From assembly GCA_963805625.1 (NCBI GenBank), contig CAWDVE010000004.1, positions 1 to 64,000 on the forward strand: a DNA stretch of 64,000 bases, read 5' to 3'. This DNA is from an uncultured Candidatus Rokubacteria bacterium (GTDB lineage Bacteria > Methylomirabilota > Methylomirabilia > Rokubacteriales > DASRDR01). The position numbers and the translations under genes were made by a program. Below, piece after piece: positions 1 through 64,000 of the stretch (position 1 is the first letter of the stretch; each line of letters begins with the position of its first letter). The notes below the pieces were generated by a model that ran no database searches, was not told the DNA's origin, and saw nothing but the letters and a program-made list of their open reading frames with translations.

Positions 1-2
1 AC

Positions 3-1025
3 TCGCACCGGGGCGCGTACCTGAACGCGCTTGGCAACGCGCTGGCGTTCGGCCTGACGCCCCGCTCCGTGTACCTGTGGACCCTCCCGATGTTCCACTG
101 CAACGGCTGGACGTATCCGTGGGCGGTGACGGCGGTCGGCGGCACGCACGTGTGTCTCCGCAAGGTCGATCCGGCGCTGATCTTTCGCCTGATCCGTCGT
201 CACGGCGTCACGCATCTCTGCGGGGCGCCGGTGGTGCTCACCGCGCTGATCCACGCGCCGGAGGAGGTGAAGATCCGACCCGACCATGTGGTCGAGGTCG
301 CGACCGGAGGGGCAGCCCCGCCGTCCGCCGTCATCGCGGCGATGGAGTCAATGGGCTTCCGCGTGACGCACCTCTACGGGCTGACCGAATCCTACGGCCC
401 GGCGACCATCTGCGCCTGGCAGCCCGAATGGGACGGGCTCCCGCTCACGGAGCGGGCGATCTACGCGGCGCGGCAGGGCGTGCTGTACCCGACGCTCGAC
501 GGACTCATGGTCGCCGACCCGGTGGCACTCACGCCGGTGTCCCGGGACGGTGTCACGATGGGGGAGGTGATGCTGCGCGGCAACACCTTGATGAAGGGGT
601 ATCTCCGGAATCCGGCGGCCACCGAGGAGGCGTTCCGCGGCGGCTGGTTCCACACCGGCGACCTGGCGGTGTGGCACCCGGACGGCTACATTGAGATCAA
701 GGACCGGTCGAAGGACGTCATCATCTCGGGCGGGGAGAACGTCTCGTCGCTCGAGGTCGAGGAAGTCCTCTACCGGCACCCCGCCGTCATGGAGGCCGCC
801 GTGGTGGCCAAGCCGGACCCGAAGTGGGGCGAGACGCCCTGCGCGTTCATCACTCTCAGGCCGGAAGCGGCGCCCCTCACGACGGAGGACGTCATCGCAT
901 GGTGCCGCGAGCACCTCGCGCACTTCAAGGCCCCGCACGCCGTCGTGTTCGGGCCGCTCCCAAAGACCTCAACCGGGAAGATCCAGAAATACGTCCTGCG
1001 CGAGCAGGCGAAGGCGGTGGATTGA
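3..1025 (+). CDS. Acyl-CoA synthetase / AMP-binding enzyme (5'-truncated by window edge)
   Basis: Frame open from base 3 (SHRGAYLNALGN...YLWTLPMFHCNGW). ANL-family motifs YGLTE, GWFHTGD, DRSKDVIISGGENVSS and LPKTSTGKIQK. Confidence 0.93.
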   Translation, partial: SHRGAYLNALGNALAFGLTPRSVYLWTLPMFHCNGWTYPWAVTAVGGTHVCLRKVDPALIFRLIRRHGVTHLCGAPVVLTALIHAPEEVKIRPDHVVEVATGGAAPPSAVIAAMESMGFRVTHLYGLTESYGPATICAWQPEWDGLPLTERAIYAARQGVLYPTLDGLMVADPVALTPVSRDGVTMGEVMLRGNTLMKGYLRNPAATEEAFRGGWFHTGDLAVWHPDGYIEIKDRSKDVIISGGENVSSLEVEEVLYRHPAVMEAAVVAKPDPKWGETPCAFITLRPEAAPLTTEDVIAWCREHLAHFKAPHAVVFGPLPKTSTGKIQKYVLREQAKAVD

Positions 1026-1026
1026 C

Positions 1027-1458
1027 ATGAACATCGCGAGCATCCTGGCGCGGAAGGGTGGCAAGGTCGCCACGTGCCGTCCGGAGCAATCCATCCGGCA
1101 GGCCCTGGCGCTGCTGGCGGAGCACAACATCGGCGCGCTCGTGGTCCTGGACGAGACCGCGGTGCCGGCGGGTATGCTGTCCGAGCGGGACATCGTCCGC
1201 GAGGCCGCCCGGGACGAGCGGCTCTTCGGGCGGAGTGTCGGCGAGATCATGACGCGCGACGTGATCGTCGGCGTGCCCGAGGACGACCTCCGGGCGGTCC
1301 GGCACACGATGACGGAGCGGCGGATCCGGCACGTCCCCGTCGTCGCGGAAGGGCGGCTGGTCGGCATCGTGTCGATCGGCGACGTCGTCAAGGCGGAGCT
1401 CGACCAGTATCTCGGCGAGGTGGACACGCTGCAGATGCAGGTGGGGGCGAGGCCTTGA
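1027..1458 (+). CDS. CBS-domain pair protein
   Basis: ATG 1 nt after the upstream stop. MNIASILARKG...HNIGALVV...GMLSERDIV...RIRHVPVV...GIVSIGDVVK is typical of standalone CBS-pair proteins. Confidence 0.92.
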   Translation: MNIASILARKGGKVATCRPEQSIRQALALLAEHNIGALVVLDETAVPAGMLSERDIVREAARDERLFGRSVGEIMTRDVIVGVPEDDLRAVRHTMTERRIRHVPVVAEGRLVGIVSIGDVVKAELDQYLGEVDTLQMQVGARP

Positions 1459-1519
1459 CGCCCATGCCCTCGCCGCGTGGCGCCGGTCTGGGTTGTCTGG
1501 AGGCCACGGCCTGACTCCG

Positions 1520-2902
1520 ATGGCGGGACCGCTGCGCGTCGCGGTGATCGGTGCGGGCCCGGCCGGCTTCTACACCGCGGAGCACCTCTTCCGGCAGCCG
1601 GGCCTCGCGGTCGAGGTGGATCTCTACGACCGCCTGCCGACCCCGTACGGCCTGGTCCGATTCGGCGTGGCTCCGGACCACCAGAAGATCAAGAACGTCA
1701 CGGCCGCCTTCGACAAGACGGCTGCTCACCCGGGGTTCCGGTTCTTCGGCCACGTCGAGCTCGGGAAGGACGTGACGATCGAGGACCTCCGGGCGCACTA
1801 TCACCAGATCGTCTACACAACGGGCGCCCAGACCGACCGCCGCATGGGCATTCCTGGCGAGGACCTCCGCGGGAGCCACCCGGCGACCGACTTCGTGGCC
1901 TGGTACAACGGGCACCCCGACTACCGCGAGCACCGGTTCGACCTCTCGCAGGAGCGGGTGGCGGTGGTCGGGGTCGGCAACGTCGCGGTGGACGTGGTGC
2001 GCATCTTGTGCCGGACGCCCGAGGAGCTGGCGGCGACCGACATCAGCGACGATGCGCTCGCCGCGCTGCGGGACAGCCGCGTGCGCGAGGTGTACCTGCT
2101 CGGCCGACGGGGCCCCGCCCAGGCCGCTTTCACCAACCCCGAGATCCGGGAGCTCGGCGAGCTGCCCGGCGCCGACGTCGCCGCGAGGCCCGACGAGGTC
2201 GAGCTCGACCCGCTCACACGCACGGAGCTCGAGAAGAACGCGGACCGGGGCACGCTCAAGAAGGTGGAGATCCTGCGCGAGTACGCGCGGCGCGCACCTC
2301 TCGGCAAGCCCCGGACCCTGATCGTCCGCTTCCTGGTCTCACCGGTGGCCCTTCACGGCGGCGAGAGCGGCGAGGTGGTCGGCCTCCGCGTCGTCCGCAA
2401 CGAGCTTCACGCGACGGCGGCCGGCACGCTGCAGGCCCGCCCCACCGACCAGTTCGAGGAGCTTCCCGCGGGGCTCGTCTTTCGCTCGGTGGGATACCGG
2501 GGGGTGCCGATCCCCGGCGTGCCCTTCCACGACGCCTGGGGCGTGATCCTGAACGACAAGGGGCGCGTTCTCGACCCGGACAGCCGCGCGCCGCGGGCCG
2601 GGGAGTACGTGGCGGGATGGATCAAGCGCGGCCCCACCGGCGTCATCGGCACCAACAAGCCCGACGCCGCGGAGACGGTCGCGTGCATGGTGGAGGACGC
2701 CGGCCGGGACCGCCTGCTCGCGCCCTCCGAGCCGGAATCCGGCGCCGCCCTGGCGCTGGTCCAGGAACGCCAGCCTCAGTTCGTCTCGTGGCAAGACTGG
2801 CAGCGACTCGACGCGATGGAGGTCGCCCGCGGTCGCGCCTCCGGGCGCCCGCGCGTGAAGTTCACCCGCGTGGAGGAGATGCTCGCCGCGCTCGGGCGAT
2901 GA
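1520..2902 (+). CDS. Ferredoxin/adrenodoxin-NADP+ reductase (FprA-like)
   Basis: VAVIGAGPAGFY, PTPYGLVRFGVAPDH, FVAWYNGHP, GVGNVAVDV, GRRGPAQAAFT and GWIKRGPTGVIGTN. Confidence 0.92.
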   Translation: MAGPLRVAVIGAGPAGFYTAEHLFRQPGLAVEVDLYDRLPTPYGLVRFGVAPDHQKIKNVTAAFDKTAAHPGFRFFGHVELGKDVTIEDLRAHYHQIVYTTGAQTDRRMGIPGEDLRGSHPATDFVAWYNGHPDYREHRFDLSQERVAVVGVGNVAVDVVRILCRTPEELAATDISDDALAALRDSRVREVYLLGRRGPAQAAFTNPEIRELGELPGADVAARPDEVELDPLTRTELEKNADRGTLKKVEILREYARRAPLGKPRTLIVRFLVSPVALHGGESGEVVGLRVVRNELHATAAGTLQARPTDQFEELPAGLVFRSVGYRGVPIPGVPFHDAWGVILNDKGRVLDPDSRAPRAGEYVAGWIKRGPTGVIGTNKPDAAETVACMVEDAGRDRLLAPSEPESGAALALVQERQPQFVSWQDWQRLDAMEVARGRASGRPRVKFTRVEEMLAALGR

Positions 2903-2923
2903 GAGCACCGTGGGTCACGGCCC

Positions 2924-2953
2924 TTGAACCGCGTTCGCGTGCGGGCGTAACAT
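2924..2953 (+). promoter_or_regulatory. Putative sigma70 promoter
   Basis: TTGAAC-N18-TAACAT about 100 nt upstream of the binding-protein gene. Confidence 0.4.
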
Positions 2954-3049
2954 CGCGGCAGTCCTCGCGGCCAGGTCCGCAAGTCTCAATTCAGGGAGCC
3001 GTCCGGGCACCCGGTCATCCGGCGCCCCGGCGGCGACGAGGAGGGGCTG

Positions 3050-4390
3050 ATGGCTGGAGAGCGTTTGAGTCGGCGCCAGTTCGTGCGGGCAACCGGAGCG
3101 GCGGCAGGAGCGGCCACACTCGGGGCGAACATCATCATCCCGGGGCGCGCCCGAGCGGCGAAGACGCTCAAGATTCTTCAGTGGGTGCATTTCGTTCCCG
3201 CCTATGACGAGTGGTTCAATAAGAAGTACGTCAAGGAGTGGGGCGCGAAGAACGACACCGAGGTGATCGTCGACAACATCGGGCTGGCCCAGATCAACGC
3301 CCGGGCCAACGCCGAGGCCGCCGCCGGGAAGGGCCACGACATCGTCCAGTTCAACTGGCCGCCGCCCTCCTTCGAGGGGCAGGTCGTGCCGATGAACGAC
3401 GTCTACCAGGAGCTGGAGAAGAAGCTCGGGAAGCCCATCGACCTCTGCGTCAAGAGCACCTACAACCCGAAGACGAAGACCTACTACGCCCTGTCGCCGT
3501 CGTTCACGCCCGATCCCGTCAACTACCGCCAGGACCTGTTCGGGCAGGTCGGCCTGCCGAACGGCCCCAAGACGTGGGACGAGGTCCGGAGCGCGGGCGC
3601 GAAGATCAAGAAGGACACCGGCCACCCGGTCGGCATCGGCCTGGCTCAGGAGATCGACACCGCGATGGCCATGCGGACGATCATGTACGCGTGGGGCGCC
3701 CACGAGCAGGACCAGGCGGGCAACCTGACGCTCAAGTCGAAGCAGACGCTCGACGCGCTGAAGTTCGTGAAGGCCCTCTACGAGGAGACGATGACGGCCG
3801 AAGTCTTCACGTGGGACGCATCGTCCAACAACCGGGGGGTCGTCTCCGGCAAGCTCTCCCTCGTCCTGAACGCCATCTCGACGACGCGCACGGCGGAGAA
3901 AGAGAACCCGGAAATGTCGCGGCAGATCCAGCTGACGAAGGCGCTGGGGGGACCTGTCCGCGCCATCGGCCTCGAGCACGTCATGCAGTGCTGCGTCATC
4001 TGGAAGTTCGCGGAGAACATCGACGGCGCCAAGAAGTTCCTGCTCGACTACGTGACGAGCTTCCGCGAGGCATTCATCGCCGGCGAGTTCTACGACTTCC
4101 CGTGCTTCCCAAAGACGGTGCCGGACCTCGGCAAGCTCATCTCGAACGACCCCAAGGCCCACCCGCCCGATAAGTATAAGGTGCTCGAGGACGTGCTCGA
4201 CTGGGCGACCAACGTGGGATACCCCGGGTACGCTACTGCGGCCATCGACGAGATCTACAGCACGTGGGTGCTGAACACGATGTTCGGGAAGGTCGCGGCT
4301 GGTCAGGCCACTCCGGAAGCGGCGCTCGACGAGGCCGAGGCGGCCTGCCGACGCATCTTCGTCAAGTGGAAGGAGAAGGGGCTGGTCTAG
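3050..4390 (+). CDS. Carbohydrate (CUT1) ABC transporter substrate-binding protein, Tat signal
   Basis: LSRRQFV twin-arginine signal, GAGGAGG RBS, PKTWDE motif; followed by two permeases. Confidence 0.88.
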   Translation: MAGERLSRRQFVRATGAAAGAATLGANIIIPGRARAAKTLKILQWVHFVPAYDEWFNKKYVKEWGAKNDTEVIVDNIGLAQINARANAEAAAGKGHDIVQFNWPPPSFEGQVVPMNDVYQELEKKLGKPIDLCVKSTYNPKTKTYYALSPSFTPDPVNYRQDLFGQVGLPNGPKTWDEVRSAGAKIKKDTGHPVGIGLAQEIDTAMAMRTIMYAWGAHEQDQAGNLTLKSKQTLDALKFVKALYEETMTAEVFTWDASSNNRGVVSGKLSLVLNAISTTRTAEKENPEMSRQIQLTKALGGPVRAIGLEHVMQCCVIWKFAENIDGAKKFLLDYVTSFREAFIAGEFYDFPCFPKTVPDLGKLISNDPKAHPPDKYKVLEDVLDWATNVGYPGYATAAIDEIYSTWVLNTMFGKVAAGQATPEAALDEAEAACRRIFVKWKEKGLV

Positions 4391-4413
4391 GCCCCTCGCG
4401 CCCCACAGGGTCC

Positions 4414-4448
4414 TGGCGGGCGGCTCCGGAGCCCGGAGCCTCCCGCCA
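4414..4448 (+). terminator. Intercistronic stem-loop after binding-protein gene (terminator or mRNA stabiliser)
   Basis: TGGCGGGCGGCTCCGG-agc-CCGGAGCCTCCCGCCA: 16-bp stem with one mismatch; no U-tract. Confidence 0.5.
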
Positions 4449-4460
4449 TGTTCTCAGGCC

Positions 4461-5402
4461 ATGAACATCCTCGAGCGCGAAACCACGGCAGGCTCCCTCG
4501 CCCGCCGGCGCGGCCGGCGCCTGGCCGACCGCCCTGGGTGGCTCGGCGCTCTCATGATCGGCCCTGCCGTCCTCTACATCCTGCTGGTGGTGGGAATGCC
4601 CTTCGTGCTGGCGCTTTACTACAGCGTCAGTGACATCACGGTCGGCAGCCAGAGCCTGAACTTCGTCGGGCTGAAGAACTTCGCCAGCATCGTCGAGACG
4701 AGCCAGTTCCGGACGGCGCTCCGCAACACGTTCGTCTTCGCCATTGTCTCCCAGGTGATCGTGCTCGTCGGCGCGAACATCCTGGCGCTGGCCCTCATGC
4801 AGGACTTCCGGGGCAAGTGGATCGTGCGCCTCCTGCTGCTCCTGCCATGGGTGGCCCCGATGTCCTTGGGCGCGATCGGGTGGCTCTGGATCCTGGACTC
4901 GATCTACAGCGTGATCAACTGGACGCTCGAGGCGGTCGGGCTCATTCGGCCGAACGACTGGCCCATGTGGCTGGGCATCCCGTACCTCGCGATGGGGTCG
5001 GTGATCACGGTGCACGTCTGGCGCCTCCTCCCCCTGGCCACGGTCATCTTGCTGGCCGGGCTTTCCTCGATCCCGAAGGAGATTCACGAGGCGGCGCGGG
5101 TGGACGGCGCGGGCTTCTGGCGGCAGCATTTTCGGATCACCCTGCCGCTCGTGCTGCCCATCATGCTGGTCGCCCTCCTCTTCGGCCTCGTGTTCGCCTT
5201 CACCGACATGATCGTGATCTTCGTGCTCACGCGCGGTGGGCCGTACGACACGACCCAGGTCCTGTCGAGCCTCGCGTTCTTCACGGGCGTCCAGGGCGGC
5301 GACCTCGCCGCGGGCGCGGCCATCGCGCTGTTCCTGTTCCCGCTCCTCCTCGCGGCCGCCGTGCTGTTCCTCCGGGTCGCGCGTCGCACCGAGGTGACTT
5401 GA
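4461..5402 (+). CDS. Carbohydrate ABC transporter permease
   Basis: Multiple TM segments, FVGLKNF and EAA loop (EAARVDGA). Confidence 0.92.
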   Translation: MNILERETTAGSLARRRGRRLADRPGWLGALMIGPAVLYILLVVGMPFVLALYYSVSDITVGSQSLNFVGLKNFASIVETSQFRTALRNTFVFAIVSQVIVLVGANILALALMQDFRGKWIVRLLLLLPWVAPMSLGAIGWLWILDSIYSVINWTLEAVGLIRPNDWPMWLGIPYLAMGSVITVHVWRLLPLATVILLAGLSSIPKEIHEAARVDGAGFWRQHFRITLPLVLPIMLVALLFGLVFAFTDMIVIFVLTRGGPYDTTQVLSSLAFFTGVQGGDLAAGAAIALFLFPLLLAAAVLFLRVARRTEVT

Positions 5403-5404
5403 GC

Positions 5405-6253
5405 ATGCGGCCGGGCGGGCTGAGACGGCTCCTGGCGAGCGGCGCTCACGTCGGCATCGTGGGCGCGTTCACGCTCTTCTCCGCCTTTCCCTTCTACTGG
5501 ATGCTGATCACGACGTTCAAGCGGAACAGCGACCTGCTCAAGCGCGCGAACAACCCGTTTCTCTACAACGAGCCGCCGACGCTCGAACACCTGCGCGTGC
5601 TGTTCTACGAGACCCTGTACGGCCGGTGGCTCTTCAACACGGCGTTCGTCGGCGTGCTGGTCGTGGCCATCACTCTCCTCCTGGCGCTGCCGGCCGGCTA
5701 CGCGCTGGCGCGGCTCACGGGGCGGTGGGGAGAGCAGCTCGGCATCGGGATCTTCCTCACCTACCTGGTGCCGCCGACGCTCCTGTTCATCCCGCTGTCG
5801 CGGGTCATCGCTACCCTTGGCCTCCAGGATTCGCTCTGGTCTCTCGTGCTGGTCTACCCGTCGTTCACGATTCCCTTCTGCACTTGGCTTCTCATGGGGT
5901 TCTTCAAGGCGATCCCCGGGGACCTCGAGGAGGCAGCGATGATCGACGGCTGCAGCCGGTTCGGCGCCTTCCTCCGGGTCGTGATCCCAATCTCGGTGGC
6001 GGGCGTCCTGACCGTGGTGATCTTCGCCTTTACGCTGGTCACACAGGAGTTCGTCTACGCCATGACGTTCATCTCCGGGGTCCGGCAGTTCACCGTGAGC
6101 GTGGGCGTGCCGACCTTCCTCGTTCGCGGCGACGTGTATTTCTGGGGGTCTCTCATGGCCGGCTGCTTCATCGCGAGCGTCCCGGTCGCGATTCTCTATA
6201 ACTTCTTCGTGGACCGCTTCATCGCCGGCTTCACCGTCGGCGCGATCAAATAG
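5405..6253 (+). CDS. Carbohydrate ABC transporter permease
   Basis: PFYWMLITTFK, EEAAMIDG EAA loop and WGSLMAG; real start is the ATG at 5405 within the longer called ORF. Confidence 0.92.
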   Translation: MRPGGLRRLLASGAHVGIVGAFTLFSAFPFYWMLITTFKRNSDLLKRANNPFLYNEPPTLEHLRVLFYETLYGRWLFNTAFVGVLVVAITLLLALPAGYALARLTGRWGEQLGIGIFLTYLVPPTLLFIPLSRVIATLGLQDSLWSLVLVYPSFTIPFCTWLLMGFFKAIPGDLEEAAMIDGCSRFGAFLRVVIPISVAGVLTVVIFAFTLVTQEFVYAMTFISGVRQFTVSVGVPTFLVRGDVYFWGSLMAGCFIASVPVAILYNFFVDRFIAGFTVGAIK

Positions 6254-6324
6254 GGTCCCGTAGGATCCGCCCCTGACTTGGCGCTCGCCCGGCACACCGG
6301 AGGCGCCGCGTCCGTTCGTCGCGC

Positions 6325-6894
6325 CTACGGACGCAGCCGGTAGAAGCGGAAGAGGTCGTTCGTCATCGGCAGGACCTCCGTGCTCCGGAAGCCTGCCTCG
6401 GCGGCGTAGCGGCGGAGCGTGTCCGTCCGCATGACGGTGCCGGTCGCGGCCGAGGGCTGGTCGGCCATCCCGGCGGGGAGGCAGCACAGGACGCTGAAGC
6501 CGTACATGAGGCGCTCGACCTGGTCACCGGGGGCGCTGAACTGCGCGAGCGGGGTCATGGTGGCGAGGCTTTCGGGGTCCACCAGGACAGCGTCGTGGCC
6601 AGCCGGGAGAAGGTAGCGCCGCCCCTCGGCCGGGCGGCCCGCATCGTCGACCTCGAGGAGCCCGCTCACCGCCTGCTGCTCCAGCCACTCGCGGACGTAG
6701 CGCTCCTGGGTCCCGGTCTCGGCCGCCAGCTCCGCTGCTGTCGCCCGCCCCAGACGTTGGAGACCGCGGTAGAGGCCGAGCCGGTCGCCGATGTGGACGG
6801 CGCCCAGGTCCATGAGGCCGAGCGTCGCCTCCATGAGACGGCTGGCGAGCGCGTCCCGCCGGGCGGTCGGGTCCGGAGTCTCCGTGGGCTGCAT
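6325..6894 (-). pseudogene. Winged-helix SAM-dependent methyltransferase (Rv2258c-like) lacking the central SAM-binding core
   Basis: N-terminal IGDRLGLY...AELAAETGTQERYVREWLEQQ joined in frame to the family C-terminus ERLMYGFSVLCCLP...GTVMR...AGF...FYRL. Only 189 aa, with no D-x-G-x-G motif I. Confidence 0.7.
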
Positions 6895-7018
6895 CGGCGG
6901 TACCTCCGCGAGGGTGTGGTCGCTGCGGTGTCGAGTATGGGCGGGCCGAGGCCACGGGAACCAGTGGGCTCATCGCTGTCAGGACAGGGCGGGCATGTCT
7001 CGTAAGTCCGCGTCCTTC

Positions 7019-7048
7019 TTGACAGCCGACCGAACGCTCCGCTACACT
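7019..7048 (+). promoter_or_regulatory. Putative sigma70 promoter
   Basis: TTGACA-N18-TACACT upstream of the 7140-17990 gene run. Confidence 0.6.
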
Positions 7049-7139
7049 CCGCCTACCTTTCCGGGGTGTTCGGGCATCGGGCCCACCGTCGGGTGATCCC
7101 GCCCGTGGCTCCGGCCAATGACGGCCCCGAGGGGGGTGA

Positions 7140-8095
7140 ATGTCAGAGATCGAGCTGCTCGCCACCGGCGAGGGTGACTATCGCCTCCACGACCCGGACG
7201 CGATCCGGGCGTGGATGCGTGACCAGAAGCGGCGCGACCTCGTTGACAAGACGACGACCGCCGCCGAGGCGGTGGGCCGTCTCGTCGCCGACGGCGATTA
7301 CGTCTCGTTCGACTTCTCCTCGTTCACGCGGGGCCCACTCGTTCTCGTCCGGGAGATCGTGCGCCAGCGGCGGCGGAACCTGTGGTATTGCGCAAAGTTC
7401 ACCTTGATGGAGTCCACGCTCCTGGTGGCCGCGGGGGCGTGCTCGAGGATCGACGTGGGGTTCATGGGGCTCGGGGAGACGCTCAGCCCGGGGGACCGAC
7501 GAACTGTTACCGCTCGATCGCCTGGACCAACTCGATCGCCTGGACCAACATGAGCACGATCTTCGCCCAGGCGCAGCTCGGACTGATCGACTATGGGGTC
7601 CTCGGGGCCACCCAGATCGACCTGTTCGGCAACATCAACTCGACCATGCTCGGAGTCGACTGGCGGCGGCCCAAGCGGCGCTTCCCGGGATCGGGCGGGG
7701 CCAACGAGGTCGCGTCGTACTGCTGGCGGACGATCGTTATCATGATGCACGAGCCGCGTCGGTTCGTTCCTCGGGTGGATTTCATCACGTCGCCCGGATA
7801 CCTCGACGGCACGCCGGAGGCGCGGGAACGCGCCGGCCTGCCGGCCGACACCGGGCCCTGGCGCGTGGTGACCTCGCAAGCGCTCTTCGGTTTCGACGAG
7901 GTGTCGCACGAGTTGACGCTGCTCGGAATCCTCGAGGGGCGGAGCATCGACGAGGTGGTCGCGGAGATGGGTCTGAAGCCGCGCGTGGCCGCGCACGTGG
8001 AGCGGCTGGCTCCGCCCAGCCCGCGTGAGCTCGAGATCCTGCGCGACCAGGTCGATCCCACGCGGGCCGTCATCGGAAGGACCGCGAAGAGCTGA
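7140..8095 (+). pseudogene. Family I CoA-transferase (glutaconate CoA-transferase-like): alpha N-terminus fused out of frame to beta C-terminus
   Basis: 7140-~7490 encodes an alpha-like start (DKTTTAAEAVGRLVADGDYV...LVREIVRQ). Another frame from ~7490 encodes the beta core (LGATQIDLFGNINST...PGSGGAN...VDFITSPG...LRDQVDP). The intervening sequence is missing. Confidence 0.75.
7513..7548 (+). repeat. Perfect 18-bp tandem duplication
   Basis: CTCGATCGCCTGGACCAA x2 (7513-7530 and 7531-7548), giving SIAWTN-SIAWTN. Confidence 0.95.
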
Positions 8096-10077
8096 TGGCT
8101 ATGCCAGATCGCCTCCACGCGACGAACGGGGGTGCCGGCCTGGATCCTGCGTTCGACACGTTTCCGAAGCTGCTCGTCAAGAACGTCAAGCGCTTCCCCG
8201 ACAAGATTGCCATTCGCGAGAAGGACTACGGCATCTGGCAGGCCTACACCTGGCGGCAGTACCTCGAGCAGTCGCGGCTCATCGCACTGGGCCTGGCGGC
8301 GCTCGGGTTCCAGCGTGGAGACAAGACGGCCATCGTCGGCGACAATCGCCCGCAGCTCTACTGGGCGATGCTCGCCACCCAGGCGCTCGGCGGTGTGCCC
8401 GTTCCGCTCTACCAGGACTCCATCGAGAAGGAGATGGAGTTCATCATCGACCACGCCGAGGCCCGCTTCGCCGTCGTGGAGGACCAGGAGCAGGTCGACA
8501 AGCTCCTCCAGGTGAAGGTGCGGTGCCCCCGGCTCGAGCACATCGTCTACGACGACCCCCGCGGGCTCCGGCACTACGAGGACGCCGGCCTCATCAGCCT
8601 GGCGGCGGTCCAGGAGCTCGGCCGCCGCTTCGATCGCGAGCACCCTGACTACTTCGAGCAGGAGGTGGCGAAGGGCACGGCGGACGACATCGCCATCATC
8701 TGCTACACCTCGGGCACGACTGGTCAGCCGAAGGGGACGATGCTGTCCAACCGGAACCTGATCGTCACGGGCCAGAACGCGATCGAGTACGAGGGTCTTC
8801 GCGCGACCGACGAGGTCGTCGCCTACCTCCCCATGGCGTGGATCGGCGACCACATGTTCTCGTTCGCCCAGTCGATTCTCACCGGCTTCACGACCAACTG
8901 CCCGGAGAGCACGACGACGGTGTTGCACGACCTTCGGGAGATCGGGCCGACGTACTTCTTTGCGCCGCCGGGTATCTACCAGCGCATCCTGACGACGGCC
9001 ATGATCCGGATCGACGACTCGGCCGGGCCCAAGCGGCGCCTGATCCGGTTCTTCCTGGACGTGGCCCGGCGGGTCGAGCGGCGGCGTCTGGCCGGGAAGC
9101 CCGTGCCGTCAGGCGATCGCCTGCTCCACGCCCTCGGCCGGGTGCTCGTCTACGGTCCGCTCCGGGACAACCTCGGGATGAGCCAGGTCCGCCTCGCCTA
9201 CACCGCGGGGGAGGCGATCGGGCCGGAGCTGTTCGAGTTCTACCGCGCGATCGGGGTCAACATGAAGCAGCTGTACGGCATGACCGAGTCGAGTGCCCTG
9301 ATCTGCATCCAGCGGGACGGGGAGATCCGGCTCGACACCGTGGGCACCCCGCTGACCGGCGTCGAGGTCCGCATCGGCGAGTCGGGCGAGGTGCTCTACC
9401 GGAGCCCCGGAGTCTTCGTCGGCTATTACAAGAACCCGGACGCCACCCGACAGACCATCGAGGATGGCTGGGTCCATTCCGGGGATGCGGGAATCATCGA
9501 CAAGGACGGGCACCTTCGCATCATCGACCGCGCCCGCGACGTGGGTCGCCTCGCCGACGGGACGCTCTTCGCGCCGAAGTACCTGGAGAACAAGCTGAAG
9601 TTCTCGCCGTACATCCGGGAAGCGGTCTGCGTCGGCCAGGATCGACCATACGTCGCCGCACTCCTCAACATCGATGTGACGGCGGTCGGAAGCTGGGCTG
9701 AGCGGCGTGGTCTCGCCTACACGAGCTACACGGACCTCTCCCAGAAACCCGAAGTCTACGAGCTCATCCGGGAGGAGGTTGCGCGCATGAACCGGAGCCT
9801 TCTCGAGGAGCCCCAGCTTCGCGGCGCGCAGATCCGCCGTTTCCTGATGCTTCACAAGGAGCTCGACCCCGACGATCAGGAGATCACCCGAACCCGCAAG
9901 GTGCGCCGGGGGTTCATCGCTCAGAAGTACGCCGCGCTGGTGGAGGCGCTCTACTCGGACCAGGACCACGTTTCAGTGGAGGCGAAGGTCACCTACGAGG
10001 ACGGTCGGACCGGCACCGTCCGGGCCGACGTGCGGATCCGGGAGGCCGAGGTGTTCGTGGGCGGGGCGCGGGCGTGA
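8095..10077 (+). CDS. Long-chain-fatty-acid--CoA ligase (AMP-binding)
   Basis: YTSGTTGQPKG, QLYGMTE, GWVHSGDAG, ENKLKFSPYIREAV and TRTRKVRR. Confidence 0.93.
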   Translation: MAMPDRLHATNGGAGLDPAFDTFPKLLVKNVKRFPDKIAIREKDYGIWQAYTWRQYLEQSRLIALGLAALGFQRGDKTAIVGDNRPQLYWAMLATQALGGVPVPLYQDSIEKEMEFIIDHAEARFAVVEDQEQVDKLLQVKVRCPRLEHIVYDDPRGLRHYEDAGLISLAAVQELGRRFDREHPDYFEQEVAKGTADDIAIICYTSGTTGQPKGTMLSNRNLIVTGQNAIEYEGLRATDEVVAYLPMAWIGDHMFSFAQSILTGFTTNCPESTTTVLHDLREIGPTYFFAPPGIYQRILTTAMIRIDDSAGPKRRLIRFFLDVARRVERRRLAGKPVPSGDRLLHALGRVLVYGPLRDNLGMSQVRLAYTAGEAIGPELFEFYRAIGVNMKQLYGMTESSALICIQRDGEIRLDTVGTPLTGVEVRIGESGEVLYRSPGVFVGYYKNPDATRQTIEDGWVHSGDAGIIDKDGHLRIIDRARDVGRLADGTLFAPKYLENKLKFSPYIREAVCVGQDRPYVAALLNIDVTAVGSWAERRGLAYTSYTDLSQKPEVYELIREEVARMNRSLLEEPQLRGAQIRRFLMLHKELDPDDQEITRTRKVRRGFIAQKYAALVEALYSDQDHVSVEAKVTYEDGRTGTVRADVRIREAEVFVGGARA

Positions 10078-10931
10078 GCCCGCAGCCTGGCACGGGAACA
10101 CTGCGCGCGCCGCGCCAGGCGGCCGGGTCGACGGCGGTCCCGGGGGGTGGCAAGCCCGACGAGACGCCCCTCCTCGAGGTGGACGGCATCAGCGTTCGCT
10201 TCGGTGCCGTCCATGCGCTCACGCAGGTCAGCCTCGACGTGCGACGCGGCGAGATCCTGGCCATCATCGGCCCGAACGGGGCGGGGAAGACGACGCTCCT
10301 CAACGTCATCAGCGGTTTCTACCATCCCCACGAGGGCCGGATCCTCTTCGAGGGTCGTGACCGGACACGACTGCGGGCGCCCGACGTCGCCGCACTCGGT
10401 CTCGCCCGGACGTTTCAGAACGTCGCCCTCTTCAGGGGCATGACGGTGCTCGACAACATCATGACCGGGCGGCTCCTCCGGATGCACGGGAGCTTCCTGT
10501 GGGAGGCCCTCTACTGGGGGCCCGCCCGGCGGCAGGAGATCGAGCACCGGGCCTTCGTCGAGCGGATCATCGACTTCCTCGAGATCCAGGCGATCCGGAA
10601 GACGCCGGCCGGGCGGCTCCCGTACGGGCTGCAGAAGCGCGTGGAGCTGGCCCGCGCGCTCGCGGCCGAGCCGACGCTCTTGCTCCTGGACGAGCCGATG
10701 GCCGGCATGAACGTCGAGGAGAAAGAGGACATGTGCCGCTTCATCCTCGACGTCAACGACGAGTTCGGCACCACCATCGCGCTGATCGAGCACGACATGA
10801 GCGTCGTCATGGACATCTCGGACCGGGTAGCCGTGCTCGACTACGGGCGCAAGATCGCCGAGGGTCCGCCGGACGTGGTTCGAGCCGACCCGGCGGTGAT
10901 CCACGCGTACCTCGGGGTCGCCCACGCGTGA
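10074..10931 (+). CDS. Liv-type ABC transporter ATP-binding protein (LivG-like)
   Basis: Walker A GPNGAGKTT, LPYGLQKRVELARAL and LLLDEP. Confidence 0.93.
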   Translation: MSPQPGTGTLRAPRQAAGSTAVPGGGKPDETPLLEVDGISVRFGAVHALTQVSLDVRRGEILAIIGPNGAGKTTLLNVISGFYHPHEGRILFEGRDRTRLRAPDVAALGLARTFQNVALFRGMTVLDNIMTGRLLRMHGSFLWEALYWGPARRQEIEHRAFVERIIDFLEIQAIRKTPAGRLPYGLQKRVELARALAAEPTLLLLDEPMAGMNVEEKEDMCRFILDVNDEFGTTIALIEHDMSVVMDISDRVAVLDYGRKIAEGPPDVVRADPAVIHAYLGVAHA

Positions 10932-11021
10932 GCCGCCGTCTGCGGAGCGACGCGCCGTGACCGGCCGCGGGGTCATGGAGGGGGCCATGGGGCCCCGGAT
11001 CTCGGGGGAGGGCTGACCTCG

Positions 11022-11957
11022 GTGGAGATCGCCCGCGCGGTGCTGGTCGCGCCGTTTGCCGACATGGTGGCCAACCCGGCCTTCCTGGCCGAGGTGCTCA
11101 TCGGCGGGATCGCGGCCGGCCTCATGTACTCGCTGGTGGCCCTCGGGTTCGTTCTGATCTTCAAAGCCTCCGGTGTCTTCAACTTCGCCCAGGGCGCCTT
11201 GGTGCTCTTCTCCGCCCTCACGCTGGTCGGTCTCATAGAACGCGGGGTGCCGGTCTGGCTCGCGCTCGGGCTGACCATGGCCGTGATGGTGGCCCTGGCC
11301 TTCGCGATCGAGCGCGTGGTGCTCCGCCCGCTGGTCAACCAAGAGGCCATCATCCTGTTCATGGCGACCATCGGGCTGAACTTCTTCCTCGAAGGATTCG
11401 GCGAGATGGTCTGGGGCGCCAACGTCAAGAAGCTCGACGTGGGCATCCCCGACACCTCGTTCGCCGTCCGCGGCGTCCTCGTAAACCGGCTGGAGCTGAC
11501 CGCGGCGATCACGGCCGGCGTGCTGGTGACCATCCTGGCGGTCTTCTTCCAGCGGACCCGCATCGGGCGCGCCCTCCGGGCGGTGGCCGACGATCACGAA
11601 GCGGCGCTGTCGATCGGCATCCCGCTCAAGACGATCTGGGTGGTCGTGTGGTCGGTGTCGGGGCTCGTGGCGCTCGCGGCCGGCGTCATGTGGGGCGCCA
11701 AGAGCGGGGTCCAGTTCTCCCTTTCGCTCATCGCCCTTAAGGCGCTCCCGGTCCTGATTCTCGGCGGGTTCACCTCGGTACCCGGGGCGATCGCGGGCGG
11801 TCTCATCATCGGCGTGGGGGAAAAGCTGGGCGAGGTCTACTGGGGGCCGCTCGTGGGCGGCGCCATCGAGAACTGGTTCGCCTACGTGCTGGCGCTGGTG
11901 TTCCTGATCTTCCGGCCGCAGGGCCTCTTCGGCGAGAAGATCATCGAGCGGGTGTGA
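11022..11957 (+). CDS. Liv-type ABC transporter permease (LivH-like); start may be 11064
   Basis: YSLVALGFVLIFKASGVFNFAQG and TRIGRALRAVAD. Confidence 0.92.
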   Translation: MEIARAVLVAPFADMVANPAFLAEVLIGGIAAGLMYSLVALGFVLIFKASGVFNFAQGALVLFSALTLVGLIERGVPVWLALGLTMAVMVALAFAIERVVLRPLVNQEAIILFMATIGLNFFLEGFGEMVWGANVKKLDVGIPDTSFAVRGVLVNRLELTAAITAGVLVTILAVFFQRTRIGRALRAVADDHEAALSIGIPLKTIWVVVWSVSGLVALAAGVMWGAKSGVQFSLSLIALKALPVLILGGFTSVPGAIAGGLIIGVGEKLGEVYWGPLVGGAIENWFAYVLALVFLIFRPQGLFGEKIIERV

Positions 11958-11961
11958 GCGC

Positions 11962-13038
11962 GTGATCTACCGTGAGGCCGGACAGTTCAAGACCAGCTAC
12001 GTCAGCGATCAGGCGATCTTCCCCATCGTGCAGGATCGGTGGGTCGCCGCCCTGGTGCTCGTGGCCGCCGTCCTGGTGCCGCCTCTGGTGGCCAACGACT
12101 ACTGGCTTCAGGCGATTCTCATCCCGTTCCTGGTCTATGCCCTGGCGGCCATCGGGTTGAACCTTCTCACCGGCTACGCCGGGCAGCTGTCGCTCGGGAC
12201 CGGCGGCTTCATGGCCGTGGGGGCGTACTCGGCGTTCAAGCTCACGACCGCGTTCCCGCGGGTGAGCATCCTTCTCGTCTTCTTGGCCTCCGGCCTCATC
12301 GCGGCAGCCGTCGGCCTGGTCTTCGGTCTCCCGAGCCTCCGGATCAAGGGCTTCTACCTCGCGGTCGCCACGCTGGCCGCGCAGTTCTTCCTGATCTGGC
12401 TCTTCAACAAGGTGCCATGGTTCGTGAACTACGCGTCGTCGGGCACGATCACCGCCCCGAACCGAGCCGTGCTGGGGGTGCTGGTGACCGGGCCCAACGC
12501 CACGACTCGCGCCCGCTACCTGGTGGCCCTCGGCTTGGTGGCCGTCTTCGCCCTCGTCGCCAAGAACCTCGTTCGGGGCCGGATCGGTCGGTCCTGGATG
12601 GCCATCCGCGACCGGGACATCGCGGCCGAGATCATCGGCGTGCGGCCGCTCCGGACGAAGCTGCTCGCCTTCGGGATCAGCTCCTTCTACTGCGGGGTGG
12701 CCGGGGCCGAGCTGGTCTTCCTGTTCCTCGGGAGCGCGGAGACCCTGGCCTTCGACATCAACCAGTCGTTCCTGGTCCTCTTCATGGTCATCATCGGAGG
12801 GGTGGGCTCGATCCTCGGCTCGTTCCTCGGGTCCGCGTTCATCATCCTGACCCCGATCCTGCTCACGAACGTCCCCCACTGGCTGGGCATCAAGATGCCG
12901 ATCGCGCTGCAGAAAGAGGTCGAGTTGATGGTGTTCGGCGGGCTCATCATTTTCTTCCTGATCGTCGAGCCGCACGGGCTGGCGCGGCTCTGGCAGATCG
13001 CCAAGGAAAAGCTCCGCATGTGGCCCTTCCCGTACTGA
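11962..13038 (+). CDS. Liv-type ABC transporter permease (LivM-like)
   Basis: MIYREAGQFKTSY, GLNLLTGYAGQLSLG, LRIKGFYLAVATLA and GRSWMAIRD. Confidence 0.92.
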   Translation: MIYREAGQFKTSYVSDQAIFPIVQDRWVAALVLVAAVLVPPLVANDYWLQAILIPFLVYALAAIGLNLLTGYAGQLSLGTGGFMAVGAYSAFKLTTAFPRVSILLVFLASGLIAAAVGLVFGLPSLRIKGFYLAVATLAAQFFLIWLFNKVPWFVNYASSGTITAPNRAVLGVLVTGPNATTRARYLVALGLVAVFALVAKNLVRGRIGRSWMAIRDRDIAAEIIGVRPLRTKLLAFGISSFYCGVAGAELVFLFLGSAETLAFDINQSFLVLFMVIIGGVGSILGSFLGSAFIILTPILLTNVPHWLGIKMPIALQKEVELMVFGGLIIFFLIVEPHGLARLWQIAKEKLRMWPFPY

Positions 13039-13097
13039 GGACGGAAGTTCCGGTGCGATTCCGTGCACTGTCCCCAACCACCGAGAAGGAGGTCAAC

Positions 13098-14417
13098 ATG
13101 AAGCGACGTGCCCTCTTGATCACCGTGCTGACCGCGGCCGTGGCGTTGGGATCGTGGACGCCGGCACCGGCCCAGGACAAGACGATCTTCATGCCACTTC
13201 TGGTATACCGGACCGGTGCCTTCGCGCCGGGCGGCGTCCCGATCGCCAACGGCGTTATCGACTACTTCACCCTCGTGAACGAGCGCGACGGCGGGATCAA
13301 CGGGGTCAAGCTCGTGTTCGAGGAGTGCGAGACGCAGTACGACACCAAGCAGGGCGTGGAGTGCTACGAGCGCCTGAAGGCGAAGGGCCCGGTGGTCGTC
13401 AATCCGTACAGCACCGGCATCACCTACCAGCTCATCCCCAAGGCGCCGGTCGACAAGGTCGTCGTCCACTCGATGGGCTACGGGATGACGGCCTCCGCCG
13501 ACGGCCGCTGGTTCCCGTGGGTGTTCAACTTCCCGATGACCTACTGGAGCCAGGCGTCGGCCTTCGTCAAGTACGTGGGGCAGCAGGAAGGTGGGACCGA
13601 CAAGCTGAAGGGGAAGAAGCTTGTTCACATCTTCCTCAACAGCCCCTACGGCAAGGAGGCGAATCCGACGCTCGAGACCCTGTCCAAGCAGCTTGGCTTC
13701 GACCTGACGCTGCTCGCTGTCGATCCTCCGGGGCAGGAGCAGAAGGCAACCTGGCTCCAGGTCCGCCGGATCAATCCGGACTGGATCTACATCTCAGGCT
13801 GGGGCGTGATGAACCAGGTGGCGATCAAGGAGGCGGCCGCCCACGGGATGAAAATGGACCACGTGGTCGGCAACTGGTGGACGGGGACTGAGATCGACGT
13901 CATCCCGGCGGGCGACGCCGCGAAAGGCTACAAGTCCCTGACCTTCACCGCCCCTGGCGCGGGCTTCAAGGTTCACCAGGACATCAACAAGTTCATCTAC
14001 GAGAAGGGGCAAGGTGCCGGCAGGCGCGACGGCATCGGCGAGGTGCTGTACAACCGCGGGGTGGTCAACGCGATGCTTAACGTCGAGGCCATCCGCACGG
14101 CGATGGTGAAATACGGCAACAAGCCCCTCACCGGCGAGCAGGTCCGCTGGGGATACGAGCACCTGAACCTCACCGAGCAGCGGCTCGAGCAGCTCGGCAT
14201 GAAGGGGCTCCTGCGCCCGCTCAGGGTCACCTGCGAGAACCATGAGGGCATCGGTGGCATGATGCAGATCCAGCAGTGGGACAGCAAGAAGTGGAACATC
14301 GTCTCCGACTGGATCGAGCCCATGCGCGAGGTGGTCCGGCCCAAGTTGGAGGAAGCGGCGGTCGAGGAGGCCAAGAAGCTGGGCTACACGATGCGCGATT
14401 GCTCCAAGGAAGGCTAG
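13098..14417 (+). CDS. Liv-type ABC transporter substrate-binding protein
   Basis: AAGGAGG RBS, Sec signal MKRRALL..., and YRTGAFAPGG...DYFTLVNERDGGINGVKL...ECETQY. Confidence 0.92.
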   Translation: MKRRALLITVLTAAVALGSWTPAPAQDKTIFMPLLVYRTGAFAPGGVPIANGVIDYFTLVNERDGGINGVKLVFEECETQYDTKQGVECYERLKAKGPVVVNPYSTGITYQLIPKAPVDKVVVHSMGYGMTASADGRWFPWVFNFPMTYWSQASAFVKYVGQQEGGTDKLKGKKLVHIFLNSPYGKEANPTLETLSKQLGFDLTLLAVDPPGQEQKATWLQVRRINPDWIYISGWGVMNQVAIKEAAAHGMKMDHVVGNWWTGTEIDVIPAGDAAKGYKSLTFTAPGAGFKVHQDINKFIYEKGQGAGRRDGIGEVLYNRGVVNAMLNVEAIRTAMVKYGNKPLTGEQVRWGYEHLNLTEQRLEQLGMKGLLRPLRVTCENHEGIGGMMQIQQWDSKKWNIVSDWIEPMREVVRPKLEEAAVEEAKKLGYTMRDCSKEG

Positions 14418-14564
14418 CAGCGACGTGACGGCCACGGTCTCGCGGGCCCTGTCACCGGCTCGCCCCGGACGCGCCGGGGGCCTCCCACTTCGCCCCCGGC
14501 CCGCCGGGGCCCTCGCCGGCGTCAGCCGTGAGCCCGCGGCCGTCATGCCGCGTCGTCGACTTAC

Positions 14565-15380
14565 GTGAGCGAGAACGGGAAGTCGCTGCTGACGGTCAAT
14601 AACATCGAGGTCATCTACGACCATGTGATCCTCGTGCTCAAGGGGGTCTCGCTTCACGTGCCCGAGGGGGGGATCGTCGCTCTTCTCGGGGCCAACGGCG
14701 CTGGGAAGAGCACGACGCTCAAGGCTATTTCGGGTCTCCTCCGGACGGAGCGTGGCGAGGTGACCAAGGGCGCGGTCGAGTTTCTCCAATCTCCTATCCA
14801 CCGCCGGGACCCGGCGGCTATCGTCCGGCTCGGCGTCGCGCAGGTAATGGAGGGGCGCCACGTCTTCGAGCACCTCACGGTCGAGGAGAACCTCTTGGCC
14901 GGCGCCTACACGCGCCGGAACAGGCGGGCGATCGCGGATGACCTCGAGCGCGTCTACCGGTACTTTCCCCGTCTCAAGGAGCGGCGCACGGTGCGAGCGG
15001 GATACGTGTCGGGTGGCGAGCAGCAGATGCTGGCGATCGGGCGGGCGCTGATGGCGCGCCCCCGCCTGGTGCTGCTCGACGAACCGTCCATGGGCCTGGC
15101 CCCGATGCTGGTGCAGGAGATCTTCGAGATCGTCAGCCGCCTGAACCGGGAGGAGAAGGTGGCCGTCCTGCTCGCCGAGCAGAACGCGTCCATGGCGCTC
15201 AGCTTCGCCCAGTACGCGTACGTGATGGAGAGCGGGCGGATCGTGCTGGACGGGGACGCCCGCACCATCAGCGAGAACGAGGATGTGAAGGAGTTCTACC
15301 TCGGGCTCTCCGGGGTCGGCCAACGGAAGAGCTACCGGGACGTCAAGCACTACCGACGCCGCAAGCGCTGGCTCTCATGA
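14565..15380 (+). CDS. Liv-type ABC transporter ATP-binding protein (LivF-like)
   Basis: GANGAGKST, SGGEQQMLAIGRAL and LDEPSMGLAP; C-terminal YRRRKRWLS. Confidence 0.93.
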   Translation: MSENGKSLLTVNNIEVIYDHVILVLKGVSLHVPEGGIVALLGANGAGKSTTLKAISGLLRTERGEVTKGAVEFLQSPIHRRDPAAIVRLGVAQVMEGRHVFEHLTVEENLLAGAYTRRNRRAIADDLERVYRYFPRLKERRTVRAGYVSGGEQQMLAIGRALMARPRLVLLDEPSMGLAPMLVQEIFEIVSRLNREEKVAVLLAEQNASMALSFAQYAYVMESGRIVLDGDARTISENEDVKEFYLGLSGVGQRKSYRDVKHYRRRKRWLS

Positions 15381-16711
15381 CCGGAGTCCTGCGGCGGGGA
15401 GGTCGTTTGCCCGGTCCCCTGGCGGCTGAGGGTGCCATGGCGCGAGCGGACCGCCTGCGCGGTTACTACGACCGGAAGCGCGAGACGATGGGGGCCCGGG
15501 CACGCCGGGTCTACCAGGATGGGTGGGTGCGGGCGCTCGTGGCCCATGCCTGGCGGCGCGCGCCGGGTGTGCGCCGGCGGATGGAGGCTGCGGGGCTCCG
15601 GCCGGCCGTGGTGCGGAGGCTGGCCGACCTCGCCCGCCTGCCGGTCATGAAGAAGTCGGCGATGCCGGATTTGCAGCGCACGGATCCGCCCTTCGGGGGT
15701 TTCTGTGCGGTGCCATTGACGGATCTGGGCTGGGTGTTCGTGTCGCCGGGGCCGATCTACGAGCCGTTCGCACGGCGGGACTGGAGTCCGTGGCGCGCGG
15801 AGACGGCCGCCTACGCCGGCGGCTTCCGGCCCGGAGACGTCGTCGTCAACACGTTTCTCTATCATCTGACGCCGGCGGCCCACCTTTTCGACCGCGGGCT
15901 GGCCCTGCTCGGCTGCACCGTGGTTCCGACCGGTCCCGGGAACGTCGAGGTGCAGGTCAGGACCATCATCGATCTCGCCGTCACGGGCTACGTTGGCACC
16001 CCGTCGTTTCTGCTGGCGATCCTCAAGCATGCCGACGAGAAGGGGCTTGGGCGGCTTCCCCTCGAGGTCGCCCAGGTCGGGGCCGAGGCCTTGCCGCCCT
16101 CGCTCCGGCGGGCCATCGAGACCGACCACGGGATCCTCACGCGCCAGGGCTTCGGCACGGCGGATCTCGGGATCATCGCCTACGAGTGCCGGGAAGCCGA
16201 CGGGATGCACGTCATGGAGGACGTCGTCCTCGAGATCTGCGATCCCGAGACCGGCGCGCCGCTGCCTGCGGGCGAGACCGGCGAAATCGTCTGCACCGTC
16301 AACCATCGCGCCTATCCCATGATCCGCTTCGGCACCGGCGACCTCTCGGTCGTCACCGAGGCGCCGTGCCCGTGCGGACGCACCGCGCCGCGCATGCTCG
16401 GCTGGCGCGGCCGTGTGGACGAGGTGACGAAGGTCCGGGGCATGTTCGTCCACCCGCGCCAGGCGGATGAGATCGCCGCCCGGTTCCCGGCGGTGGCCCG
16501 CTGGCAGGTGGTCGTGACCCGAGAAGGCCACCAGGACGGGCTCGAGTTCCACGTCGAGCTGGCGCCCGGGGCCAGCGCGGAGCAGGTGAGCGTCGGCATG
16601 GTCGAGGCCATCCGGGACGTGATGAAGCTCCGGGGTGAGATCCGGATCGTTGCGCCCGGGACGATTCTCCCGAACGCGAAGAAGATCGACGATCGGCGGA
16701 AGTGGGACTGA
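15377..16711 (+). CDS. Phenylacetate--CoA ligase family protein (PaaK-like); alternative start 15437
   Basis: FVSPGPIYEP, YVGTPSFL, QGFGTADLG, YPMIRFGTGD and KVRGMFVHP. Confidence 0.88.
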   Translation: MTGVLRRGGRLPGPLAAEGAMARADRLRGYYDRKRETMGARARRVYQDGWVRALVAHAWRRAPGVRRRMEAAGLRPAVVRRLADLARLPVMKKSAMPDLQRTDPPFGGFCAVPLTDLGWVFVSPGPIYEPFARRDWSPWRAETAAYAGGFRPGDVVVNTFLYHLTPAAHLFDRGLALLGCTVVPTGPGNVEVQVRTIIDLAVTGYVGTPSFLLAILKHADEKGLGRLPLEVAQVGAEALPPSLRRAIETDHGILTRQGFGTADLGIIAYECREADGMHVMEDVVLEICDPETGAPLPAGETGEIVCTVNHRAYPMIRFGTGDLSVVTEAPCPCGRTAPRMLGWRGRVDEVTKVRGMFVHPRQADEIAARFPAVARWQVVVTREGHQDGLEFHVELAPGASAEQVSVGMVEAIRDVMKLRGEIRIVAPGTILPNAKKIDDRRKWD

Positions 16712-16769
16712 ACGGCCGTGAGCCGGTCGCTTGGCCGGTGCGCGCCTGATCCACGCGAGGGGAGGAGCA

Positions 16770-17318
16770 GTGACGCGACGCACGGCGCTTGCGGCGGTAC
16801 TGGGGCTCGCGGTGAGTTTCTGCCCGGCGACCCGTGCGGCCGTGCCCGACGTCGACATGGCCGACATCCGGCGGCTCGCGCGAGAGCCCGTCGAAACCAT
16901 CTTCTCGGGGACGCCCGTTGGCCGGGTCTCCGACGCCGACTACTGGAAGACGGTGCGAGGAAGCACGAGGCCGGTCGTGGTCGTCTTCTACGCCAACCAT
17001 GACGAGCGGTCGCGCAACCTCGCGACCCTGGCCCGCTACTTGGCCTTCGAGTTCAACGAGGTCGTCGCGTTCTACGGCTACCGCGTGACCGAGAGCGCGA
17101 AGGTGGAGAGTCACGCAGTCGAGGCGCTTCAGAAGCGATACGGGGTCAGGAAGGTCCCGGCGTCCCTCTTCTACGACAATGACCGAGGCAAGATGGAGCT
17201 CGAGCGGACCGACTACTCCGTCCCGGCGCTTCTCGAGTACCGGACCCCGAGCCTGCTCTTCTGGAAGACGTACCATCAGGCCATTCGCGAGTACATCCAG
17301 AAGAACATCCTGGACTGA
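16770..17318 (+). CDS. Exported thioredoxin-fold protein lacking the CxxC motif
   Basis: GGAGGA RBS with GTG start and signal peptide. VSDADYWKTV..RPVVVVFYANHDERS..YGVRKVPASLFY parallels the thioredoxin pattern. Confidence 0.6.
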   Translation: MTRRTALAAVLGLAVSFCPATRAAVPDVDMADIRRLAREPVETIFSGTPVGRVSDADYWKTVRGSTRPVVVVFYANHDERSRNLATLARYLAFEFNEVVAFYGYRVTESAKVESHAVEALQKRYGVRKVPASLFYDNDRGKMELERTDYSVPALLEYRTPSLLFWKTYHQAIREYIQKNILD

Positions 17319-17336
17319 GCCACGGACCCGATCTCG

Positions 17337-17990
17337 ATGAGCGACAGGTCGGACGCCTTCGAGCGCGCCCTCCGGCTCGAGCCGGGCCGGGTAGCCCTGC
17401 TCGTGGTCGACATGCAGCGGGGCTTCCTCGACCCTGGGGCGGCGACGGAGGTGCCGGAGGCGCGCGCGATCGTGCCGACCGTGGCCGGCCTGATCGCGCT
17501 GTTCCGGCGGGCGGGCCTGCCCGTGGCCTTCAGCCAGTTCGTCTACTCGCCGGCGGTGCCGCTCCTCGTGGGCGACCTCCATCCGGAGCATCGGCCGGCG
17601 GTGCCCGGCGCCCCGACGGGGTTCGGCCGGCCCTCGTCCTCGTGCCTCGCGGGCGACCCGAGCGTCGACGTGGTGCCGGAGCTCGCCCCGACACCCGGGG
17701 AGCTGGCGGTCCGGAAGCACTGGTACGACGCCTTCGCGGGCAGCCCGCTCGACGGGGCGCTTCGGGCGCAGGGCGTCCACGCGTTGGTCGTGACCGGCAC
17801 CATGACCGACATCTGCGTCCTCGCGACCGTCGTGGGCGCGTTCAACCGCGAGTACCGGGTGACTGTGGTGGAGGATGGGGTGGCGACCCTCTGGCCGGAG
17901 ATCCAGCAGGCCACCCTCGACATCGTTCGCCGGGCCTACGGTCGGGTGGTGCCGGCGAAGGTCGTCGCAGACGAGATCGCGGCATCGTGA
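17337..17990 (+). CDS. Isochorismatase-family cysteine hydrolase
   Basis: ALLVVDMQRGF, RKHWYDAF and GTMTDICVLAT (Asp-Lys-Cys triad). Confidence 0.92.
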   Translation: MSDRSDAFERALRLEPGRVALLVVDMQRGFLDPGAATEVPEARAIVPTVAGLIALFRRAGLPVAFSQFVYSPAVPLLVGDLHPEHRPAVPGAPTGFGRPSSSCLAGDPSVDVVPELAPTPGELAVRKHWYDAFAGSPLDGALRAQGVHALVVTGTMTDICVLATVVGAFNREYRVTVVEDGVATLWPEIQQATLDIVRRAYGRVVPAKVVADEIAAS

Positions 17991-18125
17991 GAGTGGCGGG
18001 GCCGCGGCCGACTGCGAGGCTTGCGCGGGGCCCCTGCCGTGGAGTATAGAGAGGCCACTCGAACCACTCCACGGCCGACACTCTGACACCAAGCAGGCCA
18101 ACACCCGACAAGGGAGGAGCTGACG

Positions 18126-19430
18126 ATGGCGGAACGCTGGCGGGATGAGGCGTGGGCCCGCGACCTGTGGTGGAGCGGCAAGACAACCCGCCGGCGGTTC
18201 CTCGGCCTGTCGGTGGGCGCGGCGGGGACTCTCGGGGCGACGATGCTCGTCCCGTCCCCGTGGCGGGAGGCGTTCGGTCAGGCCAAGCCCTTCAAGATCG
18301 GCACGCTCCAGCCCCTGTCCGGAGCGGGCGCGGCCGGCGGCAAGACCGCCCTCGTGGGCACGCAGATGGCGGTCGACCGCATCAACAAGTCGGGCGGGAT
18401 CAGCGGCCGGCCGATCGAGCTGGTGATCGCCGACTACGAGTCCAAGCCTGATGTCGGCCGCCGCAAGGCGGAGAAGCTCCTCGTCGAGGACAAGGTGGAT
18501 GCCCACCAGGGCGGGTTCCTCTCGAACGTGTGCCTCGCGTGTATGCCGGTCTTCGACGAGCACAAGGTCGTCAACATGATCGGGGTGTGCCTCGACACCA
18601 CGATCACGACGACCAAGTGCAGCCGCTACACCTTCCGGCCGTTCGACTACGCACCGGCGCAGGCGGTCGCGTTCGCGCCGTACCTGGTCAACAAGCTGGG
18701 CAAGCGGTGGCACATCGCGTACGCCGATTACGCGTGGGGACAATCCACCCGCGACGCCTACACCGAGCAGATTTCGAAGGCCGGCGGCTCCGTCGTCGAG
18801 ACCACGGGCATCCCGCTCGGGACGGCGGACATGACGCCGTTCCTGTCGAAGATCACCGGCAACTTCGACGGGCTCTTCGGCATCTTCTTCGGCAAGGACG
18901 GAGTGACCATCGGCAATCAGGCCTTCGACCTCGGTCTCACCAAGAAGTACAAGTGGGCGGGTGACGGGGCCATCGCCGAGGCCACCAACCTGCCGGCCCT
19001 GGGGAACAAGATCGAGGGGTTCGTTGGCATCAACCGGTACGTGCCGGTCCTGGAGGGGCCCCTCAACACGCCTTCCCACAAGAAGTTCTTCGACGACGCG
19101 GTCGTGCGGCTCAAGCAGATCGATCCGACCGGCCCGCTCCCCGACCGCTACGTGCAGTCCAATTTCGAGGCGATGAACACCCTCAAGCTCGGCATGCAGA
19201 AGTCCGGCTTCCAGGGCCGCCAGGACACCATGAAGCTGATCGCGGCGCTGGAGGGGCTGGAGATGAAGGAAGGGGACGACTTCCCGCAAGGCGACAAGAC
19301 CCTCCGGCGGGAGGACCACCAGGCGTTCCTGCGGGAGTTCATCTTCGACATGCGAGGCGGGAAGCACAAGATCCTCGAGGTCATCGCCAAGGAGAAGACG
19401 ATCTTCCCACCGGGCTGCACGTTCGCATAG
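18126..19430 (+). CDS. Liv-type ABC transporter substrate-binding protein, Tat signal
   Basis: TRRRFL, KIGTLQPLSG, INKSGGISGRPIEL and DYAWGQS. Confidence 0.9.
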   Translation: MAERWRDEAWARDLWWSGKTTRRRFLGLSVGAAGTLGATMLVPSPWREAFGQAKPFKIGTLQPLSGAGAAGGKTALVGTQMAVDRINKSGGISGRPIELVIADYESKPDVGRRKAEKLLVEDKVDAHQGGFLSNVCLACMPVFDEHKVVNMIGVCLDTTITTTKCSRYTFRPFDYAPAQAVAFAPYLVNKLGKRWHIAYADYAWGQSTRDAYTEQISKAGGSVVETTGIPLGTADMTPFLSKITGNFDGLFGIFFGKDGVTIGNQAFDLGLTKKYKWAGDGAIAEATNLPALGNKIEGFVGINRYVPVLEGPLNTPSHKKFFDDAVVRLKQIDPTGPLPDRYVQSNFEAMNTLKLGMQKSGFQGRQDTMKLIAALEGLEMKEGDDFPQGDKTLRREDHQAFLREFIFDMRGGKHKILEVIAKEKTIFPPGCTFA

Positions 19431-19440
19431 CGCGGTCCGC

Positions 19441-20232
19441 GTGACCGACGCGCGCGTCGGCGGGGCGGCGTCTCGGCTCGAATCGGGGACCGCCTCGCCG
19501 ACCATCCTCCGTACCGAGAACCTGACCGTGCGGTTCGGGGGCCTCACGGCCCTCAACCAGGTCTCGCTCGCCGTGGCGCGCGGGGAGATCCGCGCCGTCA
19601 TCGGTCCGAACGGGGCGGGAAAGTCCACCCTGTTCAACTGCCTGACCGGCGTGCTGCGCCCGACCGAGGGCCGGATCGTCCTCGACGGCGAGGACATCGC
19701 GGGGCTTCCGCCTCACGCCATCTCGCACAAGGGCATCGCGCGGAGCTACCAGATCACCAACATCCTGCCGGGCGCCTCGGTGCTGGAGAACGTGCGGATC
19801 GCGGCCCAGTCGCGCCGCCACGGCTGGGGCCTCTGGCGCCACCACCTCGCGTACGCCGATCTCGTGGAGCGGAGCCGTCGAGTGCTGGCGGCGGTCGGCC
19901 TCGAGGACAAGGAGGAGGAGCTGGCCGCGAACCTCTCGCACGGGGAGCAGCGCACCCTCGAGATTGGCATCGCGCTTGCGACCGAGCCGCGGCTCCTGTG
20001 TCTCGACGAGCCGACCGCCGGCATGAGCGCGGCGGAGACCCGCGCGACCGTGGACCTCGTCCGCCGGATCGCCGTCGACTACACGATTCTCATCGTCGAG
20101 CACGACATGGAGGTCGTGATGGGGCTCGCGCACACCATCACGGTCCTCCATTACGGGGAAGTCCTGGCCGAGGGCACGCCGGCCGAGATCCAGGCCAATG
20201 CCCGCGTCCAGGAGGTGTACCTGAAGACGTGA
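19441..20232 (+). CDS. Liv-type ABC ATP-binding protein (LivG-like)
   Basis: GPNGAGKST, LSHGEQR and LDEPTAG. Confidence 0.93.
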   Translation: MTDARVGGAASRLESGTASPTILRTENLTVRFGGLTALNQVSLAVARGEIRAVIGPNGAGKSTLFNCLTGVLRPTEGRIVLDGEDIAGLPPHAISHKGIARSYQITNILPGASVLENVRIAAQSRRHGWGLWRHHLAYADLVERSRRVLAAVGLEDKEEELAANLSHGEQRTLEIGIALATEPRLLCLDEPTAGMSAAETRATVDLVRRIAVDYTILIVEHDMEVVMGLAHTITVLHYGEVLAEGTPAEIQANARVQEVYLKT

Positions 20233-20939
20233 TGCTGGCCCTGGACGGGGTCCACGCGCACTACGGGAAGTCGCACGTGCTCCACGGCGTCTCGCTGCGG
20301 ATCGAGCGCGGTGAGGTCGTCGGCCTGCTCGGGCGGAACGGCGTGGGCAAGAGCACGACGCTCAAGGCCGTGATGGGTCTGGTGCGCCCGTCGAGCGGGC
20401 GCGTAACCCTCGAGGGACGCGACGTCACGGGGCTCCCGCCCCACCAGCTCGCGCGCCTGGGCATCGCGTGGGTCCCCGAGGATCGGCGGATCTTCCGGCT
20501 CCTCACCGTCTTCGAGAACCTCCGGACGGGCCTGGACCGGAGCGGCGTGTCGGAGGCGCGGCGGGCCGAGCTCCTGGAGAAGGTTTACGCGAGCTTCCCG
20601 GTGCTGGCCGAGCGGCGGCGGCAAGCGGGGGGCACCTTGTCTGGTGGCGAGCAGCAGATGCTCGCCATCGGCCGGGCGATGATGCTGGAGCCCAAGATCA
20701 TCCTGCTCGACGAGCCCACCGAGGGGCTGATGCCGCGGATGGTGGGGCAGATCCGGGAGATCATCCGGATCCTCCACCGGGAAGGTGTGGCGATCCTGCT
20801 CGTGGAGCAGAACCTCCCGCTGACGCTCGAGGTGGCGGAGCGCGTCTACGTCATGGAAAAGGGCACCGTGCGGCACCACGCGCCGGCCGCCGAGCTGCGG
20901 GCAGACCCCGGCGTCATCCACCAGTACCTGGGAGTCTGA
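20232..20939 (+). CDS. Liv-type ABC ATP-binding protein (LivF-like)
   Basis: GRNGVGKST, LSGGEQQM and LDEPTEG; start overlaps the upstream stop. Confidence 0.93.
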   Translation: MLALDGVHAHYGKSHVLHGVSLRIERGEVVGLLGRNGVGKSTTLKAVMGLVRPSSGRVTLEGRDVTGLPPHQLARLGIAWVPEDRRIFRLLTVFENLRTGLDRSGVSEARRAELLEKVYASFPVLAERRRQAGGTLSGGEQQMLAIGRAMMLEPKIILLDEPTEGLMPRMVGQIREIIRILHREGVAILLVEQNLPLTLEVAERVYVMEKGTVRHHAPAAELRADPGVIHQYLGV

Positions 20940-20943
20940 CCCC

Positions 20944-21804
20944 ATGGACCAGATCCTCATCCAGACCGTCAACGGGCTCGTCAACGGTATGATTCTGGCC
21001 CTCGTGGCGTCAGGTCTCACGCTGATCTTCGGCATCATGGACGTCGTCAACTTCACGCACGGCGATCTCGTGATGTTGGGCGGGTTCGTGGGGGCCGTGA
21101 CTATCGCGGCGACCGGCAGCTTCTGGCTGGCGCTCTTGGCGGCGGCGATCGTGATCGGGGCGTTCGGGGCGATCCTCCAGTCGACGACGCTCCGTCCCCT
21201 CGTCGGTCGCGACCCGCTCACGACGATCCTGGCCACCTTCGGGATGTCGCTCGTGCTCCAGAAGTACGCGTTGTGGCAGTGGGGCCCGTCGGCTCGACAG
21301 ATCCAGGAGCCCGTGACGGGCCGGTTCGCGCTCTTCTACCTCGAGTACCCGTGGTACCGGATCCTGACGGCGGGGCTGTCCGCCGCCATCATTCTCGCGC
21401 TCTGGCTCTTCCTGAAGCACGGGAAGTACGGCGTCTGGATCCGCGCGACCACCCAGGACCGGGTGATGGCCGCCGCCATGGGGATCCCGGTTCCCCTCGT
21501 GCACACGGGAGTGTTCGCCATCGGTGCCGCGATGGCCGCCGCCAGCGGGGTGCTCTTCGGACCCCTCGGCGGTGTCACCCAGACGATGGGCCTCGACTTC
21601 ACCCTGCGGGCCTTCATCGTGGTGGTGGTCGGCGGCATGGGCAACCTCGCGGGGTCGATCCTGGCGTCGATCTTCATCAGTCTGCTGGAGGCGTACGCGT
21701 CGCTCGTCGTGAGCCCGGCCCAGGCGGTGATCGTGTCGTTCGCGGCGTTGATCCTCACCCTCCTGTTCCGGCCGACCGGCCTGTTCGTGCCCACGCCCAA
21801 GTGA
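20944..21804 (+). CDS. Liv-type ABC permease (LivH-like)
   Basis: ALVASGLTLIFGIMDVVNFTHG and FIVVVVGGMG. Confidence 0.92.
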   Translation: MDQILIQTVNGLVNGMILALVASGLTLIFGIMDVVNFTHGDLVMLGGFVGAVTIAATGSFWLALLAAAIVIGAFGAILQSTTLRPLVGRDPLTTILATFGMSLVLQKYALWQWGPSARQIQEPVTGRFALFYLEYPWYRILTAGLSAAIILALWLFLKHGKYGVWIRATTQDRVMAAAMGIPVPLVHTGVFAIGAAMAAASGVLFGPLGGVTQTMGLDFTLRAFIVVVVGGMGNLAGSILASIFISLLEAYASLVVSPAQAVIVSFAALILTLLFRPTGLFVPTPK

Positions 21805-22790
21805 GCGCGCCGGCATCCGCGTCCGTCGTGGCAGGTGTGTCCCGGCGCCCGCTCACCGGCTATTGGGTGGGGTTCGGCGCCGTCGTCGGGCTTCTGGTGC
21901 TGGCTCCCCTCGTCCTCCCCGAATTCTGGCGCCGTTTCGTCACGGAGATCCTGATCTGGGGGCTCCTGGCGATGTCGTCGGACATCCTGATCGGTTACAC
22001 GGGCATGGTGTCGTTCGGCCACTCGGCGTTCTTCGGACTCGGCATGTACGGGGCGGCGGCTGCTCTGCTCGCCATCCGGCCACCGAGCCTCTGGCTGGCG
22101 ATCCTGGCGGGGCTCGTGGGCGCCGGGGCGGTCGCCGCCTGCGTCGCCTTCTTCGCGACACGACTGCGCGACATCTACTTCTCGATCACGACGCTCGTGT
22201 TCTCGCAGATCTTCTACGTGATCGTGTTCACCTGGACAGCTGTGACGGGGGGCGAGAACGGGCTCACGTTCAGGCAGCCCCCCCTCGGGCTTCCGGGCGT
22301 GGGCACGGTCGCCTTCACGCCGGTCACTCTTCACTGGTTCGTGCTCGCCGTAGTCACGCTCTCCTACCTCACGCTCAGGCGCATCCTCCGCTCACCCTTC
22401 GGCATGGTGCTCCAGGCTATCCGGGAGAACGAGCCACGGGTGCGCGCGATCGGATACCACGTGGAGCGGTACAAGATCGTGGCCGTGCTGCTGTCGGGCC
22501 TGTTCGCGGGCCTTGCCGGCGTGCTCTACGCCATCCAGAACAAGTTTGCGGCTCCCGACTTCATCCACTTCGTCCTCTCGGGCGAAACGGTGATCTTCAA
22601 CGTCATGGGCGGCATGGGCACGCTGGTCGGTCCCGTGGCCGGGGCGGCCTTCTTCCAGCTCCTCCGCGAGGGCGTCTCCCGGTTCTTCACCGAGTACTAC
22701 CTGATCCCGGTGGGCCTCGTCTTCACGGCGATGGTCATCTTCCTGCCGCAGGGGCTGCTCGGATTCCTCCGCCGGACGCTGAACCGCTGA
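21801..22790 (+). CDS. Liv-type ABC permease (LivM-like)
   Basis: GTGA overlap; GYTGMVSFGHSAFFG, TGGENG and SPFGMVLQAIRENE. Confidence 0.92.
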   Translation: MSAPASASVVAGVSRRPLTGYWVGFGAVVGLLVLAPLVLPEFWRRFVTEILIWGLLAMSSDILIGYTGMVSFGHSAFFGLGMYGAAAALLAIRPPSLWLAILAGLVGAGAVAACVAFFATRLRDIYFSITTLVFSQIFYVIVFTWTAVTGGENGLTFRQPPLGLPGVGTVAFTPVTLHWFVLAVVTLSYLTLRRILRSPFGMVLQAIRENEPRVRAIGYHVERYKIVAVLLSGLFAGLAGVLYAIQNKFAAPDFIHFVLSGETVIFNVMGGMGTLVGPVAGAAFFQLLREGVSRFFTEYYLIPVGLVFTAMVIFLPQGLLGFLRRTLNR

Positions 22791-22834
22791 GCGCGGGGCG
22801 CTTCCCAGAGCGCTTCCGGCCGGAGCCGCTGCCG

Positions 22835-22864
22835 TTGACGAACCCCGGGCGAGACGCCCACAAT
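22835..22864 (+). promoter_or_regulatory. Putative sigma70 promoter at the head of the lipid cluster
   Basis: TTGACG-N18-CACAAT, 9 nt before the ATG at 22874. Confidence 0.4.
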
Positions 22865-22873
22865 GGACCGTCT

Positions 22874-23713
22874 ATGACGTACCTATGCCGCGCGGATCGG
22901 CGCGGTCGGCCCGATCGGGACGCACTCCGGTGTCGCCGGCAGCGCCTGGTGACCGCGCTGGGGGTGGTGACGGTCCTCGGGCTTCTGGCGACGGCCTGCG
23001 CGGGGGCTCCGCCCGCCACCACGCCGGCCGCGACGCGGGGCCGCTTCGATCTCGAGCACGACGCCTTTGCCTTCGCGAACCTCGTGCGGGCCGAGCGTCC
23101 GGGCTTGAACGACGCCTTCGCCAACTACTGCCTGGTGATCGCGCGGGGCGCGAGCCAGTTCTACCGCTTCGCTCGATTCGCGGCGGACCAGCCCCCGGCG
23201 TCCCCGGAGGAGTACGACCGGCTCGTGCGCGCGGTCTTCTCGCAGCCGCCGTGGGCGCCGCCGGGGACCGAGGCCGAGCGGGTAGTCATCCCGGGGTACG
23301 CGGACCTCCACAGCTTCTCGGCCGCGCACGAGAGGGTCATCAAGGCGGCCCTCGGCTCAAACGTCTTCAGCATGGTGCACTGGCGCACGTGGCGCGTTGG
23401 GATCGACTTCTCGCCAGAGCACCAGGAGCGCCTCGCGCGAGAGCTCATCGCCGAGGTGGATGCCGGCCGGCCGGTTCCGCTCATGATCACGAACTTTCCG
23501 CATGAGGACCTTCTCAACCATTCGGTCCTGGTCTACGATCGCCGGCCGGCCCAGCAGGGGACGGACTTCGCCGCCTACGACCCGAACGACCCGGGCTCGC
23601 CGCTCACGATCTACTACGACGACGTGCCCCGGGCCTTCTGGGTCGGTCCGCTCACCTACAGCCCTCCGGGGCGGGTGCGGGCCTTCCGGCTCTACACCTC
23701 GCCGCTCTTCTGA
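22874..23713 (+). CDS. Putative lipoprotein with papain/C39-like Cys-His-Asp signature
   Basis: Hydrophobic stretch ending in lipobox LATA-C. FAFAN...NYC, GRPVPLMI...NHSVLVYD and YDPN occur in the order typical of papain-like folds. Confidence 0.6.
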   Translation: MTYLCRADRRGRPDRDALRCRRQRLVTALGVVTVLGLLATACAGAPPATTPAATRGRFDLEHDAFAFANLVRAERPGLNDAFANYCLVIARGASQFYRFARFAADQPPASPEEYDRLVRAVFSQPPWAPPGTEAERVVIPGYADLHSFSAAHERVIKAALGSNVFSMVHWRTWRVGIDFSPEHQERLARELIAEVDAGRPVPLMITNFPHEDLLNHSVLVYDRRPAQQGTDFAAYDPNDPGSPLTIYYDDVPRAFWVGPLTYSPPGRVRAFRLYTSPLF

Positions 23714-23772
23714 CGCGTGCTCGTGCTCCCGCCGCGCGAGCGAGCCCGATCTACCGTCGATCGGAACGTGTT

Positions 23773-24687
23773 GTGGGAGTGACGGTCGCCGCCGGCGTGG
23801 ACGCTCCTCGCGCGCGCTGGCACGCCCACCCGTATAACCGCTCGCGCTACTACCGACTCGCGGCAGCCGCGGCGACACGGCTGCCGCGGCCGGTGAGGGT
23901 GTGGCTCGCCGAGCGCCTGGCGGGCCTGCTCATAGTCCGATTCCCCGCTGAGCGCGCGGCGGTGCGGCGGAACCTGACGCGCGTTCACCCGGGGCGGGAC
24001 GCAGCCTGGCTGGACGCGGCCGTCGATCGGGTGTTCGCGCGCTTCGCCGTGTGCTTCGGCGACCTCCTCTCACTGAACCGCGAGGAGTCCGGACTCTGGC
24101 GACACGTTGTGGTGGGGAACGGCCAGGAGCCGACGCTCAACGCGCTGGCGGGGGGACGGGGCTGCGTGTGCATCACCGCGCATCTGGGGAATTGGGAATT
24201 GGGGGGACGGCTACTCGCGACCTTGGGCCGGCCGGTTCACGTGGTGATGGCGCCGGAAGAGGACCCCGCCGTCGGCGCGTTGCTCGATCGGGGAGGCCAC
24301 CCGGGGCAGCGGTTCGTGCGCCTGACGAGCCCGATGGTCGGCGTCGAGCTGGTTGCCGCGTTGCGCCGGGGAGAGGTCGTCGCGTTCCAGCTCGACCGCT
24401 CGCTGGGCGGGCGAGGGGACGCGGCGGTGCCGTTCTTCGGCGCTCCCGTGACGTTCCCGCTGGGGCCGTTCCTGATGGCGGCCGCCGCCGGCGCGCCGGT
24501 GGTTCTGGCCTTCTGCGTGCTCGAGGCGGGTGGGAGCTATCGTCTCCACGTCGAGCCGGTGCTCGCGGTGTCGCGCGGGGGCGAGGTGGAGGCGCTCAGC
24601 GCCGCGGTGGCGACCCTGGAGCGCTACGTCCGGACGCACTGGGACCAGTGGTTCAACTTCTACGACGTCTGGGAGCGCGTGTCGTGA
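23773..24687 (+). CDS. Lysophospholipid/lipid A lauroyl acyltransferase family (LpxL-like)
   Basis: TAHLGNWE, VAFQLDR, VPFFG...FPLGPF and C-terminal DQWFNFYDVW, as seen in aryl-polyene-type cluster acyltransferases. Confidence 0.88.
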   Translation: MGVTVAAGVDAPRARWHAHPYNRSRYYRLAAAAATRLPRPVRVWLAERLAGLLIVRFPAERAAVRRNLTRVHPGRDAAWLDAAVDRVFARFAVCFGDLLSLNREESGLWRHVVVGNGQEPTLNALAGGRGCVCITAHLGNWELGGRLLATLGRPVHVVMAPEEDPAVGALLDRGGHPGQRFVRLTSPMVGVELVAALRRGEVVAFQLDRSLGGRGDAAVPFFGAPVTFPLGPFLMAAAAGAPVVLAFCVLEAGGSYRLHVEPVLAVSRGGEVEALSAAVATLERYVRTHWDQWFNFYDVWERVS

Positions 24688-25925
24688 AGGGGACTCTGGC
24701 CCCACGGGTCTCGCCGGTTGCCATCACGGGCGCCGGCGTGGTGACCGCGATCGGCCAGGATCTGGACGGTTTCTGGGCCGGGCTCGTCACGGGGGTGTCC
24801 GGCATCAGCGAGATCGAGGGCTTTCCCGTGGGAGACCTGCGGGTCACGCGGGCCGGAGAGGTTAAGAAGCTCCGGCGGGACATTCCAGCCGCGCCCCGTG
24901 GGGGCGATGGACGGCCCCGCCGTGCCACCTACTGCCGCACTTCGCGGTTCCTCATCCACGCCGCTCGGGAGGCCCTGGAGACCGCCGAGCTCAGGGATGC
25001 GCTGCCCGCCGCCGACCGGATCGGGGTGGTCGTCGGCACCGCGCTGGGCGGGATCGATGAGGCGAGCCGCGCTCTCGCCGTGCGGGGCGCGCTCAGAGCG
25101 CTGACGGGCTCCGTGTACGACGGTCCGACACGCAATCTGGCACGCTGGCTGGGAGCCCGGGGGCCGGCTTTGACCGTGACGACGGCCTGCGCGTCGGGCG
25201 CCACCAGCCTCGGCCTCGCCGCCGACCTCCTACGCGCGGGCCAGGCGGACGTCGTCTTGGCGGGTGGGGCTGACGGGCTGTGCCGGTTCGTCCAGCGCGG
25301 CTTCAACGTGCTGCGCTCGCTGACGCGCGACGCGGTGCGCCCGTTCGACCGGCGTCGAAGCGGTCTCCTTCTCGGCGAGGGGGCGGGCCTGGTTGTCTTG
25401 GAGCGCGTCGACACGGCCGTGCGCCGAGGGCACCGACCGCTCGGGTACCTCCTCGGCCATGCGAGCACGGCGGACGGCGCCCACATCACGGCGCCGGACC
25501 CGGAGGGGCGGGGGCTCGAGCTCGCCGTGCGAGCCGCCCTCATGGAGGCCGGACTCGCGCCCGCCGCGCTGGACCTGGTGAGCGCGCACGGGACGGGGAC
25601 GCCGGCGAACGACCGCGTCGAGACCGACGTGCTGAAGCGCGTCCTCGGTCCGCGCGCCCACGCTATCCCGGTGAACTCCATCAAGGCGCACCTCGGCCAC
25701 ACCATGGGCGCGGCGGCGACACTCGAGGCGATCATGTGCCTCCTGGCCGGCCGCCATGGCCAGGTACCGCCGACCCTCAACTATGGCGAGGCGGACCCCG
25801 AGTGCGATCTGGACTGCGTGCCGAACGCGGCGCGGATCTGGCGGCCACGGATGAGCCTGTCGACCTCGCTCGGCTTTGGCGGGTGTAACGCCGCCCTGGT
25901 GCTGGCAACGGGAGAGGAGCCGTGA
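24684..25925 (+). CDS. Beta-ketoacyl-ACP synthase (type II KS) with intact Cys-His-His
   Basis: TTACASG, RPFD..RSGLLLGEGAG, SAHGTGT, KAHLGHT and SLGFGG. Confidence 0.93.
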   Translation: MKGTLAPRVSPVAITGAGVVTAIGQDLDGFWAGLVTGVSGISEIEGFPVGDLRVTRAGEVKKLRRDIPAAPRGGDGRPRRATYCRTSRFLIHAAREALETAELRDALPAADRIGVVVGTALGGIDEASRALAVRGALRALTGSVYDGPTRNLARWLGARGPALTVTTACASGATSLGLAADLLRAGQADVVLAGGADGLCRFVQRGFNVLRSLTRDAVRPFDRRRSGLLLGEGAGLVVLERVDTAVRRGHRPLGYLLGHASTADGAHITAPDPEGRGLELAVRAALMEAGLAPAALDLVSAHGTGTPANDRVETDVLKRVLGPRAHAIPVNSIKAHLGHTMGAAATLEAIMCLLAGRHGQVPPTLNYGEADPECDLDCVPNAARIWRPRMSLSTSLGFGGCNAALVLATGEEP

Positions 25926-26878
25926 GAGCGGCGGCGGCGCGCTCGGAGCTCGTGAACCCGCCGGCGCCCAGGATCCGGGGGATCGGCGCGGTCACGGGTT
26001 GGGGGGACGGTGTCCAGGCGCTGCCCGAGGCTATCGCCCAGCATGGCGAGCGCGGCGGGGGGCTGGTGACGGCGCCGACGCCCGTCCTGGGCGGTGACCG
26101 GTTCCGACGCGCGACGCGTGAATGCCTGCTCGCCGTCGCGGCCGCGAAGGCGGCGGTCGCCGATGCCGGACTCGCGGAGGCGGAGCTAGCGGGCCCGCGA
26201 ACGGGTATCCTGTACGTGAGCGCCACAGGGTACGCCGCCGCGAACCGGGCGTTCCTCGAGGACGAGACGTCCACGACGCTTCACTTCCCGTACACCTCGC
26301 CCAGCGCGGTGCCCGGCGAGGTGACGATCGAGCTGGGAATCCGGGGGCCGTACGTCAACCTCATGGGCGGCGCCCCGGCGACGTTCCAGGCGCTCTGGTG
26401 GGCGGCGCGCTGGCTGGCCGAGGGCCGAGCCGACCGGTTTCTTGTCCTCGCCGTGGAGGCGTTTCACGAGGTGCGGGACTTGTTCGGTCGAGCCCGACGG
26501 CTGTACGCGGGCCCCCTCGTCGAAGGGGCGGCGTGCCTGCTGCTGGAACCGGGCGAGGGGAGCGTCCTCCGCTGGGCATCCGCGCTCGCCGGGCCGACGG
26601 GTGTGCGGGGCACGGTTGCGGCGGTGCTCGAGCGAGTGCTGGACGGCGAGCGACCCGGCCTCGTCTGGAGCGGGTCTACGGGGGCGAGCCGGGGAACCGC
26701 CGAGGCAAGGATCCTGGCAGCCCGGGGAGCCCCGGCACCGGTGCCCCGTCTGGGCGAAGCCCTGGCAATGGGGCCGCTTCTCGCGCTGGCCCGGATCCAC
26801 GGCGAGAGAGCGGCTAGGCCCTGCCTGCTGACCGCCACGTGGCGAAGCGAGTACGCGGCGCTGCTGTGGCCTCGGTAG
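25922..26878 (+). CDS. Truncated non-catalytic KS homologue (chain-length-factor-like)
   Basis: KS N-terminal domain (FPYTSPSAVPGEVTIELGIRGPYVNL) with Gly/Ala where the catalytic Cys lies. EGAACLLLE present; no HGTGT. Confidence 0.75.
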   Translation: MRAAAARSELVNPPAPRIRGIGAVTGWGDGVQALPEAIAQHGERGGGLVTAPTPVLGGDRFRRATRECLLAVAAAKAAVADAGLAEAELAGPRTGILYVSATGYAAANRAFLEDETSTTLHFPYTSPSAVPGEVTIELGIRGPYVNLMGGAPATFQALWWAARWLAEGRADRFLVLAVEAFHEVRDLFGRARRLYAGPLVEGAACLLLEPGEGSVLRWASALAGPTGVRGTVAAVLERVLDGERPGLVWSGSTGASRGTAEARILAARGAPAPVPRLGEALAMGPLLALARIHGERAARPCLLTATWRSEYAALLWPR

Positions 26879-26897
26879 GCACGACACGGGAGGATGG

Positions 26898-27173
26898 ATG
26901 GACGACCGAGCGATCATCGGGGAGTTGCGCGACATCGTCGTCAAGCGACTCCGGTTCGACCCTGCGCGTCTGACCGCGCTGACCTCAGAGACGCCCCTCC
27001 CGAAGGGTGTCGAGGGGGCACTCGGGCTCGACTCGCTCGATTTCATCGAGCTCTCGATCGCGCTGGAGGAGCGATTCGGCATCGTGATCCAGGAGGGCGA
27101 GGACGTGGCCGCTCACTTCGGCACGTTCGGCGCCCTCGTGCGCTTCGTGGGCGCGCGAGCCCAGGGCAGCTGA
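26898..27173 (+). CDS. Acyl carrier protein
   Basis: LGLDSLDFIEL phosphopantetheine site and EERFGI; acidic, 91 aa. Confidence 0.93.
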   Translation: MDDRAIIGELRDIVVKRLRFDPARLTALTSETPLPKGVEGALGLDSLDFIELSIALEERFGIVIQEGEDVAAHFGTFGALVRFVGARAQGS

Positions 27174-27298
27174 GACTCCGTCCCGAATGACCGGCCGGCC
27201 CGCTCAGAAGCGCCGGGACCCCCTGCCCCCTCGGGAAGGGTGGTCCACCACAGGCCGAAGGCCGTCCATGAATCAGGGGAGGCCCGTCTCTGGAGGGA

Positions 27299-27335
27299 CG
27301 CGACGTCCTGAGGGCCGCAGGCCCGAAGCGTCGCG
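27299..27335. repeat. REP-like palindromic element
   Basis: CGCGACG-tc-CTGAG-GGCC-GCA-GGCC-CGAAG-CGTCGCG nested hairpin in the ACP-KS spacer. Confidence 0.45.
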
Positions 27336-27344
27336 GCGAGTCGA

Positions 27345-28565
27345 ATGACGCGGGTTCTCGTCACGGGCCTCGGAGTCGTCAGCCCGTACGGCGCCGGCCG
27401 GGGCGCCTTCTGGGAGGGCCTGACGGCGGGCCGGTGCGCAATCGGTCCCATCGGACTCTTCGACACGGAGGGGTTCCGCGCCCGCGTCGGGGCCGAGGTG
27501 CCCGCTGGCACCGCGCTTCCCGGTGTGTCCCTGCGCCGCTCGCGGGCCGACCGGTTTGCTGTGGCGGCGGCGGACGAAGCCGTCCTGGACGCGGGCCTCT
27601 CGCGCGCGGAGGTGCGCCCGGCGGCGGTGATCGTCGGCGGCATCGGGGGCGGCATGCTCGAAGCCGAGGCCTGGTTCTGGCGGCGCGAGCGCGACCGAGT
27701 AGATGACCCGAAGCTCCGGACGGCGCTCAGGAGCATCTTGCCGTTCGCCCATGCTGACGTCGTCGCGCGCCGCTACGGGACGACCGGCCCCAAGGAGACC
27801 GTGGTCCTGGCCTGTAGCTCCGGTGGCGCGGCGCTGGGGCTGGCGGCCGAGTTGATCGCCTCCGGCGAGGTCGCCCTGGCCCTCGCGGGGGGCGTCGATG
27901 CCATGACCCGGATCTGCTTCATGGGCTTCAACGCGCTGAAGCTCCTTGATCCCGCGCCCTGCCGTCCGTTCTCGCGGGATCGCCGGGGCATGTCGCTCGG
28001 GGAGGGCGCGGGGTTCGTCGTGCTCGAAGGCGAGGCGCACGCCCGGGCGCGCGGCGCGCGCGCCTATGCGGAGCTGGTCAGTTACGGGCTGACCACGGAC
28101 GCCTGGCATCTCACCTCGCCCCACCCCGACGGCGAGGGCAGCGTTCGGGCAATGGCGGAGGCGCTGGACCGAGCGGGCGTTCCGGCGAGCGCGGTGGGGT
28201 ACATCAACGCGCACGGGACCGGCACGCCTCAGAACGACCGTGTCGAGGCCGCGGCCCTCCGTAAGCTGTTCGACCCGGACGCGGTGCTCGTGAGCGCCAA
28301 CAAGTCCCTCGTGGGGCATGCGATGGCGGCAGCCGGCGCGCTGGAGGCGATCGCAACGGTGCTGACGCTCGTCCACGGGCTCATCCCGCCCACCGCCAAC
28401 CTCGCCGAGACGGACCCCGAGGTGGTCTTCGACTGCGTGCCCAATGTCGCGCGTCCCGCACCGGTCGAGTGCGCCCTGTCGAATTCCTTCGGGTTCGGCG
28501 GCCAGAACCTGAGCCTCCTGTTCCGGTGCGTCGCCGCTCCGCGGAGCCCGGATGCCGCCCGGTGA
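27345..28565 (+). CDS. Beta-ketoacyl-ACP synthase (type II KS) with intact Cys-His-His
   Basis: VLACSSG, CRPFS.DRRGMSLGEGAG, NAHGTGT, KSLVGHA and SNSFGFGG. Confidence 0.93.
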   Translation: MTRVLVTGLGVVSPYGAGRGAFWEGLTAGRCAIGPIGLFDTEGFRARVGAEVPAGTALPGVSLRRSRADRFAVAAADEAVLDAGLSRAEVRPAAVIVGGIGGGMLEAEAWFWRRERDRVDDPKLRTALRSILPFAHADVVARRYGTTGPKETVVLACSSGGAALGLAAELIASGEVALALAGGVDAMTRICFMGFNALKLLDPAPCRPFSRDRRGMSLGEGAGFVVLEGEAHARARGARAYAELVSYGLTTDAWHLTSPHPDGEGSVRAMAEALDRAGVPASAVGYINAHGTGTPQNDRVEAAALRKLFDPDAVLVSANKSLVGHAMAAAGALEAIATVLTLVHGLIPPTANLAETDPEVVFDCVPNVARPAPVECALSNSFGFGGQNLSLLFRCVAAPRSPDAAR

Positions 28566-29817
28566 GCGCGAGGGTGGTGCCCGACCCCGCGTCGTCGTCA
28601 CTGGGGTGGGCAGCGTGAGCGCGCTTGGTGCCGGCGACGGCGCCGCCGTGGGCGAGGCGCTGGCGCGAGGGGCGCCCGCCATCGGGCCGGTCCAGGCCTT
28701 TCCGACCGATGGCTGCTCGAGCCGGCTCGGTGGCGAGGTCGGTGACCTCACGACGCACCTCCGGGACGGGGAGGCGCGGCGGCTGTCGCGGGCCAGCCAG
28801 CTCGCGGTCGTCGCCTCCCGGCTCGCCTTGACGGACGCGAGCCTCCAGCCGGGCCAGCCGGCCGCGATGGGGCTCGTGCTCGGATCGCACTGGGGCGACT
28901 TTCGCTCCTCGGAGACCTTTGCGCTCGGGTTCCTCGAGCGGGGGATACTCGGACTCTCCCCCCTCGTCTTCCCGAGCACGGTGATGAACGCCATGGCCGC
29001 CCAAGTGTCGATCGCCGTCGGCGTCCGCGGGCCGATGCTCACGCTGAACGAGGTCGATGTGGCCGGCGAGCTCGCCGTGGCCCGGGGCGCCGCCCTGATC
29101 GCCTCGGGGAGGGCGAGCGTGGTCCTTGCGGGTGGGAGCGACGAGCTCTCCCCGATTCTCTATCGTGAGCTGAGCCGGCTCGGGACCATGTCCCGGACGG
29201 CACCGGGCCCCGAGGGATGCCGGCCATTCGACCGCCGGGCTAACGGCACGGTTCTGGGGGAGGGGGCGACGTTCCTGGTCCTGGAATCAGCGGAGGCCGC
29301 GCTGGCACGAGGCGTGCGCGTCTACGGCGAACTGGCGGGCTCGGCGTGGGGCAATCTTCCGACGCCCGCGCACGGCTTCCCGTCGCCCCGGCGGCGCGAC
29401 CCGTTGACGATCCGCCGTGCGCTCGCCTCGGCCGGCGTGGAGCCCGAGGCTGTCGAGACCGCCTACCTGACCGGATCGGGTCATCCGGAGCACGACGCGT
29501 GCGAGCTCGACCTCGTGGCCCGGGCCCTGGGGAGCGGGCGTGCCCGCCTGAGCGCGCTGACCCCACTGGTCGGCGAGCACGCGGGTCTCGGTGCGCTGCG
29601 TGCTGCCGCAGCGGCGCTCGCCGTGTCGGGTTCCGGAGTGTGCATGCTCCCCGACCTCTCGGAGCCGATCCGCCACGATCTCCGGTTTGTTGTGCGCTCC
29701 GAGAGCCGGTCGGGGGGCGCGCCCGAGACGGCGCTGGTCCACGGCCTCGCCCGCGGCGGCACCCACGTCGCGCTGGTGCTCCGGACCTTCGGCCAGGCTC
29801 GGAAGGCCGCCGCATGA
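28552..29817 (+). CDS. Full-length non-catalytic KS homologue (chain-length factor)
   Basis: KS fold (SPLVFPSTVMNA, CRPFD...GEGA), but NEVDVAG replaces TAC-ASG, YLTGSG replaces AHGTGT and LVGEH replaces LGH. Confidence 0.85.
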   Translation: MPPGEREGGARPRVVVTGVGSVSALGAGDGAAVGEALARGAPAIGPVQAFPTDGCSSRLGGEVGDLTTHLRDGEARRLSRASQLAVVASRLALTDASLQPGQPAAMGLVLGSHWGDFRSSETFALGFLERGILGLSPLVFPSTVMNAMAAQVSIAVGVRGPMLTLNEVDVAGELAVARGAALIASGRASVVLAGGSDELSPILYRELSRLGTMSRTAPGPEGCRPFDRRANGTVLGEGATFLVLESAEAALARGVRVYGELAGSAWGNLPTPAHGFPSPRRRDPLTIRRALASAGVEPEAVETAYLTGSGHPEHDACELDLVARALGSGRARLSALTPLVGEHAGLGALRAAAAALAVSGSGVCMLPDLSEPIRHDLRFVVRSESRSGGAPETALVHGLARGGTHVALVLRTFGQARKAAA

Positions 29818-30560
29818 ACGACAGGCTGTGGGCCGTCGTCCCGGTGTTCGACGAGGTCCGCACGCTCGGCAGCGTCGTCGAGCGGCTTCGCGCGCACTGC
29901 CCCGTGATCGTGGTGGACGACGCCTCCACAGACGGGAGCGCCGGGGTCGCGGCTCGGGCCGGCGCCGTGGAGGTTCTGCGGCACGCGCGCCGCGAGGGCA
30001 AAGGCGCCGCGCTCCGGACGGGATTCGGTGCCGCGCTCCGCCGCGGGGCAACCGCGGTTGCCACCCTGGATGGAGACGGCCAGCACGATCCAGCGGATCT
30101 GCCCCGCCTTCTCGCCGTTCACTCCGAGGCCCCGGAGGCTCTCGTTCTGGGCCATCGGTTTGGTGCCGCGGCGGGCGACCCCATCCCGCCGCTCCGGCGC
30201 GTGGCGATTCGCGCCGCGGACCGAGCTCTCGGACCCATCCTCCCGGCCCCTCTGTCGGACAGTCAATGCGGGTTCCGGATCTATCCAGGAGCGTTTCTGC
30301 GCGAGGTTGCACTGCGCGAGGGTGGATTCGTTCTCGAGACGGAAGTGTTGGTCCGGGCAGCGTGGGCGGGATACCCGCTGGTCTCGGTGCCGATCCGCTC
30401 CGTGTACCCGCGCGGCCGCCGGAGCCGCTTCCACGCCGTGACGGATGTCGCCAGGATCGCGTGGTACCTGACACGCGTCTGGTTCGGAGGCGGGGGGCGG
30501 GCCGGCATCGTCCGGCCGGCCGCCGTCGCCTCGGGAGCCCGTCTTGCGCGCGAGCTCTGA
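29814..30560 (+). CDS. Glycosyltransferase family 2 (DPM1-like)
   Basis: VVPVFDE, VVDDASTD, GKGAALRTG, TLDGDGQHDP and DSQCGFRIY; ATGA overlap. Confidence 0.92.
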   Translation: MNDRLWAVVPVFDEVRTLGSVVERLRAHCPVIVVDDASTDGSAGVAARAGAVEVLRHARREGKGAALRTGFGAALRRGATAVATLDGDGQHDPADLPRLLAVHSEAPEALVLGHRFGAAAGDPIPPLRRVAIRAADRALGPILPAPLSDSQCGFRIYPGAFLREVALREGGFVLETEVLVRAAWAGYPLVSVPIRSVYPRGRRSRFHAVTDVARIAWYLTRVWFGGGGRAGIVRPAAVASGARLAREL

Positions 30561-30738
30561 GCGGCTGCGCGCGCGCCTCCCGATGGAGCTCGCCATGCCG
30601 GCCCGACTCGACGTTCGGTGAAGGGTGGGAGCCGGTGGGGTCGATCGGCCGCGTGAGCGCCGGGCTCCTCGGGGTCGTGTGGCTGGCCATCTGGCGCCGC
30701 CGCTGGCCCGGGCTCTCGCTGGAATCGCAGCTCTCGTG

Positions 30739-31944
30739 GTGAGCGGCCGGGCGGTGGCGCGTCGGCGGCGCCTCCTGCCCCGAGGCTACGGGTTCGCTGT
30801 TGCCGGTATCGCCGTCGGGATGGCCGGTCTCGTGGCTCTGGGCGCCCTCGCCGATCGCATCAGCCGGTTCATCGACGGCGGGCACCGCTTCGTCCTGGGA
30901 CAGATCTCGGTGGCGGGTGCGGGCATCGGCACGGGAGCCGGCTTCACGGCGGGTGGCCTCCTGCGCCGCCAGACCATCGAGGCGATTCGCCGGGTCCCGG
31001 GAGTCGCCGCCATCCAGGCGCAGGTGATGCTGCCGTTGAATCCGGGTACGTCCGAGCTCTTCTCCGTGAACCAGGAGCTGGTCCTGGGCGTCGACCTCGG
31101 TGTCCCGTCGCCGAACCGCAACTACCCGATCTCCCCGATCGCCGAGGGACGGGTCCTGGTTCCCACCGACCGCGGTCGCGTCATGGTCGGCGCCGAGCTG
31201 GCGGCGGGTCGGGCGCTTCGCTCCGGATCCCACCTCCGGATCGGTGAGCGAGACTTCGAGGTCGTCGGCGTTCTGGAGCGTCTCCTCACCGCGCCCGACC
31301 GCTTCGCTGTCCTGCCGATCGAGGACGCTCGCGATCTCTGGCTCGCCCTCGACCCCACGCTCCGCGCGCTGTTCGGCGCGGGCGGCGTCCTGGCCCGGGA
31401 GGACCTCAACACCGGCGCGGCCGTGGGCTGGGCGGACGGTGTGGACCATGACGCCCTCGCGGCGCGCATTCGCCGGGAAGTGGCCGGCGTCAACGTCGCC
31501 GCGCCGGGCGAGGTGGCGCGCCAGCTTGCCGCCTCGACGGCGTTCTTCTCCTGGCTCATGGCAGGCATCGCGGGGATCGGGCTTCTCATCGGCGGGCTCT
31601 CCCTCTCGAACACCGTCGCGGCGTCGACCTTCGAGCGGATCCGGGACTTCGGGATCAAGCAGGCACTCGGTGCCACCGACCTCCAGCTCCTGGGTGAGGT
31701 TCTCCGGGAGAGCCTCGCGGTGAGTCTCGGGGGTGGCCTCCTCGGAACGACCCTTGCGGTCCTACTCGGGATTGCGGTCGACGCCCGGGCGGCCAGGGCG
31801 GGACAGGAGCTGTTCCTCTTCTCGGGCCGTCTGATCGCGTTCGCTCTCGGATTCGCGGTCGTCCTCGGGGCCGTCGCGGGCGCCTACGCGACCGTCCGAA
31901 TCCTGCGGGTGCCCCCGGCCGAGGCGATCCGCCGCGGAGCCTGA
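30739..31944 (+). CDS. ABC exporter permease (FtsX/MacB/LolCE-like); start uncertain
   Basis: N-terminal TM (GIAVGMAGLVAL), periplasmic domain, NTVAASTFERIRDFGIKQALGA and C-terminal PAEAIR. Confidence 0.85.
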   Translation: MSGRAVARRRRLLPRGYGFAVAGIAVGMAGLVALGALADRISRFIDGGHRFVLGQISVAGAGIGTGAGFTAGGLLRRQTIEAIRRVPGVAAIQAQVMLPLNPGTSELFSVNQELVLGVDLGVPSPNRNYPISPIAEGRVLVPTDRGRVMVGAELAAGRALRSGSHLRIGERDFEVVGVLERLLTAPDRFAVLPIEDARDLWLALDPTLRALFGAGGVLAREDLNTGAAVGWADGVDHDALAARIRREVAGVNVAAPGEVARQLAASTAFFSWLMAGIAGIGLLIGGLSLSNTVAASTFERIRDFGIKQALGATDLQLLGEVLRESLAVSLGGGLLGTTLAVLLGIAVDARAARAGQELFLFSGRLIAFALGFAVVLGAVAGAYATVRILRVPPAEAIRRGA

Positions 31945-31948
31945 GACC

Positions 31949-32647
31949 ATGAACACCGGCGCGGCGCTTCTCCGGGCGTCCGGCCTCGCGAAGCGCTTCC
32001 GCCTCCCGGACGGGCGTGTCCTCGAGGTACTCCGCGGGGTGGACCTCGCGCTCGCGCCCGGGGAGCTGGTAGCCGTGATCGGGCGGTCCGGATCCGGAAA
32101 GTCCACGCTCCTGAACCTCCTCGGCTGTCTCGACCGGTCCGATGGCGGGGAGCTCTGGTTCCGGGGCCAGCGCCTGACCGGGGCGAGCCGTCGGGCCATG
32201 GCCGGCTTTCGCGGCCGGCACCTCGGCTTCGTCTTCCAGACGTACAATCTCATCCCCGAGCTCACCGCGCGCGAGAACGTCCTCCTCGCCGCGCGCTACG
32301 TGGGCCGTCCGCGGGCGGAGGCCGAGGCGGCGGCGCGCGATCTCCTCCAGCGTCTGGGCGTCTGGGAGCAGGCGGAACAGTACCCGCCCGCGCTCTCCGG
32401 CGGTGAGCAGCAGCGGGTCGCGTTCTGCCGGGCCGTTCTGAACGACCCGGTCGTGATCCTGGCCGACGAGCCGACGGGCAACCTGGACGCAGAGAACGCC
32501 TGCGTACTGCTCGCGGAGCTCCGGGCGCGGGCGCGGAGCGGCCGCGCGGCGGTCCTGCTGGTGACGCACAGTGTGGAGCTCGCCCGCGCCGCGGACCGCA
32601 CGCTGACCCTGATCGACGGTCAGCTTGGCACAGAGGGGCGGACATGA
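31949..32647 (+). CDS. ABC exporter ATP-binding protein (LolD/MacB-like)
   Basis: GRSGSGKSTLL, GFVFQTYNL, LSGGEQQRV and ADEPTGNLD. Confidence 0.93.
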   Translation: MNTGAALLRASGLAKRFRLPDGRVLEVLRGVDLALAPGELVAVIGRSGSGKSTLLNLLGCLDRSDGGELWFRGQRLTGASRRAMAGFRGRHLGFVFQTYNLIPELTARENVLLAARYVGRPRAEAEAAARDLLQRLGVWEQAEQYPPALSGGEQQRVAFCRAVLNDPVVILADEPTGNLDAENACVLLAELRARARSGRAAVLLVTHSVELARAADRTLTLIDGQLGTEGRT

Positions 32648-32787
32648 TGACACCGTGCGCTCCGGCGCGATCGTGGTCATCCGGAACGAACGGCCTCATC
32701 GGGCACGGGGTGACGTCGGTCTTCGCGGCTGCCGGCTACGACATGCAGTTGGAGGAGCTGTTCCGACCCCTCCGGAGACAGGGCTGA
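32644..32787 (+). pseudogene. Remnant of a 3-hydroxyacyl-CoA dehydrogenase-type Rossmann N-terminus
   Basis: Across a frameshift at a GAAC duplication it reads AIVVI(R)N-GLIGHGVTSVFAAAGYDMQL, then stops. Confidence 0.5.
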
Positions 32788-32881
32788 CGCGGTTCTGCCA
32801 GGTCAGCTCTGGTACGCTGCGCAGGTCTGCAGCACGCCGGACCGGTGGGCTGTCAGGCAAGAGGGAACGGGAGGATCTCGT

Positions 32882-34075
32882 TTGGGGAAGGTCCAACGTG
32901 CCATCGTGCTGGGGACGGATCCTGGGGCGGAGATCGTGGTCGGGGGTCTGCCGCTGGCCGTACGGGCCGTCCTGGCCTTGCACGCGGCCGGCTTCGACGA
33001 TGTTGGGCTCGTCGTCCCGGGAAGGCCCCGATGGGCTGCTGAGCCGCTCGCGTGCCGCCGGGTCTCGGTCCAGTGGGTGGAGCCCGCCACCGACCTTTCG
33101 GGCTTCGGGGATGCCTTCACCCTCCTTCTGGCTGGAGACGTGCTCCTGGACAGCGCCGCCGTCGCGGCTCTTCGGGCCGCGCCTCCGGGCCCCGTCTTGA
33201 CCGCGGCAGGCCGGCTCGTCGGAGTCGTGTGTGGTCCTGTCGACGCGTTGACGTGTTTTCGACGTCCTGATCTCTGGACGCGGTCGCCGGGGCCCGGGAC
33301 CCGAATCGCGGCCGGCCTCGCGGTGCCGCTCGGGGTCGCCGGGTCGCGTGCTGGCCTGGAGCGGGCACTGATCCAGTCCCTCGCGGGCCGGGCGACCAGT
33401 GACAGCTACTTGGCGACCCTGTTCGACCGTCCCATGTCCAGGCCGCTCACGCGGCTGATCCTCCGGACCCCGCTCGCTCCCTCGCACGTGACGCTCCTCG
33501 GCGTGGCGGCCGGGCTTCTCGGGGCGGGGGGGTTGGCGACGGTGTCATACTGGGGGCGCTTTGGCGGAGTGATCCTCCTGCTCGCCTCCGTCGTGCTCGA
33601 TTGTGTCGACGGCGACATGGCCCGGGCGCGACTCGCGCAGAACCCGGCGGGCGCGCGGCTGGACGTGATGGGTGACTACCTGGTGCACCTGGCGGTCTTC
33701 ACCGGACTGGCCACCGGCCTCTGGCGTGAGGGGTTGCCGGCAAGCGGCCTCTGGGTGGCGCTGACCTTGATCGCCGGCGTCGGTGCGGCGATGGCAGCGG
33801 TTCACCTGCTCTTCATCCGTCCCGCCCTTCGACAGAGCGGCGACCTCCACTGGGCCGGCGACACGTGGAGCCTTCGCGGCCGGCCGGGGGCGATGGTTGC
33901 CGAGAAGCTGGCGAGCCGCGACTACACGTATCTGCTCCTGGTGCTGGCGGCCATCGGTCACCTTGAATGGTTCCTCTACGCTGCCGCTGGAGGCGCGTGG
34001 ATCTTCACCGTGGCTCTGGTCGCGTATCGGGTTTTGGCCATGCCCAGCCGCTGTCGGGACGCAGTATCCCGGTGA
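32882..34075 (+). CDS. CDP-alcohol phosphotransferase with degenerate N-terminal nucleotidyltransferase-like domain
   Basis: Signature DCVDGDMARARLAQNPAGARLDVMGD and PSHVT. N-terminal VGGLPLAVRAVLALHAAG and AGDVLLD resemble NTP-transferase elements. Confidence 0.85.
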   Translation: MGKVQRAIVLGTDPGAEIVVGGLPLAVRAVLALHAAGFDDVGLVVPGRPRWAAEPLACRRVSVQWVEPATDLSGFGDAFTLLLAGDVLLDSAAVAALRAAPPGPVLTAAGRLVGVVCGPVDALTCFRRPDLWTRSPGPGTRIAAGLAVPLGVAGSRAGLERALIQSLAGRATSDSYLATLFDRPMSRPLTRLILRTPLAPSHVTLLGVAAGLLGAGGLATVSYWGRFGGVILLLASVVLDCVDGDMARARLAQNPAGARLDVMGDYLVHLAVFTGLATGLWREGLPASGLWVALTLIAGVGAAMAAVHLLFIRPALRQSGDLHWAGDTWSLRGRPGAMVAEKLASRDYTYLLLVLAAIGHLEWFLYAAAGGAWIFTVALVAYRVLAMPSRCRDAVSR

Positions 34076-35124
34076 TGGCGTTCCGGCGCCGCGGCCTCGA
34101 GCTGGCATGCCTAGCTCTCGGTGTGGCAGTCCTGGCCGGCACCGTCTGGGCCATCGGGGCCGAGACTCTCGCCCGGGACCTTCGCACCCTGGGGTGGGGT
34201 CTCGCGGTCATCCTGCTGGTCGAGAGTCTGAGCGTCGCCTTGAACACCGGCGGCTGGGCGCTGGCCTTTCCGAGCGGCGAGCGGCCGGTCAGCGCCGGAT
34301 GGCTATTCGGTGCCCGCCTGGCCGGCGACGCCGTCAACTACCTCACCCCATCGGCCACTGTTGGAGGAGAGCTCCTCCGAGTGCGCCTGCTGGGCCCGCA
34401 CGTCTCCTCGACCCTCCGATGGGCATCCGTGAGCGTTGCCAAGATCGGCCAGTCGCTGGCCCAGGCCGTCTTCATCCTGCTGGGCCTTGCCATCGCCCTC
34501 CCGGGGCTGGCCGTGGCGCGCGGGTGGATCGGGTGGGGGGGCGCGATCGTCGCCGCCTCCGTGGCTGGTGCGGCCGCCATCGCGCCCTGGGTCGCGTTCG
34601 TCTGGGCGGTCGACCGGGGCTTCTGGACGGCGACCCGGGGCGCGCTCCGGCGGGTCCGCCTCGGCTGGCTTCTGCCGGTGTCTTGGGCCGGCCCCGGCCG
34701 CGATCTCGATGCCACACTCGCGCGACTGGGCCCATGGCGGGTGGCCGCGTCGCTCGGTTGCTTCGTTGCAGGATGGGTCGTGGGAGCGGCGGAGATCTAC
34801 CTCATCCTCCACTGGGTCGGCGGCGCGGTGGACTGGCGGACGGCGCTGTCCCTCGAGACGGGGTCGGTGCTCATCGATGGTATTCTCTTCTTCGTGCCCG
34901 CCAAGGTAGGAACGCAGGAGGGGGGCAAGGTGGTGCTCTTCGCGACCCTCGGGCTCAATCCGGCCCGTGGCCTCACAGTTGGTGTGGTGCGGCGTATCAG
35001 GGAGTTGGTCTACGCGGGGCTTGGCCTAGCCGTCCTGGGCTGGATGAGCGCTCGCCCAGAGGCCAGTCCGACTCGACTCCAGACTCCTGCCGCTGCGGGC
35101 CGGGGCAGTTCCGGGCGTGTCTGA
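34075..35124 (+). CDS. Lysylphosphatidylglycerol-synthase TM/flippase-like membrane protein (HpnL-like)
   Basis: RLAGDAVNYLTPSATVGGE, FFVPAKVGTQEGG and VRRIRELVY; multi-TM. Confidence 0.85.
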   Translation: MAFRRRGLELACLALGVAVLAGTVWAIGAETLARDLRTLGWGLAVILLVESLSVALNTGGWALAFPSGERPVSAGWLFGARLAGDAVNYLTPSATVGGELLRVRLLGPHVSSTLRWASVSVAKIGQSLAQAVFILLGLAIALPGLAVARGWIGWGGAIVAASVAGAAAIAPWVAFVWAVDRGFWTATRGALRRVRLGWLLPVSWAGPGRDLDATLARLGPWRVAASLGCFVAGWVVGAAEIYLILHWVGGAVDWRTALSLETGSVLIDGILFFVPAKVGTQEGGKVVLFATLGLNPARGLTVGVVRRIRELVYAGLGLAVLGWMSARPEASPTRLQTPAAAGRGSSGRV

Positions 35125-36595
35125 GGGTCTCGTGGCGCTCCGGACGCTGTTCCTCCATCCTCCCGCGTTCGAAGGCTTCGATGGCGGCGCAGGATCCCGG
35201 TACCAGGCGCGTCGAGAGATCCGCTCGTTCTGGTACCCGACCTGGCTCGCCCAGCCCGCCGCGCTCGTGCCCGGCAGCCGTCTGATCGACGCGCCGCCCG
35301 ACGGCCTGACCGTCGAGCGGGTGGCCCCGCTCGCCCGAGAGTACGACCAGGTGGTGATGCACACCAGCACGCCCTCCTTCGGCAGTGACCTCCGGGTCGC
35401 GGAGCGCTTGAAGGACGAGAATCCGAAGGTCCTGGTAGGCCTGGTGGGTGCCCATGTGGCTGTGCTCCCGGAGGCGTCGCTCCGCGCGGCGCGCGCCGTG
35501 GACTGGGTGGGCGTGGGGGAGTTCGACCACGCGTGCGCCGAGGTCGCACAGGGGCGGCCGCTCGCCGACGTGAAAGGTATCGCGTACCGTGACGGAGACC
35601 GGATCCGGTTCACGCCGCCCCGGTCGCCGATCGAGGACATGGACGGCCTGCCCTTCGTGGTCGACGTCTACCGGCGGGACCTGACGATCGAGAACTACTT
35701 CATCGGCTACCTCCTCCACCCCTATGTCTCGCTCTACACGGGACGGGGGTGCCGGTCCAAGTGCACCTTCTGTCTGTGGCCGCAGACTGTTGGCGGCCAT
35801 CGGTACCGGGTGCGGAGCGCCGAGAGCGTCGAGGCCGAGATGGTGCTGGCCAAGCGCTACTTCCCCCAGGTCCGGGAGTTCTTCTTCGACGACGATACGT
35901 TCACGGACGACCTCCCGCGCGCCGAGGAGATCGCTCGCCGCCTGGGCCGTCTCGGTATCACCTGGTCTTGCAACGCGAAGGCGAACGTCCCGCGGCGGAC
36001 GCTCGAGATCCTGCGGGACAACGGTCTTCGGCTCCTCCTGGTCGGCTACGAGTCGGGGGATCAGCGGATCCTGAACAACATCAAGAAGGGGCTGCGCCTC
36101 GACATCGCCCGGGAGTTCACCCGGAACGCGAAGGCGCTTGGCATCACAATCCACGGGACGTTCATCCTCGGCCTCCCGGGGGAGACGCCCGCGACGATCC
36201 AGGAGACGATCCGCTACGCGTGCGAGATCGAGCCCGACACGATCCAGGTCTCCCTCGCCGCGCCGTACCCGGGCACGGCGCTCTATCGCCAGGCAGAGGA
36301 GCAGGGGTGGCTCCCGCGGGCGACGAGCGATCTAGTGAACCGGGACGGGGTCCAGCTGGCGGCCCTGGACTACCCTGGTCTCCCGCAGTCGGAGGTCTTC
36401 GACTCGGTCGAGGCCTTCTACCGCCGGTTCTACTTCCGTCCCCGGAAAATCGTCGCGATGGTCGGCGGGATGATGCGGGATCCGGCCGTCATGCGGCGGC
36501 GGCTTCGGGAGGGCGTCGAGTTCTTCAGGTTTCTGCGGGAGCGGCGCATGAGCTCGCCCGAGGCCCGGCCCGCGGTCTCGAGCGCGGGGGGCTGA
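35117..36595 (+). CDS. hpnJ: Hopanoid-biosynthesis-associated radical SAM protein HpnJ
   Basis: N-terminus TLFLHPPAFEGFDGGAGSRYQARREIRSFWYPTWLAQPAALV, CRSKCTFC (CxxxCxxC), FFFDDDTF and C-terminal RRLREGVEFFRFL. Confidence 0.9.
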   Translation: MSEGLVALRTLFLHPPAFEGFDGGAGSRYQARREIRSFWYPTWLAQPAALVPGSRLIDAPPDGLTVERVAPLAREYDQVVMHTSTPSFGSDLRVAERLKDENPKVLVGLVGAHVAVLPEASLRAARAVDWVGVGEFDHACAEVAQGRPLADVKGIAYRDGDRIRFTPPRSPIEDMDGLPFVVDVYRRDLTIENYFIGYLLHPYVSLYTGRGCRSKCTFCLWPQTVGGHRYRVRSAESVEAEMVLAKRYFPQVREFFFDDDTFTDDLPRAEEIARRLGRLGITWSCNAKANVPRRTLEILRDNGLRLLLVGYESGDQRILNNIKKGLRLDIAREFTRNAKALGITIHGTFILGLPGETPATIQETIRYACEIEPDTIQVSLAAPYPGTALYRQAEEQGWLPRATSDLVNRDGVQLAALDYPGLPQSEVFDSVEAFYRRFYFRPRKIVAMVGGMMRDPAVMRRRLREGVEFFRFLRERRMSSPEARPAVSSAGG

Positions 36596-36607
36596 GCGGC
36601 CGAGGCC

Positions 36608-37012
36608 ATGCGCGTTCTGTTTGTCTGTCGCGGCAACATCTGCCGGAGCCGGGTGGGGGAGCAGATGTTCCAGGTCCTCACGTGGAGCGTTGAGGGCCGG
36701 GGCGACCACGAGGCGCGCTCGGCTGGCGTCGATCCGGACTCGGGTGGCCGCCCGGTGACGGGGCGGGACGTCGCGTGGGCCGACGTGATCTGCGTGATGG
36801 AGGCAGAGCACGAGATCTACATCCGGAAGCACTGGCCCGCACAGGTCCGGAAAGTGCGTGTCCTCGGGATCCCGGACATCTACGAACCCGACGATCCGGG
36901 ACTCCGTGACCGCCTCACGGAGGTGGTGCGAGGGCTCATGGCGGAAGCCTCGGGTAAGGGCTCCGGTCCGGCTCCTACTCCGGGCGGCCAGCCCTCGGGA
37001 CTCCACGGCTGA
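36608..37012 (+). CDS. Low-molecular-weight protein-tyrosine phosphatase
   Basis: LFVCRGNICRS P-loop, RSAG, WADVICVME and LGIPD. Confidence 0.9.
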   Translation: MRVLFVCRGNICRSRVGEQMFQVLTWSVEGRGDHEARSAGVDPDSGGRPVTGRDVAWADVICVMEAEHEIYIRKHWPAQVRKVRVLGIPDIYEPDDPGLRDRLTEVVRGLMAEASGKGSGPAPTPGGQPSGLHG

Positions 37013-37034
37013 GCCGCCGGCCCGGGAGCCGCCC

Positions 37035-37460
37035 TCAGGCTCGCCGGCGGTTACTGTCCCGGAACCGAATGGCCGCCCGGACGGCTGCGACCAGTTCCTC
37101 GAGGTTGAAGGGCTTGACCAGGTAGTAGAAGATTCCCGCTGCGCGCGCCGCCTGTTCCACCTCATAGGAGGCGTGGCCCGTCATCACGATGATCGGCAGC
37201 GACTCGTCGAAGCGCTTCACAACGGCGATGGCGTCCAGCCCCCCCAGACCGGGGAGCTTGAGGTCCAGAACCAGCGCGCGATAACTGGTATGCATGATGC
37301 GCTGGATCGCGTCGACTGCGCGATCGGCCGTGTCCACGTCCAACGCCTCCGCCGCCATAGCCTCGACGATCGTTTCCCGCACGCGAGGGTCGTCGTCACA
37401 GACGAGAATGCGCTCGCGTTCCACGGCCGCCTGGGACGCGCTTGCGGCATCACGCCTCAT
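37035..37460 (-). CDS. Standalone response-regulator receiver protein
   Basis: ILVCDDD, LVLDLKLPG, MTG and LVKPF: all canonical receiver residues present. Confidence 0.9.
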   Translation of the reverse strand: MRRDAASASQAAVERERILVCDDDPRVRETIVEAMAAEALDVDTADRAVDAIQRIMHTSYRALVLDLKLPGLGGLDAIAVVKRFDESLPIIVMTGHASYEVEQAARAAGIFYYLVKPFNLEELVAAVRAAIRFRDSNRRRA

Positions 37461-37481
37461 GGTCGGCTCTGAACGCTCGGG

Positions 37482-38906
37482 CTAGGAGGAGGCGGCCGCA
37501 TTGCCTTCGCTACGCGTTCCGATGGGAACCCCGTAGCGACGCAGCTTGTTGTATAGCGTCTTCGTATCGATGCCGAGGATACCTGCGACGCGCTTCTTGT
37601 TCCAGCGGTGTCGTTCCAGCGTCTGCAGGATGTGGTGACGTTCCACCTCGTCGAGCGTGAGGTCGGATACCACCTCGCCCCGGGAGCCGTCCGACGGCCG
37701 GACGAGTTCTCCCGGTTCGGCGGCTGGTTGGGCCGCCTTCGCGATCGCCGGGGGAAGAGCCTCGACCGTGAGCACCTGGCTATCGGCGAGCACCGAGAGC
37801 CGCTCGATGACATTTCGCAGCTCCCGGATGTTCCCCGGCCAGGGATACCTCGTCAGGCACACCATGGCTTCGGGAGTGACCTGAAGTCGCTCCCGGCCGC
37901 CATACGCGTTGACCCGGAGGAAGTGCTCGACCAGGAACGGGATGTCTTCCGTCCGTTCGCGCAGTGGCGGCATGGGGATCTCGATCACGGCGATGCGGTA
38001 GTAGAGGTCCTCCCGGAACCGGGCTCGCTGGACCTCCTGTCGCAGATCCTTGTTCGTGGCCGCGATCACCCGGATGTCGGCCTTGATGTGCCGGTTGGAG
38101 CCGATCCGGCGGAACTCCCCCGACTGGAGCGCGCGCAGGACTCTGACCTGGGTCGCCGGGCTCATCTCACCGATCTCGTCCAGGAACAGGGTGCCCTGGT
38201 TCGCCGTCTCGAGAAGCCCGTGCTTGAGACCGTGGGCGCCGGTGAACGCCCCGCGCTCGTGGCCGAAGAGCTCGCTCTCGAGAAGCGTGTCCTGGAGCGC
38301 GCCGCAGTCGACGATGGTGAGGGGTGTGGCGGCACGCGGGCTGTTGGCATGGAGGGCCCGGGCCACCAGCTCCTTGCCCGTGCCGCTCTCACCCTGGATC
38401 AGGACGGGGGAGAGTGTCCGCGCAGCCTTGTTGACCAATGCAAGCACGCGCTTGATCCCCGCGCTCCGACCAACGATCTCGGGAAAGGGGTCGTGGGCCT
38501 TAAGCGCGGCCTCGAGCTGGAGTGTCTGGCGCCGTCGGATGGCCTGGTCGTGGGCGGCACGCAAGACGTGGTTGAGGTCGTTGAAGTCGAAGGGCTGGGG
38601 CACGAAGTCGAAGGCGCCGTGTCGAGCGACCTCCGCGGCCGCAGTTACGGTTCCCCGGGCGGAGGTGACGACGACTTCCGGCGCCGGCGACATCGCGCGG
38701 ATCGCCCGCAGCGTGTCCGCTCCTGACATGCCGGACAGGTCCAGGTCGAGAAGGGCCACGCTGACGTCCCCTAGGGCGAGCTGGTCGATCCCCTCCTCGC
38801 CGGAGGTCACGGTGCGAACGACATATCCAAATGACGGAAGCATCCGTCCCAGGAGGGCACGGATGCCAGCGTCCTCGTGGATTATTAGGACTATGGGGTG
38901 CTCCAT
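37482..38906 (-). CDS. Sigma54-dependent enhancer-binding response regulator (NtrC family), atypical receiver
   Basis: GESGTGKE, ESELFGHERGAFTGA, LFLDEIGE, FREDLYYR, YPWPGNIREL and Fis HTH (LGIDTKTLYNKL). Confidence 0.93.
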   Translation of the reverse strand: MEHPIVLIIHEDAGIRALLGRMLPSFGYVVRTVTSGEEGIDQLALGDVSVALLDLDLSGMSGADTLRAIRAMSPAPEVVVTSARGTVTAAAEVARHGAFDFVPQPFDFNDLNHVLRAAHDQAIRRRQTLQLEAALKAHDPFPEIVGRSAGIKRVLALVNKAARTLSPVLIQGESGTGKELVARALHANSPRAATPLTIVDCGALQDTLLESELFGHERGAFTGAHGLKHGLLETANQGTLFLDEIGEMSPATQVRVLRALQSGEFRRIGSNRHIKADIRVIAATNKDLRQEVQRARFREDLYYRIAVIEIPMPPLRERTEDIPFLVEHFLRVNAYGGRERLQVTPEAMVCLTRYPWPGNIRELRNVIERLSVLADSQVLTVEALPPAIAKAAQPAAEPGELVRPSDGSRGEVVSDLTLDEVERHHILQTLERHRWNKKRVAGILGIDTKTLYNKLRRYGVPIGTRSEGNAAASS

Positions 38907-39069
38907 TAGAGGAAAAAGGCTACGGAATTTCTCCCGGATTCCACTATCCGGAGGGAGCATCGGACTGTCAATCAAATTTATTTAAGGCCCTAAGGGGGCA
39001 GTAGATGACCCTTGACGGTGAAAAGCATCGATGTGTGGAAACCTGCCCGCCTGAAGTTTATATTGCGAT

Positions 39070-39085
39070 TGGCATTACACTTGCT
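39070..39085 (+). promoter_or_regulatory. Sigma54 (-24/-12) promoter
   Basis: TGGCATTACACTTGCT with GG-N10-GC spacing, in an AT-rich region divergent from the sigma54 activator gene. Confidence 0.7.
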
Positions 39086-39289
39086 CTATGCGTGGGCGCA
39101 CCTCGAGCTCGGGCAGATGCTCGAGTAGCGAAGAGGCGGCGGGAGCGCTCCGGGAGTACCGGACGGCGTCCACCGTCGGGGGTAAGGACTGCCGACTGCA
39201 CCGGGCCATCGCCCAAGCCCTTGGCGACGGTAGCTACCTGCACGAGGCGTAGCCAGCTACGAGGTGGCGCAACGGCCTTCGGCCGACGG

Positions 39290-39439
39290 TATGGGGACCT
39301 CGGTGCGGGGCTGGGCGATATGTACGCCCGGATCGGGCTTGAGGATCAGGCGAGGGAACCGTACCGCCAGGTGCTGCGGCGCGAACCGGACCACGCCGGG
39401 ACACGACAGGGGCTGGCCAGGGTGAGGGCCAGGTCGTGA
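39290..39439 (+). pseudogene. TPR-repeat C-terminal remnant
   Basis: LGDMYARIGLEDQAREPYRQVLRREPDHAGTRQGLARV matches a TPR pattern. The upstream part of the ORF looks non-coding. Confidence 0.5.
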
Positions 39440-39452
39440 TGGACGAACGCAA

Positions 39453-41195
39453 GTGAATCGCACTGACGGCTTACTCGGCATCGAGGCAACGGCTCAGCAG
39501 CTTGCTCAGAGAGTTGCGGAGAGCCTCCCAGTGACTATCGCGAGCGTCGCGCTATGGGACCGGCCGAGCTTCTCGCTCACGATCAAGGCGATCGGGACAG
39601 CGCGCCCCCTCGGTGTGCCCCTGCCTCTGTGGTCGCGGGTGCTGCTCGCGACGGCTCCTACCCATCGAGCCGCGTTCCAGCAGCAGGAGCCCGTCTTTGT
39701 GGACCTGGAATCGGCGGGCCAGGCGACGGTGCGGGAGGAGGTGGCCCGCGCGCTAGTCCCCCACTTGCGGTCGATCTATCTCTTGCCCATCCGGCTCGGC
39801 GACGAGACGCTCGGAATCCTGGGGCTGGGAGAGATGCGTTCCGGTGTGCGGGAGCCCTTGAGCTCCGAGAAGCGGGAGCGATGCCGCACGATCCTCGAGG
39901 AGTTCCTCGCGAGCTCCGCTCACGCGTGGGAGGCGGGTCGGCTGCGGCAGCAGGTCCGTGCCATGTCGTCTCTCCTTCGGATGGTGAGGGAGATGGCCGA
40001 GGCTCGGACCAGCGACGCCGCCCTGTCCATGTGCGCCTCCGAGGCGGGAGGCTGGTTGGGGGCCCCGGTTCGCGCCCTGCTGTTCCGGGTGGAGCCCTCG
40101 GAAGACATCGCGGTCGCCGCGCGGTATCGGTTCCCCAAGCCGGTGACGCCCGCGGACGCGGCCCAGATCGTGCTCGCCCTGGCCCGGAGCCGGACGCAGT
40201 CTGAATGGCCGGTGGGGGTGGTGAGCGTTGCTGACGATCCGCTCGATCCTCTTCGAGCAGCGACCTCGGACAGCGGACGCTGGACCCGCATCACCCTACC
40301 GCTCATGAACACCGGGCGTTTGCTGGGGTTGATCTGCCTTTACGTCGAGGAGGAGCTGCAGCTCAGCGACTGGGAGCTTGAGGCGTTCCGGCACCGGGCT
40401 GAGATCGCGACCCAGGTCTTGGCGCTGGTCTGGACGCTCGAGGATCACGCGCACGAACGCCAGTGGGTTGAGCGCGCCGCCTACGAGATTCTGTCGACGA
40501 GCCAGCGCAGGGCGCTGCGCGAGGCACTGCGGGGGATCGGTCGGCTCGTCGAGACGCTGCTCCCGGACCGGATCCAGCGGCTCGTGACGGCGCTGGACGC
40601 CTCCGCGCCGATCGGTTCAACCGAGGTGGCCGTCCTCGCGCAGGCCGTCACGCACGAGGTAGCCGCCGTGCTGGAGGGGTTCCATGGAGAGGGCTCGGCG
40701 CCCGCCGCCTCGGGACGGGAGGACCTCAACAGTCTGGTCCGACGGGTTTCGAGCATGGCGCGGGCCAGCTTCGAGCTGCCTGCCGATCCGCACCGTCGAG
40801 CGGTCCAGTTCAGCCTGGAGCTGATGAGCGAGCCTCTGGTGGTGCTGACGACTCCCGAGCTCGTGGCCGCGCTCGTGCACGCCATCGAGAACGCCGTGGA
40901 GGCGATGCCGGAGGGCGGGGAGATCCGCGTCGTGACGGAACGGGACAACGGCCACGCGCTGATCTCGGTGCAGGACAGCGGGCCGGGTGTCGCCCCCCTC
41001 GATGACGCGTTCGCACCGCTGGTGTCCACGAAGGGCAAGCCGCACATGGGGCTGGGGCTCTCTGTCCTTCGGAGCGTCGTCCACCAGCATGGGGGTACCG
41101 CCTCGCTCGTATCACCGGACGGAGGAGGGGCCCTCCTGCAGATCAGGCTGCCGCTGACCAGCGGCCGAGCGGAGTCGACCGATGACGAGCACTGA
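39453..41195 (+). CDS. GAF-GAF-HATPase_c sensor-kinase-like protein, apparently lacking the H-box His
   Basis: Two GAF-like segments (LLPIRLGDETLGILGL and LPLMNTGRLLGLICL). N box ENAVEAM, G1 DSGPG, F STK and G2 GLGLS. Confidence 0.8.
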   Translation: MNRTDGLLGIEATAQQLAQRVAESLPVTIASVALWDRPSFSLTIKAIGTARPLGVPLPLWSRVLLATAPTHRAAFQQQEPVFVDLESAGQATVREEVARALVPHLRSIYLLPIRLGDETLGILGLGEMRSGVREPLSSEKRERCRTILEEFLASSAHAWEAGRLRQQVRAMSSLLRMVREMAEARTSDAALSMCASEAGGWLGAPVRALLFRVEPSEDIAVAARYRFPKPVTPADAAQIVLALARSRTQSEWPVGVVSVADDPLDPLRAATSDSGRWTRITLPLMNTGRLLGLICLYVEEELQLSDWELEAFRHRAEIATQVLALVWTLEDHAHERQWVERAAYEILSTSQRRALREALRGIGRLVETLLPDRIQRLVTALDASAPIGSTEVAVLAQAVTHEVAAVLEGFHGEGSAPAASGREDLNSLVRRVSSMARASFELPADPHRRAVQFSLELMSEPLVVLTTPELVAALVHAIENAVEAMPEGGEIRVVTERDNGHALISVQDSGPGVAPLDDAFAPLVSTKGKPHMGLGLSVLRSVVHQHGGTASLVSPDGGGALLQIRLPLTSGRAESTDDEH

Positions 41196-41370
41196 GCGCA
41201 TCGACGCGAACGAGACCAGCGGGAGGAAAACCACCACGAATCCGCGGTGCTGGCCTCCCGTCCGGAGCAGTTTCCGGGGGTCGGCACGGTACACTTGACC
41301 GGAACGCCTCGGCTACGCGCCGGGACCCCGGAGTGCACCTTTGCACTCCATCGCACGAGGGAGGACAGAC

Positions 41371-42696
41371 GTGACGAGCGCCCTGGATGAGCTGGGCGGC
41401 CGGCTCCGCAACCACACCGCCGTCGTGGGTGTAATCGGCTTGGGTTACGTGGGGCTGCCCCAGGCGTTGGCGTTTGGCGAGGCGGGCTTCCGTGTTCTCG
41501 GCTTCGACATCGACCCTGCGAAGCCGGAGGCGCTGAACGCCGGGCGCTCGTATCTGCTTGACATCCTCTCGGACCGAGTTGCCGCCTTGGTCTCGTCGGG
41601 GCGCTTGGCCGCGACCACGGACTTCGGTCGGGTGGGCGAGTGTGACGCCCTCATCGTGTGCGTGCCGACGCCGTTGTCCGAGCACGGTGAGCCGGACCTC
41701 TCGGCTGTCTCCGGGACCGCCTCGGCTATTGCCCCGGGTCTCCGGCCCGGACAGCTCGTGGTGCTCGTGAGCACGACCTACCCGGGCACTACGGAGGAGC
41801 TGGTTCGACCGATCCTGGAGGCGCGTGGCCTCGTGGTAGGTCGTGATATCGCGCTCGGGTACTCGCCCGAGCGGGAGGATCCCGGGAATCCGCGCTACGG
41901 GCTGGGGAACACGCCCAAGTTGGTCTCGGGCTGCACGGAGGCCTGCCGCAACCTGGCTGTGCTCCTCTATGAGCCGGTGGTGCCGAAGGTGGTGCCGGTG
42001 TCCAGCACGCGCATCGCCGAGGCGTCGAAGCTCCTCGAGAACATCTACCGGGCGGTGAACATCGCGCTCGTCAACGAGCTCAAGATGTGCTTCGATCGGA
42101 TGGGGATCGATGTCTGGGAGGTGATCGACGCGGCGGCCACGAAGCCGTTCGGGTTCACGCCCTTCTATCCTGGGCCAGGGCTCGGCGGCCACTGTATTCC
42201 CATCGACCCTTTCTATCTGACGTGGAAGGCCCGCGCGTTTGATTTCCACACGCGTTTCATCGAGCTGGCTGGCGAGATCAACACCGCCATGCCCGACTAC
42301 GTCGTGGGAAAGCTCCGGGACGCCCTCGATGGTCGCGGGATACCCCTTCGGGGCGCGCGGATCTTGGTCCTGGGTGTCGCCTACAAGCGGGATACGGGCG
42401 ACATCCGCGAATCGCCCTCGCTGCGCATCCTCGGACTGCTGGCGAGGCACGGTGTCCAGGTCACGTACCACGATCCCCACGTGCCCCGCCTCGGCCGGTC
42501 ACGGCGCTATGAGTTCGACCTCACGTCGACGCCGCTAACCGCTGTAGCCCTGGGGGCGGCGGACGCCGTGCTGATCCTGACCGACCACTCCACCGTCGAT
42601 TACGAGCACGTCGTCCGGCACGCGGCAGTCGTCGTCGACACCCGCAATGCCACGCGCGACGTTCGCGAGGGCCGGGAGAGGGTCGTCAAGGCGTGA
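41371..42696 (+). CDS. UDP-glucose/UDP-GlcNAc 6-dehydrogenase family nucleotide-sugar dehydrogenase
   Basis: GLGYVGLP, CVPTP, STTYPGTT, SPEREDPGN, GGHCIPIDP and AYK..DIRESP. Confidence 0.93.
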   Translation: MTSALDELGGRLRNHTAVVGVIGLGYVGLPQALAFGEAGFRVLGFDIDPAKPEALNAGRSYLLDILSDRVAALVSSGRLAATTDFGRVGECDALIVCVPTPLSEHGEPDLSAVSGTASAIAPGLRPGQLVVLVSTTYPGTTEELVRPILEARGLVVGRDIALGYSPEREDPGNPRYGLGNTPKLVSGCTEACRNLAVLLYEPVVPKVVPVSSTRIAEASKLLENIYRAVNIALVNELKMCFDRMGIDVWEVIDAAATKPFGFTPFYPGPGLGGHCIPIDPFYLTWKARAFDFHTRFIELAGEINTAMPDYVVGKLRDALDGRGIPLRGARILVLGVAYKRDTGDIRESPSLRILGLLARHGVQVTYHDPHVPRLGRSRRYEFDLTSTPLTAVALGAADAVLILTDHSTVDYEHVVRHAAVVVDTRNATRDVREGRERVVKA

Positions 42697-43709
42697 GCGT
42701 CCTCCTCACGGGCGCCGCCGGGTTCATCGGCTACCACGTGGCGCAGCACCTCCTGACCGACGGCCATCATGTGGTCGGGGTCGACAACCTGAGCGACTAC
42801 TACGACCCGGCCCTCAAGCAGGCACGCCTCGACCGGCTGACGCCGCATCCCGGGTTCGGCTTCGAACGGGTGGACGTGAGCGACCGGACGGCCATGATCG
42901 AGCTCTTCCGGCGCCACCGGCCCGCTCGCGTGGTTCACCTGGCGGCGCAGGCCGGGGTTCGCCACTCGCTGACCCACCCTCACGCGTACGTGGACGCAAA
43001 TCTGTTGGGGTTCCTGAACGTGCTCGAGGGATGTCGGCATCATGGTGTCGAGCATCTGGTCTTCGCCTCGTCGAGCTCCGTGTACGGCGCAAACACGAGG
43101 CTCCCGTTCTCCGTGCACGACAACGTGGACCACCCGCTGAGCCTGTATGCCGCGACGAAGAAGGCCAACGAGCTGATGGCCCACAGCTACGCTCACCTGT
43201 ACGGTCTCCCGTGCACGGGCCTCCGCTTCTTCACGGTGTATGGACCCTGGGGACGGCCCGACATGGCGCTCTTTCTCTTCACCCGGGCGATCCTCGAGGG
43301 ACGGCCAATCGATGTATTCAACGAGGGTCGGATGCAGCGGGACTTCACCTACGTTGACGACGTCGTCGAGGGCGTCGTGCGGATCCTGAAGAAGCCGCCG
43401 GTGCCGGATCTCGCGTGGTCAGGGGACCGGCCTGACCCCGGGACCAGCCGGGCGCCTTACCGTATCTACAACATCGGCAACGACCGGCCCGTCGAGCTCC
43501 TCCGATACATCGAGGTGCTCGAAAAGTGCCTGGGCCGGACGGCGAAGAAGAACTTCCTCCCGCTCCAGCCAGGCGACGTGCCCGTCACGCGGGCCGACGT
43601 TGACGACCTGGCGCGTGACTTCGACTACCGTCCACAAACGACCGTCGAGGAGGGCATCGCCCGGTTCGTGGAGTGGTACCGCGGCTACTATGCCGTGCCC
43701 GGGCGATGA
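42693..43709 (+). CDS. NAD-dependent epimerase (UDP-glucuronate 4-epimerase-like)
   Basis: TGAAGFIG, HLAAQAGVR, ASSSSVYG, YAATKKANE and LRFFTVYGPWGRPDMA. Confidence 0.93.
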   Translation: MSVLLTGAAGFIGYHVAQHLLTDGHHVVGVDNLSDYYDPALKQARLDRLTPHPGFGFERVDVSDRTAMIELFRRHRPARVVHLAAQAGVRHSLTHPHAYVDANLLGFLNVLEGCRHHGVEHLVFASSSSVYGANTRLPFSVHDNVDHPLSLYAATKKANELMAHSYAHLYGLPCTGLRFFTVYGPWGRPDMALFLFTRAILEGRPIDVFNEGRMQRDFTYVDDVVEGVVRILKKPPVPDLAWSGDRPDPGTSRAPYRIYNIGNDRPVELLRYIEVLEKCLGRTAKKNFLPLQPGDVPVTRADVDDLARDFDYRPQTTVEEGIARFVEWYRGYYAVPGR

Positions 43710-44572
43710 GCGCGCGCGCGGTGGCGAGACACCGCGGACATCAGGACGGCTTGTCCGGTTACCGACTCGTCGTGGTCGACTTGGACGGGACGGCCCGCTC
43801 ACGATCGCACGGCATCACCGCGGGTGTGCGAGAGGCCGTGGCGGCGGCCCAGTCCCGCGGCGTGCTGGTTTGCGTAGCGACGGGGCGGATGTGGCGGTCC
43901 GCGGAGCCCTGGGTACGAACCCTCGGCGCCGATTCCCCGGCGATCCTCTACAACGGAGGACAGGTTCTGAACTTCACGACCGGGCACACACTGTACGAGC
44001 GACGCCTGCCGCGGCTCGCGGCGCAGGAAGCGCTCACCCTGGTGCGCCGCGTTCCCGAGGTGCAGCCGCTGCTCTACGCCAGGGATCGGGTCTACGCGGA
44101 GCGGCGGCATCCGCTGGCGGATGCGTATGCGGTCGATGACGGCCTGAGCTATGAGGTCGTGCCATCCCTCGACCCCCTGCTGGACGAGGATCCGCACAAG
44201 CTCCTGATCATCGGTGCCCGTGAGCGGATCGAGGCGCTGCAGGGAACGGTCCGGCAGGCAGGCCTCCCAATACACGCCGTTCAGTCGGAGCCCGTCTACC
44301 TGGAGATTCTCCCGTCGGGGGTGTCCAAGGGTGCGGCGCTCCGGGCCATGGTCGAAGCGCTGGGAACCTCGATCGAGGAGACGATCGCCATCGGGGACAA
44401 CTGGAACGATCTCGAGATGATCGAGGCGGCGGGGCTCGGCGTCGCGATGGGCCATGCGCCCGAGGGCGTCCGCGGCCGCGCCGACTATGTCTGCGGCACC
44501 GCCGAGGAGGAAGGGGTCCGCGAGGTGATCGAGCGGTTCGTGCTGGCGACCGGACCGCCGCCGCGTCGCTGA
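43706..44572 (+). CDS. Cof-type HAD-IIB phosphatase
   Basis: DLDGT, ATGR, YNGG, LEI...SKG and AIGDNWNDLEM. Confidence 0.92.
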   Translation: MSARAVARHRGHQDGLSGYRLVVVDLDGTARSRSHGITAGVREAVAAAQSRGVLVCVATGRMWRSAEPWVRTLGADSPAILYNGGQVLNFTTGHTLYERRLPRLAAQEALTLVRRVPEVQPLLYARDRVYAERRHPLADAYAVDDGLSYEVVPSLDPLLDEDPHKLLIIGARERIEALQGTVRQAGLPIHAVQSEPVYLEILPSGVSKGAALRAMVEALGTSIEETIAIGDNWNDLEMIEAAGLGVAMGHAPEGVRGRADYVCGTAEEEGVREVIERFVLATGPPPRR

Positions 44573-44846
44573 GATCTGCGCGAAAGCGTTGTGCTCATTG
44601 TAACGGACGTGATCCTGCGCATCAGCCGCACAAGCGCTACGGGCTTGCGGAGAACCTTTCTTGGTCGAAGGTCAGCCGGCGATTCGACGTGGACCGCGAC
44701 TGCGTCGACGACGTGGACATGCGCCCTGGGCCGGGCACTCCGGAGGCGCTCCAGCTCAGCCAGCTTCACCGGCGGCAGCCCCGGGACACCGAGGCCCGGA
44801 AGCCGCCGCCGGCGAGGCGGTGTGGTCCCGCCAGACGTGACGTGCG

Positions 44847-46127
44847 CTACTTCAGGATCTCGTCCACCCGCTGCTGCCCCTCGGCCAGGATCGGGCCGAT
44901 GGGCTGATTCGTCGTCAGCACGGTCTGGAGCGCGGTGGTGATGGCGCGCTTGACCTCAATGATGTTCTTCACCGGCAGCTCGGCGAGCGCGAACTGGAGC
45001 TGCTCACGCGCCGTGAGCGCCTGGGGGTACTTGCCGACATAGTCCTTCATGAGCGGCGTCTCCCAGGAGGACTTCCTCGGAGCGACGTAGCCCGAGTCGA
45101 TCGACCACCGGGCGAGCATCTCGGTCGACGTGATCCACTTCGTGAATTCCCAGGCCGCCTTCCGGCGGTCGGGGGGCGTCGCCTTGAAGAGGTAGACGTT
45201 CCCGCCGCCCGTCGGGGTGCCGAAGCGCTGACCCTTCGGGAGGAACGCCGTCCCGAACTCGAACTTCGCGTTGTTGCGGACGAAGCCGAGGCCGCCCGTC
45301 GTGTAGTAGATCATTGCCACGTTACCGGCGGCGAAATCGTTCGCCGTCGTGCCCCAGTTGATCGGGCCCGGGGGACTGACCTTCTCCTTCTCCCCGAGGT
45401 CCCGGAGGAACTGGGCAGCGGCCACGGCGGGCGGGCTCGACAGGAGCACCTTGCAGCAGGAGTTGTTCACATCGTAGAGGACGCCCCCCGCCGCGATGGT
45501 GAGGGCCTCGTAGAGCCACGTGTCGACGCCGCCGCTCGACGGGATCATGAGACCCCAGCGCGTGGTCCGGCCGCCCTCCTGCTTGGTGAGCTTCTTCGCG
45601 GCCGCCACCAGCTCCGCCTGGGTCTGGGGCGGCTTGTTCGGATCGAGCCCGACCTCCTTGAACGCGTCCTTGTTGTAGTACATGACCGGCGTCGACCGCT
45701 GGAAGGGGATGGACCACACCTTACCGCCCTGCGTCGAGTTCAGCATGAAGGCGGGGTAGAAGTCGTCGATCTTGACCTGAGCGGCGTCCGCCGCGATCAG
45801 CTCGTCCAGCGGGATGACGATGTCCTGGCCCAGGATGTCGTTCAGGTTCTGGGACAGCATGATGGCCACATCGGGCGGGGTGCCCCCGCGGATGGCGGCC
45901 AGCGTCTTCGCGTAGGCCTCCGTGTAGCTGCCGGCGAACACCGGCTCGACCTGGATCTGGGGATTCTTCTGGTTCCACTCCTTGACGTACCCCTCGATGA
46001 TTCGGGCGAGCCCTCCGGCCACGCCCACCGGGTAGTAGAACTGGAGCTTCATCTGGGCCTGCGCCATCGGGGCAAATCCGCCGATGAGCGCGAGGACGAC
46101 GGCGGCGACGAGCGTGCGGAGCTTCAT
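44847..46127 (-). CDS. ABC substrate-binding protein (UgpB/glycerol-3-phosphate-like)
   Basis: FYYPVGVAG, SIPFQRSTPVMYYNKDAF and PTGGGN; signal peptide. Confidence 0.85.
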   Translation of the reverse strand: MKLRTLVAAVVLALIGGFAPMAQAQMKLQFYYPVGVAGGLARIIEGYVKEWNQKNPQIQVEPVFAGSYTEAYAKTLAAIRGGTPPDVAIMLSQNLNDILGQDIVIPLDELIAADAAQVKIDDFYPAFMLNSTQGGKVWSIPFQRSTPVMYYNKDAFKEVGLDPNKPPQTQAELVAAAKKLTKQEGGRTTRWGLMIPSSGGVDTWLYEALTIAAGGVLYDVNNSCCKVLLSSPPAVAAAQFLRDLGEKEKVSPPGPINWGTTANDFAAGNVAMIYYTTGGLGFVRNNAKFEFGTAFLPKGQRFGTPTGGGNVYLFKATPPDRRKAAWEFTKWITSTEMLARWSIDSGYVAPRKSSWETPLMKDYVGKYPQALTAREQLQFALAELPVKNIIEVKRAITTALQTVLTTNQPIGPILAEGQQRVDEILK

Positions 46128-46155
46128 GGACGCCTCCCTTTCGCGGGCCCGGGCG

Positions 46156-46956
46156 TCAGCCCTTCAGGCCCGACTGCGTGAACGACTGGATGAACAGCCT
46201 CTGGAAGAGGACGAACAGCAGCATCAAGGGCGCGATGACGATCAGGGTCCCGGCACAGATCAGCCCCCACTCCGCCCCGGACTCGGACGCGCGGGTGAAG
46301 GACTGGAGGCCGACGGCCAGGACGCGGTTGGAATTACTGGACGTCGCCACCAGGGGCCAGAGGAACTCGTTCCAGTGGTAGATCAGGCTCACCACCGAGA
46401 AGGCGGCGAGGTGTGGCCGGACCATCGGCACGAGCACGTGCCAGAGGGTGCGCAGTCGCCCCGCGCCATCGAGCATGGCCGCCTCGTCGTACTCCGGCGG
46501 GATGCTGCGGAAGCCCTGGCGGACGAGGAAGATCCCGTAGGCGCTCGCGACATACGGCATGGCGAGGCCCGTGAGGGTGTCACCGAGGCCGATGGCGCGG
46601 AGGGTGAGAAAGTTGGGCAGGATTAGGACGACGGGCGGCAGGAAGAGCTGCAGGAGCACGACGTAGAAGACGCTCTGGCGCCCCGGAAACCGAAGGCGGG
46701 CCAGGGCGTAGGCAGCGAGGGTGACCGTTACGAGCTGGACGGCGAGAAGGCCCACCGTGTAGAGGATCGTGTTGCGATAGTAGAGGACGAACGTCGCCGA
46801 CTGCCAGGCCAGTGAGAAGTTCTCGAGCGTCGGCGGGAAGCTCCAGTAGCGGCCCTGGCCGAACTCCCGCGACGGCGTGAAGGACGCCAGGAACAGGAAC
46901 GCGATCGGCCCCAGGAACGGCAGGGCCAGCAGGAGCGCCGGCCAGTCACGCCTCAT
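46156..46956 (-). CDS. Carbohydrate ABC permease (UgpE-like)
   Basis: AAYALARLRFPG, EAAMLDGA and YHWNEFLWPL. Confidence 0.9.
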   Translation of the reverse strand: MRRDWPALLLALPFLGPIAFLFLASFTPSREFGQGRYWSFPPTLENFSLAWQSATFVLYYRNTILYTVGLLAVQLVTVTLAAYALARLRFPGRQSVFYVVLLQLFLPPVVLILPNFLTLRAIGLGDTLTGLAMPYVASAYGIFLVRQGFRSIPPEYDEAAMLDGAGRLRTLWHVLVPMVRPHLAAFSVVSLIYHWNEFLWPLVATSSNSNRVLAVGLQSFTRASESGAEWGLICAGTLIVIAPLMLLFVLFQRLFIQSFTQSGLKG

Positions 46957-47890
46957 AGTGAACCCCTCGCTCGAGCCGCGGCATGACGAGGAGGGCGAGA
47001 GTCAGGAGCAGCGCCACCATCAGGATGGTGAGCGCCGAGGCCCGGCCAGTGTCCCAGAACTCGAAGGCCTTGAGGTACGTCTCGTACAGCAGCACGTTGG
47101 TCGCGTTCGCCGGGCCCCCGCGCGTCAGCACGAAGATGTGGTCCACGTTCCGAAGCGCGTCGAGGGCGGCCGTCACCCCGACGTAGAAGGTGATCGGTCC
47201 CAGGAGCGGCCACGTCACGTGGCGGAAGACCCGCCACTCCGACGCGCCCTCGACACGCGCGCCATCCTGCAAGTCGCGGGGGATGGCCTGGAGCCCGGCC
47301 AGGAAGAACAGCATGTACAGACCGCAGTTCTTGTAGATGGCGACGAGGGCGACCGTGATCAGCGCGGTCCTGGGGTCCTCGAGCAATCCCTGCGCGCGAC
47401 CGGTCAGGCGGCCGATCAGGGTGGCGACGGGACCTGAAACCGGATTCAGGAGGAACAGCCAGGTGGCGGCGATGGCGACCGTCGGCAGCAGCACGGGGTG
47501 AAAGATGAGGGTCCGGGCGGCGAGCCGGAGCCGACGGTGTCCGTCGACCGCGACCGCGGCGCCGAGGCCGAACAGCACGGCGAGCGGTCCGACGATCAGG
47601 GCGTACAGGCCCGTGTTGACCAGCACCTGGCGGAAGAGCGCGTCGCGCCAGAGGTCACGGTAGTTCTGCAGTCCGACCCACCGGGAGGTGGCTCCGGCCT
47701 GGGTGAAGCGCTGGAAGGAGCCGAGGACGGAGACCACGAGGGGCCAGTAGGTGAAAACCAGGAGGAACACGAGTGTCGGCGCGAGCAGTGCCGCCGCCAG
47801 CCCGACCGTCGACCGGCTGACCCTCCGACGCGTCCGGACACCGGGTACCACCAGTGTCCCCACCTCCGCGCCGAGTGTGGTCACGAGCAT
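46946..47890 (-). CDS. Carbohydrate ABC permease (UgpA-like)
   Basis: WVGLQNY, LAGLQAIP..DGARVEGA and LTRGGPANAT; GGAGG RBS before the ATG at 47890. Confidence 0.9.
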   Translation of the reverse strand: MLVTTLGAEVGTLVVPGVRTRRRVSRSTVGLAAALLAPTLVFLLVFTYWPLVVSVLGSFQRFTQAGATSRWVGLQNYRDLWRDALFRQVLVNTGLYALIVGPLAVLFGLGAAVAVDGHRRLRLAARTLIFHPVLLPTVAIAATWLFLLNPVSGPVATLIGRLTGRAQGLLEDPRTALITVALVAIYKNCGLYMLFFLAGLQAIPRDLQDGARVEGASEWRVFRHVTWPLLGPITFYVGVTAALDALRNVDHIFVLTRGGPANATNVLLYETYLKAFEFWDTGRASALTILMVALLLTLALLVMPRLERGVHYEA

Positions 47891-47985
47891 CCTCCGGGGC
47901 TTCCGCGTGGCCTGGTTGGGGCCCGGGGGCGCCGCCGGCCCCGGTGGCCGCTGGTTGTTGCTGCGCCCCGAGACCGCCGGTGGGG

Positions 47986-48060
47986 ACACTAGCACCCGCA
48001 CACTGACCCGTCAATCGAGGCGCCCTACGCTTGACTCGGATGTCACCGCGTCGTTACGAT
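47986..48060. promoter_or_regulatory. Back-to-back sigma70 promoters
   Basis: Minus strand TTGACG-N17-TAGTGT (48014-47986, with TGn extension). Plus strand TTGACT-N18-TACGAT (48031-48060). Confidence 0.55.
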
Positions 48061-48147
48061 CGGGCAACATGGGTGGACGCCCGCCCGGGCTCGGGTCTGC
48101 TCGGCGACCGCCAGGACCCCACATCCTCGACGAGGAGGACAGCAGGC

Positions 48148-49182
48148 ATGCGATCAACCGTCCGAACCCTCGTGGCGCTCCTTGCGGGGCTCGCCGCGTG
48201 TCTCGTGCCCGGGGTAGCCCGGGCTCAGGGCCAGCTGGTGCTCTACTGCACACCGCAGGAGGAGTGGTGCCGGGCGATGGTGACGGCCTTCGAGCGCACC
48301 ACCGGCATCAAGGTCAACATGACCCGCAAGAGCTCCGGGGAGAACTACGCCCAGATCAAGGCCGAGGCCGCGAACCCGAAGGGCGACATCTGGTGGGGCG
48401 GCACTGGGGACCCCCATCTCCAGGCCGCGGAGGAGGGCCTGACCCTCGAGTACAAGTCGCCGAAGCTGGGCGAGCTCCAGGAATGGGCGGTGCGTCAGGC
48501 TGAGCAGTCGAAGTACCGGACCGTCGGAGTCTACGCGGGCGCCCTCGGATTCGGTTACAACACGGAGCTCCTCGCCAAGAAGGGGCTGCCCGAGCCAAAG
48601 TGCTGGGCGGACCTCCTCGACCCCAGGTTCAAGGACGAGGTGCAGGTGGCCGACCCGAACTCCTCCGGGACGTCGTACACCATGCTCGCGACCATGGTGC
48701 AGATCATGGGCGAGGACAAGGGCTTCGACTACCTGAAGAAGCTCCACAAGAACGTGAACCAGTACACGAAGTCCGGCGCGGCGCCCGCGCAGGCGATGAG
48801 CCAGGGCGAGACGCTGATCGGCATCACGTTCATGCACGACATCGTGACCTTTGCCGTCCAGGGCCGTCCGGTCAAGGTCGTGGCACCGTGCGAGGGTACC
48901 GGCTACGAGATCGGCTCGCAAAGCATCATCAAGGGCGGGCCGAACCTCGAGAACGCGAAGAAGTGGTACGACTGGGCGCTCACGCCCGAGGCGCAGGCCC
49001 TCGGCGCCCCGGCGAAGGCGTACCAGGTGCCCTCGAACAAGAGCGCGCCCGTCCCGCCCCAGGCGCCGAAGTTCACGCAGATCAAGCTCATCAACTACGA
49101 CTTCGCCAAGTACGGCTCCTCAGCCGAGCGCAGGCGCCTGCTCCAGAAGTGGGACACGGAGGTCAAGGCGCTCCCGAAGTGA
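48148..49182 (+). CDS. AfuA/FbpA-family ABC substrate-binding protein (sugar-phosphate or Fe3+)
   Basis: LVLYC....WC, KSSGE..AQIKAE..NP..DIWWGGTGDP, PNSSGT, QYTKSG and PCEGTGYEIG. Confidence 0.85.
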   Translation: MRSTVRTLVALLAGLAACLVPGVARAQGQLVLYCTPQEEWCRAMVTAFERTTGIKVNMTRKSSGENYAQIKAEAANPKGDIWWGGTGDPHLQAAEEGLTLEYKSPKLGELQEWAVRQAEQSKYRTVGVYAGALGFGYNTELLAKKGLPEPKCWADLLDPRFKDEVQVADPNSSGTSYTMLATMVQIMGEDKGFDYLKKLHKNVNQYTKSGAAPAQAMSQGETLIGITFMHDIVTFAVQGRPVKVVAPCEGTGYEIGSQSIIKGGPNLENAKKWYDWALTPEAQALGAPAKAYQVPSNKSAPVPPQAPKFTQIKLINYDFAKYGSSAERRRLLQKWDTEVKALPK

Positions 49183-49188
49183 CGATCA

Positions 49189-49238
49189 GGGGACCCTCGC
49201 TCGCGGGCCTGCCGCAGGCTCTGCGGGCGAGGGTCTCC
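49189..49238 (+). terminator. Intercistronic stem-loop after binding-protein gene
   Basis: GGGGACCCTCGCTCGCGGGCCTG-ccg-CAGGCTCTGCGGGCGAGGGTCTCC: long imperfect stem. Confidence 0.5.
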
Positions 49239-49270
49239 ACCTTCACGGTCGACCTCGATCCCGGTCCGGT

Positions 49271-51475
49271 ATGACGCGCGCGGCGACGGGCTGGCTGGGG
49301 CTCGCCTGGCTGGCCTTCGCCCTCCTGCCGTGGTACGCGCTCCCGGGCGACGGCTGGCTCGATCCGGGCTGGCTCCGGCGCTACCCCGACGCCGTCACGG
49401 CGTCAGCCTTGCTCCAGGGTATCTTCCACGGCCGGCCGTGGCTCCTTCCCACCGCGTTACCGCTCTTGCTCCCGTTTCTCGCGTGGCGCCGCCCGAAGGA
49501 GGATCCGCGCGCTGCGACCGCACTCGTGGTGGCGGGAGCGAGCGGTCTCGCGTGGATCGCCCTCCAGGGATTTGCCATCGGCCACCGGGGTTGGTCGGCG
49601 GCCTGGCTCGCGAACCTCCTCGGCGCCCCCGGGCCCAGCCAGGCGGGCTTCGGCCTGGGGGCGCTGCTCCTCTGCCTGGCGTGCCTCGTGCTGCTCTGCC
49701 ACGGTCTGGCGGCACGGGGGTTCATGAAGGGCGACGCCTTCCTGACCAGCACGATCGGTCTCGTCGTCGGCCTCGTGGTGGTCTTCGTCTTCTGGCCGGT
49801 CGTTACGGTACTCTCGAGCGCGGTGCGCGACGAAGGTGGCGCGCTCGCGCCGACGGTCTTCCTCCATAAGCTCACGAACCGGTCGATCTGGGGCCTCGAC
49901 TGCCTCTCCGGTCCGCTCCGGTGCGGCGTTGCCTGGAACACGCTGTTTCTCGCGGTCCTCGTCGGAGCCGGCACGACGGTCCTCGGCCTGGCCTTTGCTC
50001 TCATCGCCACCCGCACGGCGTTTCCCGCCAAGCCTCTTCTGCGCGCGCTGTCCGTGCTCCCGATCATCACGCCGCCGTTCGTGATCGGTCTCGCGCTGAT
50101 CCTCCTCTTCGGCCGCTCGGGGGCCGTCACGGCCCTGCTCTCGGACTGGTTCGGGATCCCGCGGACCCGCTGGATTTACGGATTGCCGGGAGTGCTAATC
50201 GCCCAGCTCCTCGCCTTCGCGCCGATCGCGTTCCTGGTCCTGATCGGCGTCGTCCAGGGGATCAGCCCGTCGCTCGAGGAGGCGGCGCAGACGCTCCGGG
50301 CGAGCCGCTGGACGACCTTCCGGACGGTGACGTGGCCTCTCCTCAGGCCCGGGGTCGCGAACGCGTTCCTGCTGGGATTCGTGGAGAGCATGGCCGACTT
50401 CGGCAACCCCCTGGTGCTGTCGGGCAACTACGAGCTCCTGTCCATCCAGATCTTCTTCGCCGTGGTGGGGGCGGCGCACGATCAGGGCCGCGCGGCCGTG
50501 CTCGCCATCGTGCTGCTCACGTTCACGCTGGGGGCGTTCTACGCGCAGCAGCGGTGGCTCGGCCGGGTGGCCTACACCACGGTAACCGGGAAGGGGGACG
50601 CCGGCCTTCCAGTCACGCTCCCCGCGCCCCTCCGCTGGGGCTGCTACGCGCTCGCCCTGCCGTGGGGGATCCTGGCGCTCGTGATCTATGCCGTCATCAT
50701 CGTCGGGGGGTTCGTGCGGGCCATGGGGCGGGACTACACGCCGACCCTCGAGTACTTCGCGACAGGCTTCGGCGTCGAGCGCGCGGCATCGGGCGGCCTC
50801 CATTTCACGGGATCGGCGTGGGACTCCTTCTGGACCACGATCGAGATCGCCGCCATCTCGGCCCCCATCACCGCCGTGATCGGCGTGCTGACCGCATACC
50901 TGCTCGCGCGGCAGCGGTTCGTGGGCCGGAGCCTGTTCGAGTTCGGCACGATGCTCTCATTCGCCATCCCGGGGACGGTCATCGGCGTGGCCTACATCCT
51001 CGCGTTCAACGTGCCGCCCATCGAGCTCACGGGCACCGGCGTGATCCTGGTCCTCTGCTTCGTCTTCCGTAACATGCCGGTCGGCGTGCGGGCGGGAATC
51101 GCCGCGCTCTCGCAGATCGACCGGAGTCTCGACGAGGCCTCGCTCACCCTGGGCGCCCGGACGGGCACGACGATGCGCCGCGTCGTGCTGCCGCTCCTCC
51201 GTCCGGCGATCGTGGCCGCGCTCGTGTACAGTTTTGTCCGCGCGATGACTGCGGTCAGCGCTGTGATCTTCCTGGTCAGTGCGCGTTACAACCTCGCCAC
51301 CGCGTACATCGTCGGCCGGGTCGAGGCGGGGGAGTTCGGCCTGGCCATTGCCTACTCGTCGGTCCTGATCGTCGTGATGCTGGCGGCGATCCTCCTCATC
51401 CAGTGGCTCGTCGGCGAGCGCCGGCTCGGGCGGCGGGCGCCCGCCGACCTCGGGATCCAGACGGCGGGCGGATAG
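49271..51475 (+). CDS. AfuB/FbpB-family fused ABC permease
   Basis: LPIITPPFV, LEEAAQTL, ESMADFGNP, FAIPGTVIG and LDEASLTLGA (two EAA loops). Confidence 0.9.
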   Translation: MTRAATGWLGLAWLAFALLPWYALPGDGWLDPGWLRRYPDAVTASALLQGIFHGRPWLLPTALPLLLPFLAWRRPKEDPRAATALVVAGASGLAWIALQGFAIGHRGWSAAWLANLLGAPGPSQAGFGLGALLLCLACLVLLCHGLAARGFMKGDAFLTSTIGLVVGLVVVFVFWPVVTVLSSAVRDEGGALAPTVFLHKLTNRSIWGLDCLSGPLRCGVAWNTLFLAVLVGAGTTVLGLAFALIATRTAFPAKPLLRALSVLPIITPPFVIGLALILLFGRSGAVTALLSDWFGIPRTRWIYGLPGVLIAQLLAFAPIAFLVLIGVVQGISPSLEEAAQTLRASRWTTFRTVTWPLLRPGVANAFLLGFVESMADFGNPLVLSGNYELLSIQIFFAVVGAAHDQGRAAVLAIVLLTFTLGAFYAQQRWLGRVAYTTVTGKGDAGLPVTLPAPLRWGCYALALPWGILALVIYAVIIVGGFVRAMGRDYTPTLEYFATGFGVERAASGGLHFTGSAWDSFWTTIEIAAISAPITAVIGVLTAYLLARQRFVGRSLFEFGTMLSFAIPGTVIGVAYILAFNVPPIELTGTGVILVLCFVFRNMPVGVRAGIAALSQIDRSLDEASLTLGARTGTTMRRVVLPLLRPAIVAALVYSFVRAMTAVSAVIFLVSARYNLATAYIVGRVEAGEFGLAIAYSSVLIVVMLAAILLIQWLVGERRLGRRAPADLGIQTAGG

Positions 51476-51482
51476 GCGGGGC

Positions 51483-52559
51483 ATGATGGCCAGAGAGGAC
51501 GGCGGCGGGGCCGCGGCGGTCGAGTTCCACCGTGTGACCAAGCGCTACGGGGATGTCGTCGCCGTGAACGAGGTGTCGTTTACGATCGAGCGGGCGACGC
51601 TCGTCACGCTGCTCGGCCCCTCGGGCTGCGGCAAGACGACGACCCTTCGCCTCATCGCCGGGCTCGAGCTGGCGAGCGAAGGGGAGGTCCGGATCGGCGG
51701 GCGAGACGTCACGCGCCGGCCGGCGACCGAGCGAAACGTCAGCATGGTGTTCCAGTCGTACGCGCTCTTCCCGCACATGACGGTGCTCGAGAACGTCGCC
51801 TACGGCCCGGTCGTCACGGGCGTGTCCCGGGGACGGGCTCACGAGCAGGCGCGGGAGAAGCTGGCCCTGGTCGGTCTCCAGGGGCTCGACGCGCGGCTGC
51901 CCTCCGAGCTCTCGGGAGGGCAGCAGCAGCGGGTCGCGGTCGCGCGGGCCCTGGTGCTCGAGCCCGAGGTGCTGTGCTTCGACGAGCCGCTCTCGAACCT
52001 CGACGCCAAGCTTCGGCGCCGGGTCCGCGAGGACATCCGCGAGCTCCAGCAGCGCCTCGGCCTCACGGTGGCCTACGTGACGCACGATCAGCAAGAAGCC
52101 CTCGCGGTCTCCGATCGCATCATCGTCATGGACCACGCCGCCATCGCCCAGAGTGGAACGCCGCGGGAGCTCTACGAGGCGCCGGTGAGCCTCTTCGTGG
52201 CCGACTTCGTCGGCGACTCGAATCTCGTCGACGGCGAGCTCACGGCGCGAAACGGGGTCGCGGGGCGGGTGCGGGTCGGCAGCGTCGAGCTCAACCTGCC
52301 GCACCGGGGCGCCGCGCCGGGTCGGGTGAAGGTGGCCGTGCGGCCCGAGTCCCTCAGGCTCTCCACCGCGCCGCCCGCGGGGCCGGCGCTCGAGGGCCGG
52401 ATCGCCAAGGCCGCCTATCTGGGCACGCACATGGAATACACTGTGTCCACGCCGGTCGGGGAGCTCTTCGTGGTGGATCGTATGGTCACGCGCCCCGCAC
52501 CCGCAGGAACACCGGTGTGGGTGGTCTTCGAGGACCACGGTGTCACGGTCGTTCCCTGA
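51483..52559 (+). CDS. AfuC/PotA-family ABC ATP-binding protein
   Basis: GPSGCGKTT, VFQSYALFPH, LSGGQQQRV and DEPLSNLD; TOBE-like C-terminus. Confidence 0.93.
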   Translation: MMAREDGGGAAAVEFHRVTKRYGDVVAVNEVSFTIERATLVTLLGPSGCGKTTTLRLIAGLELASEGEVRIGGRDVTRRPATERNVSMVFQSYALFPHMTVLENVAYGPVVTGVSRGRAHEQAREKLALVGLQGLDARLPSELSGGQQQRVAVARALVLEPEVLCFDEPLSNLDAKLRRRVREDIRELQQRLGLTVAYVTHDQQEALAVSDRIIVMDHAAIAQSGTPRELYEAPVSLFVADFVGDSNLVDGELTARNGVAGRVRVGSVELNLPHRGAAPGRVKVAVRPESLRLSTAPPAGPALEGRIAKAAYLGTHMEYTVSTPVGELFVVDRMVTRPAPAGTPVWVVFEDHGVTVVP

Positions 52560-52561
52560 TC

Positions 52562-52638
52562 GGGGTCAGACTTTGACTTCCTGACATTTTCGGCTGGCCG
52601 GGATATTGTGGAATGTCGGGAAGTCAAAGTCTGACCCC
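52562..52638. repeat. 77-bp intergenic inverted-repeat element (MITE/REP-like)
   Basis: Arms GGGGTCAGACTTTGACTTCCTGACATT (52562-52588) and AATGTCGGGAAGTCAAAGTCTGACCCC (52612-52638) are 26/27 complementary, with a 23-nt loop. Confidence 0.85.
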
Positions 52639-52653
52639 CAGGAAGGAGAGTCC

Positions 52654-53817
52654 ATGCCGCTGTCTCACATCCGTGTGGTCGACCTTTGCCGGGCCCGGAC
52701 GGGCCCCACCTGCATCCGGCAGCTCTCGGAGTTCGGCGCCCAGGTCGTGAAGGTCGAGCTGCCCGAGGAGCAGGACGACGACGTCGGCGGTCGCCACGGA
52801 TTCGACTTCCAGAACCTCCACCCGAACAAGCGGGGCCTCACGCTCAACCTGAAGTCCGAGGCGGGCCGCGAGGTGCTCTACCGGCTCGTGCGCCAGGCGG
52901 ATGTCTTCGCCGAGAACTTCCGCCCCAATGTGAAGCATCGCCTCGGGATCGACTACGAGACGCTGTCGGCCATGAATCCGCGCCTTGTCTACGTGAGCAT
53001 CTCCGGATTCGGGCAGGTGGGGCCCTACGCCGACCGAGCGGGGCTCGATCAGATCGCCCAGGGACTGTCCGGGTTCATGACCGTCAACGGATTCCCGGGC
53101 CAGGGCCCGCTCCGGGCCGGACTCCCGATCGCCGATCTCACGGCCGGGCTGATGGCAGCCCACGGGGTGATGGTCGCGCTGCTCGAGCGCGAGCGCTCGG
53201 GACGGGGCCAGTGGGTGCACACCTCGCTGCTCCAGGCGATGATCCGGCTGATGGATCTCCAGGCCGCGCGCTGGCTCATCGGCGGCGAGGTCCCGGGCCA
53301 GGCCGGTAACTACCACCCGGTCGGAGTGCCGACGGGTGTGTTCCGCTGCCGTGACGGCAGCCTGATCATCCAGGCCGCCAACCAGCGGCTCTACACGCGG
53401 CTCTGCCGCGCGATCGACGCTCCCGAGCTGATCGACGATTCGCGGTTCACCACGAGCGAGATTCGGCGACGGCATCGTGAGGAGCTGACCGAGGAGCTGG
53501 AGCGCCGGCTCGTGGCCCGCGACCGCGCGGAGTGGCAGACGCGGTTCGACGAGGCGGGGGTGCCGGCCGGGGCGATTCTCGACGTGCGGCAGGCCTTCGA
53601 GGATCCACAGGTGCGGCTGCTCCCGGTCGAGCGGCCGGTGGTGAGCAAGGCTCTCGGCCCGATCCGGCTCGTCGGACACGGCGTGAACCTCGAGCGGACG
53701 CCGCCCGCCATTCGATCCGCCGCGCCCGAGCGTGGCGAGCACACGGAGGAGATCCTCCGCGAGCTCGGCTATCGGGACGACGAGATCGCGACCCTCCGCC
53801 GCACGGGCGCCGTCTAG
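52654..53817 (+). CDS. Family III CoA-transferase (CaiB/BaiF)
   Basis: VVDL....GP, GAQVVKVE, NKRGLTLNLK, ENFRP, SISGFG and PIAD (catalytic Asp). Confidence 0.92.
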   Translation: MPLSHIRVVDLCRARTGPTCIRQLSEFGAQVVKVELPEEQDDDVGGRHGFDFQNLHPNKRGLTLNLKSEAGREVLYRLVRQADVFAENFRPNVKHRLGIDYETLSAMNPRLVYVSISGFGQVGPYADRAGLDQIAQGLSGFMTVNGFPGQGPLRAGLPIADLTAGLMAAHGVMVALLERERSGRGQWVHTSLLQAMIRLMDLQAARWLIGGEVPGQAGNYHPVGVPTGVFRCRDGSLIIQAANQRLYTRLCRAIDAPELIDDSRFTTSEIRRRHREELTEELERRLVARDRAEWQTRFDEAGVPAGAILDVRQAFEDPQVRLLPVERPVVSKALGPIRLVGHGVNLERTPPAIRSAAPERGEHTEEILRELGYRDDEIATLRRTGAV

Positions 53818-53850
53818 GTCAGGTGCTGCCGCCTCCGCCCGGGGTGGGAC

Positions 53851-54738
53851 TCACAGCCGCAGGTCGGCGAGCAACCGGCTCAGGTGGGCGAATCCCATCC
53901 GCGCGTAGGTGAGGGGGTGGGCCTTCATGGGATCCTGCTCCGCCTCGACGACCAGCCACCCCGCGTAGCCGGCATCGCGCAGGGTCTCGAGTAGCGCCCG
54001 GTAGTCGACGCACCCATCGCCGGGCACCGTGAACACGCCGTCGACCACCGCGTCGAGGAAGCTCCGGTCGCGGCGGCGCGCCTCGACCAGCACGGCCGGC
54101 CGGACGTCCTTGCAGTGGACGTGGACGATGCGGTTCGCGTGGCGCCGCGCCACGGCGAGCACGTCGCCGCCGGCATAGGTGAGGTGCCCAGTGTCGAGGA
54201 GCAGGCCCACGGCGGGCCCCGTCGCTCCTATCAGCCGGTCGATCTCGGCCTCCGTCTCCACGACGGTCCCCATGTGGTGGTGATACGCGAGCCGCATCCC
54301 GTGGCCGGCCAGGTGCTCGGCGACCTCGGTCAGGGCCTCGCCGAACTTCGGCCAGTCACCCTCGGCCAGGCGTGGCCGCGTGGAGAGGGGGACGCCGAGC
54401 CGCCCGTGCACGCTGCCCGTCTCCTCGGCGAACACCATGGCGGTGGAATTCAGCGCCGTGAGGAGACCTGCGTGTGCCTGCATCGCGGTGATCTCCTCCT
54501 TCACGCTGCGCCGCAGAAGGTGCGAGCCATACCAGCCCGACACGAGGTCGAGCCCGTGCTGCTGTAGAACGGCTCGGAGCTCGGCCGGGCGCCGGGGGAA
54601 CTTCCGCCCGAGCTCAATACCAGCGTAGCCGGCCCGCCGCGTCTCCTCGAGGCAGATCTCGAGCGAGATGTCGTCGCCGAGCGTCTCCAGGTCGTCGTTG
54701 GTCCAGCCGATGGGATTGACACCGATTCGAACGGGCAC
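53851..54738 (-). CDS. iolE: myo-Inosose-2 dehydratase
   Basis: GVNPIGWTNDD, GIELGRKFP, YHHHMGT, DTGH, HCKD, FTVPGDG and VVEAEQDP. Confidence 0.93.
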   Translation of the reverse strand: MPVRIGVNPIGWTNDDLETLGDDISLEICLEETRRAGYAGIELGRKFPRRPAELRAVLQQHGLDLVSGWYGSHLLRRSVKEEITAMQAHAGLLTALNSTAMVFAEETGSVHGRLGVPLSTRPRLAEGDWPKFGEALTEVAEHLAGHGMRLAYHHHMGTVVETEAEIDRLIGATGPAVGLLLDTGHLTYAGGDVLAVARRHANRIVHVHCKDVRPAVLVEARRRDRSFLDAVVDGVFTVPGDGCVDYRALLETLRDAGYAGWLVVEAEQDPMKAHPLTYARMGFAHLSRLLADLRL

Positions 54739-54739
54739 G

Positions 54740-56575
54740 CTAGCCTCCGGCTCGCTGGCGGCGGCGCGCCGCGTCGTACGCCTCGCGCGCGGCCTGGACC
54801 TCGGGCCGGGGCGAGACCTCGGGTATGGGGACGTCCCACCACGCTCCGCCCCCGGTGAAGGGTCGCCCGGGGTCGGTCTCGATGACCACGACGGACGTCC
54901 GGTCGGCCCGATGCGCTCGCTCGAGCGCGCCCTCGAGGTCGGCGACCGTCTTGACCTGCTCGGCCTGGGCTCCGAGGCTCCGCGCGTGCGCGGCGAAGTC
55001 GATCGCCGGCGCCTCGGGCCCGAGGAGGTTGTTGAAGGGTACGCTGCCGCTCGCCACCTGGAGGCGGTTGATGCACCCGAAGCCGCGGTTGTCGAGGAGC
55101 ACGATGACGAGCTTCCGATGCATCGCGACCGAGGTGGCGATCTCCGAGTTCATCATGAGGTAGCTGCCGTCTCCCACCATGACGAAGACCTCACGGTCGG
55201 GGAGCGCCAGCTTCACGCCGAGCCCGCCGGCGATCTCGTATCCCATGCAGGAGTACCCGTACTCGAGGTGGTAGCCGCGGGGCTCGCGCGTGCGCCAGAG
55301 CCGGCTGAGCTCCCCCGGCAGTCCACCCGCGGCGCACACGACCACGTCACGGGGTCCGGCCGCGCGGTTCACCGCGCCGATCACTTGCGCCTCGGTCGCC
55401 GGGACGTCCGGACCGCTGGCGGTGGCAGCGTCGACCAGGCGCGTCCATTCGGCCGTGAGACGGCGTGCCGTCTCCATCCGCGCAGCGGGTGCCCGCCAGG
55501 CGCCGAGGGCGGCCGACAGCTCCTCGAGACCCCGGCGCGCGTCGGCCACCAGGGGCAGGGCTCCATGCTTGCCGGCGTCGTGCAGGGCGACGTTCAGCGC
55601 GACCAGAAACAGATTCGATCCCTGGAAGAGGGCACGGGAGCCGGTGGGGAAATCGGCCAGGCGGGTCCCGACCGCGAGGACGAGATCGGCGTCGGCGGCC
55701 AGTGCGTTGGCGGCGCTCGAGCCGCACACTCCGATGGCCCCCACGCAGGCGGGATGGTCCCACGGGAGGGCACCCTTGCCGGCCTGGGTCTCGGCGACCG
55801 GGATGCCGTGGCGCTCGGCGAAGGCGCGAAGCGCCGCCTCGCCCAAGGAGTAGTGGACGCCGCCTCCGGCGATGAGGAGCGGCCGCTCGGCCCGCCGGAG
55901 CCGGTCGGCCACCGCGGCCAGCTGAGAAGGATCTGGTCCCTGCCGCCGGAGCCGGTGGGTGCGCGGCTCGAAGAAGTGCTCGGGGTACTCGAAGGCCTCG
56001 GTCTGGACGTCCTGCGGAAGGGCCAGCGTCGCGGGGCCGCAGTTGGCCGGGTCCGTGAGGACGGCGACCGCTGCCGGGAGGCTCTGGAGGAGCTGCTCGG
56101 GACGCGTGATCCGGTCCCAGTACCGGGAGACGGGCCGGAAGCAGTCGTTGGCGGAGATCGTGGGATCGCCGAAGTCCTCGACCTGCTGGAGGACCGGGTC
56201 CGGGATGCGGTTGGCGAAGACGTCGCCGGGGAGGAGCAGGACGGGCAGACGGTTGACGTGAGCGACCGCCGCCGCCGTGACCATGTTCGTGGCGCCGGGC
56301 CCGATCGACGACGTGCAGGCCATCATCCGCCGCCGCGCGTGCGCCTTGGCGAACGCGATCGCGGCGAGGGCCATCGCCTGCTCGTTGTGGGCCCGGAGCG
56401 TCGGGAGCCGGGACTGCGCCGCATGGAGCGCCTCGCCGAGTCCCGCCACGTTGCCGTGGCCGAAGATCGCCCAGACGCCGCCGAAGAGCGGCGCCTCGCC
56501 TCCATCCACCTCCGTGCGCTGGGCGCAGAGGTACCTGACCAGCGCTTGGGCCATCGTCAGCCGAATGGTGCCCAT
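54740..56575 (-). CDS. iolD: 3D-(3,5/4)-trihydroxycyclohexane-1,2-dione acylhydrolase (ThDP)
   Basis: TIRLTMAQAL, IFGHGNVAG, HNEQAMA, SSIGPGATNM, EYGYSCMGYEIAG, GDGSYLM and WWDV. Confidence 0.95.
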   Translation of the reverse strand: MGTIRLTMAQALVRYLCAQRTEVDGGEAPLFGGVWAIFGHGNVAGLGEALHAAQSRLPTLRAHNEQAMALAAIAFAKAHARRRMMACTSSIGPGATNMVTAAAVAHVNRLPVLLLPGDVFANRIPDPVLQQVEDFGDPTISANDCFRPVSRYWDRITRPEQLLQSLPAAVAVLTDPANCGPATLALPQDVQTEAFEYPEHFFEPRTHRLRRQGPDPSQLAAVADRLRRAERPLLIAGGGVHYSLGEAALRAFAERHGIPVAETQAGKGALPWDHPACVGAIGVCGSSAANALAADADLVLAVGTRLADFPTGSRALFQGSNLFLVALNVALHDAGKHGALPLVADARRGLEELSAALGAWRAPAARMETARRLTAEWTRLVDAATASGPDVPATEAQVIGAVNRAAGPRDVVVCAAGGLPGELSRLWRTREPRGYHLEYGYSCMGYEIAGGLGVKLALPDREVFVMVGDGSYLMMNSEIATSVAMHRKLVIVLLDNRGFGCINRLQVASGSVPFNNLLGPEAPAIDFAAHARSLGAQAEQVKTVADLEGALERAHRADRTSVVVIETDPGRPFTGGGAWWDVPIPEVSPRPEVQAAREAYDAARRRQRAGG

Positions 56576-56667
56576 CTCCAAGCCTCCTCGCGCGAGTGCA
56601 CTGACACTCGGGTTTTCCTGAGTCTCGTCTTGACGGCCTCTCGCGCACAATGCTAACGTCCCGCGGA

Positions 56668-56685
56668 TGCTAAAAGGTTTTGGCA
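56668..56685. promoter_or_regulatory. Putative LacI-family operator
   Basis: Imperfect palindrome TGCTAAAAGGTTTTGGCA just downstream of TTGACG-N18-TAACGT (56630-56659). A second AATCGATT core lies at 56730-56737. Confidence 0.5.
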
Positions 56686-56749
56686 GATCGCGTCAAGCGC
56701 CTTTCATCAGAGGGTCCAGGTGCGAGACGAATCGATTTGGCATCGCGCC

Positions 56750-57219
56750 ATGGTGACGATCCGGGACGTCGCCCGGCTCGCCGGCGTTTCGCCGGCCACC
56801 GTGTCCCAGGCCCTCAATGGCCGGGGCCGGGTCGAGGCCTCCTCGCGCTGCCCGAGCCCCCGACGGCCCTGTTCGCGGTGACCGATGCCATGGCCATCGG
56901 CGCGCTCCGGGCCGCCCGCGAGCGCGGCGTTCGCGTGCCGGCGGGGCTGGCCGTGGTCGGGATGGACGACATCGAGATGAGCGCGTACACGGATCCGCCG
57001 CTCACGACCGTGCGGGTCGCGAAGGACACGATGGGACGGTTCGCTGCTGACTGGCTGATCAGCCTGATCGAGGATTCGGCGGCGGGCCGGCCCGCCCCGA
57101 CCGTGCCCGCGGAGCTCGTGGTCCGCGGGACTTGCGGGGGACCGACCGGCAATCGTGCTTCGGCGGCGACGCTTCCCTCGGAAGCCAAATCGACCATCTC
57201 CACCACGGAGGCGGCATGA
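56750..57219 (+). pseudogene. LacI-family transcriptional regulator, internally deleted and frameshifted
   Basis: MVTIRDVARLAGVSPATVSQALNGRGRV (HTH) stops at 56881. Another frame continues with the C-terminal PTALFAVTDAMAIGA...LAVVGMDD...PPLTTV...LVVRGT. Confidence 0.85.
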
Positions 57220-58490
57220 CCGGCAGAGGCACGAAGCTGGCCCTCGACGGAGGGACCCCGGTACGCAAGGAGCCCATCCTGCCGGGCTGGCCCGGAGGTC
57301 TCCTGATCGGGGCCGAGGAGAAGGCCCAGGTCCTGGAGGTCCTCGAGAGCCAGAGTCTCTACCGGCACTACGGCCCGCATCCGCGGCACAAGGCGGCTGA
57401 GCTGGAGCAGAAGTTTGCGGCGGCCATTGGGGCGGGCCACGCGCTCGCCGTCACGTCAGGCACCGGCGCCTTGCTGGTCGGTCTCGCCGCTCTCGGCGTC
57501 GGCCCGGGGGACGAGGTGATCGTCCCGACCTACACGTGGGTCGCGACGATCAACGCGGTAGTGACGCTCGGGGCCGTGCCGGTCTTCGTCGACATCGACG
57601 AGAGCCTGACGATGGACCCCCGGGCCGTGGAGGCGGCGATCACCGAGGCGACGGTGGCGATCGTGCCAGTCCACATGCGCGGGGCGGCGGCCGACATCGC
57701 GCCCATACTCGGCATTGCCGAGCGGCACGGTCTCGCGGTCCTCGAGGACGCCGCCCAGGCGGTCGGTGGACTGTACCGGGGGCAGCGACTCGGCACATTC
57801 GGCAAGTTCGGCGCCTTCAGCCTCCAGTACCACAAGACGATCACCACCGGCGAGGGCGGCATGCTCGTGAGCGACGACACCGCCCTGTTCGAGCGGGCGG
57901 TGCGCTACCACGATCAGGGCTCGGTGCGCGTCGAAGAGCTGGACCAGATGATTCCCGAAAACAGTCCGCTCATCATCGGCGTCAACTACCGGATGAGCGA
58001 GCTGACGGCCGCGGTGGGCGTCGCCCAGCTCGGCAAGATGGACTGGATCATCGGCCAGCTGCGCGCGCACAAGGCCCGGGCCGTCCGGGGCATCGACGGC
58101 ATCCCGGGCGTGCGTGTCCGCCCCCTGGCGGATCCCGCTGGGGAGACGGGAGCGACCCTGATCTTCTCGGTCCCCTCGGGCGACGACGCGACGCGGGTGG
58201 CCAGGGCGCTGACGGCGGAGAACGTGCGGGCGTCGGTCCCCTGGACAAGCGGGCAGCACGTCTACTACCACTTCGATCAGCTCATCGAGCGGCGGTTCCT
58301 GTCCAAGCGTCACTGCGCCTGGGAATGTCCCCACTACCGGGGGAAGGCGACACTCCGGAAGGGCCAGTTCCCGCGGACCGACGAGATTCTCCAGCAGGCG
58401 GTCCACATCGATCTTCACCCGCTGCTCGCCGAGGCGGACGTGGACGACATCGTGACCGCGATCGACAAGGTCGCCGGCGCACTGCTGTGA
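57216..58490 (+). CDS. DegT/DnrJ/EryC1/StrS family PLP aminotransferase
   Basis: KLALDGG, SGTGAL, GPGDEVIVP, EDAAQA, FSLQYHKTITTGEGG (Schiff-base Lys) and NYRMSE. Confidence 0.93.
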   Translation: MTGRGTKLALDGGTPVRKEPILPGWPGGLLIGAEEKAQVLEVLESQSLYRHYGPHPRHKAAELEQKFAAAIGAGHALAVTSGTGALLVGLAALGVGPGDEVIVPTYTWVATINAVVTLGAVPVFVDIDESLTMDPRAVEAAITEATVAIVPVHMRGAAADIAPILGIAERHGLAVLEDAAQAVGGLYRGQRLGTFGKFGAFSLQYHKTITTGEGGMLVSDDTALFERAVRYHDQGSVRVEELDQMIPENSPLIIGVNYRMSELTAAVGVAQLGKMDWIIGQLRAHKARAVRGIDGIPGVRVRPLADPAGETGATLIFSVPSGDDATRVARALTAENVRASVPWTSGQHVYYHFDQLIERRFLSKRHCAWECPHYRGKATLRKGQFPRTDEILQQAVHIDLHPLLAEADVDDIVTAIDKVAGALL

Positions 58491-59629
58491 CCGCGCTCGA
58501 GATCGGGGTGGGGCTCCTCGGCCCGGCGGGGATCGGGCAGGCGCATGCCCACGCCTACACGCTGGTACGACAGGTTCTGTGGCCGCCGGCGGCAGTACCC
58601 CGGCTCGTCCGGGTGTGCGGACGGCAGACGACCAAGGCGGAGGTCACGCGCGCCCGGTACGGGTTCGAGCGTGCGGGCGATCGCTGGCAGGACCTGGTGA
58701 GCGATCCCGCGGTCCAGGCCTTCGACAACTGCGCCCCCAACCACCTTCATCTCGAGCCGTGCCTGGCGGCGATCCGGGCGGGCAAACACGTCTTCTGTGA
58801 GAAACCCCTCGGGCGCTCGGCGGCAGAGGCACGGGTTCTCCGAGACGCGGCCGCCCAGGCGGGGATCATTCACATGGTCGGTTTCAACTACCGCTTCCTG
58901 CCCGCCGTGGCGCTCGTGCGCCGCCTGGTCGACGAGGGCCGGCTCGGACGGATCCATCACTTCCGCGCTCGCTTCGCGGACGCCTCGTTCCTGGATCCCG
59001 ACGCGCCATTCACGTGGCACCAGGATGCGACGGCCGCCGGCTCGAACGCGCTCCTCGACCTCGGCAGCCACCTCATCGACCTCGCGCGCTACCTCGTGGG
59101 CGAGCTTTCGGCGGTCAGCGGTACGGTCGCGACGTTCGTGGCCGACCGGCCGGACCCGGCCACCGGCCGGCACCGACGGGTCGAGACGGAGGACGCCTTC
59201 GAGGCGACTGTCGAGTTCGCGAACGGTGCGCTCGGGAGCGTCTCAGGCACGAACATGGCGGCCGGTCGGCGGGCGCACATGACCTTCGAGCTCAACGGCT
59301 CCGGTGGCACGGTGGCCTACGACCTCGAACGGCTCAACTGCCTGTGGATCCACCTCCTCGGGGAGCGCCCGACAGGCGGCGGGCTTCGCGAGATCCACGT
59401 GACGGACGCGGACCACCCGTACGGGGGCGTCTGGTGGCCGCCCGGTCACTCGATCGGCTGGGAGGCCTCGCTGGTCCACGAGCTGGGGCATTTCCTCGGC
59501 GCCATCGCCGCCCGCCGGTCCGCCGGGCCACTCGGGGCGACGTTCGAAGACGGCTACCGCTGCGCGGTCGTGTGTGACGCGATCATGGAGGCGGCCCGCT
59601 CCGGCGGGCGAGTCCAGGTGAGCGATTGA
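58487..59629 (+). CDS. Gfo/Idh/MocA family oxidoreductase
   Basis: GTGA overlap; GKHVFCEKP, VGFNYRF, DLGSHLID and WWPPGHSIGWE. Confidence 0.92.
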   Translation: MTALEIGVGLLGPAGIGQAHAHAYTLVRQVLWPPAAVPRLVRVCGRQTTKAEVTRARYGFERAGDRWQDLVSDPAVQAFDNCAPNHLHLEPCLAAIRAGKHVFCEKPLGRSAAEARVLRDAAAQAGIIHMVGFNYRFLPAVALVRRLVDEGRLGRIHHFRARFADASFLDPDAPFTWHQDATAAGSNALLDLGSHLIDLARYLVGELSAVSGTVATFVADRPDPATGRHRRVETEDAFEATVEFANGALGSVSGTNMAAGRRAHMTFELNGSGGTVAYDLERLNCLWIHLLGERPTGGGLREIHVTDADHPYGGVWWPPGHSIGWEASLVHELGHFLGAIAARRSAGPLGATFEDGYRCAVVCDAIMEAARSGGRVQVSD

Positions 59630-59911
59630 GGGCCGACCGGGCGAGCGTGGTGGACTGCTGAGCGGCGGTCTCGCGGTTCCCGCGAGGGCTTGGGGTCCGG
59701 CCCGGACTGACAGACCGCCAGACTGAATGAGGGCGGGCCCGCGGCTGAATTGTTACGCTTCTGCTACGATTGCACGCCGCCGCTGCTCCCGGTGGAAGAC
59801 ACGAGCAGTTACGGAGGCGCAGCGGGTCCGTCGGGACCTGAACTTCCGGCGAGCGGCGGAGAATGTCCGAGGTGGTGGCGCGGTGAGCGACGTCAACGAG
59901 GAGGCGGGAAG

Positions 59912-60934
59912 ATGAGACGCACATTCCAGATGCTCGGCGTCCTGGCTCTCGGTCTTTGGTCCATGTGGCCGCTGTCGGCGGCGGCCCAGGCGCGTGTGAA
60001 CATCCTCTGTAGCCCCGATCCGGCCTGGTGCGAGGCGGTCAAGCAATCGTTTGGCAAGGCGACGGGCATCCAGACCGAGTTCGTGCGTTTGAGCTCCGGT
60101 GCCGCACTTGCCCGCCTCCGGGCCGAGAAGGACGCGCCCACGTTCGACGTCTGGTTCGGTGGCAGCGGCGACTCGCAGTGGGTGGCGCAGGCCGACGGTT
60201 TGACGGAGTTCTTCAGACCGAAGGCGTGGGGTGAGCTCAGGCCTCAGCTGACGAAGGCGGTGGACGGGCATTACATCCCGCTCTACACGGGACTCCACGG
60301 TCTCGGGGTCAACGAGAAGCTCCTCAAGGAGAAGAGCCTGCCGGTTCCGGAGACGTGGAAGGACCTCGGCGACCCGAAGTACAAGGGACTCGTCGCCATG
60401 CCCAATCCCAACACCTCGGGCACCGGCTACCTCCTGATGACCACCCTCGTCCAGATCTACGGCGATGATGCGGGCTTCGAGCTCCTGAAGGCCATCCACC
60501 GGAACGTCGCCCAGTACACGCGGAGCGGTGGCGACCCGAGCCTGCTCGCCGGACGAGGAGAGGTCGCCATCGGTGTCTCGTTCGCCAACGACGTCGTGGA
60601 GCGCGTCCGCAAGGGCTTCCCCATCCGGTTCGTGGCGCCGAAGGACGGCATCGGCTACGAGATCGGGGCCCTGGCGCTCGTCAAGGGCGCCCAGAACCGC
60701 GAGAGCGCGCTCCGGCTGATCGACTGGGCGCTCGATCCCCAGAACCAAACGCTGGGTCCGCAGAACGGCGAAGTCTCCATGCAGTCGAACTCGCGGACTC
60801 CGATCGACCCCGACGTGCCGCGGTTCGAGGATGTCAAGGTGATCGCGTACGACTTCGGGAAGTACGGGACGCCCGCGGTTCGCGACGGGCTGATCAAGCG
60901 GTGGACCGAGCAAGTGTTCCCGCTCCCGCGCTGA
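59912..60934 (+). CDS. AfuA/FbpA-family ABC substrate-binding protein (paralogue of 48148)
   Basis: GAGGAGG RBS and signal peptide; ILCS...WC, LSSG, DVWFGGSGD, PNTSGT, QYTRSG and GYEIG. Confidence 0.85.
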   Translation: MRRTFQMLGVLALGLWSMWPLSAAAQARVNILCSPDPAWCEAVKQSFGKATGIQTEFVRLSSGAALARLRAEKDAPTFDVWFGGSGDSQWVAQADGLTEFFRPKAWGELRPQLTKAVDGHYIPLYTGLHGLGVNEKLLKEKSLPVPETWKDLGDPKYKGLVAMPNPNTSGTGYLLMTTLVQIYGDDAGFELLKAIHRNVAQYTRSGGDPSLLAGRGEVAIGVSFANDVVERVRKGFPIRFVAPKDGIGYEIGALALVKGAQNRESALRLIDWALDPQNQTLGPQNGEVSMQSNSRTPIDPDVPRFEDVKVIAYDFGKYGTPAVRDGLIKRWTEQVFPLPR

Positions 60935-60943
60935 TCCCCGGCG

Positions 60944-63127
60944 TTGACGCGTAACGCCGGAGCCATCTGGGGAGCCGTCGGGCTCCTGGGCTTCGCGCTT
61001 GGTTCGTGGACGCGCGGCTCCGTGCGGGCCGGGCCCGCCGCCACGGGACTGACTCTCGTCTTGCGCGAGGGGGTTCCCGGGGGCGGGCTCCTGCTCGTGG
61101 GCCTCGCACTCCTGGTCGCCACCGGCCTTGCTTTGGCGGGCGGCGGCCAGATGATCGGTCGCGTCCTGGCGGGCGTCGCTGGGGTCGGGGTGCTGGTGGC
61201 GCTCGTCGGGCTCGCGCGAGCCCCGGCGCCGGCCGGGTGGGGTGCTCTCGGGACGACGGCGTCCCTCCTCAATCTCACCGGCATCGGGCTCGCGAGAGGC
61301 CGGCTGGTGCGTGGAGGCGGGTTCGTCGGCGGGGCGATCCTCTGGGTGGCGCTCCTGGTGGCGGTCTTCATCGTGTACCCCGTCGTTGCGATGCTTCACG
61401 CCAGCGTGACGTCCGACGGCGCCCTGACGGCGGGCTATCTGCTCCGGACGCTCCGGTCGCCGGTCTTCCTTCTCTTGTCCCACGAGACGCTGCCGCGGCC
61501 GGCGGCGGTCGCGGGCCTTGCCGCCGCCGGCCTCGGCGGACTTCTCGGCATCGTGTGGGGTGCGGTGACGCGCCAGCCGGTCCGCCGGGTCGCCTGCCTC
61601 GCGCTCACGTTGGCCGGGGTCGGGGCGGCGGTGGGGTTCCTTCACGGAGCGCGGGGGGCGCTGCGGAACAGCCTGCTTCTCGCGGCGGCCGTCGGGCTCG
61701 CGACGACGGGCCTCGGGCTCGCCTTCGCGCTCCTCGACGCCAGGAGCCGACTCTGGACGCGCCGGTTGCTCGGCCCGCTCTCCCTGGTGCCGATCATCAC
61801 GCCAGCCTTCGTGCTGGGCCTGGCCTTCATCTACCTGTTCGGGCGGCGCGGGTCCATCACCCACGGCGTCTTCGGCCTCGACACCGGCGTGTTCTTCGGC
61901 CCGCTCGGGGTCGGTATCGCGCAGGTCATGGCCTTCACGCCCATCGCCTTTCTGGTGCTCTCGGGCGTCGTGCGCTCGCTCGACGTCGCCCTCGAGGAGG
62001 CGGCCCAGACGCTCCGGGCGACGCCCTGGATCCTCCTGCGGACCGTGACGGGCCCATTGCTCGTGCCAGGCCTCGCGAACGCGATGCTGCTGGTGATGAT
62101 CGAGAGCCTCGCCGACTTCGGGAACCCGATCCTCCTGGGCGGCGGGACGCCGTTCCTCGCGACCGAGGTGTTCCTTGCCATCGAGGGACGGTTCGATCCA
62201 CACGAGGCGGCGGTGTACGGCGTCGTTCTGCTTGCCCTGGCGCTCGCCCTTTTTCTCGTCCAGCGCCGCTGGCTGGCGGGCGTGTCCGTCGTGACCGTCA
62301 CCGGTCGGCCCTCGGGCGGCCGGCCCGTGCCGCTTCCGCCGGTCGCCGACTGGTCTCTCACCGGCCTGTTCGTCGCCTACGCTGCGCTGAGCGTGCTTCT
62401 GTACGGCTCGCTCTTCCTCGGTGGATTCGTCCGCGTCTGGGGCATCGACCACCGGTTCACGACGATGCACTACCGGGACATGGTGACCGCGGGCTTGCCC
62501 GTTCTCCTCGACACGGCCCGCCTGGCCGCCATCGCGGCGGTGCCTGCCGCCTTGCTGGGCTTCCTGATCGCGTACCTGACTACGCGCCACCGCTTCTTCG
62601 GGCGTGGGGCGCTGGAGTTCTGCGCGCTCCTGTCGTATGCCCTGCCGGGCACGGTCATGGGCGTCGGCTACATCCTCGCTTTCAACCAGGGAGGCTTCAA
62701 GCTCACGGGCACGGGGGCAATCCTCGTCGCCGCCTTCGTGTTCCGCGGGATGCCCGTCGGTGTGCGAAGCGGCATGGCCGCGCTCGCCCAGGTGGATCCC
62801 GTGCTGGAGGAGGCGTCGGCCTTGCTCCGGGCCAACGTCCCTGCCACACTGCGGCGCGTCGTGCTCCCCCTAGTTCTTCCCGCGCTCCTGACCGGATTCA
62901 TCTACTGCTTCGTGCGGGCGGTGACGGCGGTGAGCCAGGTGATCTTCCTCGTGTCGCCGGGCCACGACCTCGCCACCGTCCTGCTGCTCTCCTGGGCGGA
63001 GTACGGCCACCTCGGACGGGGAGCGGCGCTCGCCTCCGTGCTCGTCCTGTTCCTCGCGGCCGTGGTGCTCCCTGTGGAACGATTCGGCCGGCGCGGGCGG
63101 CGACCGGACCCGTCGGCCGCCATCTGA
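60944..63127 (+). CDS. AfuB/FbpB-family fused ABC permease
   Basis: PIITPAFV, LEEAAQTL, ESLADFGNP, YALPGTV and LEEASALL. Confidence 0.9.
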   Translation: MTRNAGAIWGAVGLLGFALGSWTRGSVRAGPAATGLTLVLREGVPGGGLLLVGLALLVATGLALAGGGQMIGRVLAGVAGVGVLVALVGLARAPAPAGWGALGTTASLLNLTGIGLARGRLVRGGGFVGGAILWVALLVAVFIVYPVVAMLHASVTSDGALTAGYLLRTLRSPVFLLLSHETLPRPAAVAGLAAAGLGGLLGIVWGAVTRQPVRRVACLALTLAGVGAAVGFLHGARGALRNSLLLAAAVGLATTGLGLAFALLDARSRLWTRRLLGPLSLVPIITPAFVLGLAFIYLFGRRGSITHGVFGLDTGVFFGPLGVGIAQVMAFTPIAFLVLSGVVRSLDVALEEAAQTLRATPWILLRTVTGPLLVPGLANAMLLVMIESLADFGNPILLGGGTPFLATEVFLAIEGRFDPHEAAVYGVVLLALALALFLVQRRWLAGVSVVTVTGRPSGGRPVPLPPVADWSLTGLFVAYAALSVLLYGSLFLGGFVRVWGIDHRFTTMHYRDMVTAGLPVLLDTARLAAIAAVPAALLGFLIAYLTTRHRFFGRGALEFCALLSYALPGTVMGVGYILAFNQGGFKLTGTGAILVAAFVFRGMPVGVRSGMAALAQVDPVLEEASALLRANVPATLRRVVLPLVLPALLTGFIYCFVRAVTAVSQVIFLVSPGHDLATVLLLSWAEYGHLGRGAALASVLVLFLAAVVLPVERFGRRGRRPDPSAAI

Positions 63128-63160
63128 CCGTCGAGCTCGAGCTCGTCGACTGGAGGACGC

Positions 63161-64000
63161 ATGTTCCGGATTCGCATCGGCGTCGTGGGGTGTGGGCTGA
63201 TCGGCCAGATGATGCACCTGCCGCACCTCAAAGAGCTGCACGAGCTCTACGAGGTCGTGGCACTCTGTGATGTCTCACCGGGCACCCTGAAGTACGTGGG
63301 GGACTACTATGGGATTGCCCGGCGCCACACGGACCATCGCGAGCTTCTCAAGGAGAAGATCGACGCCGTCATCGTGCTGAGCGCCGACTCCCACGGCCAG
63401 GTCATCGTCGACGCGCTCAGGGCGAGGAAGCACGTGGTGACCGAGAAGCCCATGTGCTTCGCCATGAGCGAGGCCGACGAGATCCTCGCCGCCCATCGGG
63501 CGGCAGGCACGGTGTGCATGGTCACCTACATGAAGCGCTATGACCCCGCCTATCGGTACGTCGAGCCGCTCGTCCGCGGGCTACGCGACCTCCAGGCCAT
63601 CGAGATCACGGTGCTCCATCCCTCCGAGGCGAACCAGATCGGGCACCACGACATCCGGCGCTTTCCCGACGTCCCGGCCCCGCTGCGCAACCGTCTCCGG
63701 GCGGATCAGGACCGGCTCATCCGGGAGGCCATCGGCGACTTTACGCCCCTCGAGCGGCGTGTCTTCGCGGAGAACCTCATGTCCACCCTCGTCCACGACG
63801 TCAACGTGCTGCGAGGGCTCTCCGGCGATCCCGCCGAGGTGCTGTTCACGGACGTGTGGGCGGGCGGGGAGAGCATGCTGACCGTGCTCCGCTACGCGTC
63901 GGGAGTCCGCGCTACCATCGCGCTGCACTACCTGCCGGATCTGGCCAACTACCAGGAGACGGTCGCATACTACGCGAAGGCGGACCGGGTGCGGCTCGTC
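63161..64000 (+). CDS. Gfo/Idh/MocA family oxidoreductase (3'-truncated by window edge)
   Basis: GGAGG RBS; MFRIRIGVVGCGLIGQMMHLP, KHVVTEKP and YMKRYDP. Not in the ORF track because there is no stop in the window. Confidence 0.9.
   Translation, partial: MFRIRIGVVGCGLIGQMMHLPHLKELHELYEVVALCDVSPGTLKYVGDYYGIARRHTDHRELLKEKIDAVIVLSADSHGQVIVDALRARKHVVTEKPMCFAMSEADEILAAHRAAGTVCMVTYMKRYDPAYRYVEPLVRGLRDLQAIEITVLHPSEANQIGHHDIRRFPDVPAPLRNRLRADQDRLIREAIGDFTPLERRVFAENLMSTLVHDVNVLRGLSGDPAEVLFTDVWAGGESMLTVLRYASGVRATIALHYLPDLANYQETVAYYAKADRVRLV

Follow-up and report, generated by a model that had tools for sequence, protein, structure and literature searches.

The window, i.e. the whole 64,000-nucleotide stretch of DNA analysed, comes from an uncultured soil Rokubacteria and carries 13 open reading frames between positions 22874 and 36595. 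All 13 are real and co-oriented on the + strand, as the original prediction had it, and 6 of the 12 junctions between them overlap, in line with the many overlapping start and stop codons reported. The family calls are likewise upheld by profile scores, except that the HpnL-like protein falls below the TIGR03476 cut-off. The sole sigma-70-like match between 22600 and 37200 (shuffled sequences yield 0.3 +/- 0.7) precedes the first gene. The features are the following, the genes being assigned to two modules, A and B:

22835..22864, + strand: sigma-70-like promoter match directly 5' of the first gene, a consensus match only
22874..23713, + strand: module A lipoprotein with lipobox Cys42, papain-like fold and Cys86/His216/Asp236, predicted periplasmic acyl hydrolase or transacylase
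23773..24687, + strand: module A LpxL-family acyltransferase, PF03279 (Lip_A_acyltrans) 82.5 bits
24684..25925, + strand: module A ketosynthase KS1, Cys/His/His intact, own clade
25922..26878, + strand: module A CLF1, a short, divergent chain-length-factor-like protein without catalytic Cys
26898..27173, + strand: module A dedicated ACP (PP-binding), GLDS motif, Ser46
27345..28565, + strand: module A ketosynthase KS2, Cys/His/His intact, own clade
28552..29817, + strand: module A CLF2, chain-length-factor-like protein, Cys replaced by Asp
29814..30560, + strand: module A GT2 glycosyltransferase (Glycos_transf_2) of the lipid-phosphate-sugar synthase type
30625..31944, + strand: module A MacB/FtsX-type ABC permease (FtsX+MacB_PCD), true start possibly more internal
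31949..32647, + strand: module A LolD-like ABC ATPase (ABC_tran)
32644..32790, + strand: what remains of a 3-hydroxyacyl-CoA dehydrogenase gene (5' end), at the junction between modules A and B, which is prone to insertions
32882..34075, + strand: module B CDP-alcohol phosphotransferase (CDP-OH_P_transf) with a degenerate nucleotidyltransferase-like N-terminal part
34075..35124, + strand: module B HpnL-like membrane protein (LPG_synthase_TM, profile match), predicted flippase
35117..36595, + strand: module B HpnJ (TIGR03471), B12-binding radical SAM enzyme, Cys212/216/219
36608..37012, + strand: co-oriented LMW phosphatase-like ORF beginning 12 nt past hpnJ

The Cys-His-Asp lipoprotein claimed for the first gene is borne out by lipobox Cys42 and by the triad Cys86/His216/Asp236, which is conserved among homologs. 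Its top structural neighbours are mostly papain-like proteases (best Z 7.9, rmsd 4.1, 145 aligned), and a Foldseek search gave no match at E<=0.001. In Verrucomicrobiota, homologs occur within aryl-polyene-like clusters: of 80 loci, 22 hold an MMPL or MMPL-LpxL cluster and 8 a KS.

KS1 and KS2 keep the catalytic Cys/His/His, and their two KS-like partners are devoid of the Cys. In the KS tree, both enzymes form clades of their own (support 100/99 and 100/100) and fall in no demonstrable characterised clade, a possibility raised together with the original prediction. Their joining ApeO or ApeR, each represented by one reference, is neither supported (47/51) nor rejected (p-AU 0.28 and 0.52). 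An identity as housekeeping FabF was considered and rejected, as the TIGR03150 scores of 330 and 353 bits stay below the cut-off of 494 and KS2 with FabF has a p-AU of 0.045; a separate FabF gene lies on contig C10 of the same genome. Scores on NF005076, which we take to be a rhizobial long-chain KS model, are 263 and 270 against a cut-off of 629. Chain B of PDB 9S5H is the first and second best structure match for KS1 and KS2, and this entry would correspond to the anammox amxFabF2/amxFabF-mut pair.

The nearest described system, apeA-R of E. coli CFT073 and Xenorhabdus doucetiae, is the cluster for aryl polyene lipids (APE/APEL), in which an aryl polyene chromophore is borne by a GalNAc-phospho-glycerol lipid. 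Both share a KS with a CLF partner, a dedicated ACP and an own exporter. Within the genome, the N-terminal half of ApeJ is best matched by the module A GT2 (34% over 228 aa) and its C-terminal half by the acyltransferase (30% over 231 aa), so that the ApeJ-type glycosyltransferase/acyltransferase is present as two genes instead of a single protein, and the ACP scores closer to ApeE than to AcpP. The APE-like architecture originally proposed is supported by these matches together with the KS/CLF genes. For ApeJ, it has been proposed that GalNAc is added first and the chain second (10.1101/2020.12.19.423268). Several features differ from APE: the KSs are only about 31% identical to ApeO/ApeR, two KS/CLF pairs stand on a single ACP, a MacB-type ABC transporter replaces RND/LolA, and a papain-like lipoprotein is added. 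Whole-genome tblastn at E<=1e-5 found no match to ApeH, ApeI, ApeP, ApeM, ApeL, ApeN, ApeG, ApeA, ApeB or ApeC. Thus, the aryl starter ligase ApeH was found neither in the cluster nor in the genome (with one CFT073 query, which distant forms may escape), the 13 genes include no dehydratase ApeI/P or ketoreductase ApeQ, and the MacB-type ABC genes stand in place of the RND transporter ApeM and of ApeL/ApeN, unmatched in the genome. An upstream SDR was seen in only 3 of the mapped loci of relatives that have a KS block. A flavin halogenase-like gene, a feature of xanthomonadin-type clusters, occurs at the KS locus of most relatives, but not at the locus of this genome. Taken together, module A is likely a reduced APE-like system that is spread over the order and has two KS/CLF pairs.

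The anammox ladderane cluster I, described in part of 10.64898/2026.05.19.726425 as encoding an amxFabF2/amxFabF-mut heterodimer, also combines an active KS and an inactive partner with a special ACP and a nearby B12 radical SAM gene. In contrast, the locus studied here includes no FabZ (amxFabZ) or phytoene-dehydrogenase-like gene, and its HpnJ reaches 81 bits on the ladderane-type TIGR04072 model, whose cut-off is 360.

In module B, HpnJ scores 756 bits on the equivalog model TIGR03471 (cut-off 578) and is 66% identical to the HpnJ of Mycetohabitans (Burkholderiaceae); inspection for distinctive changes revealed none. KS-linked HpnJs group with the native copies linked to shc and to hpnI (98/97 support), and a separate KS-linked clade, which would speak against a two-module reading, is not rejected (p-AU 0.097). 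The phosphotransferase (25.2 bits, cut-off 22) displays the complete motif D-x-x-D-G-x-x-A-R...G-x-x-x-D-x-x-x-D, of which D240, D243, G244, R248, G257, D261 and D265 are conserved in 13 sequences. Its best PDB matches are the CDP-alcohol phosphotransferases AF2299 (PDB 4O6M), ranking top, and IPCT/DIPPS (PDB 4MND). The complete signature with four Asp is of the AF2299 type, whereas the N-terminal cytidylyltransferase-like part is degenerate (weak match) and the gene is tied to hpnJ/hpnL; the shc locus holds an intact nucleotidyltransferase gene. Of 31 long homologs, 26 have a related phosphotransferase fused to HpnJ; such fusions also occur in hpnI-hpnJ::CDP-hpnL-hpnN cassettes of three genomes (G058, G088, G098). 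The window copy is 40% identical to the HpnJ-fused domain of other genomes over 228 aa, but the homologs fall into four unresolved clades and its orthology to that domain is unsupported. In 8 of 17 genomes of family f2, the contig that carries shc also has a phosphotransferase homolog, at a distance of up to about 15 kb. The next protein, called HpnL-like in the original prediction, belongs to the LPG_synthase_TM family (PF03706, 69.6 bits, above the cut-off), but reaches only 127 of the 196 bits required by TIGR03476, so that the call stands for the family and not for the curated model; it is 31% identical to the protein at the hpnL position in Mycetohabitans. The phosphotransferase and HpnL-like genes track the hopanoid genes, not the KS genes. 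According to PMC9092360 and PMC12324291, no biochemical assay of HpnJ exists, and HpnL is without known function.

The route to bacteriohopanetetrol cyclitol ether through HpnI, HpnK and HpnJ is based on Burkholderia cenocepacia genetics (parts of PMC12583986 and PMC13459092), and Alphaproteobacteria nearly always have either the full set of three genes or none of them (PMC12583986). The genome analysed resembles this route by its HpnJ equivalog, by its HpnL-like neighbour and by shc, hpnH and hpnG, which adjoin each other and are unlinked to the cluster (hpnG being assigned through its similarity to the protein of a relative, itself at 114 of 187 bits); shc is found in 38 of 41 relatives. It departs from the route by the extra phosphotransferase, by the position beside a KS block and by the lack of hpnI: the best profile score in this 99.9% complete genome is 26 bits against a cut-off of 310, and the Mycetohabitans HpnI query found no match. 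The hpnK candidate is an unlinked YdjC-family protein among ABC genes (100 bits, cut-off 233; 35% identical to Mycetohabitans HpnK). An hpnI match is missing from 50 of the 65 hpnJ genomes of the sample, and cyclitol-ether surveys keyed on hpnI/hpnK would therefore miss most Rokubacteriales.

A GT28 glycosyltransferase with a deacetylase is the best candidate to replace HpnI. GT28 is present in 56 of 61 hpnJ genomes of the order, and 4 of the 5 others carry an hpnI-like gene; it lies within 5 kb of hpnJ in 23 genomes of the order and directly behind hpnN in G077 and G109. Streptosporangiaceae-like contigs display a GT28-hpnJ-hpnR cassette without hpnI/hpnK, although these loci were retrieved by a GT28::HpnJ query that enriches the pairing by design, and the GT28 here bears only a distant resemblance to its actinobacterial counterpart (130-144 bits, versus 173 for an own paralog). 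Against this replacement, the GT28 of the window's genome is unlinked, standing behind an undecaprenyl diphosphate synthase gene, and annotated as a diacylglycerol glycosyltransferase family member, and 10 genomes lacking hpnJ have a GT28 as well.

The cluster extends across Rokubacteriales, and its gene order, shared by two families, is far beyond chance. Of 55 genomes with both markers, 34 have KS2 and hpnJ on the same contig, 7-21 kb apart; the count is over kin that are not independent, and the other 21 are mostly uninspected and possibly affected by contig breaks. The expected linkage of the halves thus holds in these 34 genomes but fails in genera g8 and g28 and in G002, G088, G098, G109 and G118. 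Indeed, hpnJ stands at the shc/hpnN locus in g8 and g28 and beside hpnN/shc in G021, G034, G077 and G109; some of the hpnJ-at-shc genera are without KS2, and G088 and G109 keep hpnJ with no KS2 match. Conversely, G002 and G118 have the KS block without hpnJ. In genomes with an hpnI-hpnJ cassette, the hpnJ copy linked to the KS block has disappeared (G118) or survives as a remnant (G098). As to whether hpnJ sits in a standard shc/hpnI/hpnK cluster, this is not so here, and none of the 34 KS2-linked copies has hpnI within 4 kb, but it does reside at shc in the genera named. Other observations favour a functional tie between the halves and so oppose two modules: the linkage is long-lived, four genomes (G058, G072, G105, G112) retain a KS-linked hpnJ as well as a second hpnJ beside hpnI, which fits distinct jobs, and f2 displays a tightly packed lolD-(lipoprotein)-EamA-ArnT-like-hpnJ order with no obvious break.

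At the junction, 234 nt separate the lolD stop (32647) from the phosphotransferase start (32882). The gene remnant announced at 32644-32881 is confirmed. It derives from the 5' end of a 3-hydroxyacyl-CoA dehydrogenase gene that relatives retain in full, and its identity to the complete gene of L044 is 71% over 21 aa and 77% at the DNA level. Unrelated insertions are received at this junction in relatives. No terminator or promoter match was found in the gap, which weighs against two separable modules.

On balance, we lean towards two neighbouring envelope-lipid modules, because the halves separate in relatives, the junction takes insertions, and it is the hopanoid genes that the phosphotransferase and HpnL-like genes follow. 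For the same reasons, a single product of all 13 genes, as originally envisaged, is not the likeliest outcome. All 13 parts belong to known families. Module A would make and export an acylated sugar-phospholipid of the aryl-polyene-lipid type. Its two KS/CLF heterodimers would extend a chain on the dedicated ACP with reductase and dehydratase borrowed from fatty-acid synthesis, GT2 would attach a hexosamine to a lipid phosphate, and the chain would be transferred to that hexosamine by the LpxL-like enzyme, as proposed for the ApeJ halves. The product would be exported by the MacB-type transporter, while the papain-like lipoprotein may trim or transfer an acyl group in the periplasm. Module B would tailor a hopanoid side chain without HpnI. 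Bacteriohopanetetrol from the unlinked shc/hpnH/hpnG would be glycosylated by an enzyme other than HpnI, the GT28 and NodB-type deacetylase pair being the likeliest candidate; HpnJ would contract the sugar ring to a cyclitol ether, the phosphotransferase would attach a phospho head group, and the HpnL-like protein would flip the product. As to the head-group donor and the export, the genome revealed no inositol-phosphate synthase, no PEP mutase over cut-off and no HpnN, which weighs against this reading.

The joining of both halves into one pathway is possible, though we hold it to be rather doubtful; it would give an undescribed envelope lipid bearing a polyketide-type acyl chain, an HpnI-independent HpnJ aminocyclitol and a phospho cap, flipped by HpnL, on a hopanoid or glycerolipid anchor. 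In that reading, the chain would be halogenated in most relatives. A strictly non-hopanoid version, the main idea originally put forward, in which module A makes an acylated hexosamine lipid whose sugar is contracted to a cyclitol by HpnJ, is unlikely. It would proceed as proposed for pactamycin (a glycosyltransferase acting on an ACP-bound ketoacyl, then a radical SAM enzyme) or calditol; parts of PMC9092360 present the aminocyclopentitol pathway (PtmJ, PtmI, PtmC) and calditol synthase as precedents for radical ring contraction on non-hopanoid glycosides. The pactamycin locus resembles ours in uniting glycosyltransferase, ACP, KS and ring-contracting radical SAM enzyme, but here the radical SAM enzyme is a bona fide HpnJ, membrane-lipid genes dominate and the halves are separable. 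The 34 linked hpnJ copies without adjacent hpnI, the second hpnI-linked hpnJ of four genomes and the position of GT2 as sole glycosyltransferase of the cluster favour this version. It is opposed by the relocation of hpnJ to shc and its persistence without KS2, by KS blocks that persist without hpnJ (G002, G118), by an HpnJ free of special divergence, and by the phosphotransferase and HpnL following the hopanoid genes; moreover, an APEL-like sugar 1-phosphate anchor would be at odds with HpnJ's known O-glycoside substrate.

Hanging the module A chain on the module B cyclitol-ether hopanoid, through the LpxL-like enzyme or the lipoprotein and with ABC export, appears quite unlikely. Acylated hopanoid glycosides exist, the KS2/hpnJ linkage lasts, and the modelled lipoprotein fold may be capable of transacylation. 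Family f1 is mostly without HpnN (1/21, a weak match, versus 17/17 in f2) and would need another exporter, but f2 has HpnN yet keeps the linkage, and a Mla-type ABC system lies at the shc locus. The ApeJ-like GT2/acyltransferase pair implies that module A has its own anchor, and the same lipoprotein family occurs in Verrucomicrobiota APE-like clusters without hpnJ. Also quite unlikely is a role in lipid A, for which the KS/CLF pairs would supply a fatty acid of very long or special type and the LpxL-like enzyme would attach it, module B being a separate hopanoid module; in f2, a GT2/EamA/ArnT-like set would add hexosamine to lipid A. LpxC and LpxK are present in the genome, the acyltransferase is of the lipid A family, and f2 has a small EamA protein along with an ArnT-like enzyme, which scores 90 bits on the ArnT model against a cut-off of 567. 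However, the acyltransferase and GT2 match the ApeJ halves, a second LpxL-like gene lies elsewhere (C21), NF005076 scores are low, and a dedicated exporter and halogenase-like gene would be superfluous for lipid A acylation. LpxXL-type clusters for long-chain acylation include FabZ-like and dehydrogenase partners besides an acyltransferase acting on lipid A; such partners are absent from the cluster.

Even in its milder form, the proposal, if true, predicts a hopanoid cyclitol ether with a phospho decoration, made independently of HpnI, and a function for HpnL, throughout a soil order that is abundant and uncultured. Concrete handles on HpnJ and HpnL function are offered by the GT28 swap and the HpnJ::phosphotransferase fusion, and hopanoids with the predicted phospho head group would escape standard surveys. 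Finally, the LMW phosphatase-like ORF is a 14th co-oriented gene that was absent from the original prediction; among the relative loci mapped, it is seen only in those of the window's own genus and is probably a passenger.

The 13 co-oriented genes originally predicted were all recovered on the + strand over 22874-36595, on contig C4 of a genome of 7.27 Mb (99.9% complete, 6.3% contamination), with overlapping start and stop codons at 6 of the 12 junctions, and their family assignments were upheld by family and profile searches. The first gene has two close homologs that carry the name Candidatus Rokuibacteriota. Module A comprises this lipoprotein gene and those of an LpxL-like acyltransferase, KS1, CLF1, ACP, KS2, CLF2, GT2, a MacB/FtsX permease and a LolD-like ATPase; module B comprises the following genes:

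32882..34075, + strand, CDP-alcohol phosphotransferase
34075..35124, + strand, HpnL-like protein
35117..36595, + strand, HpnJ

The gap announced after lolD measures 234 nt and does hold a gene remnant, the eroded beginning of a 3-hydroxyacyl-CoA dehydrogenase gene, which is intact in locus L044. A scan of this gap for promoters and terminators, weak in a genome of 72% GC, gave no match. At RNA level, one piece spans 32777-33045 and, among the matches listed, none joins lolD to the next gene across 32647-32882 (one run, assembled contigs only, 0.14 of words, DNA possibly in the library). A 14th co-oriented ORF, LMW phosphatase-like, directly follows hpnJ only in the genus of the window. Some 5 kb downstream (41341-43709), ORFs labelled by reading as UDP-sugar dehydrogenase-like and epimerase-like stand behind a response-regulator/kinase set and could be sugar suppliers for the locus.

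The locus is real, conserved and uncharacterised, and both modules are of known kinds. Among 111 genomes drawn from the phylum, the KS2 ortholog occurs in 61, hpnJ in 65 and both in 55; the two lie on one contig and the same strand, 7-21 kb apart, in 34 of these 55, and on different contigs in the remaining 21. The order lipoprotein-acyltransferase-KS1-CLF1-ACP-KS2-CLF2-GT2-(halogenase-like)-permease-ATPase...hpnJ is kept in both well-sampled families, f1 (that of the window) and f2. The middle section consists in f1 of the CDP-alcohol phosphotransferase and HpnL-like genes, behind an insertion-prone junction with unrelated insertions (PA14 proteins, dehydrogenase, histidine kinase, DNA methylase), and in f2 of genes for a small lipoprotein, an EamA protein and an ArnT-like glycosyltransferase. 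Many relatives carry between GT2 and permease a flavin halogenase-like gene (GxGxxG, WxWxIP, Lys motif) that is absent at the window's locus. It is fused to GT2 in loci L055 and L062, reading cleanly; the fusion in L061 was set aside, its linker resembling a frameshift. In some genomes, the acyltransferase is relocated and paired with a 412-aa methyltransferase (L051:5606-6844, L056:18260-19501, L069, L211, L215).

On balance, we lean towards two neighbouring modules, with all the chemistry predicted. Module A would yield an aryl polyene (APE)-like acyl-sugar-phospholipid, and module B would form a hopanoid cyclitol ether without HpnI, the textbook sugar-adding enzyme, and a phospho head group would be added to this ether afterwards. 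In the literature covered, mostly papers outside subscription, the matches listed included no account of this cluster or of a phospho-hopanoid, none pairing HpnJ with a CDP-alcohol phosphotransferase and none putting a GT28 in the place of HpnI. Rokubacterial hopanoids were met there only through hpnP/shc surveys (PMC10697835, accessible text), and the KS content of these bacteria only in bulk (10.1101/818815, accessible text).

Module A would function like a stripped version of the APE-lipid system but falls outside its membership, as judged from its likeness to ApeJ and ApeE, the missing Ape matches, the separate clades of its KSs and the kin of its lipoprotein in APE-like clusters. Within the genome, the closest hits to E. 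coli CFT073 ApeJ are GT2 for one half (34% over 228 aa) and the acyltransferase for the other (30% over 231 aa), and the closest hit to ApeE is the ACP; ApeH, ApeI, ApeP, ApeM, ApeL, ApeN, ApeG, ApeA, ApeB and ApeC of this strain gave no match. For the biosynthesis of aryl polyene lipids, the proposed role of ApeJ is the linking of GalNAc to a glycerophosphate lipid and then its acylation (10.1101/2020.12.19.423268; likewise the available part of PMC8253772). KS1 and KS2 retain an intact Cys/His/His triad, both CLFs lack the Cys, and both KSs score under every curated cut-off. In trees, KS1 and KS2 stand in clades of their own, with kinship to ApeO/ApeR neither shown nor rejected and a grouping of KS2 with FabF marginally rejected; the first tree was a quick version of 55 rows, and later ones kept 19 of these 55, omitting CLFs and near-duplicates. 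The top PDB matches of the KSs are FabFs and 9S5H, probably an anammox KS/CLF-like pair by our own linking of the entry to a paper (10.64898/2026.05.19.726425, in the part available).

The structure model of the lipoprotein (pLDDT 79) resembles papain-like proteases in a structure search, with middling Z of 7.9-6, and no Foldseek hit reached E<=0.001. Its Cys/His/Asp residues are invariant in 61 distant homologs. Distant homologs, mostly from Verrucomicrobiota, often lie in clusters that include MMPL-LpxL fusions, LolA, a FabA-like dehydratase, a halogenase-like gene and KS/CLF/FabG/ACP genes, and in which no hpnJ was called. APE-like clusters with this lipoprotein family, from Verrucomicrobiota and others (L117-L195), also carry methyltransferase and radical SAM genes. 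The window's genome holds a second FabF-ACP-FabF-like trio, on contig C19 (L226:9177-11884), just upstream of three histidine kinases and kept in several relatives; the second KS of this trio has His replaced by Gln.

The HpnJ of module B scores 756 bits, over the cut-off of its equivalog model, and shares 66% identity with Mycetohabitans HpnJ. Its reaction was assigned from genetics alone, according to the accessible parts of PMC13459092, PMC9204698 and PMC9092360, and HpnL has no assigned role in that of PMC12324291. Contig C10 of the same genome carries shc, hpnH and hpnG together with genes for an Mla-type ABC system and for a nucleotidyltransferase, the latter at 1180442-1181191, and shc occurs in 38 of 41 relatives. 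The idea that f2 lacks shc, so that its HpnJ is necessarily non-hopanoid, was ruled out by shc in 16 of 17 f2 genomes. HpnI gave no match in the window's genome nor in 50 of the 65 hpnJ genomes, and no hpnI lies within 4 kb of any of the 34 KS-linked hpnJ copies. The available text of two surveys describes hpnI/K/J as nearly always all present or all missing in Alphaproteobacteria (PMC12583986), and hpnK as often missing with hpnI kept in Acidobacteria (PMC5462960).

HpnJ might instead work on the sugar of module A, as in pactamycin or calditol, which we consider unlikely, or serve an acylated hopanoid hybrid, which seems less likely still. Both joint readings retain some support from the lasting KS2-hpnJ linkage, the tight gene packing in f2 and the presence of two hpnJ copies in four genomes. 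The action of module A on lipid A, for which the lipid A genes of the genome speak, appears the least probable of these alternatives.

The KS2-hpnJ linkage persists in 34 genomes but is broken in others, and four lines of evidence associate module B with hopanoids and not with the KS block. First, hpnJ adjoins hpnN at the shc locus in four relatives (G021, G034, G077, G109), and is kept where KS2 gave no match in G088 (100% complete) and G109 (95%). Conversely, the KS block stands without hpnJ in G002 and G118 and beside a 145-codon hpnJ remnant in G098, each of these genomes having another hpnJ and an hpnI-like gene. Of the 17 f2 genomes, 8 have a phosphotransferase homolog in the neighbourhood of shc, together with nucleotidyltransferase, Ino1, HpnL-like and HpnN genes. 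Finally, fusions of HpnJ with a CDP-alcohol phosphotransferase occur in hpnI-hpnJ::CDP-hpnL-hpnN cassettes of G058, G088 and G098 (three of the nine hpnI-adjacent hpnJ copies fetched, from a total of 11), as well as in 26 of 31 long HpnJ homologs; the fused domain, a possible ortholog of the window's enzyme, shares 40% identity with it over 228 aa. In the HpnJ tree (22 of the 39 HpnJ rows of an earlier set plus one actinobacterial row), KS-linked copies cluster with shc-linked and fused ones (98/97), a KS-only clade being neither recovered nor rejected. The action of module A on lipid A, for which the lipid A genes of the genome speak, appears the least probable of these alternatives.

Returning to separate modules, G004 has lost the phosphotransferase and HpnL genes with hpnJ intact, so both look like an optional later step. 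Making of an inositol or phosphonate head group in the window's genome was rejected, as Ino1 was not found and PEP mutase reached at best 130 bits (cut-off 320), yet f2 shc loci carry such genes. These loci (L094-L105, L111, L112) display variable head-group kits, all of which include a CDP-alcohol phosphotransferase, frequently along with HpnL: Ino1; a nucleotidyltransferase; a PEP-mutase-like fusion with a phosphonopyruvate decarboxylase-like gene; or a HAD/nucleotidyltransferase/aminotransferase/Gfo-Idh-MocA set. HpnN was not found in the window's genome; it occurs in 1 of 21 f1 genomes (weakly) versus all 17 of f2, and in f1, the window's genome included, the Mla-type system of the shc locus is joined by an Omp85-family protein and an outer-membrane efflux protein.

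The HpnJ::CDP-alcohol phosphotransferase proteins measure about 880 aa (P0273-P0298), with cassettes devoid of hpnK (L203:6070-8724, L206:6380-9031, L210:6425-9076), and one member of their cluster bears the label Gemmatimonadota. Proteins of the HpnI::HpnJ type exist too (P0271, P0272, P0301), and a long molybdopterin-like::HpnJ sequence (P0300) was dismissed as a likely frame artefact. In G072, a sulfotransferase gene directly after an hpnI-hpnK-hpnJ cassette and ahead of an MMPL gene (L204:6118-7362) hints at a sulfated hopanoid. G068 of family f7 offers another instance in which hopanoid sugar genes neighbour a KS/acyltransferase block (L198:7004-14886): there, hpnI and a YdjC deacetylase gene adjoin an ACPS-LpxL fusion, two KS-like genes and a FabA-like gene, hpnJ being on another contig.

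The best candidate to replace HpnI is a putative MGDG/UgtP-like GT28, usually accompanied by a NodB-type deacetylase. Among 78 genomes of the order, which are kin and not independent, so that Fisher tests on them were given no weight, hpnJ occurs in 61 and GT28 in 66, including 56 of the 61 with hpnJ, and 4 of the 5 hpnJ genomes without GT28 have an hpnI-like gene. In 23 genomes of the order, no more than 5 kb separates GT28 from hpnJ, and in G077 and G109 GT28 comes directly after hpnN. In Streptosporangiaceae-like contigs, 68 of 80 loci pair hpnJ with a GT28, which nearly always stands immediately upstream; hpnI and hpnK gave no match in these 80, but the loci were picked with a GT28-HpnJ query, which counts against the case. 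Against it also stand the only distant likeness of the streptosporangial GT28 to the rokubacterial one, 10 genomes of the order with GT28 and without hpnJ, and the unlinked position of the pair in the window's genome, at 32725-34550 of contig C25 and behind an undecaprenyl diphosphate synthase gene. Other enzymes that might take the step of HpnI are an HpnI-unlike GT2 on contig C16 (26 bits) and the f2 ArnT-like enzyme. The GT28::HpnJ sequence P0299 was discounted as a real fusion because it is a single sequence, with a fused ORF in 1 of 80 related loci. HpnR, the hopanoid C-3 methylase, was found in 56 of the 80 Streptosporangiaceae-like loci (830 bits, cut-off 650), and the GT28-hpnJ-hpnR-SDR cassette of these metagenome contigs (L235-L314, e.g., L242:3420-4904) bears on the sources of 3-methylhopanoids in acidic soils.
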